From the IMG/VR virus record IMGVR_UViG_3300031555_001469: a stretch of DNA of 64,000 nt; one strand, 5' to 3'. This document shows positions 1 to 64,000 of this stretch, piece after piece. The translations under genes and the position numbers were made by a program. The notes below the pieces were generated by a model. It saw nothing but the letters and a program-made list of their open reading frames with translations. It did not search any database and was not told the origin of the DNA. How positions within the stretch are numbered: the first letter of the stretch is position 1; each line of letters begins with the position of its first letter. The stretch comes from a virus (lineage: Duplodnaviria; Caudoviricetes).

Positions 1-1332
1 AATCTTACTCTTGTATTCCCTGTCATTGTTTCGAAAGCAATGGATATCAATACAGCAGCAATGATTTCTAAAGCAATAGAGCGTAAGTGTGTAACTATGT
101 TACAGATTTTATTTTCAGCTATAAGTGTAAGCGATGCTGAATCCGTAGCAGACTATGTGTCTCAGTTCCATACAAATCTTAAGGTTAAGAATAGTATGGA
201 TGTAGATGAATTTATTCATATTATGGATAAAATCACTGAAGAATCTGCTGGACTTGTAAAAGTAACAGACAGAGACTTATATGAAGCAGCTAGGGCTGAC
301 TTAAAGAATCTTAGTATGACTCTTCCTGATAATGTAAACGAAGCTTCTCTTAACGATTTTAAGATCATGGGATCTGGAAACTTAGGTCAGAGAACTATTA
401 TGCAGGAAGCACCGACATTCCTTGGTGACCTTGCATCACATGGATTACAGGGTGACATATTAAATAAACTTGGTACTGGTGTAGGTAATAGTAACTCAAC
501 TAATGCAAATACTAGAAGTAATTCTGGTCGAAATAATTCTGGTAGAGGTACTACTAATAATACCCATAATACTACTATCAATAATTATAATGGTGGTGGT
601 AGAAATGATGGAAATAATGCCGTTAATGTAGCTAAAACGAATATGGACATGATGAGAAACCAGATCGTTGATACAGAGATTAAGAAAGCTAACGAATTAA
701 TTCCAACGATGATGATCGTAAACTTTGTTTCTAAACAGAAAGATGGTTCTGCGATTGCTATTGATAATGCATATATTGGTGTCAAAGCTAAAATGTATGC
801 TGTAGATTCTATGGATATTTGTAATAGAATCACTGTTAAGAATAAAGACAGAAATGGATTATTTAATTTAGTAAGAGCAACAACAAGAGAAATTTCTTTC
901 TTTAGAGATTTCTTATTTGCTATTGACAAAGCTAAGTTAGATGCTTTATCTAGTTCTGGTAGAGGAGAGTCTTCTAAGTTATGGAAGGTTCTTGAAAGAC
1001 GTTCTACTAAATCTAAGATTCGTAGAACAATCGGTAGAACTGCTAATGATGCTTCTGCTATTTCTACTCTGGTAATTACTCAGAATGAAGTAGAATATCT
1101 GAAGACAACAGAATCTATTGATATGACAAATCCTGCAACTGTTAGAGGAATTATGGAATCATATAATCTCATGGGATTTGTAATTGCTGACGAAGCTGCA
1201 GAATCTGTTGATTTCCTTTTTGATACTGGTGATGATGTGTTCGAAACTCTTTCTTTCAACCACTTAGAAAGAGAAACATCTGACGGTTCTTATAAGAAGG
1301 TAGTCAACCTTATGACTAAATTTGCAAGATAG
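1..1332 (+). CDS. Putative virion (head) protein, probably 5'-truncated by the window edge
   Basis: Frame is open from base 1. Contains an N/G/S/T-rich linker and heads a run of putative structural genes. Confidence 0.45.
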   Translation, partial: NLTLVFPVIVSKAMDINTAAMISKAIERKCVTMLQILFSAISVSDAESVADYVSQFHTNLKVKNSMDVDEFIHIMDKITEESAGLVKVTDRDLYEAARADLKNLSMTLPDNVNEASLNDFKIMGSGNLGQRTIMQEAPTFLGDLASHGLQGDILNKLGTGVGNSNSTNANTRSNSGRNNSGRGTTNNTHNTTINNYNGGGRNDGNNAVNVAKTNMDMMRNQIVDTEIKKANELIPTMMIVNFVSKQKDGSAIAIDNAYIGVKAKMYAVDSMDICNRITVKNKDRNGLFNLVRATTREISFFRDFLFAIDKAKLDALSSSGRGESSKLWKVLERRSTKSKIRRTIGRTANDASAISTLVITQNEVEYLKTTESIDMTNPATVRGIMESYNLMGFVIADEAAESVDFLFDTGDDVFETLSFNHLERETSDGSYKKVVNLMTKFAR

Positions 1333-1344
1333 GAGGATTAGGAT

Positions 1345-2367
1345 ATGTATGATACATTTAGATCTCCTGAGTTTACAAGAGCAATGAATGAATACTTTGA
1401 TCTTCAGGATAGTAAGACAAGAAAAATTCTCCTTGCTGTAAACGAAGCTGACCAGAATAAAATTCTTACATCATTAACCTCCAAGTTGTATGATAATATC
1501 ATCGACAAGGTTGATGAGATTGACTTTGGTGATATTCCTGCTACTAAGGGTGATATCACTAAGTTACTAAACTACACAAAGATCATTGAATCTGCTAATC
1601 TTATTAGAAGCATTTTGCAGAACTATGGAGAGAAGACTGATTCGGTTGATACATTAATAGACGCTATTGCTAATATTGAGTCTAGAAAAGCTATGTTTAC
1701 CAGAGCTTACCAGCTCAATGTAGAAATGCCTATTATTTTTTATAACACAATGGCACTGTCTGCAGTTAATGGTTTATCCTATTTGATTGCAGCTGTTATT
1801 GATTATATCAAAACACCTAATGAAGATGGCTTTAAGATTTCTTTAAATAAGGTTGCTATTGCTAAAGTTCAGCAGGGCATTTTATTTGAAAATCTTGAAA
1901 AGTTCAATGCTTCTTGTAAGAAGGGTGAATTTGATAAGGCTATGGACTATGTAATTTCTCAGAATGTGAAGAACTTTACTGGTGTAGAAATTGGAGCAGC
2001 GGCTGGGATTGCTCTTGCAATTGGTTTGATTTTGAATATCATTCCAATCATTAGAGAACTCATCTTCTTCTTCTATTATACCAGAACAACAACTGCACAG
2101 TATTTTGAAGCACAGTCCAAATTACTTGAGATGAATGCTTATTCTCTCGAATTAAGATCCACAATGGATAAAGAAAAGAGAGATAGAGTTATTAAGAAGC
2201 AGCTTAGAGTAGCTGACACATTTAGAAAGATTTCTAACTTCTTTATGGTTGATGCTAAGAAGGCTGAACAGCAGGCTACAAAGGATTTAGTAGCCACTAA
2301 TAAGAAAATGAAAGCAGATGATGTAATGGATTCCGTACCAGATTCTGCTACAGATACGTTATTTTAG
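1345..2367 (+). CDS. Putative virion structural protein with one hydrophobic segment
   Basis: AGGAGG RBS; 340 aa; hydrophobic stretch AAAGIALAIGLILNIIPII; lies in the structural cluster. Confidence 0.45.
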   Translation: MYDTFRSPEFTRAMNEYFDLQDSKTRKILLAVNEADQNKILTSLTSKLYDNIIDKVDEIDFGDIPATKGDITKLLNYTKIIESANLIRSILQNYGEKTDSVDTLIDAIANIESRKAMFTRAYQLNVEMPIIFYNTMALSAVNGLSYLIAAVIDYIKTPNEDGFKISLNKVAIAKVQQGILFENLEKFNASCKKGEFDKAMDYVISQNVKNFTGVEIGAAAGIALAIGLILNIIPIIRELIFFFYYTRTTTAQYFEAQSKLLEMNAYSLELRSTMDKEKRDRVIKKQLRVADTFRKISNFFMVDAKKAEQQATKDLVATNKKMKADDVMDSVPDSATDTLF

Positions 2368-2390
2368 ACTTTGTTAGAAGTCAAATATTA

Positions 2391-2403
2391 AACATAAAAG
2401 TAA
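2391..2403 (+). promoter_or_regulatory. Late-type phage promoter AACA-N6-TAA
   Basis: AACATAAAAGTAA upstream of 2471; matches the motif recurring upstream of structural genes. Confidence 0.65.
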
Positions 2404-2470
2404 ATCTAGGGAAGCCGATCACTAAGGCTCTTAGAAAATATCTTATATCAATAAAAGGAGGACAATTGTA

Positions 2471-3550
2471 ATGGGACTTTATTCCAACAATAGAACTTAT
2501 TTAAGTGATGTTGACGTTCCTGCATTAGAAGGATACAACGGTAATGTTGGTATTGCTACTGCTATGCTGGAAGCGACACAGGAAGATTTAAAGTTCTTCG
2601 ATATGATTATCGCAAGAGATTTCCAGGAAGCTGAAATGAATGTTTCTGGTTATACAAACGAGGCAGAGATGTCCGTTATTACAGAAGGTGCTTTAGCAAA
2701 TGCTTGGACTAAGATTAAGGAATTCTTAAAGAAGTTACTTGCTAAGGTTAAGGCTATTTTCTCTTCTATCATGGCTAAGATCAATGGTACTATTATCAGT
2801 GATAACAAGAAGCTTGTAGAGAAGTATAAGAAGGCCGTATTATCCAAGAACCTGAAGGATATGAAGTATAAGTGGGCTAATGAGACTGGTAAAACATTTG
2901 ATTACATGGCATGTAATAAAGAGTATAGCCAGGATTTAGCTCATATTGCAAATGCTAGTACCGTAGATGCAGTTACTGCATATATGGAAAAGCATGAAGA
3001 CGATATGATTGACGCATATTACAGTGCTCTTATTGGTAGTAATATTGAAGCAGGAGATTTTGCTAAGGAAGCACATGAACTCTTCTTTGATGAAGTAGAG
3101 GAAATGGATGAAGGTGCAGAATCCCTTAAGACTACCGTTATGTCTGATTTGATGAGTTGTAAGAAGGAACTCTCTGAATTAGAAAAGAAACAGAGAGAAA
3201 TTGAAAAGAAGATCGCAGATGAGATCAAAGCTGCAGATAAGAGAGCTTCTGAAGCAGCTAAAAAGGTTCCTGCGAAGGATGGTTCTGCATCCGATGCCGA
3301 TAAGCTTGAATTGGCAAAGGCTAATGCAGAATACAGAGTCCATGTTAAATATCAGACTGTTATATTAGCAGCAAATAGAGAATTAATCAATGCATGTAAG
3401 TTTAGTATTTCTCAGAATAGAGCATTCTTTACAAAGGCTGCAGCTTATAACCCAAAGGCTAAGAATGAAAGCGTTGAATTATTCGATGCTATCGACGAAG
3501 CTGTTGAATTTGATGTAGAGTCTACATTTGCAGACTATACATTAGCATAA
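2471..3550 (+). CDS. Internal head protein family paralog 1
   Basis: MGLYS N-terminus; ITEG followed by amphipathic WTKIKEFLKKLLAKVKAIF; ends PKAKNES; clearly paralogous to 3571 and 4739. Confidence 0.55.
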   Translation: MGLYSNNRTYLSDVDVPALEGYNGNVGIATAMLEATQEDLKFFDMIIARDFQEAEMNVSGYTNEAEMSVITEGALANAWTKIKEFLKKLLAKVKAIFSSIMAKINGTIISDNKKLVEKYKKAVLSKNLKDMKYKWANETGKTFDYMACNKEYSQDLAHIANASTVDAVTAYMEKHEDDMIDAYYSALIGSNIEAGDFAKEAHELFFDEVEEMDEGAESLKTTVMSDLMSCKKELSELEKKQREIEKKIADEIKAADKRASEAAKKVPAKDGSASDADKLELAKANAEYRVHVKYQTVILAANRELINACKFSISQNRAFFTKAAAYNPKAKNESVELFDAIDEAVEFDVESTFADYTLA

Positions 3551-3570
3551 TAAAATAGGAGGTAACAGCA

Positions 3571-4659
3571 ATGGGATTATATTCTTCTAAGAATAATTAT
3601 AGCTATAGCGATGCTGTAGCAATTGATTTAGATACAGTTGAAGAATCCAAGTTTGGTTCTTTCGACGAAGCAGCTATTATGGCTGTAGTAGAGTCCGAGC
3701 AGAACTACAATAGCCTTATGAAGGCTGTAGGTATTGCAGAACTCAATTTCCTTGAAGAAAATGGTACAGATATGGTTTACACCGAAGGTACTGTTGGTGG
3801 ATTCTTTGCAAAGCTCAAGGAATTCTTCAAGAAGATTATCGCAAAGGTAGCTTCTGTATTGAAGGCTTTCTTTGCTAAGATTGATTCTTTCACTAAGAGT
3901 GATAAGGATTTCTTAAATAAGTATCGTAAGGATTTAACTAAGTTAAACCTTAAGGATATGAAGGTAAATGGTTATACATTTACAATTGGTGCAAGTGCTG
4001 TTAAGTCTAAAGATGATATTGCTGGTGCAGTTAAAACTAAGTTAGGTGTAACTGGTGATCTTAAGACTGCTGCTGATGGTCTGGATGATGCTAAGCTTGA
4101 AGCTCTGCTTGCTGCAGATGACGATGATGCTTACGAAACATTCTTAGACAACTTTAGAAAAGGTTTAATCGGAGCAAGTTCTGCTATTGAAGCTGGTGAG
4201 TTTGCTAAGGAACTGTATGAGCACTTTAGAAATGGTGAATCTTCTAAGGAAGAGATCGATGTTGATATTGTTGCTCAGATGCAGGTTCTTGCTAAGTATG
4301 CTGATACTAAGAAGCAGGCAGAAAAGGCATTTAGAGATATTGAAAAGGCATGTAACGAAGTAGTTAAGGATCTTGAGAAGGCAGAAAAGGCTCTTCTTAA
4401 TGAGAAGAAGTCCGATGCTGCTGAACAGAAGTCTCAGGGCTTAAAGGTTCGTGCTGTTAATACTATCACTAAGTACTTTAAGGGTGCTATGGGATGTAAT
4501 ACAACTTACTTTGGTGCTTATCTTCAGGCTCTTAAGGATGAGTCCAGACAGGCTAAGGCTATCTGTGTTAAGGCTCTGACTTATAAGCCAAAGAATGAAA
4601 GTGCTGGCGTTGACTACGGTACTACAGGATCTTTCCTGGAGAACGTTGAGTTCAACTAA
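3571..4659 (+). CDS. Internal head protein family paralog 2
   Basis: MGLYS start; YTEG then FAKLKEFFKKIIAKV; YKPKNES near the C-terminus. Confidence 0.55.
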   Translation: MGLYSSKNNYSYSDAVAIDLDTVEESKFGSFDEAAIMAVVESEQNYNSLMKAVGIAELNFLEENGTDMVYTEGTVGGFFAKLKEFFKKIIAKVASVLKAFFAKIDSFTKSDKDFLNKYRKDLTKLNLKDMKVNGYTFTIGASAVKSKDDIAGAVKTKLGVTGDLKTAADGLDDAKLEALLAADDDDAYETFLDNFRKGLIGASSAIEAGEFAKELYEHFRNGESSKEEIDVDIVAQMQVLAKYADTKKQAEKAFRDIEKACNEVVKDLEKAEKALLNEKKSDAAEQKSQGLKVRAVNTITKYFKGAMGCNTTYFGAYLQALKDESRQAKAICVKALTYKPKNESAGVDYGTTGSFLENVEFN

Positions 4660-4681
4660 TCAGTAAATTAGTACCTTATTG

Positions 4682-4710
4682 GTGAGGATGTACTAAAGGT
4701 ACATCCTCAC
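4682..4710 (+). terminator. Intrinsic terminator
   Basis: GTGAGGATGTAC-loop-GTACATCCTCAC followed by TTTATT. Confidence 0.75.
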
Positions 4711-4738
4711 TTTATTATACTATAGGAGGTAAATAAAT

Positions 4739-7108
4739 ATGTCTACAATTTTAGGAGCAAACCCTTTAGGATTTGTAGTAAATGAATCCTCCTTGTTAGA
4801 TCTTGATTCCGTTATGCTTTCTGAAGAAAGTACCTATTTGTCTGAGACACTTAGATTTATTCAGGAATGCAATAGAGAATTTGACGAAGCTAATAAGGGA
4901 TGGTATAAATCTATATTAGAATCTGGAAATGACCAGGAAGTTATTACTGAATCTTTCCATAGTTTCTTTGTAAAGGTTAAAGATATCATTGATAAGTTTA
5001 TTGCTTACATTAAGTCTTTAGCAGAAAGATTCGTTACTGCTATTATGAGTATCAGTAAGAATGATAACTATATCAAGAAACACAAAGATGATTTAAAGAA
5101 GTTCGTTAACTCTAAAGACGAATTTGATTACGAAGGATACAAATTTACATTTGATCCTAACGTTCCTGTATGTGAAGTCGGTGCACAATTCACTCAGGAA
5201 TTTATTGAGTTAAAGATGTTAGGTGATGAAGTACTTAATGCTGATGACATTGCAGTTTCAATGAAGACTGTATATGATAACTTAATTAAGAAATTAGAGA
5301 ATGGTTTCTATGATGCGTTTAGAAAAGAAGTGCTGAATGTATCTAGAGATATATCTCAGTCTGACTTTGCTAATGAATGCTTCAGTGTATTTAGAGACAA
5401 TACTTCTGATAAGGAGAATATTACAATAAATGCTGAGTATGTAAATTCTGCATATCTTAGATTTACTAATTATTCTGATATGAAGAAGGATGTGGAAGGT
5501 ATCAAGAAGAGACTTGTAAAAGAGTATGAAGCTGTAAGAAAGCAGATTCTTGAAATCTCTAAGTCAAACTACACAGGTACCACAACTACAACTGATATTA
5601 ATCTTCCTGGTAACCAGATGACAGCTGTAACCCTTGCTGCAGAATCTGCTAAGTATTTAGATCTGTATATTAAGGCTAAGTCTGATCAGGTTCAGGAAAT
5701 GTCTAATATCCACGCAATTGCATTTGCATGTAAGTTAGATGCTATGAAGGCTGCTTTTGTACAGGATAAGACTATTCTTTATAAGGCTTTATCCAAGTGC
5801 CAAAGAGTTCATAACGAAGCTAACTATACTGACTATACCAAGGAATTCGAATATGCTTCTTTCTTAATGGAAAGCTTAGAGAATCAGAAGAGTATGGAAA
5901 GATATATTAAAGAATGCTGTATTATCAGTGAGGGTGTTGATGTATATGAAAGAATTCATGCTCTCAATGAAGGTGTTATTGGTGATAAGTTTAAGAAGTT
6001 TGTAGATTGGATTAAGGGCTTAATTGCTAAATTCATCGAAAAGCTTACTGGCTTATTTGCTAAAGATAAGACTTACCTTGAGAAATATAAGAATATTATC
6101 TTAGGTAAGAAGTTTAAGGAAACTACATTCTCTATGCCTGATTATTTTACAGGTATTCAGAGAATTGTTAAGACCGGTGTGCCACAGTTCAATTATATGT
6201 CTCAGGAAAAACTCTTAGCCGGTGAAAATGGAGAATTTGCTAAGTCTATTATTCAGGAATATAATCCTGCTAATTATGACTCTTTCTCCGCTTTCTGTAA
6301 GGAGTACTTCCAGGGAAGTAAAGAGAATAAGGATTATACTGGTGCTCAGATTGGGGCAAATATTAAAGATATTTATGACTTCTGCTATGACTATAAGAAG
6401 ATTGAAGATCAGATTAAGAAAGATCAGAACACAATTCTTAGTGGTGCTAAAAAGGCAGAAGATGTTTTAGTTAAAGCTTCCAAAGAAAATGAAGCTAATA
6501 GAACTCAGGCAGCTAATACAAATCAAACACAGGACAATGCTGCTAAACAGGAATCTATCACATACTCTGCGGTATATGATAGATTCTTTACTGAAGCAGA
6601 TGATGAAAAACCTGGTTTAGATATTAAAGCTCCTGAGAATAAACCAGAAGAAACAAGTAATAACAATGATAAGAGTGCTAAAGCTAACCTTAACAATATA
6701 TCCGATAAGGGTACAGAAGTTAAGAATGATAGTGATGAAGCTAAGGCTAATGCAGCTGGTCAGGAAGTTAAGCAGATTACTGAAAATACTAAGAGATATA
6801 CAGATGTCTGCGGTTCCTTATTGACAGCTAAATTAACCATCATTGAAAAGATTAGAGCTGACTTTATGAAGATCATTAGATACCACGTACAGAGCTATGT
6901 TGGTACTAAGGATGATAGAGGCGATAACAGAGGTGCGGATGCAGCCGGATCTGATTATCGTTCCGATGAGAAGAGACAGCAGAGCCAGGATAGCTCAGAT
7001 AATACTGAAAAGTCTGGAGATGCAGGCGAAAAGAAAAAAGGTCTCATCGATAAGGTTAAAGACGCACTTCCAGGAAAAACAAAAGCTACAAAACAGGCTG
7101 TTAAATAA
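4739..7108 (+). CDS. Internal head protein family paralog 3 (two tandem family domains)
   Basis: Two copies of the xxE(S/G)-amphipathic-helix-'DxxY(I/L)xK(H/Y)K' unit (ITES-FFVKVKDIIDKF and LNEG-FKKFVDWIKGLIAKF). Confidence 0.55.
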   Translation: MSTILGANPLGFVVNESSLLDLDSVMLSEESTYLSETLRFIQECNREFDEANKGWYKSILESGNDQEVITESFHSFFVKVKDIIDKFIAYIKSLAERFVTAIMSISKNDNYIKKHKDDLKKFVNSKDEFDYEGYKFTFDPNVPVCEVGAQFTQEFIELKMLGDEVLNADDIAVSMKTVYDNLIKKLENGFYDAFRKEVLNVSRDISQSDFANECFSVFRDNTSDKENITINAEYVNSAYLRFTNYSDMKKDVEGIKKRLVKEYEAVRKQILEISKSNYTGTTTTTDINLPGNQMTAVTLAAESAKYLDLYIKAKSDQVQEMSNIHAIAFACKLDAMKAAFVQDKTILYKALSKCQRVHNEANYTDYTKEFEYASFLMESLENQKSMERYIKECCIISEGVDVYERIHALNEGVIGDKFKKFVDWIKGLIAKFIEKLTGLFAKDKTYLEKYKNIILGKKFKETTFSMPDYFTGIQRIVKTGVPQFNYMSQEKLLAGENGEFAKSIIQEYNPANYDSFSAFCKEYFQGSKENKDYTGAQIGANIKDIYDFCYDYKKIEDQIKKDQNTILSGAKKAEDVLVKASKENEANRTQAANTNQTQDNAAKQESITYSAVYDRFFTEADDEKPGLDIKAPENKPEETSNNNDKSAKANLNNISDKGTEVKNDSDEAKANAAGQEVKQITENTKRYTDVCGSLLTAKLTIIEKIRADFMKIIRYHVQSYVGTKDDRGDNRGADAAGSDYRSDEKRQQSQDSSDNTEKSGDAGEKKKGLIDKVKDALPGKTKATKQAVK

Positions 7109-7119
7109 ACAAAATTTAT

Positions 7120-7146
7120 CCCGTAGGATCATAGAGATCCTACGGG
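7120..7146. terminator. Bidirectional terminator between convergent genes
   Basis: CCCGTAGGATC-ATAGA-GATCCTACGGG. Confidence 0.75.
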
Positions 7147-7151
7147 ACATT

Positions 7152-8351
7152 TTATGGTTTAATTCTAAATGAAAGCAAAGTATTCAATTCAAAATCCTGA
7201 TCGTCTCTTGTAAAGATGTCTACTTTCCTAGATAATAAAAAGTCTCCATCTAAATCAGAATGAGAATCAAAGTTTCTGATTACATATCTCTTATTAATAT
7301 TCAGTACAGATGTATCTAAGCCTACTTTATTCATAGTAAAAGTAATAGCTGCAGAATCAATATCTCCCTGAATATTAGCAAGCATATTTGTATTATTATT
7401 GCTTATCCTTACAATAGATTTCTTTTCATTAGAATACTGGGACTTATTTACTTTAAGTTCAGTATCCTTCTTATCACCTGCTGTTGTTGTAGCAGTTAAA
7501 GACGTATAAGACTTTTCTAATGTTTGATTCCTTTTCAAATCAGTATCTATTGATGCTACATTAATCTGGTAATTCTTTTGTGACTTATTGATATACATTC
7601 CGTCATGTTCCTGTGTATCCTTCAATACATCTTCTACTACAATAAGAACAGAAGTAATCGTTTCGCCTGCTGCTGGAACCTCCTTATTAGCAGAAGATAC
7701 GAGATAGCTTCTATCGAAATCCATAAAGAACCTATATGATGTCTTATAGAGTACACATAAAGAATTTAAATAGCTTATTAATTCAGATATACTATTTACT
7801 GACTGAATTAACTGCTTATCATAAGCTTCATTATAATCTAACTTTTCCATTACTAAATTTAATTTTTTAGTATAGAGTTTGATTATGTCATTAGGAGTAC
7901 CTGATATAGATGTACCTAATGCAAGAGCTTTGTTATTATTAATTACATCTAAAGGCATAAGTCCTAATGTAATCAATTTATATTTATCGCCAGTATTCTC
8001 ATCACCTGCATACTGTAATTTGTCAAGATAGTTTAAATCTTCATTTAAGAAGTATGTGCATTTACATTCTAATGCTTTTTCTTTCAGAGTTATATCAGCT
8101 TCTACCTTCTTATATATTCTAAGAATGATAGTATCTGTTTTATAATTCTTAATCAATTCGTCTATTGTTTTTGTTTCTAGAGCTAAATATGCGAATATCA
8201 TTGGCATATTGAATTTGTCGTAGTCTCTATCTATAACAATAGACTTCACTTGTTCTGGCATAAGAGTAGTAGACTTATTAGTTTTTTCGTTTATATAAAC
8301 CACTTCAATCTCATATCTATACTCAAGTAAAACAGCTTTACTAGCAGCCAT
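7152..8351 (-). CDS. Hypothetical protein, possibly baseplate hub-like
   Basis: 399-aa ORF with GGAGG RBS; beta-rich pattern; function inferred only weakly. Confidence 0.35.
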   Translation of the reverse strand: MAASKAVLLEYRYEIEVVYINEKTNKSTTLMPEQVKSIVIDRDYDKFNMPMIFAYLALETKTIDELIKNYKTDTIILRIYKKVEADITLKEKALECKCTYFLNEDLNYLDKLQYAGDENTGDKYKLITLGLMPLDVINNNKALALGTSISGTPNDIIKLYTKKLNLVMEKLDYNEAYDKQLIQSVNSISELISYLNSLCVLYKTSYRFFMDFDRSYLVSSANKEVPAAGETITSVLIVVEDVLKDTQEHDGMYINKSQKNYQINVASIDTDLKRNQTLEKSYTSLTATTTAGDKKDTELKVNKSQYSNEKKSIVRISNNNTNMLANIQGDIDSAAITFTMNKVGLDTSVLNINKRYVIRNFDSHSDLDGDFLLSRKVDIFTRDDQDFELNTLLSFRIKP

Positions 8352-8412
8352 AATTTAACCTCCTTTACAAAAAATAAAAGGCAATGAAAGTAAACTCTCA
8401 CTGCCTCCTATT

Positions 8413-9507
8413 TTATAATCTTTCTAAATCCAATGGACAGTTTTTGAACCACTGATTGTTAATGGCTTTAACTTCTTCTGGATTCTGTAAGTCAATAATA
8501 TAACTCAACTTACTCTCTGGATTATCCATATAACACATGTGGTTAAACTTCAAATCGATAGCTTTAAATCTATGAATCAAAGTCTGACATGCTATAGGGA
8601 ACTTACCTTCTTTATTCAATAAAGCATAATATACTTCATTCATATCAGCATTATATCCATTAATGATAGAATGGTCTGATGTGATTAAGAGAAGTTTATT
8701 TATTGCGGTATTGATATTTAATATGGTTATTATACCTCTAGCTGTTAGGTTAGTAATAGCCATCAGAAGAGATAATAACTCAGGGCTTAAAGAATAAGAT
8801 TTGACAAGAGCTTTATTAGAACTATTGTCTTCCTTGATGTTTCTTGAGTTTGCTATAAATGACTGTAATACATTATCATAGTTAACTAACCAAGACCCAT
8901 CGACCCCATTTGATTTTTTAGGTCTGAAGATTACAGTATCTCTTCTCATAGATGGTAGCTGATAAGCATACAGGTCCTTTGTCAATACAATATTAGGATT
9001 TGTATTACCACTAGCTTCTTCTCTATAAATGATATCAAGAGCTTTTACTGCAAATTCTTCATTTGTCTTAATAAAATAGATTCCGTGTAAGTATGGACAC
9101 AAAACTTCTAATAACTCCAAATTGTGATCTATCATGTCTCTAATCTTACCATTACTGGACACCATAGAAAGGTACTTTTCATAATATCCAGGATAAAATG
9201 TAGAATGAAGATAGTTCTTAGTCATATCGGAATATATTATAAATATTTTCGTATTCACGTTACAATATCTTCTATAGAATGCTCTCATATGAGCACATAG
9301 ATTTATAATACCAGAAGTGACAGAAGAATAATCTCCAATAACAACTCCTGAATTATAAAAGCTTTTAGTTATATTAGCCATATCAATATAGATATTGACA
9401 TTATTACAATTAGCATACGGCGTATTCACAAACGCTGCTTTAGTAAGATTCATCAATTGTTCGTTCTTAATATAATAAGATACTATCAATTGTTCTATTG
9501 AAACCAT
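8413..9507 (-). CDS. Putative 5'-3' exonuclease / T4 RNase H (FEN/PIN)-like protein
   Basis: N-terminal IYIDMAN and IVLTKDLYAYQL resemble FEN-family motifs; appears degenerate. Confidence 0.4.
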   Translation of the reverse strand: MVSIEQLIVSYYIKNEQLMNLTKAAFVNTPYANCNNVNIYIDMANITKSFYNSGVVIGDYSSVTSGIINLCAHMRAFYRRYCNVNTKIFIIYSDMTKNYLHSTFYPGYYEKYLSMVSSNGKIRDMIDHNLELLEVLCPYLHGIYFIKTNEEFAVKALDIIYREEASGNTNPNIVLTKDLYAYQLPSMRRDTVIFRPKKSNGVDGSWLVNYDNVLQSFIANSRNIKEDNSSNKALVKSYSLSPELLSLLMAITNLTARGIITILNINTAINKLLLITSDHSIINGYNADMNEVYYALLNKEGKFPIACQTLIHRFKAIDLKFNHMCYMDNPESKLSYIIDLQNPEEVKAINNQWFKNCPLDLERL

Positions 9508-9519
9508 TTAGATCCCCTC

Positions 9520-10032
9520 CTAGTACTTTTTAATTACTTTTCTTAAAATAGAAGCACAACTGCTACATATATTAGTTAACGGGACCGGCATCGATGTATG
9601 GGATGAACTACATAAAGGACAAATTCTTGGCTTAGACGTAAGCACCGAAGTCAATCTTGTTCTACATGTATTACATATTCCTGTTTCCCATAAATCTGCT
9701 TTCTTAGGGTCCATTGGTCTAGAGCATATTTTACATGCTTTAAGTGAACCCATTTCTTTCATACGTTGCAAACAATGGTCGCATACTTTCAGAACTGCAT
9801 TTCTACTATCTCCAGTAGTTTTAGTACTGCATATACGACACTCATACTCAAAGGTTTCTTTCTGTAATTTAAATTCTGTATCGTCAAAGAAACAAAATTC
9901 TAAACTACATCTATCTCCTTCGGTATTAAATATACAAGATTTTTTATCACATTTTAAAAACTCTTCATTTACGGAAGAATTTCCAGCACTACTAGATGTA
10001 GTGCTGGAACTATTGTTATTTATAAAAGCCAT
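9520..10032 (-). CDS. Multi-CxxC zinc-finger protein
   Basis: Several CxxC pairs (CRIC, CDHC, CKIC, CNTC, CPLC, CSSC); GGAGG RBS supports ATG at 10032; late-type motif at 10056-10068. Confidence 0.6.
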   Translation of the reverse strand: MAFINNNSSSTTSSSAGNSSVNEEFLKCDKKSCIFNTEGDRCSLEFCFFDDTEFKLQKETFEYECRICSTKTTGDSRNAVLKVCDHCLQRMKEMGSLKACKICSRPMDPKKADLWETGICNTCRTRLTSVLTSKPRICPLCSSSHTSMPVPLTNICSSCASILRKVIKKY

Positions 10033-10093
10033 AGAAATAACCTCCTTAAACACTATTACTATAGTGTCAAGAACTTTTTAACAAATTAAGATG

Positions 10094-10483
10094 TTACTCT
10101 AATAAACAGCTAGGATCATAGATTTCTTCCTCTCCTACCTCTTCATCATAGAACTCAGATTCTTTTCCAAGTACTATATTAAGAGATTTCTGGAAGTCTT
10201 CTCTATCCTTAAGAGATCGGAGTACTTCTTTAGTATGCCCATACCCCTCTCTTACCATTACGTCTACAAGCTCATGAGGACCTTCTTCTGTAAGGAAAGA
10301 TACACCCTTACCTAAGACTTCTCCTTCAGCCTGCATCCAATATTTTCTTAAGTCTAACGAAACCTTTTCTCTATCACCCCATCTAATCTTTCTAAGGGCA
10401 ATAAACTGATTTCCTGATTCATCAATAGTATGGTCAAATTCATCGACTATACTATACTCTATTTTCTTGTCTCCAAAAGCCAT
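10094..10483 (-). CDS. PC4/YdbC-like ssDNA-binding protein
   Basis: LDLRKYW...GKGVSF is a PC4 (p15) fold signature; acidic C-terminal tail. Confidence 0.65.
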   Translation of the reverse strand: MAFGDKKIEYSIVDEFDHTIDESGNQFIALRKIRWGDREKVSLDLRKYWMQAEGEVLGKGVSFLTEEGPHELVDVMVREGYGHTKEVLRSLKDREDFQKSLNIVLGKESEFYDEEVGEEEIYDPSCLLE

Positions 10484-10555
10484 AATATTTACCTCCGTTA
10501 AAAAATAAAGGCTAGGTCGAAATTAATCAACCTAGCCTTTATCATATTGCTGTAA

Positions 10556-11284
10556 TTAAGCGGTTGGCATGATCTTAGAGATCTGTCCCTGAGTTGGGAT
10601 AATACCAACAGAATTGCAAAGTCTTGCAACTTCTACGTTGTCAAGCTGCATAACGTTTACTAAGTAGTTTACATCATTGCCTACACCATTGATAGGACGA
10701 ACCGGCTGAATCATGTAATCTACCATATGCTTAACGCCATCAACCATTACGAAGTTACCATATACTTCACGGATAATCTTATTAAGGTCAAGACCTGTAA
10801 CCTTCATATAGATGAACTGTCCGTTGTAAGTATTTTCAGCAACTTCTGCACAGCACTGATTCCAGTTAATCTGGGCATTACCCATCTTAACCATATATGG
10901 TTCAAGAGCGCTCTTAACTTCTTCAGTCAGAGTGATGTTCTTAGAACCATTAACTGCATTCATATTACGGATACGATCCATAATATTGTCATTACGTCCG
11001 GTCTTGTTTGCAATTGTGTTACGAACTGCCTTATACTGACCTTCACCAAGCTGCTTGTCTTCAACCTTGTCACGGAAGTAAACAGCTACCTGGAACTGAC
11101 CGTTAACGATCTGCATGTAAGCGCCATCATAATCCGGGAATACCGGTAATAAGAATTCACCTACAAGCTCACATAACTTAGCGGATGTAGTGAGATCTGT
11201 CTTGAGAGTACCAGGAAAAGTAACCTTATCCTTGATTGCGATTTCCACTACATTCTTTTCATTTTCATTCTTTGCTGTACTCAT
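10556..11284 (-). CDS. Hypothetical protein (early-type promoter)
   Basis: GGAGG RBS supports the MSTAK start at 11284; hairpin downstream at about 10508-10540. Confidence 0.6.
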   Translation of the reverse strand: MSTAKNENEKNVVEIAIKDKVTFPGTLKTDLTTSAKLCELVGEFLLPVFPDYDGAYMQIVNGQFQVAVYFRDKVEDKQLGEGQYKAVRNTIANKTGRNDNIMDRIRNMNAVNGSKNITLTEEVKSALEPYMVKMGNAQINWNQCCAEVAENTYNGQFIYMKVTGLDLNKIIREVYGNFVMVDGVKHMVDYMIQPVRPINGVGNDVNYLVNVMQLDNVEVARLCNSVGIIPTQGQISKIMPTA

Positions 11285-11366
11285 TGTGAAGTACCTCCTT
11301 ATTATATTATTTTTACTTTTAAGTTGAAGAATTAGTAAATTATTATTAATCATTTACTCCTTCTTA

Positions 11367-11381
11367 CACGTTTATAATATA
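11367..11381 (-). promoter_or_regulatory. Early-type promoter TATATTATA-N4-TG
   Basis: Minus strand TATATTATAAACGTG. Confidence 0.65.
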
Positions 11382-11396
11382 TATCTAAATCCTTTT

Positions 11397-12338
11397 TTAG
11401 GACTTCGATTTTGTAGCTAAGATAGCTTCGAGAGTTTTGAGTTCTCTCTTATCATCTATCTGTGCATATCCAGGGTTATAATAATCACCCTCATCATAGA
11501 TTAATAAATAGATACTTCCCTTTAAATCTGCAATCAAAAGGTAAGATCTCTTAATCTGATTAAAATCTATATCATATCCGTACTTCATAATCTGTACAGA
11601 AGAGATATGTGTTTTAACGATATTCTCCACTAATGGAATTAATGGATTCCCGTTATACAATTCATCCTGATCATCAGACATTGTGAACTCCAGATCAACA
11701 GGCTTAATATTAAAAGCTCTATAAATATTGTGAATAAACTGATTCTGATCTATAAGATCATATACTGTATTACAATATCCTTTAAACTTAGTCTTATTAG
11801 CTATATTATACATATAGTCTAATACACTATCGTAGTAAGATAACTTAGTCCAAGAGAGTAACTCCTTAATATCGTCTCCAATATAATAAGCTACTAACTC
11901 GCTCTTATCTACTGCATTACAAGCAATCATCATCTTGTAATCTACATCTTCTGGACAACTGTCTTTATCTACTGCTACCCCTACATATGTGAAATTATCA
12001 ATATTTCTATTTGTAAGATTTGCATAGATATCCATAACAGACTGTCTACAAATTGCATAAGGTACATTATCACCTTTTTCAATATCTTCTGTCTTGTGGA
12101 AACCTACAATTACGTCATGTAAGTTCTGCTCAAGAATAACAGATGAAATTGTTAAATATCCGTTTGGTCTTAAAAGAATGTACTCATAATCTTTTAAGTC
12201 CTGTTCAGATAACTTTAAGATTTCTCCTTTATTATCTTTACAATGATACTTATTGGAAGATTTTACATATTTAGTTATTCTAAGTTTATGGAGTTCATCA
12301 CCCAAAAACTTATAATAAATTTGTCCTATCATTGGCAT
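11397..12338 (-). CDS. Hypothetical protein (early-type promoter)
   Basis: GGAGG RBS supports ATG at 12338; early motif at 12363-12377. Confidence 0.6.
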   Translation of the reverse strand: MPMIGQIYYKFLGDELHKLRITKYVKSSNKYHCKDNKGEILKLSEQDLKDYEYILLRPNGYLTISSVILEQNLHDVIVGFHKTEDIEKGDNVPYAICRQSVMDIYANLTNRNIDNFTYVGVAVDKDSCPEDVDYKMMIACNAVDKSELVAYYIGDDIKELLSWTKLSYYDSVLDYMYNIANKTKFKGYCNTVYDLIDQNQFIHNIYRAFNIKPVDLEFTMSDDQDELYNGNPLIPLVENIVKTHISSVQIMKYGYDIDFNQIKRSYLLIADLKGSIYLLIYDEGDYYNPGYAQIDDKRELKTLEAILATKSKS

Positions 12339-12385
12339 AGGAACTACCTCCTTTATTTTATTCATAAGTATAATATATGAATATT

Positions 12386-12898
12386 CTATCCTTTGAACAT
12401 TCGAGAAGTTTCTGCTTCTCTCTGACCCTGGTATCTACCATTATAGAAAGGACCAGGTTCTCCATCAATAGTCTGATAATAAACCTGACCTATTTCCATG
12501 TTAGGATATACCTTAACAGGTTTTACTACTGTAATCTCTAATGTCCAATTACCATCGAATCCGTTATCTCCGAATCCTGCTGTAATATGAACAGAGATAC
12601 CTAATCTACCAGAAGACGATCTACCGTCAATACATGGTACTAATCCACGAGTTTCAGTATACTCATTAGTAGAGCCTATGTATAACTCGCCAGGATATAA
12701 AATCATTCCTTCTTCTGGAATGATAATCTCTTTGTAAGGGTTATCTCTTCTACTGTCTAATACTTCTTCGGTATAAACCTTAAGTTTCTTATTTAAAGTG
12801 ATATTATAAGAATTAGGATTAACCTTACTCTTATCAAATGGCAAGATTAATATCTCACCGGTTTTTGTTCGGTTCATAATTTCATTTCCTGAAAGCAT
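12386..12898 (-). CDS. dcd: dCTP deaminase
   Basis: NPNSYNITL, GRSSSGRLGI, AGFGDNGFDGNWTLE and YNGRYQGQ are Dcd/dUTPase superfamily motifs of the Dcd type. Confidence 0.85.
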   Translation of the reverse strand: MLSGNEIMNRTKTGEILILPFDKSKVNPNSYNITLNKKLKVYTEEVLDSRRDNPYKEIIIPEEGMILYPGELYIGSTNEYTETRGLVPCIDGRSSSGRLGISVHITAGFGDNGFDGNWTLEITVVKPVKVYPNMEIGQVYYQTIDGEPGPFYNGRYQGQREAETSRMFKG

Positions 12899-12992
12899 TT
12901 TCTAATCCCTCCTTATTTGATTACTATTAAGTTTATGAGTTAATAAATTACAACAATTTGCTATGATCCGTAAAAGTCAATGTAATTACTTG

Positions 12993-13007
12993 CATATTAT
13001 AATAGTG
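12993..13007 (+). promoter_or_regulatory. Early-type promoter
   Basis: CATATTATAATAGTG. Confidence 0.55.
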
Positions 13008-13106
13008 ATAAGATGAAATAATATCTTATTCTTCTATATATCCAGCTCAAAGAAGCTACAATACTACGGGGTTATAAGAAGTCATGCGCAGGAGGCGCTT
13101 TATATA

Positions 13107-13256
13107 ATGAGTAACGAAAATGATATTATTGCACAGAGACTTGCAACACTTTGGCAAGAAATGAACAACCGCCATGAAAATGAAAACATTGATAAAATTT
13201 CGGCTAGAATTAAAGCTGCTCTAGTCGAATTAAACAAGGCTCATGGTATAGCTTAA
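13107..13256 (+). CDS. 49-aa small early protein (absent from the ORF track)
   Basis: AGGAGG RBS; MSNENDIIAQRLATLWQEMNNRHENENIDKISARIKAALVELNKAHGIA; has its own promoter and terminator. Confidence 0.7.
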   Translation: MSNENDIIAQRLATLWQEMNNRHENENIDKISARIKAALVELNKAHGIA

Positions 13257-13293
13257 ATAAAGAGGGAACCAATTAAGGTTCCCTCTTTATTTT
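13256..13293. terminator. Bidirectional terminator
   Basis: AATAAAGAGGGAACC-AATTAA-GGTTCCCTCTTTATT with a T-tract. Confidence 0.8.
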
Positions 13294-16269
13294 TTATCTC
13301 AGAATATCTTTTATTAATTTAAATGCTCCCTTGATAGTACTATTATCTATCTTAATATAAGAATCAGAAAATGGTGACTGTTCAAAGTATGCATTGAAAT
13401 TAAAGTCTTTCTCAGCTTCTGTAACCATCTTCAAATACTTATGGAAATCATTAAGCACTCTTGCTCTGGTCTTAGTAAGCTCGACTTTATTTTTTACATT
13501 AGAAGAGAGTCTACTTTCAATGTAATTATTCAGGAACCATAATCTACATAACTCGTATTTCATTCCTTCATAATTCTTATTCTCTTCATAAGTTCTTAAT
13601 AACTTATGAGATCCCTGATATTCATTTTCAGGATTGAATCCTTTTATAGGTTTGATATAGAGATTGCCTGCATCATCTAACTTAACCGGCAATTCTTTTA
13701 CTTCTAATAAAGGATTTAAGACATTCTTCAAAGCATCAGGTACAGCATATTTACTTATAAACTCAACAGCCTCTTTAATAGCTTTAGCTCTGTTACTAAT
13801 AGCTTTAGTTAATAAAGCAGCTTTACTGGATTTAAAGTCTTTTACTTTACCCTCATATATCTTATAGATCTTATTACTGTATTTGGAAGCTTTGTAGAAA
13901 TCATTAGGATTTACTAAAGAGCTCGCTTTTCCAGTAAGATCGATATCAGTAAGTTTTAAGATGTTATCTACAAACTCAGAGCAGATCATATTCATATCAG
14001 ACTTAGTAGGAATCTTAAGAGCTAACAATATACACTTAACGAAATTATAGCTGGTTTCCTTAGCGTTATTAAGATACTCAGTAAGAACCTGTTTAATCTT
14101 TTTATAATCCTTCTCTTTAACAAATATTGTATATACACCTAATGTATTTTCTTTAGGATAAGCATCAATCGATTCGATAGACAAACCTCCTAAAGAACCT
14201 TCACTGTTTAATACATTGAAAGAATATAACTTCTCAAAATCCCTATCAAGACATATAGCAGCATGGGAAAATGGTCCTTTAGTAACTGCTTTAATAGTTT
14301 TACTAAATAAGGTTTCTCCTTCTACTAATACAATATGAATAGGATGAAGTTTCTTTCTATCAGCAGCTTCCATCAAGATTTCACAACAGTTTTCAGTATA
14401 ACCCTTATAACGCTTAGGGAGATCTATAATTGTATCATTGAATCTATTCTGAAGTTGCTCTAATACTCTTTTTCTAGCAGCCATTCTATTAGCGTCAGAG
14501 AATTCAATATAAGGATTCCAACCTAACTCTAAGATAGACTGGTTCAGCTTATTAAGTTCATCTTCTGGTGCAGTAGTTGCTTCTAGTATTTCTTTTTTAT
14601 ACATAAGATTTCTTACAGCCTTAACCCATTCAGATGGATTGTAAGACTCTGTTCTAAAACCGTGCATAAGCATCTTATACTGTTCATACCATTCTTTAGA
14701 ACTCATATCCCCAACCATATTCTTTTCATCTGAAATAGGGAAGAATCTGTTGTTCTCATCATCAAATACACCAAGATTATCTAACTCAATAGGAGTATAG
14801 AATGGCATATCTAATGGGAATATCTCACTGTCAATTACATTGACAATATCATTTGGGTCTTCGTCTTTATAGATATTTCTTACATCCATAAGAGATGACT
14901 CAGTAACTACCATACTACTCTCAGATAAAGCATCTTCTAAATCTAAGATCTTATCTATTGTAGTATCATGATTCTTAGAAAGAATAGTATTTGTAATAAT
15001 ATCTTCCTTAGATATCTCATCATAGTCATCAAGTTTGGTTTGAATTGCTAAGAAATAAGACTTCTGGAATTCATAGAAATCCTGATTGGATACGCCAAAG
15101 ACTTCTAAAGATTTCCAGTCAGAAACTCTCTTATGCTTTCTAACCATAGAGTTATATTTATACCACATAGTCTCTAACTCCTCTAAATTCTTAGCTGGAG
15201 TTACGATATTGATATTAGAACCTAAAGCCCAGGTAATGACAGATTCTACATCATCTTCGGTATATTTCTTGATATTATACTCTTTTTCAGGAGCATCCAT
15301 AAACTCTTCATCAGCGGATTCAGTATATGCATATATACGATCCTTTAAGAAATTAAATTGTTTTACCTGTTTCATATAATGCTTATTTGTAAAGATAGTA
15401 AAAGCATTAAACCAATTTACATAAGCATCATAATACCCACTCCGAGTTATATCTCTAGATAAGTCTCTATTACTTCTTCTAAACATAGTTGTGCTCACAG
15501 AAGTACCTTTAATAATACATGGTTTACAGGATAAATACTCTGGTGTATAAGCTCTAAATAAGTGAGTCCCCTCAATTACATATTGCTTACCATTATTAGC
15601 GTGCTCACCAATAAACCAATTTAAGAAATGTATAGCCTGATCTACTATTACTTTATCTTCCCAAGTATATTCCTTTGATATAAAAGGAACGTCTTTTCTT
15701 TTAAAATATTTAGCAGCATCAGCACATTCAGATTTAAGCTGTTCGAACTTTCTCTTTCTCTTTTCATCAGTATAACTTTCCATACATACAATGGTTACGT
15801 TATCCAAATGAATTAATTCAGCTTTATAATTCTTAGCAACAGACTCACTGATTGTAGATTTACCACTACCAGATAATCCTGTTATGAATAAAATATTATT
15901 CTTTTTCTTGATCCAATCTTCAAAGTTTAAGATTATGTCATTTTTCTCTAAAAATTCAGAATCTAAATCAGCTTCTAAATTAATAGTACCCTGAGGGGTA
16001 ACAATAATCTCTTTATCATCAATAGGTTCCTTAAGAAACTTAGATTTAGTATCATCATAAATCTGCTGATTAGTTTTACCATATTTATGAATAGCAGCTG
16101 CATCAGAATCCTTCTTCTGAGCATTAGGCTGAGATTCGTATTCATCCATATCCCGTTCTAATTCTTCTTCAGAACTATTAGGATCTAAGACTATAGTATC
16201 TTCACTTAAAGTGAATTTATCTGTATAGAATTCATCAAAAAATGTAGAATTACTTCTATACCCGTTCAT
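13294..16269 (-). CDS. Multidomain putative virion protein: P-loop kinase-like domain plus permuted papain-like (YiiX/NlpC-P60) domain
   Basis: Walker A ITGLSGSGKST; FSHAAI...ICSEFV, with His before Cys as in permuted papain-like domains. Confidence 0.6.
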   Translation of the reverse strand: MNGYRSNSTFFDEFYTDKFTLSEDTIVLDPNSSEEELERDMDEYESQPNAQKKDSDAAAIHKYGKTNQQIYDDTKSKFLKEPIDDKEIIVTPQGTINLEADLDSEFLEKNDIILNFEDWIKKKNNILFITGLSGSGKSTISESVAKNYKAELIHLDNVTIVCMESYTDEKRKRKFEQLKSECADAAKYFKRKDVPFISKEYTWEDKVIVDQAIHFLNWFIGEHANNGKQYVIEGTHLFRAYTPEYLSCKPCIIKGTSVSTTMFRRSNRDLSRDITRSGYYDAYVNWFNAFTIFTNKHYMKQVKQFNFLKDRIYAYTESADEEFMDAPEKEYNIKKYTEDDVESVITWALGSNINIVTPAKNLEELETMWYKYNSMVRKHKRVSDWKSLEVFGVSNQDFYEFQKSYFLAIQTKLDDYDEISKEDIITNTILSKNHDTTIDKILDLEDALSESSMVVTESSLMDVRNIYKDEDPNDIVNVIDSEIFPLDMPFYTPIELDNLGVFDDENNRFFPISDEKNMVGDMSSKEWYEQYKMLMHGFRTESYNPSEWVKAVRNLMYKKEILEATTAPEDELNKLNQSILELGWNPYIEFSDANRMAARKRVLEQLQNRFNDTIIDLPKRYKGYTENCCEILMEAADRKKLHPIHIVLVEGETLFSKTIKAVTKGPFSHAAICLDRDFEKLYSFNVLNSEGSLGGLSIESIDAYPKENTLGVYTIFVKEKDYKKIKQVLTEYLNNAKETSYNFVKCILLALKIPTKSDMNMICSEFVDNILKLTDIDLTGKASSLVNPNDFYKASKYSNKIYKIYEGKVKDFKSSKAALLTKAISNRAKAIKEAVEFISKYAVPDALKNVLNPLLEVKELPVKLDDAGNLYIKPIKGFNPENEYQGSHKLLRTYEENKNYEGMKYELCRLWFLNNYIESRLSSNVKNKVELTKTRARVLNDFHKYLKMVTEAEKDFNFNAYFEQSPFSDSYIKIDNSTIKGAFKLIKDILR

Positions 16270-17429
16270 TATAACTCACCCCCTATATTAATTATAGGCA
16301 TTGTAAAATCTATAAACTCGAAATTCTTATCATATGCAATCTGATCTTTAGAAAGCATCGCTTTTCCAGATAAGATTTCATAGATATCATTATCAGAACA
16401 ATCTTTTCCATACTGCTCTAATAACTTCTTGTAGTTGTTTCTATCTCCAATGAACTTAAATAATGCTACACTAGTATTTTCATCTAATGTAATATTAGTT
16501 AAGATTCCATCTTCAATACCTAAAGTATCATTATCAAACATGCCTTTAGTAAGACACATCTTTTCATAATCGCTGCTATCAGCAAAGATATTCTTTTTGT
16601 ATAAGCCTACATAAATATCTCCCTCAGCCGCACTAGCAATTCCTCCAATCGAAGCTATACCCATAGCTTCATGGATTCTTGAAATAGGGCTTATTTCTCC
16701 ATTCATAGCCTGTTCTTTTAACTCAGCTAAGATGTCGATTAACTGTACAAACTGATTGTCTGTAAGACGAATATAATTATAAACTCCTAAGTTTGTAATC
16801 ATCTTCTCTTTCTCAATCTGTTTTTCTCTATAAGACTGCATCTGTCTGTTATTAGGATTAGAACCACCGTCCTTAATCTCAATAACAAGATTAGCTGGAA
16901 TGTAATAAATATCAGTAATCCATTTATGTTTCTCACCCTGATAATCATACTCAAAAGTAGGACCAGGACACATAACGTCTTTACTGGATATATTTAACAC
17001 AGTATCCATAAACTCTAAGCATTTCTTTTCATAAGTACCTGTATATGTAACAGCTCCCCCATCGGAGAATTTATACTTTCCAGATATCTTTCTATTAGCA
17101 AGCATATGTGCCTGCCATTCTTCATCATCTAATAAAGTAGGTTTATTATAAACCTTAATCATATTCTTAGTAAACTGCTCTCTAGCAGATTTTCTACAAG
17201 ATTCTTTATCACAAATCTTGTTATATTTACCAGCTTTTTCATTCCATGGAGTCTTGCCTTTACATACCATACAGACACCATATTCTCTTTTATTTACAAT
17301 ATTAAATACTACTCTCGTTGGAGTATAGTCTTCAGGGATAAGTTCTTCGTGATTATCTGCTACATGATCAATCAACTTATCTCTTTCAGAGGAAAAATTA
17401 CAATATGGACACTTATAGTGTTTAGCCAT
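16269..17429 (-). CDS. Zn-finger + PD-(D/E)xK nuclease, T4 gp4/TnsA-like head-completion nuclease
   Basis: C2H2 CPYC...H...H; CMVC; YTGTYE; WITDIY...VIEIK; late motif at 17463-17475. Confidence 0.55.
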   Translation of the reverse strand: MAKHYKCPYCNFSSERDKLIDHVADNHEELIPEDYTPTRVVFNIVNKREYGVCMVCKGKTPWNEKAGKYNKICDKESCRKSAREQFTKNMIKVYNKPTLLDDEEWQAHMLANRKISGKYKFSDGGAVTYTGTYEKKCLEFMDTVLNISSKDVMCPGPTFEYDYQGEKHKWITDIYYIPANLVIEIKDGGSNPNNRQMQSYREKQIEKEKMITNLGVYNYIRLTDNQFVQLIDILAELKEQAMNGEISPISRIHEAMGIASIGGIASAAEGDIYVGLYKKNIFADSSDYEKMCLTKGMFDNDTLGIEDGILTNITLDENTSVALFKFIGDRNNYKKLLEQYGKDCSDNDIYEILSGKAMLSKDQIAYDKNFEFIDFTMPIINIGGEL

Positions 17430-17545
17430 AATAAACACTCCTTTCCTATTTAAATTCGGTTATTAATTGAATGTTTTCGGTGTAGTTTTGGTAAACTTTA
17501 AAAGCCTTAACTTATTAGTAAAATGAGAAAGGAGTTGATTTTAAA

Positions 17546-17932
17546 ATGGCTAAACACGTTGCCGAAGAGCATTTGCTATCGGTTAACTCCTATGAAGAAC
17601 CTAAAGTTCTTTACGATAACAATGCTGTCTATACTTTGATTATAAGGCTACTTTTATTAGAGCCTGGCAAAGATAAAGATAGACCAGAAATGGGAGTAGG
17701 ATTAGTATCTAAATATAGATATATTACTACTGATAAACTTGAAACTCTGAGAACTGAGATTAAAAATCAGATCAGGACTTATCTGCCAAACTTTAGTATG
17801 GCGGAGGTAAACATTGAAGCCTTTGATACCACATTGGCTTTATATGTAAAGACGGAAAATGTTACATATGGTATCAAGTTCGATTCGAATAATGGTACTG
17901 TATCGCCATTAACAATTGATGATATTAAATAA
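17546..17932 (+). CDS. Baseplate wedge protein, gp25-like
   Basis: LLLEPGKDKDRPEMGVGL resembles the GPW/gp25 motif; late motif at 17509-17521. Confidence 0.6.
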   Translation: MAKHVAEEHLLSVNSYEEPKVLYDNNAVYTLIIRLLLLEPGKDKDRPEMGVGLVSKYRYITTDKLETLRTEIKNQIRTYLPNFSMAEVNIEAFDTTLALYVKTENVTYGIKFDSNNGTVSPLTIDDIK

Positions 17933-17945
17933 GGAGGAATTAATT

Positions 17946-19523
17946 ATGGCACTTACATTAGACGAACTTAAGGGAACAACGCCTGAAGCAGAAGCTACAC
18001 CAGCAGTTGAAACCGAAAAGGGAACTGTTGTAGAAACTCTCTCAGGTCAGAAGATTAAGACATTTACTCCAGATGAAATTGGAGCTCCAAGAAAAGTAGA
18101 AAATTCTCTTGCTGATAATATGGCAAAGGAATTAAGTGTATTGGATGAAGGTATTCAGAGAAATAAAGAAAAGCTTTATGCTGAATACGTAGCACCTCAG
18201 ATTGAAGCTGAGGCTGAAGCTGCATTAACAGGTGAGTTAGATTTCGAAGAATCTGAAGAAGCTGTATCTGGTCAGATTAGTGCTGATGATATTGATGATT
18301 TAGATATCGAATTAGATGAATCTACTCCAGCAACAATGGATGATTACAAGGTTGCTGCTCCTATTGAAAAAGTATCTGAAGCAGTAGCTGTTGCAGCTCC
18401 TGAAGTAAGTACAACTGCACCTGATATGACAAGTCTTAAGGAAGACTTAGGTAAGGACTTCTTCGAAGATGACGAAGAAGAAGATACTATTCTTGAAGGT
18501 GATGATGCTGAAGAAGAATTAGAACAGGTTAAGGCTGAGATTAAGAGTAGCATTAAGCCAATCAACAATGTAGTTGATTTGACTAAGTTTACTATCTCTA
18601 AGAAGCCGGCTTCTAGTTCTACATTATTAAAGAGTGTAAATGCTGTTTCTAAGGCTGCAGACTGGGTTCTGTATGCTGCTAAGAAGCCGATTACAATGAC
18701 ATCTCTTAACGGTGTTGAGTTGGATCATTTCAATCCAAGAAATATTTCTAGTTCTAGAAATAGACTTAATACTTATAAGCAGCTTTATACAATCATGTAT
18801 AAGCATCTTGAGGATGAGAATAAGCCTGCTACATTAGAAGCATGGACTAAGACCATCCCATTCTATGATATCAACCACTTATTCTTTGCAGTATATCGTG
18901 CTTGTTATAGTGATAACAATATCGTACCTTATACTTGCCCTAAGTGTGGTAAGACATCTATGATTAACGTAGATATCGATAAGATGGTTAAGTTTGATAA
19001 GCCTGAAATTGAATCTGAATTCTGGAAGCTTTACAATAAGGATACTACATCTGTAGATACTTATAAGCCTGAATTAGTTCAGATTTCTGATGATTTCGTT
19101 GCTGCTATCAAGCTTCCTACAGTATTTTCTGTAGTATTTGAGAATGCTGCATTAGACGAGAACTTCTTAAACAAGTACTCTGATCTTCTTGGTTTAATTA
19201 CTTATATTGATGCAATGTATTTCATCAATAGAGAAGCAGGAACCTTAGAAGAAATCAAGGTTAAAGTAGAAGCTAATGACTTTGTAAAGACAACCAAGAG
19301 AAAGATTGGTACATTTGCAAAGGTACTTTGCTCTCTTAACTCCGATCAGTACAATAACTTTGTTGCTAAAATGCAGGGTCTTATGGATTCGAATGATGGT
19401 ATCTCATACATTCAGCCTACCGCTACGTGTACACATTGTGGAGAGGAAATTGCAGAAAATGCAGTTGAGCCTTTAGACATGGTTTTTACACGGCATCAGT
19501 TGGGAGCCATCAGCAATTTATAG
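17946..19523 (+). CDS. Baseplate-hub / tail assembly chaperone-like protein with two CxxC knuckles
   Basis: GGAGG RBS; acidic N-terminal half; CPKCG and CTHCG; follows the gp25-like gene; G-GTT-TTT near the 3' end. Confidence 0.5.
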   Translation: MALTLDELKGTTPEAEATPAVETEKGTVVETLSGQKIKTFTPDEIGAPRKVENSLADNMAKELSVLDEGIQRNKEKLYAEYVAPQIEAEAEAALTGELDFEESEEAVSGQISADDIDDLDIELDESTPATMDDYKVAAPIEKVSEAVAVAAPEVSTTAPDMTSLKEDLGKDFFEDDEEEDTILEGDDAEEELEQVKAEIKSSIKPINNVVDLTKFTISKKPASSSTLLKSVNAVSKAADWVLYAAKKPITMTSLNGVELDHFNPRNISSSRNRLNTYKQLYTIMYKHLEDENKPATLEAWTKTIPFYDINHLFFAVYRACYSDNNIVPYTCPKCGKTSMINVDIDKMVKFDKPEIESEFWKLYNKDTTSVDTYKPELVQISDDFVAAIKLPTVFSVVFENAALDENFLNKYSDLLGLITYIDAMYFINREAGTLEEIKVKVEANDFVKTTKRKIGTFAKVLCSLNSDQYNNFVAKMQGLMDSNDGISYIQPTATCTHCGEEIAENAVEPLDMVFTRHQLGAISNL

Positions 19524-19534
19524 AACGTGTAGAG

Positions 19535-19708
19535 ATGGTTGCGACCTTCTACAGAGGTCGCACCACCTTTAAGGAACTGATGGAAATGCCTATATCAGAC
19601 TTTAACTTATTATTCAATCTAGCACTTAAGCAGAATGAAAAAGATGCTAAAGATGGTAAGGCAGGAGAACGCCAACTGGCAGAAGCAGTAGAAGATGAAA
19701 TGGGGTAA
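19535..19708 (+). CDS. 57-aa ORF, probably the -1 frameshift extension of 17946..19523
   Basis: MVATFYRGRTTFKELMEMPISDFNLLF...; -1 frame open from 19469; no strong RBS. Confidence 0.6.
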   Translation: MVATFYRGRTTFKELMEMPISDFNLLFNLALKQNEKDAKDGKAGERQLAEAVEDEMG

Positions 19709-19714
19709 ATTAGA

Positions 19715-20026
19715 ATGAAAGATATGATTAATTTTACACAAGGTTTATTATCTGACGTAGACAATCTTCAATCTGTATTTACCAAATTTTTTGATCAACA
19801 TGTAGCGATGTACTATTTAGCTTCAGATTATCCTGTATCTGTGACATCTGAAGTACATAGTGCAACGATCATATATATTGTCAAACCTAACAGGGTTGAA
19901 GAATTGAAACACATAATTGAAAGTATGTCAACTCCAGTCTCTGTGGGTAATAAAACTTATTATCCAGAGCTTGACATTAGAGGAGACAATTTATACGTTA
20001 CTTTGAGGGATACTAGGGCAACCTAG
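19715..20026 (+). CDS. Hypothetical protein
   Basis: 103-aa ORF; hairpin at about 20007-20033 overlaps its stop. Confidence 0.55.
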   Translation: MKDMINFTQGLLSDVDNLQSVFTKFFDQHVAMYYLASDYPVSVTSEVHSATIIYIVKPNRVEELKHIIESMSTPVSVGNKTYYPELDIRGDNLYVTLRDTRAT

Positions 20027-20084
20027 TATCCCTTTTTTAACGTTTTGACATATGATTAATAATAAAAAGGAGGTGTTATTCGAA

Positions 20085-21854
20085 ATGGAAAATGATATCC
20101 TTTTTCCAGATGCTAGGTCTTCTTATGATAGATTTGAAGACACTGAAGAAAACATGATGTTTGTAAGAGGTCTTAATCCTACTCAAAGAATAGTACAGGA
20201 AGCTGGTTCGAGAAGATTCCATATTGAACCATTAGATCCAGATAAACTTATTAAAATTAATGATTTAAAAGAAATAACTAACCCTACATTCTTTAGTGGT
20301 AATAATGTACCTACTCCAGATGGATTATTATCTAATGAAATATTTGGTTATTCTAAAGAAGATAGAGGTAATACTTTTGCATACATATCTTTATCAGAAT
20401 GGTTTATGCATCCATTGCATTATAAGATATGGTGTAAGATTGACTCAAAGATTAAATCTGTTATCCATGAAGTGGATACCTTCTCCATAGTTGGAGGAAA
20501 GATTACTCAAGATCCAAATGGTAAATCGGGTTTAAAATGGTTAAGAGAAAATATAGATCAGATTAAGTTTGATTTATATGAATCTAAGCAGCGTGATAAT
20601 GTAGAGTTCTTAAAGAAGTTTAAGGATACTATGTTTATCAGAAACTTTATAGTTATACCAGCATATTACAGAGACGTCAATAGTACAGGGGGATATGTTG
20701 GTGTAGGTGAAATAAATCAGATGTATGCTTCTCTATTAATCGCAGTACGTGGTCTGAGAGAATCGAAAGATTACGGATTGAGTTTATCTGGAGCAACCAG
20801 GGGAAGAGTACAGGAGACATTGGTAAATATATATAAATGGTTTGCTGATGGCTCTACATCAACTGGTTCTAAAGATGGTGTAGGTATGGCAGGTAAGTAT
20901 GGTATTTTAAGAAGAGCTAATCTTAATAAAACTACAGACTACTCTTCTAGATTAGTATTATCTGCTCCGATGTTAAGATGTGAAAACTTAGAAGATATGA
21001 TGGTAGATACAGATTATTCTGCTTTACCATTAGCTTCAGCGTGTGTAAACTTCTACCCTTATATGCTTTATTATATAAGATCTTTCTTTGAAAAAGAATT
21101 AGGTGGAAACCCTCGCTATGATTATATTGATAAGAATGGCAAACTGCAGTCAATTAAATTAAAAGACTACAGAATAGAATATTCTGATGAAAGAATCAAA
21201 AAAGAAATCGACAGATTTGTTCATGGTTATGCGAATCGTTTCATTCCTATTGAGGTTCCAAATGAAGAAGGCAAAAAGATCTACATGCAGTTTAAAGGTC
21301 ATTTGACCACTTCAGAAGAATTTTTAAAAGGCGAAATAGATCCTGCTTCACATACTATGGTCGAAAGAGACTTAACGTGGTGTGATCTTTTATATATTGC
21401 AGCATGTGAAGTATCTAAAGATAAAATGGTTCTTATAACAAGATACCCTATGGACTCATATTATAACCAGTTCCCATCTAAAGTAAGAATATCTTCTACT
21501 AAAGAAACAGAACCAATGGTTATAGATGGCGTATTCTATAAATGGTATCCAAAGATCAGGCAGGAAGATATGGGAACCCAAACATCTAATAAATTTATTG
21601 ATACTTTAAATATAAGTAACGTATTGCTTAAAGCTATTGTCGGAGATTATGATGGTGACCAAGTTTCAGTTAAACCATTATATTCTATAGAAGCTAATGC
21701 TGAATTAGAAAAGCATTTAGATTCTAAGTCACGCTTTATTTCGCTCGGTGGTGAAAACGTTCGTGTTACTACTAATGAAGGAATTCAAACATTGTATAAC
21801 CTTACGATTCATATGCCTAATAGTAATCTCGGTGGCCCTAAGTTCAAAAAGTAA
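20085..21854 (+). CDS. Phage multisubunit RNA polymerase beta'-like subunit (N-terminal part with catalytic motif), probably the virion RNAP
   Basis: DGLLSNEIFG, GKYGILRRANLNKTTDYSSRLV, TRYP and catalytic GDYDGD; ends shortly after the catalytic loop (split beta'); late motif at 20047-20059. Confidence 0.85.
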   Translation: MENDILFPDARSSYDRFEDTEENMMFVRGLNPTQRIVQEAGSRRFHIEPLDPDKLIKINDLKEITNPTFFSGNNVPTPDGLLSNEIFGYSKEDRGNTFAYISLSEWFMHPLHYKIWCKIDSKIKSVIHEVDTFSIVGGKITQDPNGKSGLKWLRENIDQIKFDLYESKQRDNVEFLKKFKDTMFIRNFIVIPAYYRDVNSTGGYVGVGEINQMYASLLIAVRGLRESKDYGLSLSGATRGRVQETLVNIYKWFADGSTSTGSKDGVGMAGKYGILRRANLNKTTDYSSRLVLSAPMLRCENLEDMMVDTDYSALPLASACVNFYPYMLYYIRSFFEKELGGNPRYDYIDKNGKLQSIKLKDYRIEYSDERIKKEIDRFVHGYANRFIPIEVPNEEGKKIYMQFKGHLTTSEEFLKGEIDPASHTMVERDLTWCDLLYIAACEVSKDKMVLITRYPMDSYYNQFPSKVRISSTKETEPMVIDGVFYKWYPKIRQEDMGTQTSNKFIDTLNISNVLLKAIVGDYDGDQVSVKPLYSIEANAELEKHLDSKSRFISLGGENVRVTTNEGIQTLYNLTIHMPNSNLGGPKFKK

Positions 21855-21873
21855 ATCTTTGTATTTTTAAGTA

Positions 21874-21888
21874 TATATTATATCTGTG
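21874..21888 (+). promoter_or_regulatory. Early-type promoter
   Basis: TATATTATATCTGTG. Confidence 0.6.
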
Positions 21889-21943
21889 ACATCATAGAAT
21901 AAAATAAAATTTATTCTTGTAGACAAGAAAGGAGACAGATAAT

Positions 21944-22036
21944 ATGAGCATTAAAACATCGTTGATTTATTTGAAAGATGAGGACAACGCGGGAGGAAAC
22001 AATACCGATAGGTCCACAGTAGGCAGAGAAAGATGA
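21944..22036 (+). CDS. 30-aa small early peptide (absent from the ORF track)
   Basis: AAGGAG RBS; MSIKTSLIYLKDEDNAGGNNTDRSTVGRER; terminator at about 22051-22081. Confidence 0.5.
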   Translation: MSIKTSLIYLKDEDNAGGNNTDRSTVGRER

Positions 22037-22120
22037 TGAAGGACAAAATAAAAGGAAGTACACTTAAGAGTGTACTTCCTTCTTTCTCTGCCGATAACTT
22101 TTATTTTTTTGCAAATGAAA

Positions 22121-22144
22121 CCCGTATAGATTTCTCTATACGGG
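22121..22144 (-). terminator. Intrinsic terminator
   Basis: CCCGTATAGA-loop-TCTATACGGG, followed on the minus strand by TTTCATTT. Confidence 0.6.
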
Positions 22145-22281
22145 TAATCATCTTCTCTTCCATTAACTTAGTATCCTCCCCGACATAAATAAATATGCCG
22201 GATTCCTTTAATAAAACCCTCCAAATAATATTAAAGGCTTCTAGACTAATTTAGTCTATTATATTAAAGTTAATACTATAA

Positions 22282-22671
22282 TTATTTATTTTTCTTTTTT
22301 CCAGAGTTCTTAGACTGGTTAACCTTTTCCACTTCCTCAACCGGAGCTTCGTCTTCAGCTGGAGCAGTTTCTTCAGGTGTTTCGTCTACTACTTCTTCTG
22401 GAACTTCAGGTTCCTGAACTTCTTCAACTACTTCTTCTACAGGAGTTGGTTCTGGTTCCTGAGGAGCTACTGGTTCTACTACCTTAGTAGGTTCTACTAC
22501 TGGAGCAACTTCGACCTTAGCAGGCTGAGCTCCAACGTATTCTACGGTAGCACCATATAATTTACAGATTCTAATTTCATCTTCTGTAAGATTAATGTTT
22601 TTCTTATTTCCGACAAAAGGTCTTCTTAAACCTCTAATTGTCTTCTTTGCATATACGTTAACAATAGGCAT
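22282..22671 (-). CDS. Hypothetical protein with a Pro/Glu/Val-rich tail
   Basis: GGAGG RBS; low-complexity PEV C-terminus. Confidence 0.6.
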   Translation of the reverse strand: MPIVNVYAKKTIRGLRRPFVGNKKNINLTEDEIRICKLYGATVEYVGAQPAKVEVAPVVEPTKVVEPVAPQEPEPTPVEEVVEEVQEPEVPEEVVDETPEETAPAEDEAPVEEVEKVNQSKNSGKKKNK

Positions 22672-22690
22672 TATTTTATCCTCCTTTACC

Positions 22691-22927
22691 TTACATTAAC
22701 TCTATACCTTCATATGGATCATAGTCATCTTCATCTGGTTCGATTTGGGCTAAGAATCCAGGTATATCTTCGAATTTGTCTGCTTCTGCCTCAAGTAATG
22801 CCATGTCTGCTTCTTCAAGACCAGCTTCAAGTTCAAACTCAGCATCTTCGAGTTCATCTACAGCAGCGTCGATCATGTCATATACAGGATCATTTAAATC
22901 GAGCATATCTTCGATAAAATCATTCAT
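22691..22927 (-). CDS. Small acidic protein (78 aa)
   Basis: GGAGG RBS supports the MNDFIE start; very D/E-rich. Confidence 0.55.
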   Translation of the reverse strand: MNDFIEDMLDLNDPVYDMIDAAVDELEDAEFELEAGLEEADMALLEAEADKFEDIPGFLAQIEPDEDDYDPYEGIELM

Positions 22928-23093
22928 CGTCTTCATCCTCCATTTCTTCTTCGTATGGATCGGAGAAAATAGAAACAGTTTGTCCATCCATGACAGCATC
23001 TATCATTTCTCCATCGATATCATCATAAGTCAAGTTATCAATGTGATCTTCAGACTTCATTTCATTCAATAACATCTGCTCTATTTCAGTCAT
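22920..23093 (-). CDS. Small acidic protein (57 aa; absent from the ORF track)
   Basis: AGGAGG RBS; MTEIEQMLLNEMKSEDHIDNLTYDDIDGEMIDAVMDGQTVSIFSDPYEEEMEDEDDE; stop overlaps the next start. Confidence 0.65.
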   Translation of the reverse strand: MTEIEQMLLNEMKSEDHIDNLTYDDIDGEMIDAVMDGQTVSIFSDPYEEEMEDEDDE

Positions 23094-23115
23094 ATAACTA
23101 CCTCCTTTTTAATAT

Positions 23116-24315
23116 TTACTTTGATGTTGCTCCCATTATATCCCTAACATGGTTATCTAAGATATAGATAACGGCTGGTATATGGTAAAATGAGATACTA
23201 TTGGGTAATAAGTCCATATTATCAATAAGCTCTTCAATATCGTTAAACATAGGCTCATTATTATAGTACCGCACAATAATATTGAGAAATTTCATGTTAG
23301 GTTCTGTGAATTCAACGTTATTTGTTATATTAGAAACTAATTGAGGAAGTAAAGTTTCTACTGGGTATTTGAATGGAGAACCCTTAGCATAATCTACACA
23401 ATAATAGTCTTCATATCTAGAGGTGAATAATGAAGCATAGTCGTCAATTAATACAGCACCACTAGCTCCTACCCCTAACTTATTCTTGTCTTTCTTTTCC
23501 AACGAACGCATAAACGTTCTATTATAATCAATAGGAAATGTCTTTTCCAAAGGAATCTGATGTCCTATGTAGATATAGTCAGTTCCAGATAAGATATTAT
23601 TGCGTCTTAAGAACTCAATCATATAAGGATCATAGATAAGGAACCCATTATATTCATATATAAAGGTCTGTACCCCATGATCATAAAATAAGCTTTTAAA
23701 GTAATTCTTTAAAGCTATGGAATAATCATCCAACTTCTTAGCCAAGTCAAAGGTTTCTTCTCTTACAACTAAGCTTAAGTTAGTACCCTGATTACCCATA
23801 ATAAACTTCCAGGTTTCTTGTACCTGGCCTTGTAAATCCTCATCAGTAATTCTGTCATACTTCCAATTGATCTTGTAGAAGTTAGCTCCATTATCGAAAG
23901 TATCAATATTTACATCGTTTACTTTAAATAAATAACGCCCTTTAGCATGATCAATTACAAAGAAGTCTCCAGGATATGGGATCCATGAATTAGGAAGAAC
24001 AAAAGATTCAGATTCTAATCCTTCAGATTCTAAACCAAAATCTCCCTGATTTAAATCTACTTCTAATCTAGAAGTACCGTATAAGACAGCATCCTTAATC
24101 AAATTATACTTAATAGGAGAATCGTCTCCAATATCCGTATAAGGTGTTCTAGTTGCTTCGTCTAATGTAGTGTGACCTTTGTTGATATTATAATATTGGA
24201 CAACGAAAGGTTTCTTATCAATAAAATTATAGTACGGATTATCTAATCTATTTTCATAGCCTGTAGTTAAGGCGTTAATAGTATCCGTATACTTCGTGTT
24301 TTGGAAAGAAGCCAT
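23116..24315 (-). CDS. Putative virion structural protein
   Basis: Late motif at 24339-24351; PYPGDFF beta motif as in head-tail connector-like proteins. Confidence 0.4.
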   Translation of the reverse strand: MASFQNTKYTDTINALTTGYENRLDNPYYNFIDKKPFVVQYYNINKGHTTLDEATRTPYTDIGDDSPIKYNLIKDAVLYGTSRLEVDLNQGDFGLESEGLESESFVLPNSWIPYPGDFFVIDHAKGRYLFKVNDVNIDTFDNGANFYKINWKYDRITDEDLQGQVQETWKFIMGNQGTNLSLVVREETFDLAKKLDDYSIALKNYFKSLFYDHGVQTFIYEYNGFLIYDPYMIEFLRRNNILSGTDYIYIGHQIPLEKTFPIDYNRTFMRSLEKKDKNKLGVGASGAVLIDDYASLFTSRYEDYYCVDYAKGSPFKYPVETLLPQLVSNITNNVEFTEPNMKFLNIIVRYYNNEPMFNDIEELIDNMDLLPNSISFYHIPAVIYILDNHVRDIMGATSK

Positions 24316-24393
24316 ATCAGCACCTCCTTTTTATTTAATTACTTGAATGTTTTCCGTTTAACCTCTTAAGGGGAGATTATCGAGAAGAATGGT

Positions 24394-25452
24394 TTACATT
24401 CTTCTCGACACTGGATAACAGTTATCTATAATTTTAGTCTTCGGTACACCAAAATCCTTTTCTCCTTCATATCCATTTCTATGGATAAATATATCCACAT
24501 TTAATCCTTTTAAATAGTTTACTATCTTTTGTACTTCATATTCATCAACATCACCATCTACGTAGATATGCAATATAATATTGATTAATCCTAATTCTTG
24601 TACAAAAAATTTAACCAGATTAATATATGAACGACCTCCAATAGATGCTATGATTCTATTAGTCTTATCGCCATCTAATACATTATATAAAATACTTAAT
24701 GCATCAAATGGACCTTCTGCTAAATGAATCTCTATTGGATTAGGATTTAATAAATCAACTTGAGTTGGAATTACATAATGTCTCTTAGAATTATCTGTAT
24801 TATTAAAGATATTATAATTGACATATCTCTTATCCAACGCTTCATATTTAATTTCTCCAGGTTTTCTTATATTTCTCATATTAATAAATCCATTATCATA
24901 TGATAAGAATCCTAAGAAATTATTCTGTAGAATATCTCCTACATATGGTTGCCTAGTAAGGTTATGAATTCCATTTCCTCCTAGCAACTCATATAGATTA
25001 AATACTATCTTATTATCTAATGCTTGTCTGTAAGTCATAGTAGTACCTAATCTATCATTAATATATTTTAACTTCTGTTCCGCTAACCGCATATCAGAAA
25101 TATATAAATTATTAATCTTATGAATAGTATTAGTTCTATAGATTCTGTTACCAGGTCTAGATAAGATACTCTTATTATGAGCAGTCAATTCTATTGTCAT
25201 ATCAGAATCATATATATCAAACATTCTCAATGTTTTTGCATCAAATATACCAGCCTCTTGACACTTCTGACAGAAGTACATTGGCGGTTTGTCAGTTGTA
25301 TTTACCGAAATATAAAAATGAGCAGATCTTGGGTCTCTGGAGTCTAAACAAAATGGGCATCTACATAATACCTCTTTTCCTCCAGCTACAGCTTTTGCTC
25401 TAGGTATTCTTGCTACTAAGAATTCTTTAAAATTCTCAAGAAAGTTATCCAC
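24394..25452 (-). CDS. DNA primase
   Basis: Zn finger CPFC...H...CQKC; TOPRIM EGPFD and DGD; C-terminal KDFG. Confidence 0.8.
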   Translation of the reverse strand: MDNFLENFKEFLVARIPRAKAVAGGKEVLCRCPFCLDSRDPRSAHFYISVNTTDKPPMYFCQKCQEAGIFDAKTLRMFDIYDSDMTIELTAHNKSILSRPGNRIYRTNTIHKINNLYISDMRLAEQKLKYINDRLGTTMTYRQALDNKIVFNLYELLGGNGIHNLTRQPYVGDILQNNFLGFLSYDNGFINMRNIRKPGEIKYEALDKRYVNYNIFNNTDNSKRHYVIPTQVDLLNPNPIEIHLAEGPFDALSILYNVLDGDKTNRIIASIGGRSYINLVKFFVQELGLINIILHIYVDGDVDEYEVQKIVNYLKGLNVDIFIHRNGYEGEKDFGVPKTKIIDNCYPVSRRM

Positions 25453-25569
25453 TTATATAACCCCCTTTCTTTATTAATATAATGTCTAAACGTACGTAAA
25501 ACCGAATAATTAGAAAAAATAAAGGGAAGAGATTTTACTCTCTTCCCTTTTAATTATCTACTTTTGTAA

Positions 25570-26475
25570 TTAATTTTTCTTAGTAGCAATCTCTCTGTCA
25601 ATCTTATCCTTGTATAACTTAGCCGCAGATTCATATATTTTTTCAAGTTCCCAGCTATCAGGAATGAAGAAATGAGTAGGCTTTTTAATTACACCCATGT
25701 TATGATCGTCTGTAAGCCAGCCAAATAACTTGTGCCAATCTTCAGGAGCAACGCTAACAGTAAAGATAGGATAGCCATTGCCACCTCTTACTATTAAATC
25801 ATAGTAATCTTCGCAACCCTGTACATGAACTGCGTAAGCAATATCCTCTTCAACAATAATTTCTTCAAGAGAGAATAAGTGCTTAATTCTGTTTAAAGAA
25901 TACTTAATTGAATCATACTTATTGGATATTTCTTCGAAAGTATTCTTCATAATCTCGATAGCTTCATCAATCAGCTCTCCATCAGTTGCGTCGATAAAAG
26001 TAACAGATTCAGTCGGAGTATCAACTTCGTCTTCCGTAATAAAATTCATGAAAGGCGCAGTAATCTCTGTTTCATAGATGAATGCTTCGCTACACTCATA
26101 GCCGACGAATTCGTTAATATTAGTGAATCCGAGCTTCTCTACATATTTAGCCTGCCATTCCAAAGTGCCAGCATACTGTTCTGCTGTAGGCTCTATTGGG
26201 AAATAATCTCTACTTAAGCAAGAGTTTAATGCAATAGGCATCTTGTCTTCGAAGTAGCTAATAAACTTATCAACCGCTTCCTTAGAAACTAACTTACCTC
26301 TACAGCTAAACTCAGTAAAGATATCATGAATTACTACAACATTCTTACAATCTGGTAAGATAGCAAAAATGTCATCTACCAAGAAACTGTTTCTGCAAGG
26401 TGAATCTGCACCCTGTCTTTCATAAATAATGTAACTGATTGTTGTTGGTCCGTAGACAAACTTTCTTTTTTCCAT
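25570..26475 (-). CDS. Early protein with GNAT-like N-terminal domain
   Basis: YVEKLGFTNI resembles the GNAT motif; paralogous to 30616 and 31208; early motif at 26526-26540. Confidence 0.4.
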   Translation of the reverse strand: MEKRKFVYGPTTISYIIYERQGADSPCRNSFLVDDIFAILPDCKNVVVIHDIFTEFSCRGKLVSKEAVDKFISYFEDKMPIALNSCLSRDYFPIEPTAEQYAGTLEWQAKYVEKLGFTNINEFVGYECSEAFIYETEITAPFMNFITEDEVDTPTESVTFIDATDGELIDEAIEIMKNTFEEISNKYDSIKYSLNRIKHLFSLEEIIVEEDIAYAVHVQGCEDYYDLIVRGGNGYPIFTVSVAPEDWHKLFGWLTDDHNMGVIKKPTHFFIPDSWELEKIYESAAKLYKDKIDREIATKKN

Positions 26476-26546
26476 AATGGAATCCTCCTTTAAAAATATT
26501 AGTAGTGTAAACCGTCATTGGTTTACACTACTATAATATACAATTG

Positions 26547-27077
26547 TTATTGATTTTCTAAATCGTATAAAACGATTTCACCTTTCTCTAAAGATTCCTG
26601 AACACAAATAGTTCTCTGGTTACTAGAACCTTTGAATCTGAGAGATAAGTCTTTTAATTCTTCTACAAATTCCCCATCAACTAAAACGTCTATGTAAGAT
26701 AAGATTTCTTTAGTTTCTGGAATTTCATCTACCATTCTGCCAAGAATATCTTTTTCAAAGTCATATCCAGAGAAGAGCCAAATGCTCTTCTCAGGATATT
26801 TCTTTCTTACTTTTCGTAATAATTTTAATACTCCAGGCTGATTATTTGGATCAATTGGTTCACCACCGAGTATTGTAAGACCAGTAATATATGAAGGTTC
26901 CATATATGAAATAATCTTACCAATAGTAAATTCGGTAAATGGCTCACCATAATTAAAATCCCATGCTACTTTATTAAAGCATCCTTTACAATAATGAGTG
27001 CATCCACTAACGAATAATGATACTCTAATACCAGGTCCATTAGCTACATCATATTGTTTAATATCAGCATAGTTCAT
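26547..27077 (-). CDS. nrdG: Anaerobic ribonucleotide reductase activating enzyme
   Basis: NGPGIRVSLFVSGCTHYCKGCFN, GGEP, GSSNQR. Confidence 0.95.
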   Translation of the reverse strand: MNYADIKQYDVANGPGIRVSLFVSGCTHYCKGCFNKVAWDFNYGEPFTEFTIGKIISYMEPSYITGLTILGGEPIDPNNQPGVLKLLRKVRKKYPEKSIWLFSGYDFEKDILGRMVDEIPETKEILSYIDVLVDGEFVEELKDLSLRFKGSSNQRTICVQESLEKGEIVLYDLENQ

Positions 27078-27091
27078 AATAATTACTCCTT

Positions 27092-27159
27092 TTAGATATG
27101 AAGTACTCTTGAATTAATTTCTTTTGTCTTACCGACATTCCAGAAATTCTCTCCTAAAT
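27092..27159 (-). CDS. nrdD: nrdD exon 2
   Basis: Splicing restores TCG-YLGENFWNVGKTKEINSRVLHI*, a typical NrdD C-terminus. Confidence 0.9.
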
Positions 27160-27456
27160 CCTTTCTACCCTCGGTTTCCCGATACTTTAATACGGGAGTA
27201 GACTATCCCATCTAATTATCTATTACTCTACTAACAAATCTGCCAGTGATATAGATAATTAGTCGATATTATAGTCGTTGAACGTCCTTCTGTTCTAGAA
27301 GTTTCGCTGCTTTTGATTGTCCAATCCTTAACGATGTCACCATACCGAGTCCGTTACTACTCGCCGCAATTGTATCCCTACAATTGTTTGGTTGTTAAGG
27401 CTCTAAGGAGTTCCCAGCAATTTAATCGATTTAACGTGGACTAGTTAGTTTAGTCA
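27160..27456 (-). ncRNA. Group I intron (297 nt, no ORF) in nrdD
   Basis: 5' exon ends in U; P1 pairing GUGGAU/GUCCAC with a U-G wobble; P AAUUGCUGGGAA; R GUUCAACGACUA; S GAUGGGAUAGUC (P7 GACUA/UAGUC); terminal omega-G at 27160. Confidence 0.92.
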
Positions 27457-29515
27457 ATCCACAAGTACGTCTTGATACGTTCATCTTATTATGGTTTTTA
27501 TTACCACACTGTGGGCATTCCCATTCAAGATTATCATTTATAATAATTTCTCCGTCAAACCCACACTCATGACAGTAATCAGATTTGGTGTTGAATTCAG
27601 CATACTGAATATTATCATAAATAAACTTAACAAGTTCTTCTAATGCTTCGAGGTTATGACGCATATTAGGAATCTCTACATAAGAAATTGCACCACCAGA
27701 AGAAATAACCTGGAAGTCAGATTCAAACTTGAGCTTACTGAATGCATCAATCTTTTCTCTTACATCTACATGGTAAGAATTAGTATAATAACCCTTATCA
27801 GTTACATCTCTAATCTCACCAAACTTAGCTTTATCAATACGAGCAAAACGATAGCAAAGAGATTCTGCAGGGGTGCCATATAATCCAAAATGAATTCCTG
27901 TTTCTGCTTTCCAACCATCAGTTGCTCTACGAAGGCGATTCATAATCTTCAAAGCAAATTCTTTACCACCTTCTTCTGTATGACTTACACCAGTCATTAA
28001 CTTAGTAACTTCATATAATCCAATATAACCAAGGGAAATAGTGGAATAACCATTATGAAGTAACTTATCAATCTTTTCACCTGGCTTTAATCTTGCAATT
28101 GCACCGTGCTGCCAATGAATAGGGCTTACATCAGATAATGTACCCTCTAATGCTTTATGACGACACATTAATGCTTCAAAACAGAGACCAAGTCTTTCTT
28201 CTAATAACTGCCAGAAGTATTCTTCATCTCCATCTGCAATAATACCAATCTGAGGAAGATTAAGAGATACAACACCCTGATTAAATCTTCCTTCGAATTT
28301 ATATACACCATGTTCATCCTGCCATGTTGTCAAGAAACTACGGCAACCCATACAGCTGAATACGTTACCTTCATAGTGTTCTCTCATCTTCTTAGCAGAA
28401 ATATAGTCTGGATACATTCTCTTAGCAGAACAACGTACTGCTAACTTAGTGATATAATCATACTTACCACCCTGTAAACAGTTGTGTTCATCTAATACAT
28501 AAATAAGTTTTGGGAATGCAGGGGTCACATAAACACCCTTCTCATTCTTAATACCTTCTAAACGCTGACGAAGAATCTCTTCGATAATCATAGCGTTCTC
28601 TTCGATGTACTCATCATCTTTATCTAAATTTAAAAATAAAGTGACGAATGGAGATTGACCATTTGTAGTCATCAGAGTGTTAATCTGATACTGAATAGTC
28701 TGAACTCCAGATCTTAATTCATCTTTTAAGCGATCATCTACCAATTCACGTAATGTGTTTTCTGTAATCTGATCACCAAACTGAGTTCTATATTTAGCCT
28801 CATACTTTTCTCTACTCTTGCGTAAGTACTTACCTAAATGATGTGTATCTACAGACTGCCCACCATACTGACTACAAGCAACAGCAGCAATAATCTGAGT
28901 TACAATAGTACAAGCAACCTGAAAACTCTTAGGGCTTTCAATAAGTTTACCATTCATTACCGTACCATTATCAAGCATATCTCCAATATTAATTAAGCAA
29001 CAATTGAAAATAGGCTGGATAAAATAATCTGAGTCATGAAAATGAAGGATTCCATCTTCATGTGCTTTTGAAATCTTCTCAGGAAGGAGAAGACGTTTTG
29101 TAATATCTTTAGATACTTCACCTGCAATCAGATCTCTCTGAGTGGATGCAGCTGTAGCATTTTTATTTGAATTCTCTTCCATAACATCTTTGTTCTTGTT
29201 ACGAATAAGACTTAAAATAGATTCATCTGTTGTGTTAGATTTTCTAACTAATTCACGATTATATCTGTACTTGATATAATGCTTAGCCAAAGCAATCTTA
29301 CCAAATTCCATTAATTTTGTTTCGATTAAGTCCTGAATTTCTTCCACCTGAATCGTATCACAACCAAGTGCTTCGATATCAAGAATAATCTTGTTGATTC
29401 CCGATTCTTCAATACGTTCATTCTCGCCAAAATGTACATTAGCCTTGCTAATTGCAGAAAAAATTTTAGTTCTGTCGTAAGGAACTACCCTACCATCTCT
29501 TTTAATTACATTCAT
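27457..29515 (-). CDS. nrdD: Anaerobic (class III) ribonucleotide reductase, exon 1
   Basis: ATP cone VIKRDG; NCCL; MGCRS; YYTNS; CHECG and CPQCG; ends RRTCG at the glycyl-radical motif. Confidence 0.95.
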
Positions 29516-29786
29516 AATTTTTAACCTCCTGTATTTTTATCGGTTTAATAATATGTCCGATAGGTGATTTAATTGTAGTAAAACTGTATCCTACCGCATT
29601 AGCGTATCTTATGATAGACTCTAATGTAGGGCTTCGATCAAAGTTAGATTCAATAGCTGAAATAGTACTAAGGGCTAGCCCCGATCTCTCAGCAAGTTCC
29701 TGCTGAGAGATGTGGGAGCTCTTTCTAGCACTTAATAAATTCATTCGAATCATACGATCTTCGATTTCATAATCAAGCGCTTCCAT
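29502..29786 (-). CDS. XRE-family HTH regulator
   Basis: SQQELAERSGLALSTISAIE...PTLESI. Confidence 0.85.
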   Translation of the reverse strand: MEALDYEIEDRMIRMNLLSARKSSHISQQELAERSGLALSTISAIESNFDRSPTLESIIRYANAVGYSFTTIKSPIGHIIKPIKIQEVKNYECN

Positions 29787-29789
29787 AAT

Positions 29790-30626
29790 TTATTTCTCCT
29801 TCAAACTATTTAAACAGTTCTTCATAAGCATTGCTATAGTCATTGGGCCTACTCCTCCAGGAACAGGTGTAATGGCTCCAGCAATCTTTTCTACTTCATC
29901 GAACTTTACGTCGCCACAAAGCTTGTTATCTGATAATCTATGTATACCTACATCAATAACAGTAGCCCCTGGTTTGACATAATCAGCTGTAATAAATTCT
30001 GGCTTACCAATTGCTACAATCAGAATATCAGCACGCTTTGTTATCTCTTTAAGATTCTTTGTCTTAGAATGACAAATCGTAACTGTAGCATTTTCTTGTA
30101 GCATTAAAGTAGCCATAGGTTTACCAACAATATTTGATCTTCCGATTATTACACATTCTTTACCTTCAATTTCGATATTAGAACGATGTAATAACTCAAT
30201 AATACCGGCTGGTGTACATGGTAAGAATTTACCCTTACCAATAACCAGATTACCTACATTTACAGGATGGAAACAATCCACATCCTTTTCTGGTAAAATT
30301 ACAGATAATATTCTTTCCTCATTAATATGGGAAGGTAACGGAAGCTGAACTAAGATTCCATTAATATCATCATTATCATTAAGACAACGAATGATATTGA
30401 TTAATTCATATTCCGTTGTAGTTTCATCCAGATTATAATCTGTATACTGGATACCTGTATATATACAAGCATTCTTTTTATTCTTTACATATGTCGTAGA
30501 GGCGGGATTATGTCCCACCTGAACGACTGCAAGATGAATATACTTATCCTGTACTCTTAATCTATTGACAGAGCTTTTAATTTCATCTTTAATATCTTTT
30601 GAAATCTGTTTGCCATCAATTATCAT
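29790..30626 (-). CDS. folD: Methylenetetrahydrofolate dehydrogenase/cyclohydrolase
   Basis: IIDGK, YVKNK, GILVQLPLP, KDVD, PCTP, GRSNIVGKP, TPVPGGVGPMT. Confidence 0.95.
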   Translation of the reverse strand: MIIDGKQISKDIKDEIKSSVNRLRVQDKYIHLAVVQVGHNPASTTYVKNKKNACIYTGIQYTDYNLDETTTEYELINIIRCLNDNDDINGILVQLPLPSHINEERILSVILPEKDVDCFHPVNVGNLVIGKGKFLPCTPAGIIELLHRSNIEIEGKECVIIGRSNIVGKPMATLMLQENATVTICHSKTKNLKEITKRADILIVAIGKPEFITADYVKPGATVIDVGIHRLSDNKLCGDVKFDEVEKIAGAITPVPGGVGPMTIAMLMKNCLNSLKEK

Positions 30627-31206
30627 TATTATCTTCCTCCTTCTTGGAAGGTATATATTTCGCATTGAAGTCACGGGTAGTCTTTTCCATAGCTTCGTAA
30701 AGCTCAGCTACTAGTTCATCAAATTTACCTTCCATATTCATATACTGCTGCATACAAGATACATGCCATATACAAATAGGCATCATACTGAAGTTAGAGT
30801 TAGACATATATTTATCCGCAACTGCAATAGCAGCAACCTTTCTACCCAAACCTTCAGCAAGTACCATAGTTATCAATTCGAGCATATCACAATTATACAT
30901 ATTTGCAATATCTACGAATCCTAATCCAGAGAATATTGTTTCAAGAGCACGACGATGCAAACCTTCTCCAGATCCAGGCATAACGATAAATATAATTTTA
31001 TCATTATGAAGAGTTCTAAAGGCTTCAATCGTTGCGCCCAGATTATCAACCTCGTAAGCATTATATCCATACTTAGTGCTTACAATATCAGTAATTATAA
31101 TTAATTCCTTATCTCCGATGATATCATCAATATCAGATACAAAATCGATATTGCTACCCCAATCGGCTTCATAAGTAATTTTGGTATCTCCAATAGAAAA
31201 TTCCAT
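30616..31206 (-). CDS. Hypothetical protein, GNAT-like paralog
   Basis: MEFSIGDTKITY...FSGLGFVDI; paralog of 31208. Confidence 0.5.
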   Translation of the reverse strand: MEFSIGDTKITYEADWGSNIDFVSDIDDIIGDKELIIITDIVSTKYGYNAYEVDNLGATIEAFRTLHNDKIIFIVMPGSGEGLHRRALETIFSGLGFVDIANMYNCDMLELITMVLAEGLGRKVAAIAVADKYMSNSNFSMMPICIWHVSCMQQYMNMEGKFDELVAELYEAMEKTTRDFNAKYIPSKKEEDNNDN

Positions 31207-31207
31207 A

Positions 31208-31813
31208 TTATTTTTCCTCCTTATTAGAACGTGTATTAAATTCGTGAATGACTTCTTCAAGTCTATCACATAACTTAGTAGCCATTGTATCACGATCTTC
31301 TCTTAATACCTGTCCGGATTTGACAAGATTGTCTACGTGATATTTACATAATGGGAGCAAACTGCAGTCAGAGATTATCATATAATCAATTGCACTACAA
31401 TACTCAATCACCTGAGCTCCTTTATTATCTGGAAGGATGAAAGGTCTAATATCAAGACAGTCATAATGATATAACTGATTAATATTAAAGAATCCTAATC
31501 CGTCGAAGATATTACTCTTTACTTCATATAACGTATTAACCTGCACATCAGGTTTTCCCTTGCGCTCATGCTCAGGAACATAGACTCTAGCAGCGATAAT
31601 ACAATTTTCAGTGTTTAACTGTCTGAATGCGTTTAAAGCATTCTTCATCATAACTAACTTCTCATAAGGTAATCTTCCTCCAGTAATCTCAATGGATTCG
31701 ATCATTATGAGTTCTTTCTCACCGGTGATGTCAAGGATTTTCTTGGACATCTCGTACTGCTTACCATCATCATAATAGTAAGTAATTTTTACATTTCCTA
31801 AACTGAATTCCAT
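31208..31813 (-). CDS. Hypothetical protein, GNAT-like paralog
   Basis: MEFSLGNVKITY...FDGLGFFNI. Confidence 0.5.
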   Translation of the reverse strand: MEFSLGNVKITYYYDDGKQYEMSKKILDITGEKELIMIESIEITGGRLPYEKLVMMKNALNAFRQLNTENCIIAARVYVPEHERKGKPDVQVNTLYEVKSNIFDGLGFFNINQLYHYDCLDIRPFILPDNKGAQVIEYCSAIDYMIISDCSLLPLCKYHVDNLVKSGQVLREDRDTMATKLCDRLEEVIHEFNTRSNKEEK

Positions 31814-31814
31814 A

Positions 31815-32018
31815 TTATTTTTCCTCCTTTAATTCAACTATTCTAAGTGGTTCATGACAACATGGGCAAGTACCAGTGGTGCTTACAAATGCATAATCCT
31901 GGTCATCGTTACATGTACAACCACATAAACCGCATTTACCAAATGTCCCCGAATTAATAATTCTTATCAATTGGGGCATTGAATAGACTGTTACGGTTTT
32001 CTTTTCTTGTTCATCCAT
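31815..32018 (-). CDS. Small zinc-ribbon protein
   Basis: CGLCGCTC...CPCCH; GGAGG RBS. Confidence 0.55.
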   Translation of the reverse strand: MDEQEKKTVTVYSMPQLIRIINSGTFGKCGLCGCTCNDDQDYAFVSTTGTCPCCHEPLRIVELKEEK

Positions 32019-32031
32019 AATTTTCCCTCCT

Positions 32032-32502
32032 TTAATCCACTAATTCTATAACATCTTCATTCCATACTACGATAGAATCGCAGTCCCATGCAAAGAATAC
32101 GCTATTGGTTGTGCTAAAAGCTGACGGATTACCTGAATAGAATAGCTCTAATCCATCATACCCTTCTTCCAGAAGTCTGTTGTAATCAATTGCATAATAG
32201 AAATTACCAAACTCGCCCTTATAATAAATAAGCTGGTTATATCTAAATGCATACGGTACAATATCCTGTTCCGATCTAACCTCTAAAATCTTGGCATTAG
32301 GTGATAGTTTAAACTTGAAAGACTTTGATATATCACAAAGACTATACTCTTCTGATTTACACCAATCCTTCCAACTAATACCATCATCTCTTGTTCCCCA
32401 TAAACCCATTCTAGGTTTAGAAGCAATGCTTTCCTTATAGGTGTTGAATTTTTCTAAATCAAATTCATCATCCCCATAATGTGTGTAAATTACGTCACTC
32501 AT
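32032..32502 (-). CDS. Hypothetical protein
   Basis: 156 aa; KPRMGLW, WKDWC, GYDG, WDCDS motifs; family not confidently assigned. Confidence 0.55.
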   Translation of the reverse strand: MSDVIYTHYGDDEFDLEKFNTYKESIASKPRMGLWGTRDDGISWKDWCKSEEYSLCDISKSFKFKLSPNAKILEVRSEQDIVPYAFRYNQLIYYKGEFGNFYYAIDYNRLLEEGYDGLELFYSGNPSAFSTTNSVFFAWDCDSIVVWNEDVIELVD

Positions 32503-32564
32503 ACATTGACCCCCTTAAATTTTATTATAACCCAGATAGCTCGATGAACTATCTGGGTTTAGTT

Positions 32565-34079
32565 TTAGATCAAGCTGATATAGATCAGCATCTCTTCAAT
32601 AAGCATATCTGGTATTACATTAATAATCTTACCATTGATTTCAGCATTATCATAATCAACAATCTGAAATTCAGATGCTAAGATATTTGCTACAATACTC
32701 AAAATATACTTCTCAATCTTCTCATTTCTGTACTTGTTCTTAATGATCTCATACATCTGAGAAGATTCAAGTTTCTGTAATTCTTTCTTGTTAACACTCT
32801 TTCTTGTAACGAATCTGTTAATCTTAGACGTAATAATATACGGCATAATAACTAACTTATTCGCTTCAAGAATCTTCTTTGCAATGAGCATTAACTTGAT
32901 ATAGTCTTCAGCATTAATTGCTTTAATAGCACTAGGATCTCCAAAATACTTATAAAATAAGTTGAAGATTAATCCCATCTGAAACTGATTAACAGGACCT
33001 TTGCCATCTTCGGATAATTCTTTCATATAGAAATCAATCTCATCCTGATCAAAAGGACCATACTTTGCTTCTAAATCTTCCATAGTAGATTCACAAGCGA
33101 CCTTGTTCATGATATACAATGATTCATCACTCTTAGTTAAGTGATTCTCATATTTATCGAACTCAGATGTGTTATCAGCATCTCTCTTTGAGGAAGATAA
33201 TCCTACAAAAGAATACTCATAACCGATATCTGTAATCTGGAACTTCAAGCTCGTACTAATCGAGCTGTAGTTAAACAGAATCATATTCTGATTATAGACA
33301 TACTTAGGTAAAATCTGTAACAGAATATTGTTTACGATATCAAGAGAATAAGTAACTGCATTCTTTGCTCTAATAGGCTGCATAGACCAAAGAGTAGAAT
33401 GTGCATTCTTATTTCTGTCAACGTTAGAGGAAACAGATTCATATAACTTATTATAGATATCTGCTTCATCTTTATACTTTTCAAGAATGATATCAACGTA
33501 ATAGAGAATAAATTCTTTTACGTTTCTAACTTTCTTTACATAAGTAAACTGGCATAATAATGGAATAAGCATATTAAACAAGATGCTACATTCCATAAGA
33601 ATCATACCATGCTTGTTTGTATACTTAAGACTCTGGTTGCTACTTGTATTAGCATCCAAATCCAATTTATAATTGTCTCTGTTCATACACTTCACTCTGT
33701 AGTAATTCAATCCATTTAATATGTATCGATTTACATCATATGTGAATGCATCTTTTGAATATTCTGGTACATAGTCAATCATGTATTTGATATTATAATA
33801 ATTCAATAACAACTCATGACCTGTATCATAGAACTTCAAGAAGTAGTTTAAATAGTTACATAAATGCTCTTTTAACTCTGGTGAGTTATATGATCTCTTT
33901 ACAGCTACAGTAAAGTAGTCTAATAATGGATCATGATCGACACCAAAGAATTGAGATATTGGTAAAACAATAGCGCCCTTGGTATATTTAAAATACCTGT
34001 CTTCTTCTGTCGGCACCCATTCATCTACTGGAATAAACTCTGGTTTTTCCACGATTTTAATAGGTGAAACTTTCTCCAT
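32565..34079 (-). CDS. Candidate promoter-specificity (sigma-like) subunit of the non-virion RNAP
   Basis: 504-aa helical protein with an early motif at 34106-34120; two genes from the chaperonin, as recalled for AR9 gp226/gp228. Inference from synteny only. Confidence 0.35.
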   Translation of the reverse strand: MEKVSPIKIVEKPEFIPVDEWVPTEEDRYFKYTKGAIVLPISQFFGVDHDPLLDYFTVAVKRSYNSPELKEHLCNYLNYFLKFYDTGHELLLNYYNIKYMIDYVPEYSKDAFTYDVNRYILNGLNYYRVKCMNRDNYKLDLDANTSSNQSLKYTNKHGMILMECSILFNMLIPLLCQFTYVKKVRNVKEFILYYVDIILEKYKDEADIYNKLYESVSSNVDRNKNAHSTLWSMQPIRAKNAVTYSLDIVNNILLQILPKYVYNQNMILFNYSSISTSLKFQITDIGYEYSFVGLSSSKRDADNTSEFDKYENHLTKSDESLYIMNKVACESTMEDLEAKYGPFDQDEIDFYMKELSEDGKGPVNQFQMGLIFNLFYKYFGDPSAIKAINAEDYIKLMLIAKKILEANKLVIMPYIITSKINRFVTRKSVNKKELQKLESSQMYEIIKNKYRNEKIEKYILSIVANILASEFQIVDYDNAEINGKIINVIPDMLIEEMLIYISLI

Positions 34080-34124
34080 AATAAGTCCTCTCCTTTATTT
34101 TTATTCATATTTATAATATATCAT

Positions 34125-34895
34125 CTACTTCTTTTTTATAGGCTTGACGAATTTGGTAGAGCCAACCTTAGAAGTAGTAGACACCTTTTTAATAGGAGCA
34201 ATTCTACTAGTGCTGTTGGTAGAAGTATTAGAATTTCTGCTAGCATTAGCAGCATTAATCTTCTCCCTTTTCTTTTGTGCTGTTAATTTTTCCCCTTCTT
34301 CCTGTCTCAGAGCTACCTTTTTAGAAGCATCCATGACATCAGAAAGTAACTCTTTCACTGTAAATTTCTTTCCGTGTGTAGAGTAATTCACTTTTTCAAA
34401 TAAACTGTATTTCTGCATAATAAGATATGCAAAGTAAATAGACTTCACATAACCTACCAGATTTTCTGGGTTCTTTTCTTTAGCTACATCCTTGACAGCT
34501 TTCTTTGCCATCTTAGGAACGAGCTCTTCAATAAAGATTTCATTCTCGATAAATGCATGTGCAAATGTATACACAAACGCCGGATCGTTAGAATAAAACT
34601 TTACGAAATAGTGTCTTAAATCTTTATATCCTTTAGCCATAGGATCATCCGAGTAAAACATAATGACAGTGTCATAATAAAACCTATCAATAGTTTCACT
34701 AGGGACTTTCACATGGCAAAAATATCGATCGTTAGCCTTGTCGTAAAATAATCGATATGTAAACTTAGAAGCTTCTCTGAGAATAATCTTATCAAGCTTT
34801 TCTGTATATAACTTCCGATACATATCTCTTTGCGAAAAAACTGCATTCTTTTTACCCATTGGGTTATCTATATAGCCATTAAATGTTATCTTCAA
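34125..34895 (-). CDS. Hypothetical protein with a basic C-terminal tail
   Basis: 256-aa ORF; late motif at 34961-34973. Confidence 0.55.
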   Translation of the reverse strand: MKITFNGYIDNPMGKKNAVFSQRDMYRKLYTEKLDKIILREASKFTYRLFYDKANDRYFCHVKVPSETIDRFYYDTVIMFYSDDPMAKGYKDLRHYFVKFYSNDPAFVYTFAHAFIENEIFIEELVPKMAKKAVKDVAKEKNPENLVGYVKSIYFAYLIMQKYSLFEKVNYSTHGKKFTVKELLSDVMDASKKVALRQEEGEKLTAQKKREKINAANASRNSNTSTNSTSRIAPIKKVSTTSKVGSTKFVKPIKKK

Positions 34896-35005
34896 TTTAA
34901 ATTTACCCCCTTTACCAGTAATAACGGAGTATTCGCATAATACGAATACTCCGCATATTATTAATATAAAGTTGTTTATTTTGTAACTTTTTAAACGACC
35001 TATAT

Positions 35006-36697
35006 TTAGTCTAATGTATCATAAACATTGACTGCTGGACTTGGAAGAATGAACTGATTACATGTGTATGCAAGAGTTACAATCTTACCAATTGTCTCAA
35101 GGATTACAATATCAGACTTGATAGAGGACTTAACCTTACCGTCACGTTCTCCGGTTCTGATATTTGTTGGACAATTATCAGCAATTTCTTCAGCAAACTG
35201 ATTACGATAATTTTCTAAATCCATTCCGTAAAGAATAGAACGAAGACTTTCAGCTGCATCATAAATTACTTCAATATATCTACCATAATCTGTCTCAGGT
35301 TTTTCGATTAATAATCTAGCAGCTCTTGCTAATTCGAAGTTAGAACCAAATCCAACACCATTAGCAGCTGCAGATCTACAGTTAAGTACAGCATCTTCTA
35401 CAAGATCTCTGATAGCATCTCTGTCTGCTACAGAAACACCACCAACTAAGTACTCTACCATATTAGCCTTAAGAGAATTAATTCTTCTCTTAATAGTACC
35501 TGTTACATTAGCATCAGCATTTTCTTCATATGCTCTTGCTAACTCTGCTTCAAGATCCCGGATCATAGCTTTCAGGATCTGAGAATCTTCACCTGTTTCA
35601 TCCTTCATTCCTTCTGGGTTTACAAACTTAGTCTTAACAGAATCTGCTTCAACTAAATCACAGGTACCAGCGAATTCATGAATGGTTTCAAGGGTAGGTG
35701 CTAAACCAGCTTCAATATCTCTTTCCTGTAACTTAGGATCGATATACTTCTTAATAGGCTTAGCATTTGCTAATCTAGCTAAATCCATAAACTTACCAGC
35801 TTCATGAATATCAGCAACTAATAAGAATGGAGGTCTGCTAGAAATCTGATCATCCTTATACTGATACATGTAGTTATTAAACTGGTCCATAAAGGAAGAA
35901 ACATCCTTTGTTACCTTTGGAGCTAAAACTACTGTAGGAGTATAATTTGTGCTACCTGCATGTACATGTCTAACAATATTATCCTCAAGAATTGTATTGA
36001 AGAAAGATACCATTTCTGGAGTATCAATAGGATCTTCGAATACATAAAGTCTAGGATTTCTGATACGACATACACCATTTGGCTGATTTATGTAACAGGA
36101 ATCAGAGTAACCTGCCTGTACATTTAAGCCGTCATAAATCTTGATAATGTTTTCTGTAGTGTTAGAAACAGCTACGTCAATATAAACATCCTTACCATAC
36201 TCTTCATAGATAGCCTTGATATTGCTAGCGATTTCAGTATCACCGTTAGTAGAAATCATAGCAATATCATATGCATCTTCAGGAGTAAACTCCTTCTTAT
36301 GTGTGTCAATCTCAGCTACAATCTTAGCAACTGCAGCCTTGAAGTCTCTGATAACTTTAGCAGCATCGTGTTCTGTTTCATCTTTACATAACTCTTCAAA
36401 GATAAGAGAAGATAAGATAACACCTGCTGTAGTACCATCACCAACTTCCTTAACAATGTGTCTTGTTAAGTTTTCTAAGTCTTCCTTGATAGCGGATTCA
36501 ATTCTTCCCATGAACTGAATAGAAGAAAGAATTGTATAACCGTCCTTGGAATAGTTATTAAATGCAGTGGTTCTATCGATATTTGTATAAGAGCCATTTG
36601 GACCGTAAGAGCATACTAATGCATCTCTTAAAGTCTTAAAGGTATCGATCTGAACTTTTCTTAATGCTTCTTTGCGTACAATGTTAGTCTTCATCAT
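35006..36697 (-). CDS. Phage GroEL-like chaperonin
   Basis: SYGPNG, SKDGYTI, VGDGTT, VEDAV motifs; no GroES gene in the window. Confidence 0.85.
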   Translation of the reverse strand: MMKTNIVRKEALRKVQIDTFKTLRDALVCSYGPNGSYTNIDRTTAFNNYSKDGYTILSSIQFMGRIESAIKEDLENLTRHIVKEVGDGTTAGVILSSLIFEELCKDETEHDAAKVIRDFKAAVAKIVAEIDTHKKEFTPEDAYDIAMISTNGDTEIASNIKAIYEEYGKDVYIDVAVSNTTENIIKIYDGLNVQAGYSDSCYINQPNGVCRIRNPRLYVFEDPIDTPEMVSFFNTILEDNIVRHVHAGSTNYTPTVVLAPKVTKDVSSFMDQFNNYMYQYKDDQISSRPPFLLVADIHEAGKFMDLARLANAKPIKKYIDPKLQERDIEAGLAPTLETIHEFAGTCDLVEADSVKTKFVNPEGMKDETGEDSQILKAMIRDLEAELARAYEENADANVTGTIKRRINSLKANMVEYLVGGVSVADRDAIRDLVEDAVLNCRSAAANGVGFGSNFELARAARLLIEKPETDYGRYIEVIYDAAESLRSILYGMDLENYRNQFAEEIADNCPTNIRTGERDGKVKSSIKSDIVILETIGKIVTLAYTCNQFILPSPAVNVYDTLD

Positions 36698-37403
36698 TGT
36701 GCTTTTCCTCCTCAACTTCTTCATTATCTGGCAGAGGTTCCACGGGCATTTCAAACCAACTATAGGCACTAGCTAAATAAATCTTATTAACTTTACCCAC
36801 AAGAGCTGATATCTGCAAGTTAGGAATCTCTGTTGTTTTGTGTGGTTCGAGGTTATATTTAGCTCTTAAGACGTAAATATGTTTACCTCTAACCTGATTT
36901 AAATCAAACCCCAGAATGTGAGCAAATTTACCAATCCAAATTGCATCGAATTTAGACAGATTAACTTTCTTTCTTTCTGAGATAATGACATTGATTTTAC
37001 TAGATGAATCTAGTTTTTTAATTATATCAGCCTGAGCTTGGTCTTTACACAATACTGAGACTGATATAATATCTTGAGCCATTATATAGGTTTCCATTAA
37101 TCCAAAAATATCAGTAGCTTCTGCCACATTTAGTATAGTCTCATAGTCAGCATCCATTATCTGTTTATACAGAGAGTCTGCATCAGACATATACTCAGGG
37201 GTTAAGATAGCTGTTAATGGGTTAATGTCATTTCTAATAAGCATAAGAGTCTTAATGAAATTTACATTTTCTGATTGCATGTAATAGTCATAAAAGACTC
37301 CAGATTTTTTATTGTACTTATATTTCACGAGTGTATAAATCGCATAATCAATGTCCATCATACACTCGAAATCTATAAGTATATTTATGCCATATTTAGC
37401 CAT
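36684..37403 (-). CDS. Hypothetical protein
   Basis: 239-aa ORF in an operon with the chaperonin. Confidence 0.55.
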   Translation of the reverse strand: MAKYGINILIDFECMMDIDYAIYTLVKYKYNKKSGVFYDYYMQSENVNFIKTLMLIRNDINPLTAILTPEYMSDADSLYKQIMDADYETILNVAEATDIFGLMETYIMAQDIISVSVLCKDQAQADIIKKLDSSSKINVIISERKKVNLSKFDAIWIGKFAHILGFDLNQVRGKHIYVLRAKYNLEPHKTTEIPNLQISALVGKVNKIYLASAYSWFEMPVEPLPDNEEVEEEKHNDED

Positions 37404-37409
37404 ATAGTT

Positions 37410-38210
37410 TTACTCCATATCAAAATCCTCATATTCAGAGTAACTACCAGTAGTAGGAATACCAGAAGGCTTAGCTCCAGTACTACCACCACCATTAAAG
37501 AAATTAGAAGAAGAATTATAACTTCCTCCTTTACCACCAGTAGAAACACCAAGCTTATCACAGATACCCTTGAAGTTGTTTCTCATGATACCAAGGTCAA
37601 ACTTCAGAGCGTTCATAACACTACCTGCCATAGCAGATGTAGCTGCTAAGATGTACTGCTGAAGAATATCCTTAAAGATTTCTAACTCTACGTTAGTATA
37701 GTTTTCCTTAACGAAAGACTTACTACCTTCATCAAAGCTTCTTACAGACTGATAGTAGTCGTCCTTAGTTACGTATACATAAGATGTAGTTACAGCACCA
37801 GTTGCATTGTCTACCTTTCTCAAAGAGAAACAGTAAGAGCTTGCACCATATTCTGCACCTGTACTTACAGAGAATAATCCATCTACACCAGTGTTAACAC
37901 CAACGTTACCGATAGAAGGATCAGCCTCTAACTTCTTAATTTCTTCTAATAAGATTCTAGCCTTTGGATGAGTAATATAAACTACTCCAGCCTGCTCGAA
38001 ATCGAAAGAAGCGAATTCATCATTTGCCTTGCCCGGCTTCTTGCCTGCAATACTAATCTTTAACATACCATTCCAGAAGTCAAACTTAATTGCGGTCTGG
38101 TCAATTTTAGATTCCGCATTGTTTAAGCGGATACCCATTACAGATGGGTTATACATCTTCTGATCATTGTTACTGTAGTTTCCTGTTGAATTATAGTTTC
38201 CTAAAGCCAT
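37410..38210 (-). CDS. Putative single-stranded DNA-binding protein
   Basis: Beta-rich core, Gly/Ser linker and acidic-aromatic tail (SEYEDFDME), as is typical of SSBs. Confidence 0.4.
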   Translation of the reverse strand: MALGNYNSTGNYSNNDQKMYNPSVMGIRLNNAESKIDQTAIKFDFWNGMLKISIAGKKPGKANDEFASFDFEQAGVVYITHPKARILLEEIKKLEADPSIGNVGVNTGVDGLFSVSTGAEYGASSYCFSLRKVDNATGAVTTSYVYVTKDDYYQSVRSFDEGSKSFVKENYTNVELEIFKDILQQYILAATSAMAGSVMNALKFDLGIMRNNFKGICDKLGVSTGGKGGSYNSSSNFFNGGGSTGAKPSGIPTTGSYSEYEDFDME

Positions 38211-38235
38211 AATAAAACATCCTCCTTTTATACTC

Positions 38236-38517
38236 TTATTTATTTAAGTTGCTGTTAGCAATCTTTTTCTTTTTTAAAATATCGTAAGTAACTTTACTCA
38301 TTCCAATCATTCTCTTATGATTCTTACCGAGAATAAATGCTAAATCTATTCTAATTAATTCAGATGGTGAACCTGAAATAGAATAGGTATCCAATTTAAG
38401 TCCTTTACCATGTATTTCAACGGCCTTATTAATGGCATTCTGAATGCCTTCCCCTTTCTCTACCAATTCGAATATCTCAAATAGTAGTTCTTCTCTGTTT
38501 ACTGATTGTCCGTTCAT
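38236..38517 (-). CDS. Hypothetical protein
   Basis: AGGAG RBS supports the MNGQS start. Confidence 0.5.
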   Translation of the reverse strand: MNGQSVNREELLFEIFELVEKGEGIQNAINKAVEIHGKGLKLDTYSISGSPSELIRIDLAFILGKNHKRMIGMSKVTYDILKKKKIANSNLNK

Positions 38518-38699
38518 TTTGAGTATCTCCTTTCTCATTTGGAAAAAATTTAAGGCTACGGATCACAAGACCCGTAGCCAAAGTTTTTAAAATCAATCTC
38601 ATAATTAGACATCTCTGACACTAACTGACATTGATTCTGACTTCTTTCTGCGAATCTAATCCGATACTTCCTTTACAAAAATGTTATATTAATTTTAAA

Positions 38700-39848
38700 T
38701 TAATATCTCATCTTAATATCTGGATAATTCACATAAACACCGAAGTATTTCTCTTTATAAGTAACTTTCTTAGCAAGATCGTCTCTAAGCTTGAGTAAAT
38801 CACTCTGAGCTTTGTAGAGTCTTTCTTTCTTATCGTCGCTTATATCTGGTTCGGAACCAAGATAGTCTTCAATAATACTGAGATTAGAATTAATCTGTCT
38901 CAGAATTTGAAGAGCTTCATCCTGATTATCAGTATTTCTCATACGCATACTAAGTTCGTATGTGTCGTCAAGAATGCCTTTAATATTATTCCACTTCAAC
39001 TCTCTAAACTTATTAGAAAGTTTTCCTTCTCTTAAAACAGATTCAATGAGGGCTTCATCATCAATTCTATTAAGACGTCTGATAACACCATCATATTCTC
39101 TCTTCTGGAAGTTGGAAGATGTCATACTCTTAGCCTTCTGCAATGTTTTAATTGCAGGAATACGTCTAAGTCTTACATCTTTGTATAATCTTAAAACCCA
39201 AGATAATGTAACCATCTTATTAGGCTGGCCAGCATTAATCCTGAATCCATTCTTAATAATCTTATCCAATGCACTGGATAAATTATCTCCATATCCACAA
39301 GCTACAACAAACTCATCAGCAAGGACTTCATCATCAGTTTCAAAGATACTTGTAAGCTTGATCAATGCGTCCTTCATACCATAAGCAAGTATTTCACTAT
39401 AATGAATAGAATCGGAGATCTTAATAACTTCATTATTTCTTGCAAGATATACATCTATACAACGTCTAAGTTCTTCAACTGGCTGAGTGTCATTTACCAT
39501 ATGACCAACTTCATGTAACAAAATAGCTGTTAATTCTCCAGGGGTAAAACCAAGAATTGGTTCGAATAACTTAGAATCTAATTCTAAATAATACTTATCA
39601 ATTCTAATTCTATCGTCTGTCTGAATAATTCTATTTGCTGTGTCAGCTTCAATTACAGGGATAACTCTCATACCGAAGAACATGTTATCGTTTTCTGTAT
39701 AGATTACTTCTAAACATCTACAATCATTAAAGAATTTATTTAATTCTCTCTGAAGATCTCTAGTGTTCTTAGCGTTTGGTTTTTCAAATACGAAGTTATA
39801 CATGATAGCTTCCATATTGGAAAAATTGTAATCTAACACTTTTCGCAT
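38700..39848 (-). CDS. Zinc metallopeptidase-like protein (HExxH), probably virion-associated
   Basis: AILLHEVGH...EVLADEF; directly downstream of the capsid gene. Confidence 0.65.
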   Translation of the reverse strand: MRKVLDYNFSNMEAIMYNFVFEKPNAKNTRDLQRELNKFFNDCRCLEVIYTENDNMFFGMRVIPVIEADTANRIIQTDDRIRIDKYYLELDSKLFEPILGFTPGELTAILLHEVGHMVNDTQPVEELRRCIDVYLARNNEVIKISDSIHYSEILAYGMKDALIKLTSIFETDDEVLADEFVVACGYGDNLSSALDKIIKNGFRINAGQPNKMVTLSWVLRLYKDVRLRRIPAIKTLQKAKSMTSSNFQKREYDGVIRRLNRIDDEALIESVLREGKLSNKFRELKWNNIKGILDDTYELSMRMRNTDNQDEALQILRQINSNLSIIEDYLGSEPDISDDKKERLYKAQSDLLKLRDDLAKKVTYKEKYFGVYVNYPDIKMRY

Positions 39849-39924
39849 CTTAGTTCTCCTTTCTACAAAATAAAACGCCTAGAGCCTAAACATAGACTCT
39901 AGGCGAATTTACCTTTTATTTATT

Positions 39925-41718
39925 TTACAGATCTACACCAAAATCGTTCATAGCGCTCTTAGAAATAGGATCTGTGTTAGCAACATGGTCTCTTAAGCCA
40001 GATGGGTTAAGAACCTTGATACGAGCCTGAACTGGCTGATATTCAACGAACTTCCATCTTTCGAAAGCATGGATTGCTGGTAATGCTGGGTTAGCAGCGT
40101 TACGGATTTCATTACTTACATACATCTGGTAATCGTAGATCATGTAAATAATTCTTTCTGTGTTTCTTGGGCACAGGATAACCATTAAGTCATTAGTACC
40201 ACGGAGCTTATCGGAGCTAATAAAGCTGTAAGTTCTCTTATCAGAGGTAACTACTGTCTTAACGAAATCTAAGTTTACAGGACCAATGTTAGATGGTGTC
40301 TGATATGTGTACTCAGTAGGAGTAATCTTTCTGATGATATCAGGACGACCAATAACAGTAATAGTCATGTTAGGATCATTGAGTACCTGTAACAGATTTG
40401 TTACATAAGTATCTAATGCATCCATGAATGTTCTCTGTCTCCATTCAAGGTGGTCATGTGCATAACCATCACGAGGAGCCATATCGTAAGTACGAGCAAG
40501 CTTCTGGCTTTCCGGCATAGTTAAGAAGGAAGTATCAAGATGCTGCTTGATCTTGCCATCCTTGTACTCGCCAAGAACTGTCTTGAACATGCTCATGATC
40601 TTTGTTAACTGATTTACATTGTACAGAGCATTGATATCCTTAACTTCTTCCGGAGAAACAGGTGTGTTAATCGGAATAGCTTCTGGGATTTCATATGCCT
40701 TTGTAGTTGCACTCCACTTAACCTGGCAAGTCTTAAGCATTGCTGTGGAAGTGTCAATACGTGCAGAAAGGTTAACTGCAGTGATTTCAGGGTTAGAACA
40801 CTGAATGAGGAACATGTTGTTCTTCATGTAACCAGAGATAACGCCTGTTACTACCTTAGTACCGCTTGCTGTAGCTACAGTAACGGCAACCTTTTCCATT
40901 ACCTGACGATCATATTCGCCATAAGCCATAGTGAAACGAACGTTTACGTCCTTCCAAACTAAAGCTTCACCATCAGCAGATGCAACACTCTCAGTGAACT
41001 TAGCATCTGGAGTAGCTGCTGCTGGATTATAAGTAACAACTGTGTCACCAGTCTTTGCATATGCAGTTACAAGAACCTTGGAGATGTATGTCTCGATAGA
41101 GAGATTATCATCACCACGAGTTGTTGCAAACCAAGTAGCAAGTAAGTCTGTTGTTTCATTTTCAGGAAGAGCTACAGGACAGTTCTTGAATGGAGCTGTG
41201 CTGTCGATAGCATCCATCATCTTGTTCTGCTCCTTCCACATATCGATCTCTTCACCTTCTGGTGTAACAAGAGTTCTTGTTTCCATTGTAAGTGTGAACT
41301 TCGGAGACTTAGCAACAGTCTTCGGAATAGCACCCTTATCAAATACGTTATTCATAAGAATATTCTTATGAAGAGGGAATGTCATACCAATAACCGGGTT
41401 GTAAGAACCAATAGCTGCATATTCTAATACAGCGGCACGGTCATTAATGTACTGCTCCTTCATCATTGTTTCGTGATCTTCAATTTCCTCAGCAGTCATA
41501 TGTTCATAGCAAGCAGAGTTCTCAACGAAGAAGTTCTCTAAAGCGTCATTGGTCTGTCCCATCATGACAACCTTAGCAGCTTCGCTAAACAGATCTGTGC
41601 CAGACTCCTGAAGGATATTCTGAGCTACGTCTCTGAAAGATTTAACGTAGGCGTTTAACGGATCCTTAGCATATCCACGACCTAATGTGGATGTCTGTCT
41701 TTCACCAATAGTAGGCAT
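39925..41718 (-). CDS. Major capsid protein (probable)
   Basis: 597 aa; codon bias suggesting high expression; own late promoter (41788-41800) and terminator (about 39876-39905); near the prohead protease. Confidence 0.6.
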   Translation of the reverse strand: MPTIGERQTSTLGRGYAKDPLNAYVKSFRDVAQNILQESGTDLFSEAAKVVMMGQTNDALENFFVENSACYEHMTAEEIEDHETMMKEQYINDRAAVLEYAAIGSYNPVIGMTFPLHKNILMNNVFDKGAIPKTVAKSPKFTLTMETRTLVTPEGEEIDMWKEQNKMMDAIDSTAPFKNCPVALPENETTDLLATWFATTRGDDNLSIETYISKVLVTAYAKTGDTVVTYNPAAATPDAKFTESVASADGEALVWKDVNVRFTMAYGEYDRQVMEKVAVTVATASGTKVVTGVISGYMKNNMFLIQCSNPEITAVNLSARIDTSTAMLKTCQVKWSATTKAYEIPEAIPINTPVSPEEVKDINALYNVNQLTKIMSMFKTVLGEYKDGKIKQHLDTSFLTMPESQKLARTYDMAPRDGYAHDHLEWRQRTFMDALDTYVTNLLQVLNDPNMTITVIGRPDIIRKITPTEYTYQTPSNIGPVNLDFVKTVVTSDKRTYSFISSDKLRGTNDLMVILCPRNTERIIYMIYDYQMYVSNEIRNAANPALPAIHAFERWKFVEYQPVQARIKVLNPSGLRDHVANTDPISKSAMNDFGVDL

Positions 41719-41813
41719 AATTAAGTCCTCCTTTTTATATTTTATATAAATACATAGTTATACCCAAAATTAGATATTATGAGTATTTTACTATATTGTT
41801 AATAATTTTAAGC

Positions 41814-42956
41814 TCAACTATTCTTTTCTCGATTGATTTCACTCAGTAATTTATTAATATAACTGAGGGTTACCAAACATTGCTGATATGCTTGAGCATT
41901 TTCTATATAAGATCTAGTTGCAAATGATGTAGTAATAATATCATTTACAGTAGACTTTAACTGAACGATAGACGTAACAACGAAATCTATCTGAATTGCA
42001 TTCTCAGAAGTCTTCATAACCGCTTTAATATCTTCTTCGATATTCTTAAGAGTCTTATAAAGATTCATAAAATTATCCAATAATTCAGTCTGTCTAATAG
42101 TAATTTGAGTAGGAGATAAATCAGCAAAAACCTGCTTCTCTAACTCTTTAATTTCATCATCTACTGAACCAGAAGTGTTATCATCTGTATTAGTGTCATC
42201 TTCTTCAGGAGCTTCTTCGGAGTCTTCTCCTTCTTCACCCTCATCAGATCCCTCTTCATCATCTGGGTCAGCTGCAGTATAATCTTCTATATCTTCACCG
42301 CCGTCTTCTGGAGATTCTTCTCCACCTTCATCAGATCCTTCATCTCCGTCAGGTTCAGATGCTGTATAATCTTCAGTATCACCATCATCTCCCTGAACCA
42401 TATCTAAATCTGATTCTCCATCTTCAGTTTCACCATCTCCCTCTGTATCATCATATCCAGAATCTGGATCATCTTCACTCGCAGGGTCTGGTTCATTTTC
42501 ATCATCGGTAGCAGTATAATCTTCAGGTTCATCTTCCGATGCTTCTTCTGGTTCTTCATCAGGTACATCTTCAGAGCCGTCGTTTCCTTCTTCTCCTTCG
42601 CCCTCTTCAGTATCAGGAGCTGAAGCAGTATAATCCTCAGAATCATCGTCATCGTCAGTAGGGTTAATATCTGAAATATCATCTTCATTATCAGGTTCTC
42701 CTTCTTCAGACCCCTCAGAATCTTCTGGTGCTGAATCAGCAGTATAATCTTCGGGATCTTCACCTTCAGGTGCATCCTCGCCTTCACTTGTTTCATCTGC
42801 CTCAGGGGAAGTAATTTCTTCCCCTTCAGCATCATCGTCCTGAGAATAATCGGTAGGCTTGTTATCGTCATCCTCTTCATCTTCTACAGTTTTTCCATTG
42901 ATATCTAATTCATGTATATAACCAAAGTTATATTTTTTTCCTGAATAAATTCCCAT
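41814..42956 (-). CDS. Highly acidic repeat protein, candidate scaffold/core protein
   Basis: D/E-rich region with five EDYTA repeats; MGIYS N-terminus; immediately upstream of the capsid gene. Confidence 0.5.
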   Translation of the reverse strand: MGIYSGKKYNFGYIHELDINGKTVEDEEDDDNKPTDYSQDDDAEGEEITSPEADETSEGEDAPEGEDPEDYTADSAPEDSEGSEEGEPDNEDDISDINPTDDDDDSEDYTASAPDTEEGEGEEGNDGSEDVPDEEPEEASEDEPEDYTATDDENEPDPASEDDPDSGYDDTEGDGETEDGESDLDMVQGDDGDTEDYTASEPDGDEGSDEGGEESPEDGGEDIEDYTAADPDDEEGSDEGEEGEDSEEAPEEDDTNTDDNTSGSVDDEIKELEKQVFADLSPTQITIRQTELLDNFMNLYKTLKNIEEDIKAVMKTSENAIQIDFVVTSIVQLKSTVNDIITTSFATRSYIENAQAYQQCLVTLSYINKLLSEINREKNS

Positions 42957-42976
42957 TGGTTAGTACCTCCTTTGTT

Positions 42977-45397
42977 TTAATCGTCACTAGAATTAGGCGC
43001 ATTAGGTACAGTCTGATTGAAGTTAACCTTCATATTGTATTTAATACGCTGCTTCTGTCTTTCAAGGTTTCTCTGAATGACGTAAAGTTGTTTAAGAGCC
43101 TTCATATCATTATTATCTTCTGCAGCTCTAATATACTTTTCGCACATCTTTAATTCGACTTCAATGTCGTCTAATATCAACTGACGTTCTTTATGCTTTA
43201 ATTTACTATTCATAGCAAATGCGCCAAGAACACCAATTACTGCTACTGCTGGGCTAACAGCATATGTAGCACCGGCTATAATAGCACCCTTAATAATCTT
43301 AGATGCTGATGGCAACATACTTCCTCTAATGATAGCTTCTCTATTATCATTTCTAAGCGCTCTTTCTGTAGAGTCTCTTAATGTATTTAAAGAGCTATCA
43401 ATAGTTCTAGATGCAGCCTTTTCTTTATCAGATAATTTAACTGCTGTTTTCTTAACTTTATCTGCGGCTAATTTAAGAGTATTTGCTATATTCAATTCAT
43501 GAATAACACCACTCTTTACACTAGTATTTAATTCAGATATTTCGTTAGCAGCTTCATAGAGTAACTTACTTTCTATAATAGAATAATCTATTGTAGAAGC
43601 ATTCTCTAATTTATAAATACTATTAGCGAGTGTACTCGTATAACCAGCTTTAGTTCTAGGTACAGGAGTCTCTATAATAGTATCTTTGTAATCTTCCATA
43701 GCTGTGATAAGTTTCTTTGTATCAACTAAATCATTAGCAATACAAGCAAACTGAGTAACCGCAGCTAATTCCTGGATAGTATAGTGCGGTAAGCAAGATA
43801 TGATATCTTCTGTAAGATTTTTCTGTGGTAATGAATCTACAGATTCTGCTAAAATCATCATATCTACAATATCGGATTTTAAAGCAGCTTCTATATTAAA
43901 GTCATCATCACCAAAGTCAAAATCGAAGTCAAATTCTTCATCGTCATCATATCCTTCTTCAGAATCTCTACTGAAGTTTTCGTCGTCAGTATGAAGATCT
44001 CTATAATAATCGTCAACCTTCTTATAAGTATTATCGAGTTCTTTAAGATACTCTTCTAATCTCTTCTTAGTAGTCTCAGATTTAGCACTATCGATCTTCT
44101 TCTTGACTTTTTCTTTTTCCTTCTTAATATCATTACGAATCTTTTCGGTCTCTTTTCTTCTAAGTTTCATCTTGATACAATAGTTTGCAATCAAAGTTAC
44201 ACAGAATACAATTGGACCGATAGCCAGTGTAGATAATACTACAAACTGTCTAATCATATTAAGAATAGATGGAGTACCATCTACAATATTATTCTTTGAT
44301 AATACAAAGAATTTTGTAATGAATGTCTTAAGCTTCTCTGGAGTTTTCTTTGTATCTATCTTAAAGTTATCAATAAGTTGCTGAGCTTTATTAGTAGCTT
44401 CAGAGTATACTTTAACACCAGATTCAAACTTAACGTCTAACAACTGTTCATCTAAGGAAGTAGATTCGGTCACTACAGTATCACCATTTACAATACTATA
44501 GGCTTCACTTAAATCTTCTTTATCAAATACCTTAGTTTCAGTTAAAATAATATTCATATTCTTAAGATCATCTTCTTCAAAAGATTCTCTAAATAAGAAA
44601 TATTCAGTTACATAATTAACCAGAGACTTTGTATCATAATGAATAAAGTTCTTATTAATTGTGTACCAGCAAGCTTCTAATGCAGTATTATATTGAACTT
44701 CTGTACCAGATCTAAATCTAGATACTAATTCACATACTTCATCGATAGCAAGCTCCACATCAGAAGCCTCTTTGAAAATCTTATCAAGCTCAATATGTTT
44801 AGAAAGAGTCTTATGGTTATTAAGAATTCTATCACAGTGAATCTGTACAGCTAATGCCTCTTCAATCTTATGAAAAGCAGCATCTACAGCTTCTTCTACC
44901 TTCTTATCCTGCTGGCCCTGAGGGGCAGACGATACAGCACCTTTAACCTGAAGCTTAGCCTGGATATCACTTGCAATATCAGAAGCAGCGGATGTATTAT
45001 TAGAAATCTTATTAGTTATCTTAGTAGATAACTTTGTTTTAAATCTTCTTGTTTTCATCTTAACGTAATTCATAGCCTGAGCACCATCTCTAACCTTAGG
45101 TGTTAAACTCTCAGCTATAGCACTAGAAAAAGTATTGATGTCTCCGATATTACCAGATTCACATACTTTTTCAAAAGCATCAATAATTTTATTGAAAGCA
45201 AGATTAGTAGTACTATCTAAACTTTCCCAGTTTTCCAATAAGTATTTAAAGTTATTTCTAGAGTAACACTCGTTAATAAATCTATCATGAAGATAAGCCA
45301 TTCTATCATACCAATGATTGGTAATGAAATTGCTCTCAGATAAGCACTTTAACGAGTTAGCTCTATTCTTAATATTATACATAGTGACTTTGCACAT
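42977..45397 (-). CDS. Large putative virion/head protein
   Basis: 806 aa; two hydrophobic segments; late motif at 45431-45443. Confidence 0.45.
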   Translation of the reverse strand: MCKVTMYNIKNRANSLKCLSESNFITNHWYDRMAYLHDRFINECYSRNNFKYLLENWESLDSTTNLAFNKIIDAFEKVCESGNIGDINTFSSAIAESLTPKVRDGAQAMNYVKMKTRRFKTKLSTKITNKISNNTSAASDIASDIQAKLQVKGAVSSAPQGQQDKKVEEAVDAAFHKIEEALAVQIHCDRILNNHKTLSKHIELDKIFKEASDVELAIDEVCELVSRFRSGTEVQYNTALEACWYTINKNFIHYDTKSLVNYVTEYFLFRESFEEDDLKNMNIILTETKVFDKEDLSEAYSIVNGDTVVTESTSLDEQLLDVKFESGVKVYSEATNKAQQLIDNFKIDTKKTPEKLKTFITKFFVLSKNNIVDGTPSILNMIRQFVVLSTLAIGPIVFCVTLIANYCIKMKLRRKETEKIRNDIKKEKEKVKKKIDSAKSETTKKRLEEYLKELDNTYKKVDDYYRDLHTDDENFSRDSEEGYDDDEEFDFDFDFGDDDFNIEAALKSDIVDMMILAESVDSLPQKNLTEDIISCLPHYTIQELAAVTQFACIANDLVDTKKLITAMEDYKDTIIETPVPRTKAGYTSTLANSIYKLENASTIDYSIIESKLLYEAANEISELNTSVKSGVIHELNIANTLKLAADKVKKTAVKLSDKEKAASRTIDSSLNTLRDSTERALRNDNREAIIRGSMLPSASKIIKGAIIAGATYAVSPAVAVIGVLGAFAMNSKLKHKERQLILDDIEVELKMCEKYIRAAEDNNDMKALKQLYVIQRNLERQKQRIKYNMKVNFNQTVPNAPNSSDD

Positions 45398-45511
45398 AAT
45401 AAGATACCTCCTATCTCTTATATTCTTTTATTAATATAAAGTTCACAGTCTAGGGGCTTACAGTTGAAACATATTAATAAATCAATAAGCCCTAAAAAGG
45501 AGGTTATAGAC

Positions 45512-46321
45512 ATGGAACGACCTATTGGATATTTGATCGCCGAGTCTGCTATGACTACAAAGGCTGTAGATATCACAAATACTAATTCCCGTCGTGTAGT
45601 AGGAGAAGGAATCCTGCAGGACATGGATGTAGAAAATAGAAACGGTAGAATTTATGCTAAGGTAGACCTTGAACCAGAAGTTAGAGGTGCTAGATTAGCA
45701 GAACTTATTTCTACCGGTAACTTAAAAGGTGAAGATGGACATCCTGCTTCTAAAGAATTAGCAAGACAGCAGACCATCGACCCTCAGTGTGTATGTGTAA
45801 AATACACAAAGGTTTGGACTGAAGGTAACGATATTAAGGCTACTTTCATAGGCACAAACAATGATCTTGGTGCAGCATTTGACCAGGATTTAAGAGATGG
45901 TGAATTACCATCCTTCTCTTTACGTGCTTTAGGTACTATTGAAAACAAGAGTGGTAAAGCTTATGTAAAGAATATTAAGATTATTACTTGGGATAGAGTT
46001 TACTACCCATCCCATAAGAGAGCCTATACTTCTGGTTTAGTAACAGAGTCTGCTATCGCAGCAAACAGAAGTGGTAATCAGAGAGTATTCAAAGAAAGTG
46101 ATAAGGGTATTATCTTACCTATCACAAATGAAGAAGTAATTGATATGATCAAGAAGGAATCTGCTAATCTTAACAGATTACTTGATAGCTTTACCTCTGT
46201 ATATGAATCCATTAACTATAATCCAAAATCTAATCTTGTTGAGTTAAGAGATAGATTTGGTAATATGTATATGGTTCACGTAGAAAACTATATTCAGGAT
46301 CAGATCATGAAATATTGCTAA
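45512..46321 (+). CDS. Prohead core protease (T4 gp21-like)
   Basis: NRNGRIY, GEDGHP, FSLRALG, ITWDRVYYPSH; late motif at 45468-45480. Confidence 0.85.
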   Translation: MERPIGYLIAESAMTTKAVDITNTNSRRVVGEGILQDMDVENRNGRIYAKVDLEPEVRGARLAELISTGNLKGEDGHPASKELARQQTIDPQCVCVKYTKVWTEGNDIKATFIGTNNDLGAAFDQDLRDGELPSFSLRALGTIENKSGKAYVKNIKIITWDRVYYPSHKRAYTSGLVTESAIAANRSGNQRVFKESDKGIILPITNEEVIDMIKKESANLNRLLDSFTSVYESINYNPKSNLVELRDRFGNMYMVHVENYIQDQIMKYC

Positions 46322-46328
46322 AATAAAT

Positions 46329-46354
46329 CCCCTAGTAGATTTCTCTACTAGGGG
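46329..46354. terminator. Terminator hairpin, CCTAGTAGA family
   Basis: CCCCTAGTAGA-TTTC-TCTACTAGGGG between convergent genes. Confidence 0.75.
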
Positions 46355-46362
46355 TATATTAT

Positions 46363-46656
46363 TTATTTTTTGGACTTTAATGTCACTATTAATGAGTTTG
46401 CTTCATCAGTTACTTTTCTTTCTACCTTAACCAGGCAATTATACGCACTATAATTTTCGGTGGTAGAATGCTTATCTAAATCTGTTCTCGTGACTGATAA
46501 TACATTGATGTTTTCAAATATCTTTTCGATATCAATTACACTTTTAGACTCATTCATAAAAGTTAAAGACAATACTGTTGTGTTAGTAGAATCTTTTCTT
46601 TCGGTAATTAAAGTTAATGTATTAAGTTCAATCTTATTATTAACCGTTATCTTCAT
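46363..46656 (-). CDS. Hypothetical protein, last gene of rSAM operon 2
   Basis: 97 aa; GGAGG RBS. Confidence 0.6.
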   Translation of the reverse strand: MKITVNNKIELNTLTLITERKDSTNTTVLSLTFMNESKSVIDIEKIFENINVLSVTRTDLDKHSTTENYSAYNCLVKVERKVTDEANSLIVTLKSKK

Positions 46657-46685
46657 TGTACATCTAGCCTCCTTTTATATTATTG

Positions 46686-47771
46686 TTAATCTGTACAAAC
46701 GCTATCACAGTAGCAATTGTCATCACAACCACAGTCATAATCACATACACAATTGTAATTACAGCAAGTACCATTACAACAATTATAGTCGCATGTACAA
46801 TCATTACCGCATCCATCTGCGCAGTCTCCATAACATCCACAGTCACTACCGCATCCATCCGGACAGTCATAATTACAACAGTCTTTATTACAAGAACAGT
46901 CTGTTCCACATCCGTCTGCACAATCACTATTACAAGAGCAATCTGAGCCACAACCATCTGCACAATCACTATTACAAGAGCAATCATAACAGTTATCATG
47001 TTGGCAATCTGAGTTACAGCAATCATAACATCCATCAAAATTACAACAATCGCCATTGCAAGCTCCATACCAAACATCTCCACAGTCATTACAATCTGTG
47101 CAATCAATGCATCCTTCTTGACAGTCTCTATTACAAGGACAGTCATTTACACAACAATCTGTTCCACATCCGTCTGCGCAGTCTCTATTACAAGAGCAAT
47201 CTGAACCACAACCATGTGCACAATCACTATTACAAGAACAGTCTGTACCGCAACCGTCTGAGCCGCAACCATGTGCGCAATTACTATTACAAGAACAGTC
47301 TGCACCACATCCATCTGCGCAATCGTTATCACACGGGCAATTGCTATCACAATAACAGTCATATACGCAACAATCGTAACACTTATTACTATCACAATCA
47401 CAGTCATAATCACAGCAGTTATTATCACAACTACAGTTGAAATTACAACAATCCTGATAGCAACTACAATAATCCTTATACACAGATGCTTGTGTTGAAG
47501 ATAGAGTATTAACTTGGCTAGGAGACATACCGCTTATATCGGTTGGTAATGTACTACCTTTATAATAATAATTCATTCTATCACTACTATCTTTAATACA
47601 AGCATTAATCTGATTAATCATATTAAGCAGATACTGTTTATTAACAACAGTACCAGACGTTAAAGTTGTTGCTGATCCTGAAAATCCATATCTATTATAA
47701 GTTTTAATTACATTAGAATTTATGGTATTCATATCAGCAGCTGTTAATTTTTCACCTGACGATATAGCCAT
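46686..47771 (-). CDS. Cys/Asp/Asn-rich repeat protein, putative substrate of the adjacent radical SAM enzyme
   Basis: About 100-aa N-terminal domain, then about 80 Cys including a repeated 14-aa unit DCSCNSDCADGCG(S/T). Confidence 0.75.
   Translation of the reverse strand: MAISSGEKLTAADMNTINSNVIKTYNRYGFSGSATTLTSGTVVNKQYLLNMINQINACIKDSSDRMNYYYKGSTLPTDISGMSPSQVNTLSSTQASVYKDYCSCYQDCCNFNCSCDNNCCDYDCDCDSNKCYDCCVYDCYCDSNCPCDNDCADGCGADCSCNSNCAHGCGSDGCGTDCSCNSDCAHGCGSDCSCNRDCADGCGTDCCVNDCPCNRDCQEGCIDCTDCNDCGDVWYGACNGDCCNFDGCYDCCNSDCQHDNCYDCSCNSDCADGCGSDCSCNSDCADGCGTDCSCNKDCCNYDCPDGCGSDCGCYGDCADGCGNDCTCDYNCCNGTCCNYNCVCDYDCGCDDNCYCDSVCTD
46890..47335 (-). repeat. Imperfect 42-bp coding repeats
   Basis: CAATCACTATTACAAGA(G/A)CA-type units recur and encode DCSCNSDC. 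Confidence 0.7.
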
Positions 47772-47804
47772 ACTTTTCACACTCCTATCTTTTGTTTACA
47801 AAGA

Positions 47805-49022
47805 TTATTCGTGTTTAGAACACTTACATTCTTTTTTACTAAGCTGTTCTATTTTTTCTTCTAATCGATTGCATCTCTTCTCTAAGTAATCGATCTTATT
47901 AACCATAGACTCTAATAACTTACTTGTATTTCTTCGCTCAATGATATTAATAAATCTATAGTAGTGTTTATTAATAACCGTCATAAATTTCTCGTCATAA
48001 TTATTAGGTCTAGTATATAAATCCCCACCAAATTCAAAGTTTACAGCTACACAAACCTGACAAGGATTATCAGACATCTTAGATTCATCAATAGCAGCAA
48101 ATATAGCCTGAATTTCAGGATTAATAGGATTTTCATTATGAATATTTCCATATAAAACATCATTTCTTCTTTCAGAATTATAGAAGAAGAATCTATGGCA
48201 AGGATAGATATTTCCATCCGTATCCATTCCAACCATTCTTCTTCCTGAAGAACAACCAGAACATCTATCGAATCGCTTAAATGGGAATCTATTCTTATTC
48301 AACGTAATTTTAGATAAATCAGAATTAATCTTATCTAATTCTCTATCTAAAATAAGTACATCGTTATCGTCCCAATCATCTTCTATTACCCAAGCAAATT
48401 TAAAGTGAACCTTTAAAGTTCTAATAAAATAAAGATAAGAATCATAAAGTCTTGGTAAAGAAGATTTAGAAATTACAGAATGAACGTGCAGTCTCTCATG
48501 AGATATATTGTGTTTGTCAAAGAATTCCTTAAACTTAGGAATAGCAGCTTCAACCAGATCAGAAGATTTAATACATGTATTAGCACATGGTCTATTACCA
48601 TTCTGAATTTCTGGAATACCATCAATAGATAACTGAATATCTACATACCCAGTCAATCTGTACCACTCTTCTAAAAAGGCTTCAACCTTTTCATTATAAA
48701 TAGTACCATTAGTAATAATAGCAAACTTTATTTTAACACCAGTTTCTTTTTCTTTTTCTACACCATATCTAAGCATACTTATCATAAGATCAGTGCAGAG
48801 CATTGGTTCGCCACCAAAGAATGTAATATTAACAGTTCGCTTCTTATCGTTAGAAGCAATAGCATTTGCGACTAAAAAGTCAATCATTTTAAATGCAGTT
48901 TCTTCACTCATATACTTTGAAACAGCTCTAGTATCCTTTTCAAAGCAATACGTACATCTTAAGTTACAGTTTTCTGTTAAAATAAAATAACAGGAAGTGA
49001 TATTGGTATCCATCATAACCAT
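47805..49022 (-). CDS. Radical SAM/SPASM-type maturase 2
   Basis: CNLRCTYC, FFGGEP, TNGT, SIDG; C-terminal CSSG...GNIYPCHRF...CQVC; late motif at 49069-49081. Confidence 0.9.
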   Translation of the reverse strand: MVMMDTNITSCYFILTENCNLRCTYCFEKDTRAVSKYMSEETAFKMIDFLVANAIASNDKKRTVNITFFGGEPMLCTDLMISMLRYGVEKEKETGVKIKFAIITNGTIYNEKVEAFLEEWYRLTGYVDIQLSIDGIPEIQNGNRPCANTCIKSSDLVEAAIPKFKEFFDKHNISHERLHVHSVISKSSLPRLYDSYLYFIRTLKVHFKFAWVIEDDWDDNDVLILDRELDKINSDLSKITLNKNRFPFKRFDRCSGCSSGRRMVGMDTDGNIYPCHRFFFYNSERRNDVLYGNIHNENPINPEIQAIFAAIDESKMSDNPCQVCVAVNFEFGGDLYTRPNNYDEKFMTVINKHYYRFINIIERRNTSKLLESMVNKIDYLEKRCNRLEEKIEQLSKKECKCSKHE

Positions 49023-49101
49023 TTCTCCTTTAAAGTAAAATATTTGGTATATTGAGAAACAATATACCTTATTACTAAGTTTACAGTATACTAAAAACGA
49101 A

Positions 49102-49131
49102 AATCCTAGTAGAATTTAATCTACTAGGATT
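49102..49131 (-). terminator. Terminator hairpin, CCTAGTAGA family
   Basis: AATCCTAGTAGA-ATTTAA-TCTACTAGGATT. Confidence 0.7.
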
Positions 49132-49135
49132 AAGA

Positions 49136-49318
49136 TTATTCTTCTTCAGCAATCTGTGTATATTCAGTGTTAATCTTATTCACAAGTGTTGTATACTCAG
49201 ACTGAGTAAGATTCTTACCATTATAATACACACTACACATATCTAAGAGATCTTCCTTAGATCTAGACCTTGTATCAATAAGTCTTTTAATAAGATTATA
49301 TCCCATTGCTGTATTCAT
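49136..49318 (-). CDS. Small XkdX-like tail-module protein
   Basis: 60 aa; YYNGKNLTQSEY resembles the XkdX-type motif. Confidence 0.45.
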   Translation of the reverse strand: MNTAMGYNLIKRLIDTRSRSKEDLLDMCSVYYNGKNLTQSEYTTLVNKINTEYTQIAEEE

Positions 49319-49328
49319 AAAATACCCC

Positions 49329-49682
49329 CTATGAATTTAATTTTGCTCTTAATAAAGAAACCTCGTATAATAAATCAGCTTCATAATCTAAAAGAGCATT
49401 TACAGTTTTCTTAAGTTCTTTAATTTCTTCTTCCGGTGTTTTATTAGGTTCTATGACATTTTCTGTATCTTTTCTATAGAAAGTACCAGTTCTATGATCA
49501 TAATGATCTCCTATAGAAACAGGTATATTCGTTGTTTCTATAGCCAATGCATCAAAACCATAATCTTGTCTCGCCAACTGATTAGCAAATTCGTAGTTAT
49601 CACATACTATAGTATTCTTAACCACATAAATTTCTTTTATCTCATGATAAGATAATATAGCAAAAATCTGATTACACCACAT
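49329..49682 (-). CDS. Putative tail-fibre assembly protein
   Basis: VSIGDHYD...TFY followed by a coiled coil; late motif at 49721-49733. Confidence 0.4.
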   Translation of the reverse strand: MWCNQIFAILSYHEIKEIYVVKNTIVCDNYEFANQLARQDYGFDALAIETTNIPVSIGDHYDHRTGTFYRKDTENVIEPNKTPEEEIKELKKTVNALLDYEADLLYEVSLLRAKLNS

Positions 49683-49800
49683 AGTATCAAATCCTTTCTG
49701 TATAGTAGTTTAATAGTCGTTTATCTAATTGTTTTCCTAGTTGAACTATAACTGGAAATCCTGAACAAACCTATAAATGAAATAAAAAGGAGATGAGAAA

Positions 49801-50835
49801 ATGTATATAGGAATAGATGGTATAGCAAGACTTATATCAAAATTATATATTGGGATCAATGGAATAGCAAGAGAAATAACTAAAATGTATATAGGAGTAG
49901 ATGGATTAGCAAGATTAATATATCAAGCTGGCGTAGCAGCTGGTGAAGTAGTTTTTACTTCATCAAAATCTTGGACTGTGCCAGCAGGAGTTAGTAAAGT
50001 GGACATCTTCTGTGTAGGAGGTGGGGGTGGTGCAGGTGGCTGGTATTTTAGATACAATGAATCTAATAGTGCCGGTAGTTATACAGATACTACAAAAAAT
50101 GGCGGTTCAGGTGGCGGTGGGTATACTACAACAGCATTAGCTGTAGCAGTAACACCTGGCGAAACTCTTACTATTACAGTAGGTGCTGGTGGTGATAGAG
50201 GCGAAAGCTACGAATATTATAAATCATATGGTGAAACTGCACAACATTGGGGGTCCGTAACAAGTTCAGGTGACATTACAGCAGGAGCAACAGGTGGACA
50301 ATCATCTGTTAAAAATAGCAGCGGTACTGTATTATGTAGTGCTAATGGTGGTTCTGGTGGTGCTAAAGCTACGACTGGTACATCATCTGGAGCTTCTTAT
50401 GTATCAGCTGGAGGTGCTGGTGGTTCTGGTGGTGGTACTAGTACTGGTTGTTATTATGTATTTAATGGATCACAGGGAGATATTACAACTCATAGATCTT
50501 GGTTTAGTGCCGGTGGATCTACTGATATTTATAGAGCTGTAGATGGCGAAAGCGGCCCAAGTACTGAATATTATAGTGCATCATCAGATAGCACACCTAA
50601 CGTTTATAGTAAAGGTGGTACAGGCCAGGGCACGACTACAAGATATTTTGCGCAATCTGGAGGTACGTTATATGGCTCTGGAGGTACTCAACCATATGAT
50701 GCTACAAAAGTTTCTATAGGATATGGTCCTTGGGCTAATACAGGACATGGTGGCGGTTACGTATGGTATGATGGTTGGACTGGCGGATCTGCAGGATCTT
50801 CTGGTGTAGTTATCATTAGATGGGCTGCTCAATAA
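49801..50835 (+). CDS. Glycine-rich tail / receptor-binding-like protein
   Basis: Three 14-aa N-terminal repeats (YIGxxGxAR); WTVPAGVSKVDIFCVGGGGG...GSSGVVIIRW Gly-rich domain; late motif at 49764-49776. Confidence 0.65.
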   Translation: MYIGIDGIARLISKLYIGINGIAREITKMYIGVDGLARLIYQAGVAAGEVVFTSSKSWTVPAGVSKVDIFCVGGGGGAGGWYFRYNESNSAGSYTDTTKNGGSGGGGYTTTALAVAVTPGETLTITVGAGGDRGESYEYYKSYGETAQHWGSVTSSGDITAGATGGQSSVKNSSGTVLCSANGGSGGAKATTGTSSGASYVSAGGAGGSGGGTSTGCYYVFNGSQGDITTHRSWFSAGGSTDIYRAVDGESGPSTEYYSASSDSTPNVYSKGGTGQGTTTRYFAQSGGTLYGSGGTQPYDATKVSIGYGPWANTGHGGGYVWYDGWTGGSAGSSGVVIIRWAAQ

Positions 50836-50839
50836 ATAA

Positions 50840-50869
50840 AATCCCTAGTAGAGAAATCTACTAGGGATT
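50840..50869. terminator. Bidirectional terminator, CCTAGTAGA family
   Basis: AATCCCTAGTAGA-GAAA-TCTACTAGGGATT. Confidence 0.75.
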
Positions 50870-50873
50870 AAAA

Positions 50874-53057
50874 TTATTTATATACTACATAAATAGTATC
50901 AGTTGCTAAAGCACTCGAACCAGCAGTTAAATCTGTCGTACCTTTAGTTATCGGTCTTAAATTATAGTCTGAATAATTTGCTGTATGGAGCACAACGTGA
51001 TCTTTATATGTGCCATCAGAAGCTACACATCTATATTGTAATCCATTTTTATCATTAGGCTGATAAGTGTAATTACAAACCAATAAGCCTCTATAAGCAT
51101 TTTCTTGCCCAGGGGTAGTATAAGCTCGTACAGTAGCATGATTAGCATCCGCCAAGAATCTCCCATAGCCACTTTGTACAGCTATATTTCCAGTTAATGT
51201 ACCACCACTCTTAGGTAATGCATAAGTGCTAATGTTTCCAGAGTGCACCATTGTAACATTACCTGTTGTATTACTATTGAAATCTATATGGAATGCTTTA
51301 GATATTGAATTATGCGTAGCAAAGAATCTAATATGATTATCACATACATCAATGTGTACATCTTTATCAAATACATTATTAGTTTCTGGTTTAGCTAATA
51401 CTATCTCTCCACCTTCGCTACCAGAAGCGGCCATTATATAAAGTCCACCAGTAAATGTAGTCTTTCCAGTAACAGTACCACCAGATGTTTTTAAATATGT
51501 GGTAGAAATTTTATTTCCATCACCATCATTTAATGCTCTATTGGCATAGTACCAATTAGCTGGATTTTCTATAGTATGATCTACTGTAGTCATTGGGGTT
51601 ATTGTATAAGACACATCCCAACCACTTCCCCAATCTTCATATTTATTACCCCAATGGCCTATTGTCACATCAGAAATTCTGATATTAGGATAAGACCATT
51701 GAGTATCGGAGTTACCAATCTGAACAACACATTGCCCCCCATTATTTCCAAAATGTACAGGTAAATTACTAATTGCTGAATTAGCAGCAGATCTGCTTAT
51801 GGAATATGCTGATATACATTGCCAAATAACAGAATCTTTACATATATATCCAGCAACAAAATAATCACATGATTTATCTGGTTCAAAATCATATATGGAA
51901 ATTTTGAATTTAATCATAGTATAAGAATAGAATTGAGGTAGAGTAATTGTTAAATATCCAGTAACATTAGCTTCTTTAATAGAATAACTACCGCCTTCTG
52001 GATAAGCAATATATCCATCTTTTCCTACAGCCGGCAATTGAATTTCGCCTGCTGTTTCTTCATCTAAAATTTTAAAATAATTTGCATTTACATCAAATCG
52101 GTATAAGCCAGTATACCCATCTCTCATTAATAAAGATCCGTAAGCTCCAGCTGCATTACCAAACTGAATTCCGGCATCACCGGTTGTTTCAGTTCTAAAT
52201 AATCTCAGCATAATTGGATCTGAATGGGCTATGCGTATAGAACCATTTATTATACCACCTGATAAAGGTAAGCAATACATGTCATAATTACCAGTATCTA
52301 AAATTTCTTCAGCTGTAGAGAAATCACTAGATGCTCGCACTAAATAGCCATTGCTAAATCCGATAGAACCCATAATTTTAGCTTTATTGGCAAAGGCGAG
52401 CATTGAAGTATTATATTCACTAATATCATTAAGCATTAAAGGTATCATAGAAGCAGTTATTGCTTGCGAACCTATCACTTTAACTGCAGAGGAATCAATA
52501 TTATCAATGGCTTCAGTAATAGTACTACCAATTGAACTAATGTCAGTATCTCCTATTTTTGTAATCAATTCTATTAAACTCTTTATAGCTTTAGAAATTG
52601 ATCCAAATAAAGTTTTCATTGTACTTCCGGATGCAACTTCAGCCAAAGTTTCATCCTCAGTAAATTCTACCGTATTTGTACCTATGTCAGAATATTTTTC
52701 GACATAATTAAATAGATCTAAGTTAAATGCTTCTAATACTTGAGGCTCCTCTCCATCCCACCAAAAGTCAGGTGAACCCATATCTCTTATAAGAAAAGTA
52801 TCACCTACTTTGAGTGTAGCAATATTCTCATCAGTTAACCAAGCCTCTAATTCATCTATTGTATCAAAAACACGTATTGTTGTAGCTCCTTGAGCCATCG
52901 ATAATGCCATTTTAGCATTTTGTGAACTTTCCTCCACTTCACTATACAATTTAGTTACATTGCTAGATAATGACTCTAAATTTATTTTGTCTTCTTTAGA
53001 CATTAAACCATCTCTAGCACCTGTAGCAAAAGATCTAGGGAAATTATTATGAAGCAT
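50874..53057 (-). CDS. Tail fibre protein A
   Basis: True start MLHNNFPRSFAT with GGAG RBS; DGLMSKEDK; repeated LPxSGGxxxG fibre motifs; late motif at 53092-53104. Confidence 0.7.
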   Translation of the reverse strand: MLHNNFPRSFATGARDGLMSKEDKINLESLSSNVTKLYSEVEESSQNAKMALSMAQGATTIRVFDTIDELEAWLTDENIATLKVGDTFLIRDMGSPDFWWDGEEPQVLEAFNLDLFNYVEKYSDIGTNTVEFTEDETLAEVASGSTMKTLFGSISKAIKSLIELITKIGDTDISSIGSTITEAIDNIDSSAVKVIGSQAITASMIPLMLNDISEYNTSMLAFANKAKIMGSIGFSNGYLVRASSDFSTAEEILDTGNYDMYCLPLSGGIINGSIRIAHSDPIMLRLFRTETTGDAGIQFGNAAGAYGSLLMRDGYTGLYRFDVNANYFKILDEETAGEIQLPAVGKDGYIAYPEGGSYSIKEANVTGYLTITLPQFYSYTMIKFKISIYDFEPDKSCDYFVAGYICKDSVIWQCISAYSISRSAANSAISNLPVHFGNNGGQCVVQIGNSDTQWSYPNIRISDVTIGHWGNKYEDWGSGWDVSYTITPMTTVDHTIENPANWYYANRALNDGDGNKISTTYLKTSGGTVTGKTTFTGGLYIMAASGSEGGEIVLAKPETNNVFDKDVHIDVCDNHIRFFATHNSISKAFHIDFNSNTTGNVTMVHSGNISTYALPKSGGTLTGNIAVQSGYGRFLADANHATVRAYTTPGQENAYRGLLVCNYTYQPNDKNGLQYRCVASDGTYKDHVVLHTANYSDYNLRPITKGTTDLTAGSSALATDTIYVVYK

Positions 53058-53115
53058 CTTATCAGCTCCTTTCTCTTTAGGGTCTTTAGTATTATTAGGA
53101 TGTTTCCGTAGTAAA

Positions 53116-53144
53116 AGCCAGAGTATCAGAAAGATACTCTGGCT
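53116..53144 (-). terminator. Terminator hairpin, CCAGAGTATC family
   Basis: AGCCAGAGTATC-5 nt-GATACTCTGGCT with a T-tract on the minus strand. Confidence 0.7.
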
Positions 53145-53148
53145 AATT

Positions 53149-54561
53149 TTATTTATCTTTTTCTTCACTTCTACGTTTAAGTTCTTGCCAAGTAATATCT
53201 CCTTTATACTCCAAACTAGGAAGAGAAAGTAACATTTCAAATTCCTCTTCTGGAATAATTTTGAGAGCCCACTCTCTTGAAACGTATAAGTTATACCTAT
53301 TTTCAGGCTCTTTAAGTTCATAGTATTTAGCCCAATAATAAGCATTTGCTAAAGCTCTTGCTTTATGCATTTCACAGATATATGTCGCACGCTTATTAGC
53401 AGTACCATATGTCTGATAATTGTAAGCTGAGCACCATGAGCACCCATCTGCAATAGGGCAATAAAAGCATTCATCAGTACTCTGAGTTTTTCTATCAATA
53501 CAATTTAAGCAATTGATATTACAAGAATAATCTTCGGAAGTACCAATACCTTCATCAACACTACCTATTCTTAAAGGTTTTCTTGAACAACCTAAAGAAC
53601 TTTCCATATATCTAATACAAGGATAAAGATAACCATCTGGGTCACAGGCTAACATAAGGCAGTTACCACCACACCAATTTGTTATATCATCCTCATGTTT
53701 AGGTACAAAAAATTTCTCATCGAAAATGGATAAGAACACATCTTCAACCACATCTTTTTCAATTATATAATCAGCAGCTTGCTTTAACTGATAATATAAT
53801 TCGGTAGCATGGTGTTGTTCCCATCCTTCTTCATACACACAATTAGCATTAATATCTTTATAACCTAATTCAATCATGTGTTTTAAAGCAGAAAATACAT
53901 GCTGTATATTAGCCGGGGCAATAGTGATTTTACTTCCCATATAGTACCCTTTGGACATCCAATCTGTAGCACCAGCAATAGCAATATCATAGCTAGGAGA
54001 TCCATCGTGGAATACTCTACAGCTATCATGCAATTCTTTATTCCCGTCTATTGTAATAGAAAAAGAAATATTGTTTTTATACTTATCTAAGAATTTCTGC
54101 ACTCTTTCGTCAAAGTATAATACACCATTAGAGCAGATAGATATCATAAACTTATCAACCCATGGATGGTTCAATCTAATACATTCACGAAAGAAATAAC
54201 TTACTATCTTATCAATTAACTCTATTTCTAAAAAAGGTTCCCCACCAATAAATTCAATTATAACAGCAGGAGATTTAGAAGGGTTAATATATTCATCAAA
54301 TCCTTTTTCTCCACTAAGCAATAAATCGATAAATTTCTTAGCAGTTTCAAAAGACATTTTTCTTTGGCCTTTGTTAATCTGGTAGCAATAAGTACATGCC
54401 AGATTACAAGCGTCTGTTACCTGAAAAGTAACTGTACGAGATAAAGTAGAATTTGTTGATTTACCAGATTCATCTACTGTAACCAACTCAGGATATAATC
54501 TTGCAATCTTATCCTGATACTGTTCAAATTCTCGCCTGTTTCTTTTTCTCTCTCTAAGCAT
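53149..54561 (-). CDS. Radical SAM/SPASM peptide maturase, CXXX-repeat target family-like
   Basis: TFQVTDACNLACTYCYQ, FIGGEP; full SPASM WCGG...YPCIRY...CFYCPIADGCSWCSAYNY...ICEMH; resembles TIGR04115 as recalled. Confidence 0.88.
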   Translation of the reverse strand: MLRERKRNRREFEQYQDKIARLYPELVTVDESGKSTNSTLSRTVTFQVTDACNLACTYCYQINKGQRKMSFETAKKFIDLLLSGEKGFDEYINPSKSPAVIIEFIGGEPFLEIELIDKIVSYFFRECIRLNHPWVDKFMISICSNGVLYFDERVQKFLDKYKNNISFSITIDGNKELHDSCRVFHDGSPSYDIAIAGATDWMSKGYYMGSKITIAPANIQHVFSALKHMIELGYKDINANCVYEEGWEQHHATELYYQLKQAADYIIEKDVVEDVFLSIFDEKFFVPKHEDDITNWCGGNCLMLACDPDGYLYPCIRYMESSLGCSRKPLRIGSVDEGIGTSEDYSCNINCLNCIDRKTQSTDECFYCPIADGCSWCSAYNYQTYGTANKRATYICEMHKARALANAYYWAKYYELKEPENRYNLYVSREWALKIIPEEEFEMLLSLPSLEYKGDITWQELKRRSEEKDK

Positions 54562-54910
54562 TATGATCATCTCCTGATAATTCAAAGTTATCAAATGCTG
54601 TTCCGATTGTAGAGAATGTTAAAATACCAGAAGTAAAATCCAAGTTCCAATTTGCTACTGCATTAGCCTTCATGATTTCTTCTGGAATATAATTATTAAT
54701 TAATTCGTTCTTTCCTAATTCATAAGCAGCAACTCTTTCATTATACTTCTTATTATAAAGAACAAATGTTTCAGATTCAAGAATAGCAGGGTTATTAGCA
54801 TTATCTGTAATAAGCTCCTTAATAATCCTTGACATTCCTTCAAGTTCGAAAGATAATCTTTCGAGATAATCTACAGTTTCACTATTTACTTTCATAGCAA
54901 AATTTTTCAT
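54554..54910 (-). CDS. CXXX-repeat modification system accessory protein-like
   Basis: Helical protein ending NWNLDFTSGILTF, resembling TIGR04116 as recalled; overlaps the rSAM start; late motif at 54937-54949. Confidence 0.55.
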   Translation of the reverse strand: MKNFAMKVNSETVDYLERLSFELEGMSRIIKELITDNANNPAILESETFVLYNKKYNERVAAYELGKNELINNYIPEEIMKANAVANWNLDFTSGILTFSTIGTAFDNFELSGDDHNA

Positions 54911-54961
54911 AATATAATTCTCCTTTTTATTTTATTTTAATAATAAGTTCGAGGCATAATT

Positions 54962-55912
54962 TTATATAGTTTTACCAGTAGCTCCCCCAAAGCATTGAGA
55001 GGTACAAGAAGTATTACATGTAGAACTACAAGTAGAGCTACAACTACTCTTACAATTTCCAGAACAACTACTTGAACATCCATAACATCCACCATCGCAT
55101 CCAGAGCAACCAGAACATGATCCACCGCATCCAGAGCATCCATAGCAGTCTCCAGAGCATCCGCTACCACAACCACTACTACATCCAGAACAACCAGAAC
55201 ATGAACTACATCCATCACATCCAGAGCAACTAGTACATTGCCATCCACATCCACCAGTACATCCGCCACCGCAAGAAGCACTACAGCCACTACTACAGTT
55301 AGCAGAACCATCTGTTGATCCTGAACATGAACCTGTACAGCTAGTACAACCAGCACCGCATCCACCGCATGAAGAACAACCACTTCCGCATCCAGAGCAT
55401 CCGCCGCATCCACTACTACATCCACCACATCCAGAACATCCACTACATCCAGAGCATGAACCGCAGCCAGAACATCCCTTACAACCGTAAGTACAAGATG
55501 ATCCGCAACCAGAGCAGCCACCACATCCACCACATCCAGAACATCCACTACAACCAGTATTACACATACCATAACATAATCCAGTACATGCACCTCTACA
55601 AGAAGAAGATGAACCTGTTACAGATTCAGCTGCCCATTTATCTAATACACTATTTAAAGTAGCATAGTCGAAACTAGAAGGCAATTTTTCTCCAGCAACG
55701 ACATTTCTTAAATTACCTACGTCTGCTACTTTTAAAATTAAATCAATAGTTTTCTGCCCATGCTCCGCTAAAATTTTGCCGCCGGTAGCAGGACTAGTAG
55801 TAAAATCATAAGTAGCAGCAGTATAACCACTTAGTGAGCCATAATATTGTCTTCTGGCAAACTCAGTTTTTATTTTTGCTTTTATCGCAATTAATTCAGA
55901 CGGAGTCATCAT
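54962..55912 (-). CDS. Cys/Gly/Ser-rich CxxC/CxxxC repeat protein 1 (putative rSAM substrate)
   Basis: About 100-aa N-terminal domain, then about 57 Cys spaced every 3-4 residues; late motif at 55973-55985. Confidence 0.8.
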
Positions 55913-56007
55913 AAGTATTATTTCCTTTCTTCTAATATAGTATTTATAGGATTCTTAAGTAAGTATAACCTATTATTTAAATGTTTCTGTAGCCGATTCA
56001 GAGGTAA

Positions 56008-56038
56008 ATACCAGAGTATCGTAATGATACTCTGGTAT
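56008..56038 (-). terminator. Terminator hairpin, CCAGAGTATC family
   Basis: ATACCAGAGTATC-GTAAT-GATACTCTGGTAT. Confidence 0.65.
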
Positions 56039-56044
56039 ATCCAT

Positions 56045-56866
56045 TTAACTTTTTGTTGATGTTCCATAACACTGTGCAGTACACGTACTATAACAAGTAC
56101 TACTGCAAGTAGTATTACAGCTATTGATACATCCCGATGAACAGCTAGATGAACAGCCTCCTCCGCATCCAGAGCAGCTAGAACATCCGCTTGAACAATC
56201 AGCACATCCATTACACCCGCTACAAGAACTACAATGACCATCACATCCAGCACATAGCCCTTGACAGCCATTTACGCATGTACTATAGCATCCTCCACTA
56301 CACGTACTAGAACACATAGTACAATTAGCTTGACAGGCTCCAGAACATGACATACTACAACTGGTACAACCATTACAGCCAGAACATCCACCTTGACATC
56401 CTACTGAGCATGTATTACCACAAGCTGTATCACATCCACTACATGTACCGCAACCTGTACATCCGTTACAACTATTTTCGCAACCTGAACACCCACTACA
56501 TCCAGAACAAGTAGAACCACAAGTACCTACACATAAGCCAGTACATGCACCTCTACAAGAAGATGTAGCTCCGGTAATTTCTTCAGTTGCTAAAATGTCT
56601 ACATAATTAATTAAAGCTTCATCAAAACCACTCGGTATTAATAAACCAGTCGATACACTAGGTAATCCCTCATGATCTTTTATCTTTAATAGTAATTCAA
56701 TAGTTTTTTGACCATGCTCTGCTCTTATTAATTCTCCTGCAATTGGAGTAAATAAAAAATCATAATTAGCAGACGTATAGCCAGCTAACGATCCATAGTA
56801 TTTTCTTCTAGCAAACTCATCCTTAATTTTACTCTTTAGTGTAATTAGCTGAGCTGCTGATAACAT
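56045..56866 (-). CDS. Cys/Gly/Ser-rich repeat protein 2 (paralog of 54962)
   Basis: Shares EFARRxYYGSL, AEHGQKTI and [11 protein letters not shown] with 54962; about 46 Cys. Confidence 0.8.
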   Translation of the reverse strand: MLSAAQLITLKSKIKDEFARRKYYGSLAGYTSANYDFLFTPIAGELIRAEHGQKTIELLLKIKDHEGLPSVSTGLLIPSGFDEALINYVDILATEEITGATSSCRGACTGLCVGTCGSTCSGCSGCSGCENSCNGCTGCGTCSGCDTACGNTCSVGCQGGCSGCNGCTSCSMSCSGACQANCTMCSSTCSGGCYSTCVNGCQGLCAGCDGHCSSCSGCNGCADCSSGCSSCSGCGGGCSSSCSSGCINSCNTTCSSTCYSTCTAQCYGTSTKS

Positions 56867-56891
56867 AGATCATTTCCTTTCAATTTATTAA

Positions 56892-58511
56892 TTAGGATAC
56901 CATAATAAGTATCTTAACTTTTCCAATATCATCGGTATCTTTATTTTCTAAAGCTTTACCGATAATTGTTCCAGGAATAACAATATTTCTATCCTGAGTT
57001 ATTCCTACACCAGGTACATCTGAAGGGATAATAAGATCACCTTTAGATACAGTACCTTTTACTTTTACATATAATCGTCCTGCTAAACCAACAGGTACGA
57101 ACTTCTTATGGTTATCTTCCATATCTTCTAATTGTTCTCCTCCGACAATATGGCCATAGGAATCAGAATAAACACCAACGACCATAGTATCTCCATAACA
57201 ACTAGATTTAGTTACACCAGATTCTGCCCAAGAGACAATATCTCCCGGTTCAAATTCTTCGTGTATATTCTCTTTCTCAAACCACTCGGCATAGTCGTTC
57301 CAAACTGCGTTGTAAACTTTACTACCAGTGATTGTACCAGAAGCATTAATAGCTCCAGCTTTAAAAGTTACAGAATTTATTGATAAAGTACCACTAGCAG
57401 ATTCAATAATTCTTGATGTATAATCTGCAGTAGAACTACCAAAATGGAAATCAATATATGGTGTAGCTGCAAAAAGCTCCATACATTGACTTTCGAAAGT
57501 AGTACCTTTAATTGTAGCAGCACAATAAAAACTCTTTCCGCCAGATACTTTTACATATGTAGTATCTTCCATAAAAATACCGCCACCATAAGTACTATTG
57601 TACCACCCGTTACTGTATATATTTGCACATTTAACTGGAGCGTTAGCTGCTCCATCTTGAGCCATAAAATTAAATACGCCTGTATTATCCATTAATAACG
57701 AAGCTGCTATAACACCATTCCAATGGAATCCTATAGAAGGAGCATATCCTATTGTAGATTGAGTATTGCCAACTAATCCATTTTCTCTTATAGTTATGGC
57801 AGCATTGTTAAACCTATTTGCAGCTGTAGCTGTATATATACCGGCTGGTTCAAATAATCTTTTTCCGTTCATATTTATATCTCCAGTCATGATACCACCA
57901 GAGAGTTTTAAATATGATTTAGAAATATTACTAACTGCTTCAGATACGGTAGTACCTGAATCACTAACATCAGTAGATCCGACCCTAGCAATTAAACTTA
58001 TTAAATCGCTTACTGCTTTAGAAACAGTAGCAAATAATGTAGTTAATTTACTTCCGCTACTAATTTTTGTTAATTCTGTAGCTTCTGTATAAGCAACCGT
58101 AGTATTGCTCGCATTTCCTGATAAAGTAAGATAGTCACTAAGATCCACTTTTTCTGTTTCAAGAATCTGAAGCTCTTCGCCATCCCACCAATAGTCAGGA
58201 TTGTACATATCTTTGATTAATAAAGTCGTACCTATTTTGAGTCCAGCTTTATTTGTCTCTACTGCTAACCATGCATCTAAATCAGCTTTGGTTTCAAATA
58301 CAATAGCAGATACTTTATCGAGCGCTGTTTGTAACGCTAAATTAGCTAAATCTTTTACTTCTGGAACTTCACCTAAAAGATAATCGATATCAGCCCTATT
58401 TTCAGTAATATTTTTTGGAAATGTGTTATCCACTAAATATTTATCTTCTTTAGACATTAACCCATCTCTTGCAGATGTAGCAAAAGATCTAGGCAAATTA
58501 TTATGAAGCAT
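56892..58511 (-). CDS. Tail fibre protein B with a C-terminal intramolecular chaperone (peptidase G2-like) domain
   Basis: Same N-terminus as fibre A; C-terminal DYAEWF...PGDIV...VGLAGRLYVKV...KGDLI...IIGKALE; late motif at 58556-58568. Confidence 0.7.
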   Translation of the reverse strand: MLHNNLPRSFATSARDGLMSKEDKYLVDNTFPKNITENRADIDYLLGEVPEVKDLANLALQTALDKVSAIVFETKADLDAWLAVETNKAGLKIGTTLLIKDMYNPDYWWDGEELQILETEKVDLSDYLTLSGNASNTTVAYTEATELTKISSGSKLTTLFATVSKAVSDLISLIARVGSTDVSDSGTTVSEAVSNISKSYLKLSGGIMTGDINMNGKRLFEPAGIYTATAANRFNNAAITIRENGLVGNTQSTIGYAPSIGFHWNGVIAASLLMDNTGVFNFMAQDGAANAPVKCANIYSNGWYNSTYGGGIFMEDTTYVKVSGGKSFYCAATIKGTTFESQCMELFAATPYIDFHFGSSTADYTSRIIESASGTLSINSVTFKAGAINASGTITGSKVYNAVWNDYAEWFEKENIHEEFEPGDIVSWAESGVTKSSCYGDTMVVGVYSDSYGHIVGGEQLEDMEDNHKKFVPVGLAGRLYVKVKGTVSKGDLIIPSDVPGVGITQDRNIVIPGTIIGKALENKDTDDIGKVKILIMVS

Positions 58512-58657
58512 ATATTATCATCTCCTTCTTTTTAATTTTATCTAAAAATTAATTATTATAAGGATGTTTTTCCTTAAAAGGTGGATATAGATTAGATATT
58601 ACGGTTTCCACATATTAATAATATTGGGTATTTGCACCAGAAAAGGAGGTAACGGAT

Positions 58658-58753
58658 ATGGAAGAATACATCAATGAATTAGAAGAAGTTGACTTTATGC
58701 CAGACGAAGATTCTGGTGACGATGAAGAAGAGGAGGAAGGAAAGAATGAGTAA
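58658..58753 (+). CDS. 31-aa hyper-acidic peptide coupled to the lysin (absent from the ORF track)
   Basis: AAGGAGG RBS; MEEYINELEEVDFMPDEDSGDDEEEEEGKNE; stop overlaps the lysin start (ATGAGTAA). Confidence 0.6.
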   Translation: MEEYINELEEVDFMPDEDSGDDEEEEEGKNE

Positions 58754-60866
58754 AATTCTTTACGTACTTGACCCTGGTCACACTAAAGATTATAATAAAG
58801 GTGTAGCGCCGGGATATTATGAAGGTAACAAAATGCAGATATTAGCAGCTGCTCAGAAGAAATATTTAGAGCAGTATGGAATTACTGCAATACTTACTAA
58901 GGAATCTGCTAAAGAAAACCCTAGCTTATCTGCTAGAGGCAAGTTAGCAGTTACCAAGGGAAAAGGTTATGATATCGTAATCTTTGAAAGCTTACACACA
59001 AATGCTCCTGGTTCTGGAGATAGAGAAAAGATTTATGGAGTAAAGGCTATCAGATCTAAGTATTTACCTGATAGCGATCCGTTTATCACAACTCTTATGA
59101 ATACAGTGGCAGAAACAATGAAAAAGGGTACTGGTGTAACTTATGTAAGAAACACTGGTACTAGAATGGGCTCTGATGGAAAGACTGATTATTATGGTGT
59201 AATCAGAGCAGCAGTTCAGAGTGCTACTTCTGTAGAAAAGGCAGCTAAGGGGCCTGTTCAGTATGCATTTATTACAGAACATGGATTCCATACAAACTCT
59301 GCAGAATGTGCTTGGTTAAATGATGAAAAGAATTTGGATCTTTTAGCAAAAAATAAAGCAGCTAAGATTGCTGAATGGTTTGGTTTAGCTTCTACTGATA
59401 AGGATGAAGAGGAAGATGAAATTCTTACTTCTATTATGGGTGCAGCTTCCTGTACAGCAGAACAGATGGCAGCTTATTTATTATCTGTAAACCCTAATGC
59501 AGGTGTATATGCTACTGATATCCCTAAGTTATTCCTTGAAGAAGGAGCAGTTGAAGGAGTAAGAGGAGACATTGCATTTGCTCAGTCTTGTCATGAGACT
59601 GGTAACTTTAAGTTTACTGGTGATGTAGTTCCTGAACAGAATAACTTCGCTGGTATTGGTACTACAGGTGGTGGTGTTAAGGGTGCTTATTTTGAGAGTC
59701 CTAGATTAGGAGTAAGAGCTCAGATCCAGCATCTTAAAGCATATGCTACTAAAACTTTATTAAAGCAGGAATGTATCGATCCAAGATTCGGTCTTGTTAC
59801 AAGAGGTATCGCTCCGAATGTAGAAGACTTAGGGGGAAGATGGGCATATCCTGGTTACGCAACTTCTACGTACAATTCTTTAATTGAAGCAAAAGAAGCT
59901 AAGGATTCTTATGGTCATAAGATTGTAAAGATTCTTAACAAGATTGCTGCTATTGAAGTTAAAGAAGAAACTATCGAAGAAGATTCCAAACAGGAAGGCG
60001 AATTATACATCGTAGCATCCGCTTGCACTAAGAAGAGTGTATATGTGGATAGAGTTGGTGCCTTCAGATTATTAGACAATGCTATTGCTAAAGCAAAGTC
60101 TGAAAATAAGAAGGTATTTGCTGATAGTACAGGAGCACAGGTGTATCCTGAACCTGAAGTAAAACCAGTTGCTAAATATTATAGAGTAGCTAAGAATTTC
60201 ACAAATGGTAAATATGTTGGTCAGACCGGCGCTTTCAGTGTTTTAGTAAACGCTGTTAAGAATTGCGGAGAAGGTCTTCAGGTATTTAGCCCAGACGGAG
60301 AACCTTTATATCCTAAGTTTAAGAATACTAAGGTAGAAGGAAATCCTGGTACAATTCATATCATTAAGGACGGAGATTTTGGTGAAGGTGTTGAACTTCA
60401 TTATACTCCAGAATATGGTGATGCTAACCTTGATAAAGTTCATGGTCCAGCACACTTAGGAAATGTATATGATGTAGTAGGTACTGTAACTTATAATGAT
60501 AATACATTCTATTTATTATCTAATGGGAGTTACATTACCATATCTACCACATACGTTAAGTTTACTAAGAAAGAAACTAAGTTAACTTATACTGCTGGTA
60601 GATATAAAACAACTGATGTTATGGCATTAAGAGAAGGCCCTGGTACTACTTATGACAGGGTAGATTGGAATAAGATGACTGCATCTGCTAGAAAAAATAA
60701 TCCTGATAAGGGCACTGGTGCTTATTATAGAAAGGGTTGTACTTTCTATGCTTATGAAGTAGTAAATACAGATAAGACAGCTTGGGCTAGAACCCCATCT
60801 GGATGGATTTGTATTGAAGGTCCAAATAAGAATAAGCAGGTTAAGTATTGTACTCCTGTAAAATAA
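58746..60866 (+). CDS. Multidomain peptidoglycan hydrolase (Amidase_3 + GH73 glucosaminidase + SH3-like), probable endolysin
   Basis: LDPGH...SLHTNA...EHGFHTN; AQSCHETG...NNFAGIG; C-terminal LREGPG...GWIC. Confidence 0.85.
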   Translation: MSKILYVLDPGHTKDYNKGVAPGYYEGNKMQILAAAQKKYLEQYGITAILTKESAKENPSLSARGKLAVTKGKGYDIVIFESLHTNAPGSGDREKIYGVKAIRSKYLPDSDPFITTLMNTVAETMKKGTGVTYVRNTGTRMGSDGKTDYYGVIRAAVQSATSVEKAAKGPVQYAFITEHGFHTNSAECAWLNDEKNLDLLAKNKAAKIAEWFGLASTDKDEEEDEILTSIMGAASCTAEQMAAYLLSVNPNAGVYATDIPKLFLEEGAVEGVRGDIAFAQSCHETGNFKFTGDVVPEQNNFAGIGTTGGGVKGAYFESPRLGVRAQIQHLKAYATKTLLKQECIDPRFGLVTRGIAPNVEDLGGRWAYPGYATSTYNSLIEAKEAKDSYGHKIVKILNKIAAIEVKEETIEEDSKQEGELYIVASACTKKSVYVDRVGAFRLLDNAIAKAKSENKKVFADSTGAQVYPEPEVKPVAKYYRVAKNFTNGKYVGQTGAFSVLVNAVKNCGEGLQVFSPDGEPLYPKFKNTKVEGNPGTIHIIKDGDFGEGVELHYTPEYGDANLDKVHGPAHLGNVYDVVGTVTYNDNTFYLLSNGSYITISTTYVKFTKKETKLTYTAGRYKTTDVMALREGPGTTYDRVDWNKMTASARKNNPDKGTGAYYRKGCTFYAYEVVNTDKTAWARTPSGWICIEGPNKNKQVKYCTPVK

Positions 60867-60884
60867 AAAAGAAATGAGGGAACC

Positions 60885-61640
60885 TTAAACGGTTCCCTCA
60901 TTTTTGTGTGTAATAGGATTATATACATAATCTACTATAGTCAAATATACATTATATCCATTTACTTTAACACCACTTGTTGTACGAGTATATTGAAATA
61001 TAGTACCTGTTAAATAATTTATCAAAGGTGCTGGATCTTGGAATATTCCTAATGATTTAATAACAAATGTCTCGACAGTGCTATCCTTTCTATTATCAAT
61101 AGTAAGAATTAAACTATCATTGCTAAGTAATTCGTCATAATTTATATTGAATATCCTATTAGGAATAATTCTCTTTAATATATTAAAATAAGTATATTTT
61201 TCAGAAGCTTTGATATAATTATATTCTTGCATCGATTTTCTATATAAATCTAATACAAATGAATCCACCATAAACTTCAATCTCATTTGAATAATATGCT
61301 GATTGTCTGTTACATATTTAATAGCTAATTGATCAGCAACAAGTTCTAATTCATTCGGATCAGATTTGACTAAGTCTTGAGTCGAATGTATTAATTCATG
61401 AAAGATTGTATGAATTATAAATGTCTTATTAGCATCATCGGAATCACCAATATAAACCAATGTATTTACATACAAGGTAATTTTATTTGGAAATGTAAAT
61501 AATCCAAATCTTGGTATATTAGAGTGATCATACTCCAGCTGATAATTTTTAGGATCTTTCCCCATTATTTCACAGCATAATTTAAAAGCTGGTCTAATAA
61601 AATCGTCAAAATCAACTAAACTTAAATAATGTCTTTGCAT
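60885..61640 (-). CDS. HExxH metallopeptidase-like early protein
   Basis: FHELIH...ELVAD; early motif at 61667-61681. Confidence 0.5.
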   Translation of the reverse strand: MQRHYLSLVDFDDFIRPAFKLCCEIMGKDPKNYQLEYDHSNIPRFGLFTFPNKITLYVNTLVYIGDSDDANKTFIIHTIFHELIHSTQDLVKSDPNELELVADQLAIKYVTDNQHIIQMRLKFMVDSFVLDLYRKSMQEYNYIKASEKYTYFNILKRIIPNRIFNINYDELLSNDSLILTIDNRKDSTVETFVIKSLGIFQDPAPLINYLTGTIFQYTRTTSGVKVNGYNVYLTIVDYVYNPITHKNEGTV

Positions 61641-61705
61641 AATTTTAATCCCCTTTCTTATTTTCACATAAATATAATATATAGTTTAAAAGGAGGTTAA
61701 AAGAT

Positions 61706-62470
61706 ATGGCTAATAATATAACCGATTTATTAAATAAAGCCGAACGTAGATTAGGTCTTAGACAAATAAATCTTCCTAAAGATTTGGCTAAAGATACTTG
61801 GGCTGATATTATCGAAGAAGATACTTTACCTACATGGTCCAGATTCTATCCTCATAAAATAAGAGTTAAATTAGGTCCAGAGTTTAGAAAGAATGGATAT
61901 TATTTCTTAGATAAGGTTATCCCAGAAGGCTGTAAAATTATAGGTGTAAAAGATATTGGGTGGGATGAATATTCTACAAATGGTTCTACACCTGGTCAGT
62001 CTATGGGGTATGGCGTATATGATTATTTAGCATCAGGTAGTTTAGATTTATCTGATTTGATGCTTGCTCAATGTGCTGCTGATGTACAATCATTATTCTC
62101 TATGGGAATATATATTGATTTCCAGGCACCTAATAAAATTAGACTGGTTAATGTATATAATCAGGCAGTAACTGGATATGGAAGTAGTTTCCCAGTAGAT
62201 ATTTTCTTGCAGCATAATATTAATCTGAGTACAATATCTCCTACAAAGATGGAGACATTTGAATCACTTGCTATAGCCGATATAGCAAATTATTTATATG
62301 AGAATCTGAAATATTATGATGGATTAGAAACCATCTTTGGTAATGTAGATTTACATCTTGATACTCTTCAGACTTGGGCTGGAAAGAGAGAAGAAGTTGT
62401 ACAGAAATTAGAAGATTCTTATGTATCTGCTGGTAACGAAAACCAGCCTATCATGATGACAATTAATTAA
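61706..62470 (+). CDS. Putative neck protein (T4 gp13-like)
   Basis: N-terminal ERRLG and overall size; late motif CACA-N6-TAA at 61665-61677. Confidence 0.4.
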   Translation: MANNITDLLNKAERRLGLRQINLPKDLAKDTWADIIEEDTLPTWSRFYPHKIRVKLGPEFRKNGYYFLDKVIPEGCKIIGVKDIGWDEYSTNGSTPGQSMGYGVYDYLASGSLDLSDLMLAQCAADVQSLFSMGIYIDFQAPNKIRLVNVYNQAVTGYGSSFPVDIFLQHNINLSTISPTKMETFESLAIADIANYLYENLKYYDGLETIFGNVDLHLDTLQTWAGKREEVVQKLEDSYVSAGNENQPIMMTIN

Positions 62471-62503
62471 AAAATAAAAGAGGGTAAGAGCTAATCAATG
62501 CTC

Positions 62504-63262
62504 TTACCCCATTAATCCGTTCATCTTATCGAAGAACGATGTGTTCTTTGTAGGAACCTTTCGACCCTCTACACCTCTGACCTGTTGGTCTTGGTCTATA
62601 CGGTCATCAATAGAACCAGTATCTTTAATATTCTGCATACTATAAAGATTGGTTCCGAACTCTGGTCTCTGAAGATAATTAATCATATTCTGTGCAGACT
62701 GAAACATGTTTAAACTCTTCAATATGTATAATATACCCTGAAACTCATCAAAGGTTATATCTACATAATTTTCATAAGATGATAAATACAATCTTATACC
62801 AGTAGCATAATCGCCGTTAGGAAATGATATAGCTTTTGGAATAGCTTCTAGCCATTTACCCATTGGCAAGTATTCAATTTTAATAGGACTTACTGATCTT
62901 TGGACTACTAATTCGCCATCTTCTTTTCTAGCAAATAAACCATGGAACTTCTTGTCCACAAACCAGTTAAAGATATCTTCAAGCATAGCTACTAATGATA
63001 AATAATGGTTAACGCCTACCATTACATATGCTCCTCGATAATCTTCTATTGATAAAAAGTATTCAAAGTTTCTAGTCATATTATAAACTACTTGATTAGC
63101 TTTATCATAGAAGTATCCTACTTCTTTATGATAATTAACCCTACCCTTATTATCAGAATAGGTGTTTAGTTTCACATTTAGTTTTATAATAAATCTACCA
63201 TTACCGTAGACCACATCACTTATTTTTTCATAATCTTTATTTTCTATTTTAATAGGTTGCAA
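62504..63262 (-). CDS. Hypothetical protein
   Basis: 252-aa ORF; late motif at 63284-63296. Confidence 0.55.
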   Translation of the reverse strand: MQPIKIENKDYEKISDVVYGNGRFIIKLNVKLNTYSDNKGRVNYHKEVGYFYDKANQVVYNMTRNFEYFLSIEDYRGAYVMVGVNHYLSLVAMLEDIFNWFVDKKFHGLFARKEDGELVVQRSVSPIKIEYLPMGKWLEAIPKAISFPNGDYATGIRLYLSSYENYVDITFDEFQGILYILKSLNMFQSAQNMINYLQRPEFGTNLYSMQNIKDTGSIDDRIDQDQQVRGVEGRKVPTKNTSFFDKMNGLMG

Positions 63263-63357
63263 ATTATCACCCCTTTATTATAATTAATAATAAGTTTCCG
63301 AAAAAATAAAAATATATACAGGGGTACTTTTATTGTACCCCTGTATGAGAATTTGAT

Positions 63358-63987
63358 TTAAGCTACTACAATCTGGGCTCCGCCTTCAAAGAAGTTGAAG
63401 TTTAACTTGGTGTATCTGCCGTTGATAATTCTATCAGTGGTTAATACAAAAGTATTCTTATCAACTACACTTGTGAGCTTAAAATCAAATGGGTTGGCTG
63501 GAGCATCTCCTAAGTACTGAGATAACTCCTGGAGTGTATCAAAGTTGTCGAACGTTCTAGAAATACGTTCGCCAATTGTTTTCTTCATCTCTTTATTCTT
63601 TACCATAAAGAGAGAAGATGTATCAAAATAGGCTCCGATATTTGGAGTCCAATTGATGTCTTCCCCATGACATCCGCAGTTTGGATCTGTGCACTTATGT
63701 TCATGGGCTGTTTCTTCCTTCTTAGCTTCTTCGGAAGATGCTGCAGAATTCTTAGCATTCTTCTTATCCTTCTTAGAAGTCTTATTCTCCTTAACTGCCG
63801 GAGCTTCTGTTGGTCTCAGAGTTTTCTGAGCACCCGTTGGTGTCGGATTTTCGGTCATCATTGCCTTGCTAAAATCAAGTTCGATCTTACCATCAGGTAA
63901 AACTTCCTTGATAATAGGAGCAACTGGATCAAGGGCTGCCTTGAGGTTTTCTACGATCTCATTAGCCTGTTCCTCTACAGCATCCAT
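63358..63987 (-). CDS. Hypothetical protein, possibly 5'-truncated
   Basis: ORF runs near the window edge; terminator hairpin at about 63317-63345. Confidence 0.5.
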   Translation of the reverse strand: MDAVEEQANEIVENLKAALDPVAPIIKEVLPDGKIELDFSKAMMTENPTPTGAQKTLRPTEAPAVKENKTSKKDKKNAKNSAASSEEAKKEETAHEHKCTDPNCGCHGEDINWTPNIGAYFDTSSLFMVKNKEMKKTIGERISRTFDNFDTLQELSQYLGDAPANPFDFKLTSVVDKNTFVLTTDRIINGRYTKLNFNFFEGGAQIVVA

Positions 63988-64000
63988 ACCGTTATCAGAG

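Follow-up and report, generated by a model that had tools for sequence, protein, structure and literature searches.

Why should a large gut phage carry two radical SAM (rSAM) enzymes and three extremely Cys-rich proteins among its tail-fibre genes? The question is raised by a 64,000-nt stretch of viral DNA (Caudoviricetes, IMG/VR record IMGVR_UViG_3300031555_001469), hereafter the window, in which these genes occupy positions 46363-58511. The original prediction described them as one dual-enzyme system maturing virion proteins. Every gene of the region was found at its predicted coordinates (Table 1), among them the two rSAM genes, the gene for the small protein at 54554 and the genes for the three Cys-rich proteins, here called ladders A1, A2 and B, for which about 46-80 Cys had been claimed and 46 (56045-56866), 57 (54962-55912) and 81 (46686-47768), respectively, were counted. 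Since identical contigs from other faecal runs span most of the region, e.g., 46919-50180, 52565-56308, and 56288-57898, an assembly artefact is ruled out. The long ORFs rich in Val/Ile or in His/Asn that overlap the ladders are shadow frames of the repeats and were not accepted as genes, and an Rfam search gave zero matches.

Two Independent Modules in One Locus

Instead of a single dual-enzyme system, the locus holds two orthogonal enzyme-substrate systems with distant enzyme clades and different substrate grammars. Module I consists of a TIGR04115 rSAM/SPASM enzyme, a helper and the two Gly/Ser-type CxxC/CxxxC ladders A1 and A2, and module II of an rSAM enzyme of an unnamed clade, ladder B and a 97-aa partner. 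At the sequence level, each module combines one rSAM enzyme with one or more ladders, in which a helical domain of ~100 aa with three repeats is joined to dozens of regularly placed Cys. A local duplication was rejected as the source of both enzymes, which share 24% identity and belong to distant clades. Our best explanation, held with somewhat more than even confidence, is that two maturation modules were acquired separately, each for virion appendage proteins.

Table 1. Features of the region 46363-58511 and its borders, with positions given for the window.
Feature	Coordinates	Strand	Remark
Bidirectional terminator-like hairpin, end of module II and of protease gene	46329..46354	.	
97-aa partner, predicted miniature Hcp/tail-tube beta-barrel fold	46363..46656	-	model pLDDT 94.7
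Type II ladder B, 360 aa, 81 Cys, own ~100-aa N-domain	46686..47768	-	CxC, CC, CxxxC spacing
Module II enzyme, unnamed rSAM clade, Twitch-like	47805..49022	-	cluster-1 ligands C257, C275, C324 kept
Promoter-like motif, before ladder B, within 3' end of module II enzyme gene	47835..47848	-	
Terminator-like hairpin, upstream of module II	49102..49131	-	
60-aa protein	49136..49318	-	PHROG 2310 (unknown function)
117-aa protein	49329..49682	-	no family matched
Promoter-like motif, before Gly-rich gene	49764..49777	+	
Glycine-rich-domain protein (PF21722)	49801..50835	+	convergent with fibre 2
Bidirectional terminator-like hairpin, between fibre 2 and Gly-rich gene	50840..50869	.	
Fibre-like protein 2, 727 aa, fibre 1 paralogue	50874..53057	-	46% over first 205 aa
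Promoter-like motif, before fibre 2	53091..53104	-	
Terminator-like hairpin, 3' of module I enzyme	53116..53144	.	
Module I enzyme, TIGR04115 rSAM with full seven-Cys SPASM	53149..54561	-	499.4 bits vs cut-off 350
Module I helper, 118 aa	54554..54910	-	relatives keep gene between ladder and enzyme
Promoter-like motif, before helper and module I enzyme	54936..54949	-	
Type I ladder A2, 316 aa, 57 Cys, Gly/Ser-rich	54962..55912	-	N-domain 56% identical to that of A1
Promoter-like motif, before ladder A2	55972..55985	-	
Type I ladder A1, 273 aa, 46 Cys, spacing 3 or 4 only	56045..56866	-	follows ~100-aa helical N-domain
Fibre-like protein 1, 539 aa, C-terminal Peptidase_G2 intramolecular-chaperone domain	56892..58511	-	PF11962 30.8 bits, cut-off 25
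Promoter-like motif, before fibre 1 and ladder A1	58555..58568	-	

Enzymes and Helper

Both enzymes have a CX3CX2C motif (C19/23/26 and C52/56/59) and hold an auxiliary cluster 1 with three Cys, as in thioether-forming maturases, and with the ligand spacing of CteB, so that the predicted likeness to such maturases is borne out. The description as two rSAM/SPASM enzymes is correct for 53149-54561, in which the seven Cys typical for two auxiliary clusters are present (C297, C315, C377 in cluster 1 and C365, C368, C374, C396 in cluster 2), but not for 47805-49022, which lacks three of the four cluster-2 ligands and thus does not reach the seven or eight Cys that two clusters demand. Only C321 of its cluster 2 remains, the first CxxC and the last Cys being missing throughout the family alignment (62 homologues at 41-65%), and an N-terminal RRE is absent. 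Of the HMM checks suggested, that with TIGR04115 succeeded for the module I enzyme and failed for the module II enzyme, which scores 95.1 against the cut-off of 350 and forms a separate clade, and that with TIGR04116 failed for the helper. NF047865 (PapB) stays below its cut-off of 340 for both enzymes (148.8 for module II and 166.5), as does TIGR04463 (Crp; 45.3 and 52.8 vs 525). The module II enzyme passes none of the curated HMM cut-offs, and no close relative of it was found in the IMG/VR or JGI scans. TIGR04116 gave zero matches to 54554-54910 at E up to 10, and one homologue scored 13.9 vs a cut-off of 50. Since this protein occupies the helper slot and its predicted fold recurs fused to CXXX-family rSAMs (Atlas TM 0.68), it may nevertheless be a functional equivalent of the TIGR04116 helper.

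Two Types of Cys Ladders and the 97-aa Partner

In the type I ladders, between about half and 60% of the Cys intervals measure 4 residues and nearly all others 3. They have neither a strictly conserved acceptor residue nor, in A1 and A2, the Asp/Asn signal at Cys+3 that marks type II. The target models TIGR04114/04117/04118 do not match the ladders, though low-complexity filters may remove such repeats. The start of ladder B, ATG at 47768, agrees with the starts of its homologues, and Asp/Asn follows at Cys+3 in 51/73 cases vs 32.4 expected (p=0.0005). This signal is confined to +3 and not seen at +1, +2, or +4, and over 20 type II ladders Asp, Asn and Glu make up 69% of the Cys+3 residues. 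Ladder B therefore shows the repeated C-x-x-acceptor motif of a large Cys-rich protein of the Crp type, whereas the CX3D motif of the PapB type is not supported (Asp/Asn at +4 in 13/35 vs 15.4 expected).

When the type I N-domain model (pLDDT 62) was searched by fold, the PDB offered nothing beyond generic helical proteins (Z up to 5.2), and BFVD yielded three phage relatives, all uncharacterised. PDB sequence searches with the ladders, the N-domain profile and both fibres gave nothing meaningful, and no recognised virion-anchor domain was found in stand-alone ladders. Compared directly, type I and type II N-domains match with a probability of 2%, whereas a broader repeat profile, partly circular for type II, matches them at 95% and 98%, respectively. 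Their homology is likely, not proven.

The model of the 97-aa partner aligns with Hcp5 over 91/97 residues (rmsd 3.3) with a middling Z of 9.0. Nearly all top-50 rows of the fold search are Hcp, tube, Dit or baseplate chains, the best Foldseek match having an E of 0.0097. Partner homologues adjoin ladders of both types, although the family lies beside only 20/61 ladder loci, most of these 20 being profile seeds.

Fibre Genes, Neighbors and a Shared Promoter-Like Motif

Out of the two proposed tail-fibre paralogs, 56892-58511 has the C-terminal autochaperone domain known from tail fibres, and in 8/10 related loci the gene immediately preceding that of the module II enzyme likewise has a Peptidase_G2 domain. 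50874-53057 is called fibre-like as its paralogue; it matches PHROGs of unknown function only and lacks tail HMM and PDB matches, and its start lies at about 53057 instead of 53345. The Gly-rich gene is present as predicted, yet on the plus strand, and for 49136-49318 and 49329-49682, which had been called fibre-assembly-like, no named family was found.

The motif AACW-N6-TAAW occurs at 18 intergenic sites vs 2.6 expected (0/2000 shuffles), although it was partly built from these sites. It stands upstream of the capsid, protease and both fibre genes and of 55912, 54910, 49801, 49682, 47768, and 46656, and a related phage keeps it upstream of capsid and protease. The claim that every unit shares the motif of the capsid and protease genes thus holds in the main, but the site upstream of 49022 has one mismatch and the motif is not exclusive to structural genes, as it also precedes the non-structural-looking genes 12898, 17438, and 34895. 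A "late" class is presumed for it. Sigma-70 promoters were found at chance level.

Recurrence in Other Phages

A ladder lies within 4.5 kb of the enzyme in 45/57 enzyme clusters, and the enzyme clade follows the ladder type: the module II clade (100/100) is paired with CxC-Asp/Asn ladders throughout. Ladders are missing from the surroundings of some related viral rSAMs. Module II recurs in nine other contigs, in one of them with baseplate and lysis genes on either side, and two other contigs have both systems. The expected linkage to tail genes holds in unrelated phages, as in 30 independent phage loci, counted on their own, the large gene upstream is annotated as tail in 17, as other virion protein in 3 and not at all in 10. 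Prophages show the order baseplate J, short collar fibre, ladder, enzyme, lysis, and in one module II prophage the cassette sits in the same slot while the long fibre gene is absent. Moreover, in-frame fusions join ladders to Hoc-like/FN3, GDSL or glycine-rich domains, and the helical domain is found at either end of ladder proteins. As a general hot spot, the tail-lysis junction also collects cargo of unrelated kinds. Since Salmonella and Erwinia jumbo phages contain a related cassette, the suggestion that thioethers stand in for disulfides in an anaerobic niche has a weak rationale. Virion papers on phage SPN3US do not mention these genes and are uninformative on ladders, because both SPN3US ladder ORFs are unannotated.

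Proposed Function and Alternatives

We favor, if by a modest degree of confidence, the view that subunits of virion fibres or appendages are stapled by thioethers; both the virion location and the thioether chemistry of the ladders are inferred. By analogy to CteB, PapB, and CrpC, each enzyme would hold a Cys of its substrate on the open iron site of auxiliary cluster 1 and abstract a hydrogen from a nearby residue, which would lead to a Cys-carbon thioether, and this would be repeated down the ladder. In module II, Cys is most likely linked to the beta-carbon of Asp/Asn at +3; in module I, in which acidic acceptors are absent, it is probably linked to small residues (Gly, Ser, Thr). Since neither would read the ladder of the other, both enzymes would be required. 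The position of the genes, the fusions and the fold of the partner suggest that the stapled ladders might form thin, non-reducible fibre, tip or decoration segments of the particle. The helical domain would then be recognised by the enzyme and/or used for docking, and the small tube-fold protein would act as assembly chaperone or sleeve. The whole picture, that phages staple virion fibres with dozens of thioether rings, here by two orthogonal codes (TIGR04115 with Gly/Ser vs a single-auxiliary-cluster clade with Cys-x-x-Asp/Asn) and a mini tail-tube-fold chaperone or sleeve, we regard as evenly balanced.

Best surviving among the alternatives, though unlikely, are metal-thiolate polymers (Cu, Zn or Fe-S) in the virion or the cell, the enzymes making few or no thioethers or only pre-organising metal sites. 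The CC and CxC of type II together with Asp are metallothionein-like. A Cys spacing of 3 and 4 recalls copper-storage proteins, but the weak match of the type I profile to Csp3 (E 0.018) is compositional and Gly/Ser-rich ladders disfavor a helical bundle. CrpA was also proposed to bind metals (PMC13692751); however, metal binding needs no dedicated rSAM, yet here the enzyme clade predicts the ladder type, and the fixed position of the Asp/Asn signal argues against it as well. Also unlikely, and ranked next, is that virion ladders are modified by other chemistry, i.e., epimerisation, desulfuration, cleavage of the backbone or the formation of formylglycine known from anSME. The SPASM/Twitch enzymes cover a wide range of reactions; HxsB/C, for example, cut a protein with a gain of +8 Da (PMC13128918). 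No characterised TIGR04115 member was found in the literature searched, and the module II enzyme is below every curated cut-off. Against this, the best characterised HMM neighbors (PapB, SCIFF, QhpD) form thioethers, cluster 1 with its open site is kept in both enzymes, and the CxxD/N grammar agrees with CrpA. Third in rank and doubtful is non-virion cargo at the recombination-prone tail-lysis junction, RiPP-like products against host, competitors or defense systems with the N-domain as long leader, as the CrpA-like leader-plus-core layout, the modules' own promoters and terminators, their mobility between phage types and the ladder-free viral rSAMs could indicate. No exporter, leader peptidase or immunity gene is found among the neighbors and no double-Gly leader or hydrophobic signal peptide in the sequence, as had been predicted for the adjacent genes; with these hallmarks of secreted RiPP clusters missing, the view that the product is not a secreted bacteriocin is supported. 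The in-frame fusions to virion-type domains, the helical domain at either end, the prophage fibre slot filled by the cassette and the predicted tail-tube fold of the partner likewise speak against cargo. Finally, that the ladders are merely fibres disulfide-bonded after lysis beside unrelated rSAM genes is very improbable, for although disulfide bracing is common in Cys-rich repeats, ladder and enzyme co-occur and their types covary, and the TIGR04115 definition itself rests on such targets.

If thioether stapling of virion proteins is true, the uncharacterised TIGR04115 family would gain a function, and the rSAM genes in many phage tail modules would be explained. Stapled ladders would add a novel material to those from which virions are built, with RRE-less enzymes possibly installing up to about 80 non-reducible cross-links per chain, and virion proteomes would overlook a class of unannotated, hard-to-digest components. 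With two enzymes and three substrates in one genome, the window lends itself well to a cross-over specificity experiment.

Comparison with Known Systems

We found no paper on radical-SAM modification of any virion protein. The module I enzyme is a member of the CXXX-repeat system, which is catalogued in NCBIfam (TIGR04115 maturase, TIGR04116 helper, TIGR04114-type targets) but uncharacterised. Alike are the three-gene layout of target, helper and enzyme and the small residues separating regular Cys; different are the targets of 273-316 aa with folded N-domain and mixed 3/4 spacing, the failure of the target and helper models, the setting in a phage tail module and module II, which is outside the family. 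QhpD (quinohemoprotein amine dehydrogenase) and the HXS system are similar as rSAMs that mature proteins instead of secreted peptides, but they are cellular and have few modification sites, and HXS is anti-phage and not Cys-based (PMC13128918). The predicted fold of the 97-aa partner is that of Hcp and phage tail-tube proteins; the partner is smaller, with 6-13% identity. For the ranthipeptide maturases PapB/PapA (freyrasin) and CteB/CteA, the PapB model is the best named HMM neighbor of the module II enzyme, and the cluster-1 ligand scheme and an acidic acceptor after Cys are shared. PapB tolerates acceptors from i+1 to i+7 (PMC12373016). Module II differs in the acceptor at +3 instead of +4, the absent RRE, the lost cluster 2 and a substrate of 360 aa. 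CrpA/CrpC (TIGR04463) of Methanococcus voltae, for which ranthionine links were shown, resembles module II in that the substrate is large and Cys-rich, carries an N-terminal domain and contains C-x-x-D/Q motifs as repeats. The protein stapled by CrpC at CxxD-type motifs has 29 kDa; the three-Cys cluster 1 of the enzyme is essential, whereas cluster 2 is not strictly required (PMC13692751). In contrast, CrpA/CrpC belongs to archaeal cells, CrpC contains an RRE as well as both clusters, and the CxC and CC spacing is denser in ladder B.

Phage and putative transcription units

The window belongs to a large phage with at least 112 kb more of the same genome upstream, for which a capsid-based search revealed one relative, a 249-kb contig. 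The DNA is found in animal faecal metagenomes, and identical contigs in other runs confirm the sequence. Most of the nearest relatives of enzyme I in genome collections come from contigs of Bacillota such as Lachnospiraceae and Eubacterium, and several lie in clear prophage tail modules, which makes a clostridial host likely. All ORFs of 46363-58511 are real, as originally predicted, including three Cys-rich proteins with 46, 57 and 81 Cys, here called ladders. Terminator-like hairpins and the phage-specific motif AACW-N6-TAAW, with 18 intergenic sites in the window versus 2.6 expected, split the region into units (see table). The motif is also present upstream of the capsid and protease genes, both in this phage and in its relative, and could help to map the transcription units of this phage. 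The sharing of a promoter-like motif with these genes holds, but the label "late" is only presumptive, since the motif precedes some non-structural genes as well. The true start of the lysin ORF probably lies later than the first start codon. A homologue of the start of the Gly-rich protein also precedes the module II enzyme of comparison locus L086, where it is encoded on the other strand.

Features of the window and of comparison loci or contigs (L- and P-numbers, own coordinates)
Feature	Position	Strand	Remarks
AACW-N6-TAAW sites	2391-63296		18, intergenic
Apparent anaerobic ribonucleotide reductase, activase, folate enzymes	26547-31813	-	by inspection only; no promoter motif
Major head protein gene	39925-41718
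Acidic protein	41814-42956	-	380 aa, extremely acidic, repetitive; adjoins capsid gene; no family
Head maturation protease gene	45512-46321
Unit: enzyme II, ladder B, 97-aa partner	47805-49022, 46686-47768, 46363-46656	-
Unit: two small genes
Unit: Gly-rich gene	49801-50835	+	opposite strand
Gly-rich protein N-terminus	49798-49914		14-residue unit, ~3 copies
Unit: fibre 2 alone	50874-53057	-
Unit: ladder A2, helper, enzyme I	54962-55912, 54554-54910, 53149-54561	-
Unit: fibre 1, ladder A1	56892-58511, 56045-56866	-
Lysin	58689-60866	+	amidase_3, glucosaminidase; divergent from fibre 1
L004-L040, e.g. L004	8033-9649		type I ladder, variable ~190-aa C-terminal extension
L048-L080, e.g. L052	6772-9222		~816 aa; fusion of ladder and two ALK/LTK glycine-rich domains; large gut phage group
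L081 (SPN3US, NC_027402), CXXX ladder ORFs	9094-9486, 9497-9901		130 and 134 aa; 21 and 20 Cys
L089, L187	8310-8981, 5181-5987		223-268 aa; barely more than anchor and Peptidase_G2 chaperone domain
L090 (bacterial contig)	5333-11458		4 or 5 tandem rSAM paralogues
L094, L097, L103, L105	5961-6656, 10298-11239, 248-1225, 4990-5874		third ladder grammar: CxC then Arg-Thr motif, period 9-11
L144	3618-4733		Hint (intein-like) or Hint-looking domain after ladder
P0103, P0106			as L144

Two separate enzyme systems

Of the two predicted radical SAM (rSAM)/SPASM enzymes, enzyme I scored above the TIGR04115 cut-off in the HMM search and has a complete CteB-type ligand set; by sequence it can be assigned to a family that is catalogued but unstudied, and in the searchable literature the name TIGR04115 led only to an unrelated paper. 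Enzyme II, however, passed no curated model in this search. In its family (62 further proteins, 41-65% identity), the three ligands of cluster 1 are retained and spaced as in CteB, but the first CxxC and the last Cys of cluster 2 are gone. Thioether formation is known for Twitch enzymes with one cluster (PMC10177961), and cluster 2 is not strictly required in CrpC (PMC13692751).

Instead of the proposed dual-enzyme system, two systems are present: the enzymes share 24% identity, are far apart in a 50-enzyme tree, and each goes with its own ladder type. Ladders of the enzyme II clade (support 100/100) all contain CxC and are mostly rich in Asp/Asn, whereas the clade around enzyme I has exclusively 3/4-spaced Gly/Ser ladders; such labels are shared by kin, so that the clustering is visible but does not itself prove co-evolution. 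The co-occurrence of both systems in two other contigs, each enzyme adjoining its own ladder type, is the stronger point. The rSAM clade adjoining ladders of the third grammar is probably sister to module II. The L090 paralogues are enzyme II relatives with the cluster-2 Cys retained, and no ladder gene lies near them.

Ladders and the 97-aa partner

All ladders have a helical domain of ~100 aa with three repeats, located N- or C-terminally among relatives, and the domains of both types match one broader profile. In type I ladders, 98% of the Cys intervals are 3 or 4 and Gly is enriched at Cys+2; close relatives differ in having the C-terminal extension. In ladder B, 51 of 73 Cys+3 positions hold Asp/Asn versus 32.4 expected (p=0.0005, internal repeats lowering independence), with no such enrichment at Cys+4. 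Among 20 type II ladders, Asp/Asn/Glu occupies Cys+3 in 69% versus ~44% background. The 97-aa partner is homologous to small genes adjoining type I ladders (95%) and thus accompanies ladders in both enzyme clades, although members of its family were seen at no more than 20 of the 61 ladder loci. Its model (pLDDT 94.7) is structurally closest to chains of Hcp, the tail tube, Dit and the baseplate (Z 9.0, rmsd 3.3, 91 aligned). This hints at tail assembly more than at peptide export, although fold likeness proves no function.

Linkage to virion genes

The predicted tail linkage was recovered across phages. The 164 related-enzyme loci form 57 clusters at 70% identity, 45 of them with a ladder within 4.5 kb of the enzyme; for 30 of these 45, the nearest large upstream gene matches tail PHROGs (17), other virion PHROGs (3) or nothing named (10), without a control set. 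Prophages of the myovirus type carry, one after the other, baseplate J, a short gene for a collar fibre, the ladder, helper and enzyme genes, and lysis genes. Module II in nine other contigs follows the order Peptidase_G2 protein, enzyme, ladder, ~100-aa partner, in one of them between baseplate and lysis genes without a long fibre gene. The short Peptidase_G2 proteins of L089 and L187 stand immediately upstream of the module II enzyme, and the ladder may provide the shaft that they lack. In-frame fusions join ladders to Hoc-like/FN3 domains, to a GDSL esterase and to tandem glycine-rich domains; a J-like tail tip protein is a weaker case. In Salmonella phage SPN3US, the baseplate/fibre genes gp167-169 are immediately followed by two rSAMs and two ladder ORFs that lack annotation. 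The phage record annotates an overlapping shadow frame in place of these ORFs, and virion proteomics therefore could not have picked up these ladders.

Proposed function and known systems

On balance, we favour that each enzyme would form many short thioether rings along its own ladder, and that the stapled product would be incorporated into the particle as fibre, tip or decoration element. The genes, their motifs, the ligand sets, the enzyme-ladder pairing and the gene context are direct observations, while the chemistry, the acceptor residues, the location in the virion and the role of the partners are inferred. That the Cys-rich ladders are metal-thiolate polymers appears unlikely, that the rSAMs perform another chemistry on them slightly more doubtful, and that the cassettes are non-virion cargo marginally more doubtful still; plain disulfides are very improbable.

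On thioether formation by phage rSAMs, the literature searched yielded nothing relevant, and the rSAMs of Campylobacter phages were interpreted as metabolic aids (PMC2853527). The accessible literature offers no description of the virion setting, the module II enzyme clade or the dual code. The stapling chemistry would be of a known kind, because CrpA sets a precedent for thioether stapling of a large protein. The putative Cys+3 acceptor of type II ladders falls inside the range tolerated by PapB (PMC12373016), and in ladder B its spacing equals that of the motifs cross-linked by CrpC in the 29-kDa CrpA (PMC13692751), which is the closest experimental precedent.

Follow-up and report, generated by a model that had tools for sequence, protein, structure and literature searches.

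A radical-SAM enzyme and a Cys/Asp/Asn repeat protein form a candidate protein-stapling cassette near phage tail-fibre genes

The window analysed here, a 64-kb stretch of phage DNA, carries two radical-SAM enzymes, each accompanied by proteins rich in Cys repeats. The first set, module 1, is a CXXX-repeat system with Gly/Ser-type targets. The second set, module 2, raises the question of whether its enzyme acts on a chemically different, Asp- and Asn-bearing Cys repeat, as proposed in a preliminary description, and what the phage would gain from the product. The features concerned are as follows.

49102-49131, minus strand: hairpin resembling a terminator, upstream of the cassette and located where the preceding 60-aa gene ends (hairpin scan and sequence)
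47805-49022, minus strand: rSAM2, a 405-aa radical-SAM enzyme (Pfam, NCBIfam, homologue alignment, AF2, Foldseek)
47469-47771, minus strand: N-terminal domain of C3, ~101 aa, predicted three helices, ending in a conserved D-Y-C junction (family alignment, AF2)
46686-47468, minus strand: Cys/Asp/Asn repeat tail of C3, 260 aa, the presumed modification target (composition, motif counts, DNA repeats)
46363-46656, minus strand: third cassette gene, conserved, 97 aa (homologues in other loci)
46329-46354, unstranded: bidirectional terminator-like hairpin of 11 pairs, closing the cassette and common to the convergent prohead-protease gene
53149-54594, minus strand: rSAM1 of module 1, for comparison, a bona fide TIGR04115 CXXX-repeat-target maturase (499.4 bits, cut-off 350)
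56045-56866 and 54962-55912, minus strand: C1 and C2 of module 1, for comparison, two Gly/Ser-type Cys-repeat proteins

Module 2 thus comprises three genes: that of rSAM2, that of C3 (the Cys/Asp protein) and one for a protein of 97 aa. Between them and the nearest fibre gene of the window lie three small genes and a gene on the plus strand. By eye, no late-promoter motif shared upstream of the structural genes was obvious, and a sigma-70 promoter scan gave a result at chance level.

The minus-strand ORF at 46686-47780 encodes 81 Cys, 57 Asp and 38 Asn, in agreement with the roughly 80 Cys first reported for it. Its true start is the ATG at 47771 rather than the GTG at 47780, because an AGGAG lies 10 nt upstream of the former and all homologues begin M-A/S-I-S; this gives a protein of 361 aa. 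A single Cys lies in the N-terminal ~101 residues and the other 80 in the 260-residue C-terminal tail, which is 31% Cys, 20% Asp, 11% Asn and 5% Tyr and bears 53 acidic residues against 4 basic ones.

Within this tail, Asp or Asn directly precedes 39 of the 80 Cys ([DN]C in shuffles, 24.5 +/- 3.5; z 4.2), there are 17 occurrences of CxC and 9 of CC, and a 14-aa unit, C-x-C-[NDY]-x-x-C-A-[DH]-G-C-G-x-D, is present in seven copies. These patterns had been noticed from the letters and all hold on counting; the repeat is also visible to Tandem Repeats Finder as 42-nt periods at 46886-46985 and 47153-47260. Asp or Asn further occupies the position three residues downstream in 51 of the 80 Cys. Compared with shuffled tails, CxxD is found 35 times against 15.8 expected (z 6.5) and N-x-x-C 18 times against 8.6 (z 4.1), and the commonest Cys spacing is CxxxC (44, z 5.8). 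CxxC is rarer than in shuffles (z -5.3), as is CxxxD (7 against 15.7, z -3.0). Across 16 tails of the C3 family, the Cys+3 residue is Asp in 44% of cases (2.1-fold enriched) and Asn in 17% (1.8-fold). This family-wide enrichment at exactly Cys+3 suggests a positional role for Asp/Asn.

The N-terminal domain is kept in all family members. Its AF2 model contains helices at 11-27, 45-60 and 84-100, with pLDDT of about 85-93. Foldseek against the PDB gave no match at E<=0.001, a wide VIA-align search returned generic helical matches only (Z<=6.6), and matches in BFVD were weak and to uncharacterised phage proteins. Shape matches in the Atlas, useful as leads only, were to the N-termini of other large viral or phage proteins, including PF27846 clusters. 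Neither C3 nor C1 and C2 matched NCBIfam, with its CXXX-repeat target models TIGR04114 and TIGR04117, or Pfam. The module-1 proteins were missed despite their true TIGR04115 neighbour, and the Pfam copy apparently lacked PF27846, which makes the lack of a match uninformative for C3.

rSAM2 falls within the radical SAM superfamily (PF04055, 47.6 bits against a gathering cut-off of 29.5), and its CX3CX2C motif, C19/C23/C26, is kept in 41 of 42 homologues. The best solved match to its AF2 model (pLDDT 92) in Foldseek is CteB (5WGG/5WHY, E 3e-21), followed by anSME; ChlB and SkfB (6EFN) are also among the matches. A profile search against PDB sequences reaches CteB at E 2e-38. Sequence and model together assign rSAM2 to the radical-SAM enzymes that modify peptides or proteins, in the CteB/PapB/anSME structural class.

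The auxiliary-cluster region had been described as shorter than that of its module-1 counterpart, and this is borne out: rSAM2 is 405 aa long as a whole against 481 for rSAM1, and the region holds 5 Cys against 13. It reads C257-x12-G270-x4-C275, then C321-x2-C324, and exactly these four C-terminal Cys (C257, C275, C321 and C324) are invariant or nearly so in the 42-member family. The seven-Cys motif of SPASM domains with their two auxiliary clusters (PF13186; CX9-15GX4C, CX2CX5CX3C and a final Cys) is not retained in these members, in which CX2CX5CX3C is cut to CX2C and the final Cys is not conserved. Since only four C-terminal Cys are conserved family-wide, a single auxiliary cluster is predicted for rSAM2, and the sequences fit a family with ligands enough for one auxiliary [4Fe-4S] cluster only, a degenerate 'twitch-like' SPASM. 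Enzymes of the twitch type are defined by a SPASM region that is truncated and can ligate only one auxiliary cluster (PMC9012708). Of the twitch enzymes BtrN, MoaA and SkfB, the last, a thioether-forming RiPP maturase, is a structural match of rSAM2 (6EFN), which is nonetheless clearly nearer to CteB and anSME, both SPASM enzymes. Its architecture suggests loss of the second cluster from a SPASM domain, not a twitch enzyme of the classical kind. The protein ends in a C-terminal helix of ~60 residues.

CteB, with its substrate CteA (SCIFF, thermocellin), is a thioether-forming enzyme with an auxiliary cluster in catalysis, and is both the best structural and the best profile match. It differs from rSAM2 in having an N-terminal RRE of ~90 residues and the full CX2CX5CX3C motif, whereas rSAM2 begins at the radical-SAM core and has CX2C only; the two are 24-25% identical. 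The profile alignment begins at CteB residue 92, and no N-terminal RRE domain is recognisable in rSAM2.

Curated families place rSAM2 less closely. It reaches no NCBIfam cut-off, and its best match is the PapB model (NF047865) at 148.8 bits against a cut-off of 340. Three other members of its clade score 134.8-188.9 bits, also under 340, and PapB is the top curated NCBIfam model for every clade member tested. The 25 NCBIfam models that rSAM2 matches best include none of NxxcB type. The likeness to PapB is weaker than the preliminary description implied: the score is low, the conserved ligands suffice for one cluster, and the PapB-type spacing, C-x3-D, is depleted in C3.

PapB joins Cys to an Asp or Glu C-terminal to it, tolerating i+1 to i+7, and has two auxiliary clusters (PMC12373016). 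PapB and PapA (a ranthipeptide system, product freyrasin) resemble module 2 in that a radical-SAM enzyme acts on a Cys- and Asp-rich repeat, but the rSAM2 clade reaches only 135-189 bits on the PapB model and has ligands for one cluster. Freyrasin is a short secreted peptide with six C-x3-D rings, whereas C3, a protein of 361 aa with a folded N-domain, encoded in a phage fibre region, offers up to ~50 sites of the form C-x-x-[D/N]. Because PapB tolerates i+3 in vitro (PMC12373016), a PapB-type reaction would be compatible with C3 despite the depletion of C-x3-D. NxxcB forms a thioether between Cys and the C-beta of an Asn three residues upstream, with Asp tolerated (PMC9389541). The enriched N-x-x-C of the C3 tail recalls this streptococcal system, though NxxcA differs from C3 in being a short peptide under quorum regulation that carries just one link. 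The characterised Cys-Asp/Asn thioether enzymes compared here are all SPASM enzymes.

Module 1, a CXXX-repeat system (TIGR04115/PF27846), shares the overall plan of module 2: a Cys-repeat protein with an N-domain of ~100 aa; its own radical-SAM enzyme; a small third protein; and a position beside the tail fibre. In both, Cys residues are most often spaced as CxxxC. The two nevertheless differ in each component. rSAM2 scores 95.1 bits on TIGR04115 (cut-off 350) and is 24% identical to rSAM1, from which it lies far apart in the tree; the N-domains have no detectable sequence homology (hhalign probability 3.6%); and C3 uses Asp, Asn and Tyr between its Cys where the module-1 substrates use Gly, Ser and Thr, at a spacing of 3 or 4. 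The claim that module 2 is a distinct second enzyme-substrate pair and no copy of module 1 is supported by this distance and by the match between enzyme clade and repeat type described next.

Searches that started from the enzyme and from the substrate place the cassette in gut Clostridia, in phages or prophages that make up about 11 distinct contexts. Homology searches with the Cys/Asp tail and with the N-domain scored nothing, probably owing to composition filters and word limits, but an exhaustive HMMER search for the C3 family gave 12 hits at E<=0.001; one of these, P0131, was rejected as a spurious wrong-frame repeat protein. No match to C3 was found by tblastn against 50,697 GenBank phage records, and scans of IMG/VR and JGI metagenomes with the C3 N-domain found nothing. 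The 63 enzymes at identities of at least 41% form a single clade. The order rSAM2-like, C3-like, ~97-aa protein recurs in the window, L001, the L002/L041-type prophages of Lachnospiraceae, L038, L042, L043 and L044, and with four substrate proteins as the starting point (P0128, P0133, P0125 and P0129), a gene of the rSAM2 family lies directly upstream in all four. Every rSAM2-clade enzyme with enough flanking DNA adjoins an Asp/Asn-type Cys protein except that of L004, in which no C3-like gene stands between the rSAM2 homologue and the next gene. rSAM2 is thus strictly co-inherited with C3-type proteins, L004 excepted. The TIGR04115 enzymes examined (window, L001 and L011) all adjoin a Gly/Ser-type repeat protein. 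Either module can occur by itself, module 2 in Lachnospiraceae prophages and module 1 in L011. The sequences thereby identify module 2 as a self-contained cassette of phages and prophages of anaerobic gut Clostridia, adjoining tail-fibre genes; in L001, L002-type prophages, L037 and L038 it comes straight after the gene of a tail fibre that has a chaperone-like domain at its C terminus.

Taken together, these genomic data make it likely that rSAM2 and C3 are an enzyme-substrate pair. The presence of two specificities within one phage is supported at the sequence level, because the rSAM2 clade pairs with Asp/Asn-type repeats and TIGR04115 enzymes with Gly/Ser-type ones.

If C3 is the substrate, the reaction would involve: splitting of SAM by rSAM2 to a 5'-deoxyadenosyl radical; removal of a hydrogen from a carbon in a side chain, the most plausible being C-beta of the Asp or Asn at Cys+3; and bonding of that carbon to the Cys thiol, which would be held on the auxiliary cluster. 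Repeated along the tail, this could close as many as about 50 small rings, each a C-x-x-[D/N] thioether, and yield a rigid, strongly acidic rod or knob, resistant to reduction and to proteases. The helical N-domain would stay on uncleaved, as suggested by the lack of a protease or exporter in any locus, and would probably fix the tail, once stapled, to the apparatus of the tail fibre or baseplate. Thioether cross-links in C3 are slightly favoured; Asp/Asn as their acceptor is a tentative assignment, rated a little below even. Association of C3 with the virion, judged from gene position alone, is an even bet. For the whole reading of module 2, comprising cassette, stapling and virion fate, the probability is put at about 0.5. 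Several observations count against the Cys-Asp/Asn thioether: rSAM2 falls under every curated family cut-off, its ligands suffice for one cluster, PapB's C-x3-D is depleted and there is no RRE.

The proposed chemistry must be weighed against others that the same pair could perform. rSAM2 might form alpha-carbon (sactionine) thioethers to whichever residue is nearby or gamma-carbon links of the CteB type, convert Cys to formylglycine as anSME does, or change Cys in some other way, with Asp/Asn serving solubility, charge or metal binding. The nearest solved structures, CteB and anSME, include no Cys-Asp enzyme; rSAM2 is under all family cut-offs, so that its chemistry is not transferable by homology; and the one-cluster architecture is found in SkfB, a sactipeptide-type maturase that is also a structural match. 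Against such alternatives stand the concentration of Asp/Asn at exactly Cys+3 across the family, which suggests a positional role, and PapB being the top curated model for all clade members. The target motif of anSME, C/S-x-P/A-x-R, is absent from the C3 tail. A different chemistry is regarded as unlikely. Improbable to a greater degree is that C3 is an unmodified, metallothionein-like metal- or Fe-S-binding protein or a cluster or sulfur reservoir, the target of rSAM2 lying elsewhere, in the fibre or a small molecule. A tail with 31% Cys in CxC and CC patterns and 53 acidic against 4 basic residues would suit this. Yet CxxC, through which metals are commonly chelated, is strongly depleted (z -5.3), aromatics are present (Tyr 5%) and no metallothionein family in Pfam or NCBIfam matches C3. 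Also against it are the strict adjacency and co-inheritance of enzyme and Cys/Asp protein in about 11 contexts and the match between enzyme clade and repeat type.

The fate of the product is a separate matter. The cassette could be a moron whose RiPP-like product, a bacteriocin, signalling peptide or anti-defence factor, is freed at lysis: the interval between tail-fibre and lysis genes often hosts accessory genes, the cassette carries its own terminators, and enzymes of this class are known chiefly from RiPP biosynthesis. This too is given little credence. No peptidase or leader peptidase, transporter or ABC exporter, or immunity gene is present in any cassette locus examined, and the conserved part of C3 is a folded domain of ~100 aa rather than a short leader. 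The cassette is, moreover, kept in jumbo phages and small prophages alike, always in the fibre region, and the N-domain resembles in shape the N-termini of other large phage proteins, although those matches are leads only.

At present the rSAM2 clade and its C3 target family are unclassified in Pfam, NCBIfam and PHROGs. The literature searched, which covered the CXXX repeat, PF27846, TIGR04115 and cysteine-rich, radical-SAM or tail-fibre modules of phages, yielded no description of a cassette like this, and no paper was found on an Asp/Asn variant of the phage radical-SAM and Cys-repeat module. If the stapling proposal is true, radical-SAM thioether chemistry is no longer confined to short peptides that are secreted but also acts on a viral protein of full size and probably structural role, and a chemistry of peptide antibiotics is used on a whole, probably virion-associated protein of a giant gut phage. 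Virion maturation of this sort would be new, and would suit anaerobic hosts, in which disulfides are not available. Thioether formation by an enzyme minus the second SPASM cluster would bear on the role of that cluster (PMC9012708), and the two modules would provide a natural orthogonal pair of cross-linking enzymes with simple codes, C-x-x-D/N and Gly/Ser CXXX, useful for protein stapling. A broader conjecture, on the doubtful side, is that phages of anaerobes covalently staple parts of their host-recognition apparatus through several mutually orthogonal radical-SAM enzyme/repeat 'codes', of Gly/Ser, Asp/Asn and CxC..R type, that they have evolved. The jumbo phage would run two of these. Its Asp/Asn code would have an enzyme with one auxiliary cluster build a polyanionic ladder the size of a protein, with about 50 rings closed by thioethers.

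The preliminary description also spanned 46363-46656 and left the conserved 97-aa gene there undescribed. A homologue lies directly downstream of the C3-like gene in L001, L002, L038, L041-L044, L121, L122 and L124; in L037 the family member is instead upstream, before the fibre gene. The protein has no informative Pfam or PHROG match. An RRE-like role was considered; in a low-confidence Atlas model (pLDDT 0.64) its nearest neighbours are beta-rich, unlike the winged-helix RRE. Separately, L018 contains a distant 124-aa relative with a (C-H-S-N)x3 tail, situated among five radical-SAM genes.

The second of the two radical-SAM cassettes in the window, module 2, comprises three genes:

47805-49022, minus strand: rSAM2, a 405-aa radical-SAM protein
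46686-47780, minus strand: ORF of C3, a Cys-rich protein
46363-46656, minus strand: a 97-aa protein

Each of the three is preceded by a Shine-Dalgarno sequence, and terminator-like hairpins at 49131-49102 and 46354-46329 flank the set on both sides. For C3, an AGGAG suits the ATG at 47771, which is the start in all homologues; C3 is therefore assigned 361 residues.

Eighty of the 81 Cys of C3 lie in its last 260 residues. Cys makes up 31% of this tail, Asp 20% and Asn 11%, and acidic residues outnumber basic ones 53 to 4. Measured against composition-preserving shuffles, four motifs are enriched: CxxxC (44 observed, z 5.8); CxxD (35, z 6.5); DC (31, z 5.0); and NxxC (18, z 4.1). Two are depleted: CxxC (6, z -5.3) and CxxxD (7, z -3.0). 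In the tail, Asp or Asn occupies the +3 position for 51 of 80 Cys. The repeat is confirmed both in the protein, where a 14-aa unit occurs seven times, and in the DNA, which shows 42-nt periods, so that the preliminary description of a protein with about 80 Cys, many of them directly preceded by D or N, and a 14-aa repeat is accurate.

An exhaustive HMMER search of 1.84 billion proteins with the C3 N-domain returned 12 cluster representatives, one of them spurious. All true family members share a conserved N-domain of ~101 residues ending in D-Y-C, followed by a Cys/Asp/Asn tail. Across 16 members the tail varies from 26 to 332 residues, with Asp at 44% and Asn at 17% of Cys+3 positions. The N-domain is predicted to form three helices; it has no convincing match among solved structures and no detected sequence homology to the module-1 N-domain. 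Shape searches give leads only, towards N-terminal regions in other phage proteins, among them clusters carrying PF27846.

rSAM2 exceeds the Pfam radical-SAM cut-off and falls below every NCBIfam cut-off, the top models being PapB (148.8 bits versus 340) and TIGR04115 (95 versus 350). In the family alignment (n=42), Cys is conserved solely at positions 19, 23 and 26 and, towards the C-terminus, at 257, 275, 321 and 324. Alignment to CteB shows that the CX9-15GX4C element is whole and that CX2CX5CX3C is cut down to CX2C throughout the family. A comparable C...C...CxxC ligand set occurs in BtrN. Judged from the alignment, the four conserved C-terminal ligands would suffice for one auxiliary cluster, which fits the definition of the twitch domain as a truncated SPASM (PMC9012708). 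The AlphaFold model, predicted with high confidence (pLDDT 92), has its nearest structural match in the thioether synthase CteB (E 3e-21), followed by anSME, ChlB and SkfB. Unlike CteB, rSAM2 lacks an N-terminal RRE, and the profile alignment begins at CteB residue 92. The C-terminal end is a single predicted helix of ~60 residues (342-401; window 47805-47999; pLDDT about 95 except at the very end), for which oligomerisation and docking are possible roles. Family members are similar in length, and some end in a C-x-C motif, like the K-E-C-K-C-S of the window's enzyme.

Taken together, rSAM2 and C3 probably constitute an enzyme-substrate pair (probability about 0.75). In the search from the enzyme side, the order rSAM2-like, C3-like, ~97-aa protein recurs in a 227-kb contig (L001, with two C3 paralogues); in Lachnospiraceae-type prophages with baseplate genes (L002, L003, L005, L039-L041, L044); and in L038, L042 and L043. 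In L037 the C3-like gene follows the enzyme, but the small protein lies upstream, ahead of a fibre gene. The substrate-side search added four further C3-like proteins, all four with an rSAM2-family gene directly upstream and with the small protein downstream wherever the DNA is long enough. The one exception is L004, an rSAM2-like enzyme without a C3 gene. Among 185,579 species genomes, only four rSAM2 loci exceed 40% identity; all are in Clostridia MAGs and all have the cassette. Separately, a 208-kb IMG/VR phage contig (L018, 1619-7050) clusters five radical-SAM-like genes around a 124-aa protein whose N-terminal part has a weak match to the C3 N-domain (E 1e-4) and whose end is (C-H-S-N)x3; it resembles a small-scale version of the C3-type arrangement.

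The preliminary description further proposed that this pair is distinct from module 1 and makes Cys-Asp/Asn thioethers. The proposal is supported in part, the distinctness by comparison of genomes. The module-1 enzyme rSAM1 (24% identical to rSAM2) is a clear TIGR04115 member (499 bits), and TIGR04115 enzymes lie far from the rSAM2 clade in the tree and are partnered with Gly/Ser-type repeats. The 63 enzymes at least 41% identical to rSAM2 are monophyletic (support 0.77), and the next relatives outside include the L006 enzyme, which adjoins a different, CxC..R-type Cys protein. The comparative-genomic evidence for two specificities is good. At L006 (235-kb phage contig, 5941-9969), a radical-SAM gene 34% identical to rSAM2 precedes a 261-aa protein with 24 Cys and C-x-C...R-type repeats, then two more radical-SAM-like genes; this pair would be a third repeat code.

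The proposed chemistry is less secure. In the reading with most support, rSAM2 would install numerous intramolecular thioethers in the C3 tail, and the formation of such cross-links is slightly favoured. The likeliest acceptor would be Asp/Asn at Cys+3, a tentative assignment. PapB joins Cys to C-terminally placed Asp/Glu, i+1 to i+7 (PMC12373016), and NxxcB joins Cys to the C-beta of upstream Asn, tolerating Asp (PMC9389541). Module 2 differs substantially from the known systems in four respects: the enzyme conserves ligands for a single auxiliary cluster instead of two; there is no RRE; CxxxD, the native PapB spacing, is depleted; and the target, at 361 aa, is a folded protein. As to the product, an exported peptide is less likely than a retained, perhaps virion-associated protein, because no cassette locus examined has a protease or exporter gene and the cassettes lie in tail-fibre regions. 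In four of the five lineages having upstream sequence, the cassette directly follows a fibre that has a chaperone-like domain at its C-terminus. Judged from gene position, a virion role for C3 is evenly balanced.

Curated databases already include the class of Cys-repeat target plus radical-SAM maturase (TIGR04115, PF27846). No family model captures the Asp/Asn-type cassette or its putative one-cluster enzyme clade, and a literature search found no paper on such phage modules.

The source is an AT-rich jumbo phage (about 34% GC), and the window represents its structural region. Encoded there are an S77-type prohead protease and a major capsid protein with distant relatives in Yersinia phiR1-37 and Listeria LPJP1. 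Neighbouring genes are:

56892-58511, minus strand: tail fibre
54554-54910, minus strand: 118-aa protein, between the module-1 substrates and rSAM1
50874-53345, minus strand: tail fibre
49801-50835, plus strand: 344-aa Gly-rich protein (PF21722 Gly_rich_2, E 1e-11)
41814-42956, minus strand: acidic 380-aa protein, adjoining the capsid gene

The 118-aa protein has no family match and a 97-aa counterpart in L001 (2548-2841); it may be to module 1 what the 97-aa third gene is to module 2. In L001 the Gly/Ser-type target looks split: a 178-aa ORF (1029-1565) holds the N-domain and a short Cys tail, and 17 bases later a 304-aa ORF (1583-2497; 76 Cys) begins, Cys-rich from its first residues and without an N-domain. 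Possible explanations are a split gene, a sequencing error and recoding.

The two fibres have near-identical first ~25 residues (M-L-H-N-N-[LF]-P-R-S-F-A-T...), which suggests that both dock at one common site. In the 823-aa fibre ORF this motif begins at about residue 97, so an internal ATG there is probably the true start; the extra 5' part of the ORF runs into the end of rSAM1. The Gly-rich gene is on the plus strand within an otherwise minus-strand block, and its product carries three 'Y-I-G-[IV]-[DN]-G-[IL]-A-R' units at the N-terminus. The 380-aa protein, which may act as a scaffold or sit inside the head, is extremely acidic over its first ~270 residues, with a recurring E-D-Y-T-A motif.

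Follow-up and report, generated by a model that had tools for sequence, protein, structure and literature searches.

A putative radical SAM cassette for cysteine-ladder proteins beside the tail-fibre genes of a jumbo phage

The locus analyzed here raises the question of what two cysteine-laden proteins are made for when they are encoded with a radical SAM enzyme (rSAM) between the tail-fibre genes of a giant gut phage, and of where their product would reside. The preliminary description had placed a module of two precursors (preA and preB), an accessory protein and the rSAM on the minus strand of the window (the whole stretch of 64,000 nucleotides that was analyzed), and all four genes were recovered at those positions. 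The features of the locus were as follows:

56892–58511, minus strand: upstream tail-fibre gene, 539 aa, with a Peptidase_G2/intramolecular-chaperone domain (Pfam PF11962, E 2.4e-7)
56045–56866, minus strand: preA, 273 aa (ORF and translation), with a Shine-Dalgarno sequence, AAAGGA, upstream
56558–56866, minus strand: N-domain of preA, residues 1–103 (conservation with preB, profile, AF2 model)
56519–56563, minus strand: 15-residue entry motif of preA, residues 102–116 (conservation in the family)
56069–56557, minus strand: Cys tract of preA, residues 104–266, CxxC and CxxxC units (Cys spacing)
54962–55912, minus strand: preB, 316 aa (ORF and translation)
54992–55600, minus strand: Cys tract of preB, residues 105–307 (Cys spacing, DNA repeats)
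54554–54910, minus strand: accessory protein, 118 aa, an ORF between preB and the rSAM gene
53149–54570, minus strand: radical SAM/SPASM maturase of the CXXX-repeat target family (TIGR04115 match)
50874–53057, minus strand: downstream tail-fibre paralogue, ~727 aa, with an N-terminus resembling that of the upstream fibre

The cassette genes were in the same orientation as the fibre genes and closely packed with them, the stop codon of the upstream fibre gene lying 25 nt from preA. Both fibres began with the sequence MLHNN(F/L)PRSFA, and on further contigs from the same phage the downstream one was annotated with a length of 727 or 764 aa. The rSAM ORF comprised 481 aa (53149–54594), with a probable ATG start at 54570 that was preceded by AGGAG; from this start, the gene overlapped the end of the accessory gene by 17 nt.

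The rSAM had been described as a CXXX-type maturase, an identity borne out by a score of 499.4 bits against TIGR04115 (cut-off 350, E 7e-150), with residues 53–420 aligned to profile positions 2–359 of 359. The CX3CX2C motif was CNLACTYC (residues 63–70), and a cysteine-rich SPASM region at 308–407 contained cysteines at 308, 312, 317, 326, 336, 358, 362, 365, 376, 379, 385, 388 and 407. The next-best families were PapB (166 bits), SCIFF/CteB (99), QhpD (98) and CcpM (95), all of which are Cys-thioether maturases; since the nearest characterized relatives all form Cys thioethers, we infer this chemistry for the phage enzyme as well. Membership in these or related families did not follow, as the scores were under the cut-offs for the PapB-type NF047865 (166.5 bits, cut-off 340) and SCIFF TIGR03974 (99 bits, cut-off 425). 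A PapB-type ranthipeptide maturase was rejected on that score and on the wanting Cys-X3-Asp/Glu substrate pattern, there being few Asp or Glu in the tracts, and a CrpC-type enzyme was rejected at 52.8 bits on TIGR04463 (cut-off 525). Alignments of the phage rSAM started near its residue 45–54, where relatives carry an RRE domain of 80–90 aa. The profiles of those relatives aligned only from about position 80–90 onward, which indicates that the phage enzyme lacks their N-terminal RRE. A second maturase of type TIGR04119 was not found in the whole window by tblastn with the protein of the bacterial locus L002 (best E 0.94, inside the SPASM region of the rSAM itself), and no ORF of that type was present in the related loci that were read.

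The predicted substrates of this enzyme are unusually regular. PreA contained 46 cysteines whose spacing was always 3 (18 gaps) or 4 residues (27 gaps), and preB contained 57 cysteines with 28 gaps of 3, 27 of 4 and a single gap of 10. Such spacing cannot be attributed to chance, and about 97% of 1,700 inter-Cys gaps across the family were likewise 3 or 4 residues. The tracts ended similarly, as had been claimed (CTAQCYG in preA and CTSQCFG in preB, or C(T)xQC(Y/F)G in general form), and the family-wide exit motif was QC[FYW]G. In the entry motif, C104, C108, G110 and C112 were invariant among 80 family members, and L111, C116 and C120 were nearly so. Both ends were thus conserved, while tract length ranged from 78 to 536 aa across phages; many members were small proteins of 140–230 aa with tracts of 10–30 Cys. 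The tract had earlier been called a variable core, and this stands for length between phages and fails for ongoing variation, as hypervariability within this phage was rejected by 100% identity in four other contigs from four samples. Among 35 close relatives the Cys count was 60–64 with one exception (55), and the C-terminal tip after the tract occurred in at least three variants among these near-identical phages. The DNA of the preB tract consisted of imperfect 9/18/27/30-bp repeats, and metagenome contigs of the same phage ended within it at a 35-bp repeat.

Known families did not account for these proteins. Pfam and PHROGs searches of preA and preB returned no match, including any fibre, tip or adsorption domain. 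The target profiles of the bacterial CXXX-repeat system, TIGR04114 and TIGR04117 (Pfam PF27846), searched against preA, preB and four relatives, gave nothing above cut-off, even at E ≤ 10. A relative in locus L001 scored 21.3 bits on TIGR04114 (cut-off 20), and PF27846 was present on 24–40% of members in ESM-Atlas clusters of the family.

The composition of the tracts raises the alternative that the ladder is a giant metallothionein or a scaffold for Fe-S clusters or metals, with the rSAM modifying few positions or serving otherwise; the protein would then be a metal site on the virion or a sink that alters the metal or redox balance of the host. The tracts are 28% Cys in CxxC/CxxxC spacing with small residues in between, and the acceptor residues of known ranthipeptide synthases are rare in them: Asp, Glu, Asn and Gln were all scarce, with 3–4 Asp and 0–1 Glu per tract of 163–203 residues. 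The cysteine-rich CrpA system is, moreover, up-regulated on pyrite, and its authors suggested metal binding (PMC13692751). Against this, the maturase was strictly co-inherited with the precursors over hundreds of loci, which argues that covalent modification is central, and a tract of free length held between conserved caps at entry and exit is more in keeping with a repeat rod than with defined metal sites. We regard metal binding as quite unlikely. The poverty in the acceptors of PapB, QhpD and CrpC (Asp, Glu, Asn and Gln) also means that the modification could be of a chemistry different from thioethers.

The conserved N-terminal region of about 100 aa reported for the two precursors was confirmed, with KIKxEFARRxYYGSL, AEHGQKTI and an 11-residue entry motif in both paralogues. 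Identity between preA and preB was 42% across the full proteins (BLASTP E 2e-58) and rose to 56% in the first 108 residues; the N-domain of preB spans residues 1–104, and of the two paralogues preB was the closer match to the only precursor of locus L014, the nearest relative. A profile of the N-domain matched 336 protein clusters (E ≤ 1e-3). Its AlphaFold2 model (pLDDT 84, pTM 0.78) predicts a real, independently folding unit. This model had no match in the PDB by Foldseek at E ≤ 1e-3 and a best Z of only 4.9 in the VIA wide fold search, and its matches in BFVD were uncharacterized gut-virome relatives only. Among the cultured phages of INPHARED, tblastn with three N-domains found no N-domain, the only match being an unverified metagenomic record (MT835573). 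The N-terminus of the module-2 substrate aligned with the N-domain over 86 collinear columns (hhalign probability 30%, E 5.5e-4; best phmmer E 0.006); no relatives of that N-terminus for profile building were present in IMG/VR.

The accessory protein is likewise of no recognized type. In its AF2 model (pLDDT 91), one beta-strand leads into a long alpha-helical hairpin, and a beta-hairpin bearing an invariant Trp forms the C-terminus. The PqqD-like RRE, considered as a possible identity, is a winged helix with three strands ahead of three helices. None of 156 homologues carried a functional name. Foldseek against the PDB gave nothing at E ≤ 1e-3, and the VIA wide search gave only generic helical hairpins (Z ≤ 7.3). 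In size, position and C-terminal Trp hairpin, the protein resembles the TIGR04116 protein of bacterial systems. TIGR04116 matched neither the accessory protein of the window nor any of 10 homologues (HMM, E ≤ 10), and BLASTP against bacterial TIGR04116 proteins found no match. An hhalign comparison of 91 phage with 11 bacterial sequences, the latter a low-diversity set at 86–99% identity, gave a probability of 6.9%. Distant homology between the two is possible. The predicted complex of the accessory protein with the N-domain scored 0.00 in a run without controls, a score that speaks neither for binding nor against it. Separately, viral CXXX maturases of 578 aa from one ESM-Atlas cluster aligned with the accessory fold over ~110 residues (TM 0.70), a structural alignment that suggests an accessory-rSAM fusion; sequence gave no confirmation of one, as none of 80 loci contained fused genes.

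The distribution of these genes suggests that the module is the jumbo phage's version of a cassette widespread in phages and prophages of gut Clostridia, which contains one or two N-domain proteins and follows a tail-fibre gene in hundreds of uncultured phages. N-domain protein, accessory protein and rSAM succeeded one another in this order in 67 of 80 IMG/VR loci and in most of 11 and 18 further loci, the 18 being from Clostridia genomes. A tail-fibre gene lay directly upstream in most loci checked (the window, L001, L014, L004, L005, L008, L015, L019, L021, L024, L026 and L029); in L001 and L014 it was a homologue of the upstream fibre gene of the window, and across loci the upstream fibres belonged to different families. 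This context bears on the proposal that the product is an intracellular host-takeover or anti-defence factor, such as a decoy or an inhibitor, whose position by the fibre genes is incidental. Phages do have many small unexplained proteins, and neither the N-domain nor the accessory protein has a known fold. However, many unrelated phages keep the cassette next to tail fibres, whose families differ, its genes are part of the late structural block, and relatives carry adsorption-type and tip domains; such a factor therefore seems very improbable. The same synteny and tip fusions are left unexplained by metal binding.

The domain architecture of relatives informs the role of the N-domain. In one relative (P0057), an insert inside the N-domain matched a 'host range and adsorption protein' (phrog_5499, 3e-14) and, weakly, CBM_4_9; a second (P0001) had an additional domain ahead of the N-domain, and two others (P0004 and P0112) had non-Cys C-terminal domains of 185–400 aa. 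Because of these adsorption-type inserts and tip domains, the evidence leans toward the N-domain being a retained structural domain instead of a cleaved leader. A long Cys-tract protein without an N-domain was also present in 19 of the 80 loci, so the role of the domain is not uniform across the family, and modification may be independent of the N-domain in cis.

If the N-domain were instead a large leader that is removed, the product would be RiPP-like, with the modified tract secreted or released at lysis as a bioactive outside the virion. It could then be bacteriocin-like, serve in signalling or bind host surfaces or mucus, to the benefit of lysogen or phage. The enzyme does come from a RiPP-type maturase family, many of the precursors are of the small kind described above, and bacterial counterparts are exported via Tat. 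In prophages, furthermore, the cassette was located between tail-fibre and lysis genes, a slot that is the classical site of morons that form no part of the virion. The cassette nevertheless neither included nor adjoined a protease or exporter, in the window or in the loci read, and tracts of 160–540 aa far exceed RiPP cores. Adsorption-type and tip fusions and a domain ahead of the N-domain would not be tolerable for a leader, and the jumbo-phage genes are packed in one orientation with fibre genes. A released product thus appears unlikely.

The explanation that we prefer, at about an even chance, is that preA and preB yield a thioether-stapled tail appendage; its chemistry is drawn by analogy, and its place on the virion and the roles of the N-domain and accessory protein are drawn from gene context. 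Late in infection, in an anaerobic host cytoplasm, the rSAM without an RRE would work with the translationally coupled accessory protein, turning many of the regularly spaced Cys of preA and preB into intramolecular thioethers with neighbouring Ser, Thr and Gly. Cross-linking would make a rigid rod from a sequence with no confident fold of its own, and this rod, capped by the 11-residue entry motif and the exit motif, should withstand reduction and proteases. The folded N-domain would be kept on the mature protein and would dock on the virion or tail fibre, and possibly on the maturase too. The product would be a tail appendage or fibre shaft, with a swappable receptor-binding tip in some relatives. 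More broadly, and with somewhat less confidence than an even chance, many phages of strictly anaerobic gut Clostridia may use as a host-recognition part a cysteine ladder that a dedicated phage rSAM staples with dozens of thioethers, with new docking and helper folds, and with a tip turned on and off by a poly-G tract in some lineages. The ladder in that reading would be an enzyme-installed, redox-proof replacement for disulfides in a virion protein.

If this is true, the product would be the first known virion protein matured by RiPP-type radical SAM chemistry; none matured by a radical SAM enzyme was reported in the literature searched. Viruses would then join the known settings of 'protein-sized RiPP' modification (CrpA, QHNDH), and the CXXX-repeat maturases, an uncharacterized family that abounds in gut bacteria, would gain a function open to testing. 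The N-domain and the accessory protein would each represent a new fold or family. The cassette would also provide a natural, genetically encoded route to long rods that resist protease and reduction, and would bear on gut-phage survival and host recognition in a habitat that is anoxic and rich in proteases. The question is directly testable, as lysogens in culture appear to be available (Eubacterium pyruvativorans i6, L025).

Among known systems, the closest by enzyme family is the bacterial CXXX-repeat system, itself uncharacterized as far as the searched literature shows; no paper was found there that deals with CXXX systems in phages or with the biochemistry of TIGR04115. Both systems have an rSAM in TIGR04115 (499 bits for the phage enzyme and 630 for that of L002), a maturase gene adjoining that of a Cys-rich target whose cysteines recur as C-x-x-(x)-C among small residues, and a helper gene of ~100 aa next to the maturase. 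The bacterial targets had been described as short peptides, which is incorrect for the Prevotella-type locus L002 (MT837480), where the target is a 174-aa protein with a Tat signal. The phage targets, in contrast, carry the folded N-domain of no known family in place of that signal, and preA, preB and the four relatives searched are under the TIGR04114/TIGR04117 cut-offs. The phage cassette also differs in having no TIGR04119, no detectable TIGR04116 similarity in its helper and no TatA/TatC genes, and it is surrounded by tail-fibre genes instead of forming an export operon.

CrpC of Methanococcus voltae installs ranthionine cross-links on the Cys-rich CrpA (28.8 kDa; 28,766 Da) and engages its substrate via N-terminal protein domains (PMC13692751). 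As predicted for the phage enzyme, this SPASM rSAM acts on a whole Cys-rich protein and not on a peptide, and both systems have two neighbouring substrates with a common N-terminal region and differing repeats. CrpC, however, belongs to TIGR04463 and has its own RRE; the CrpA repeats are of 17 residues with C-x-x-Q/D acceptors, against phage units of only 3–4 residues with Ser/Thr/Gly; and the archaeal system is cellular while the present one is viral.

PapB/PapA (freyrasin) and SCIFF/CteB include the nearest biochemically characterized relatives of the phage rSAM. Within a single peptide, PapB forms successive small Cys-X3-Asp thioether rings, and it is, by analogy, the best model for laddered stapling of the phage tracts. 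The substrates in these systems differ in being peptides of ~50 aa with a short leader, and their Asp/Thr acceptor pattern is missing from the phage tracts. Two conceptual parallels come from phages themselves. In the isopeptide chainmail of the HK97 capsid, a virion part is covalently stabilized, by cross-links that are autocatalytic and need no dedicated enzyme. Gly-rich or collagen-like tail-fibre shafts, for their part, consist of a low-complexity repeat that links an N-terminal anchor to a tip that binds the receptor.

The precursor cassette lies in a block of six minus-strand genes (58511 to 50874), given here in gene order.

Gene 1, minus strand: tail-fibre gene, 539 aa, with a Peptidase_G2/intramolecular-chaperone domain
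Gene 2, minus strand: preA, precursor, 273 aa
Gene 3, minus strand: preB, precursor, 316 aa
Gene 4, minus strand: accessory gene, 118 aa
Gene 5, minus strand: radical-SAM gene (rSAM)
Gene 6, minus strand: second fibre gene, sharing the N-terminus MLHNN(F/L)PRSFA with the first fibre

Strong Shine-Dalgarno sequences preceded all six genes. The ATG of rSAM falls within the last part of the accessory gene, suggesting translational coupling of the two. The rSAM stop and the downstream fibre start are 91 nt apart, and a hairpin with a 12-bp stem (53116-53144) was observed in this interval; only its plus-strand reading was scored as terminator-like.

The preliminary description presented preA and preB as paralogs with common motifs and similar ends, and this was borne out. 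Their first 108 residues were 56% identical, both contained KIKxEFARRxYYGSL, AEHGQKTI and the 11-residue entry motif at the start of the Cys tract, and both closed with C-T-x-Q-C-(Y/F)-G. Each of the 46 Cys in the preA tract follows the preceding one by 3 or 4 residues; the 57 Cys of preB keep the same spacing except for one 10-residue gap. Ser, Gly and Thr predominated between the cysteines, and Asp, Glu, Asn and Gln were scarce. That such tracts simply make up a metal-binding protein appears quite unlikely. The phage tracts did not attain the cut-offs of the target models TIGR04114/TIGR04117, and in ESM Atlas clusters of related proteins the equivalent Pfam repeat was found on 24-40% of members.

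The maturase scored 499 bits against TIGR04115 ('radical SAM peptide maturase, CXXX-repeat target family'; cut-off 350 bits) and fell far under the cut-off of every other family tested. It carries the CX3CX2C motif and a complete SPASM cysteine set. The next-best families, PapB, SCIFF maturase, QhpD and CcpM, are its nearest relatives and all make Cys thioethers. They hold the substrate with an N-terminal RRE, whereas their profiles align to the phage enzyme only from position ~80-90 on, and it therefore lacks this domain. It very probably modifies preA and preB; by analogy with these relatives, the modification is probably thioether formation. In two related loci the rSAM genes encode 795 and 1181 aa (L014:4825-7212 and L010:10269-13814), with inserts that match PHROGs for NrdD, helicase, terminase and DNA polymerase over stretches in which inteins are commonly found; both maturases are probably intein-interrupted.

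The accessory protein, which occurs on a 229.8-kb contig, has a model (pLDDT 91) in which one strand is followed by a long helical hairpin and then by a beta-hairpin. Structure searches returned no solved relative of this fold and no match to a PqqD-like RRE, and no TIGR04116 signal was detected by HMM, BLASTP or profile-profile comparison. In the ESM Atlas, 578-aa CXXX maturases from a cluster that is mostly viral aligned to the accessory fold (TM 0.70) over the accessory's ~110 residues. This model-based alignment hints that accessory protein and rSAM may be fused there, and so that the two may be physical partners; no such fusion was confirmed by sequence in 80 IMG/VR loci. The sequence of a 334-aa relative, P0008, looks like an N-domain/Cys-tract protein that continues into an accessory-like C-terminus (…WGLDFESRELTV…); the two may be naturally fused, or the gene call may have read through.

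In the mechanism we propose, rSAM and the accessory protein would work together in the anaerobic cytoplasm: the accessory protein would handle the substrates, preA and preB, and rSAM would introduce many intramolecular Cys thioethers into them. The stapled proteins would form a rigid rod that is not reducible, anchored near the tail fibres by the ~100-aa N-domain. As a rationale we infer that disulfides may be unreliable for strict-anaerobe virions in the reducing gut, where thioethers could substitute. CrpC/CrpA provides a precedent for whole-protein substrates (PMC13692751).

The N-domain profile matched 336 clusters at E<=1e-3 and 140 at E<=1e-10 (clusters at 50% identity, 1.84 billion representatives searched), and the entry motif and CxxC/CxxxC tract followed the N-domain in almost all matches. 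Among 80 IMG/VR loci picked via rSAM (268 contigs matched), 67 had the order N-domain protein, accessory, rSAM, as did most of 11 further loci from the N-domain search. Bacterial assemblies gave 18 loci, nearly all Clostridia (Lachnospiraceae, Oscillospiraceae, Emergencia, Agathobacter), including cultured Eubacterium pyruvativorans i6, one labelled Tenericutes and one labelled Raoultibacter. The phages of related loci had no detectable proteins in common with the window outside the cassette, which is a mobile module. No N-domain was found in the cultured phages of INPHARED, and no paper on this phage family in the literature searched. The gene on L003, the ENA contig encoding P0001, has to be translated with TAG as Gln to give the database protein, so the family also occurs in stop-codon-recoded phages. 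In Lachnospiraceae bacterium 47-T17 (L020:8001-8441), a short N-domain protein is followed by 2.4 kb of contig without accessory or rSAM. Either a remnant of the cassette or the proximity of the contig end may explain this.

Across 24 full-length members, ~97% of ~1,700 inter-Cys gaps were 3 or 4 residues, and tracts ranged from 78 to 536 residues and from 21 to 144 Cys. C104, C108, G110 and C112 of the entry motif were invariant, and the exit motif C-x-x-Q-C-[FYW]-G was conserved. A rod-like repeat structure would be expected to combine fixed caps and a freely varying number of repeats. The tract had been described as a variable core; it does differ between phages, but four other contigs of the same phage from different samples carried the module at 100% identity, so it is not hypervariable within this phage. 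The breaks of several contigs at a 35-bp repeat within preB come from assembly.

The N-domain alone gave a confident, mostly helical fold (pLDDT 84, pTM 0.78) with no solved relative in structure searches. A tail-fibre family protein lies directly upstream of the precursor in the window and in L001, L004, L005, L008, L014, L015, L019, L021, L024, L026 and L029, the fibre families varying between loci. Within the N-domain of P0057 sits a ~200-aa insert with similarity to PHROGs of the tail-fibre, PblB-type receptor-binding and 'host range and adsorption protein' kinds (best 3e-14); its match to CBM_4_9 is weak. P0001 has an additional domain ahead of the N-domain, and in P0004 and P0112 the tract runs on into non-Cys domains of 185 and 400 aa. 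In 35 phages with rSAM at least 97% identical (within L040-L078), tracts had 60-64 Cys, save one with 55. Poly-G (G4 to G9) or TGA separates the tract from a ~170-aa C-terminal tip domain, of which there are at least three sequence variants (e.g., L076:2068-3648 and L064:134-1183, IMG/VR). G5, G7 or G9 places the tip in frame; G4, G8 or TGA loses it. Products measured 483-574 aa with the tip fused and 331-390 aa with it cut off. The junction looks like homopolymer phase variation, or a source of two fibre isoforms. Receptor-binding proteins typically carry a diversified tip behind a constant shaft.

Of the two roles first suggested for the N-domain, leader or virion anchor, the fibre synteny, inserts and tips favour a retained structural domain over a cleaved leader. 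The same features point to a structural part in host recognition, and virion association of the product seems slightly favoured. A released, RiPP-like product is unlikely, and an intracellular factor highly improbable. The full reading of an rSAM-modified, thioether-stapled, virion-associated product stands at about even chances. A second long Cys-tract protein without N-domain occurs in 19/80 loci, and also in L025, L028, L029 and L031, so an obligatory cis leader is unlikely.

In a split architecture that recurs in L083-L103 (e.g., L084:2864-3661) and is also present at L025:8448-8999, the N-domain and the long Cys tract are on different proteins. The first protein is short (141-177 aa, ~10-18 Cys) and carries the N-domain; the second has 183-267 aa, begins with MACSKGCGTSC or MAMASSCPC and holds the long tract. 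The accessory gene and rSAM follow. Cys-tract proteins without N-domain also lie 3' of rSAM at L028:10797-11354 and L031:2492-3145. Their start, MLKMNLQFF(A/G), fits the motif MLxx(D/N)LQ(F/L)F'A at which Prp cleaves ribosomal protein L27. Prp is a host protease that cuts capsid and scaffold proteins of phage 80alpha (PMC9405229). Over its first ~100 residues, the Cys/Asp-rich protein of the window's second rSAM module (46686-47780, minus strand) gave a collinear hhalign alignment to the N-domain profile of preA and preB, with 86 columns, E 5.5e-4 and a probability of 30%. A genuine match would mean one docking domain for substrates of two different rSAM enzymes.

A Prevotella-type locus (L002), recovered by chance, provided a complete bacterial system for comparison.

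L002: Cys-repeat target, 174 aa, Tat signal (TIGR04117/04114)
L002: rSAM (TIGR04115, 630 bits)
L002: second maturase (TIGR04119)
L002: 91-aa protein (TIGR04116)
L002: TatA and TatC

Bacterial CXXX targets had been described as short peptides; with a target of 174 aa here, they are not all so. No TIGR04119 protein was found in the window and, compared with the bacterial system, only the rSAM is still recognisable in the phage module. The finding is real and well delimited, and includes two new protein families and a conserved tail-fibre link; the module is a new phage variant of a maturase system that has been named already but is uncharacterised.
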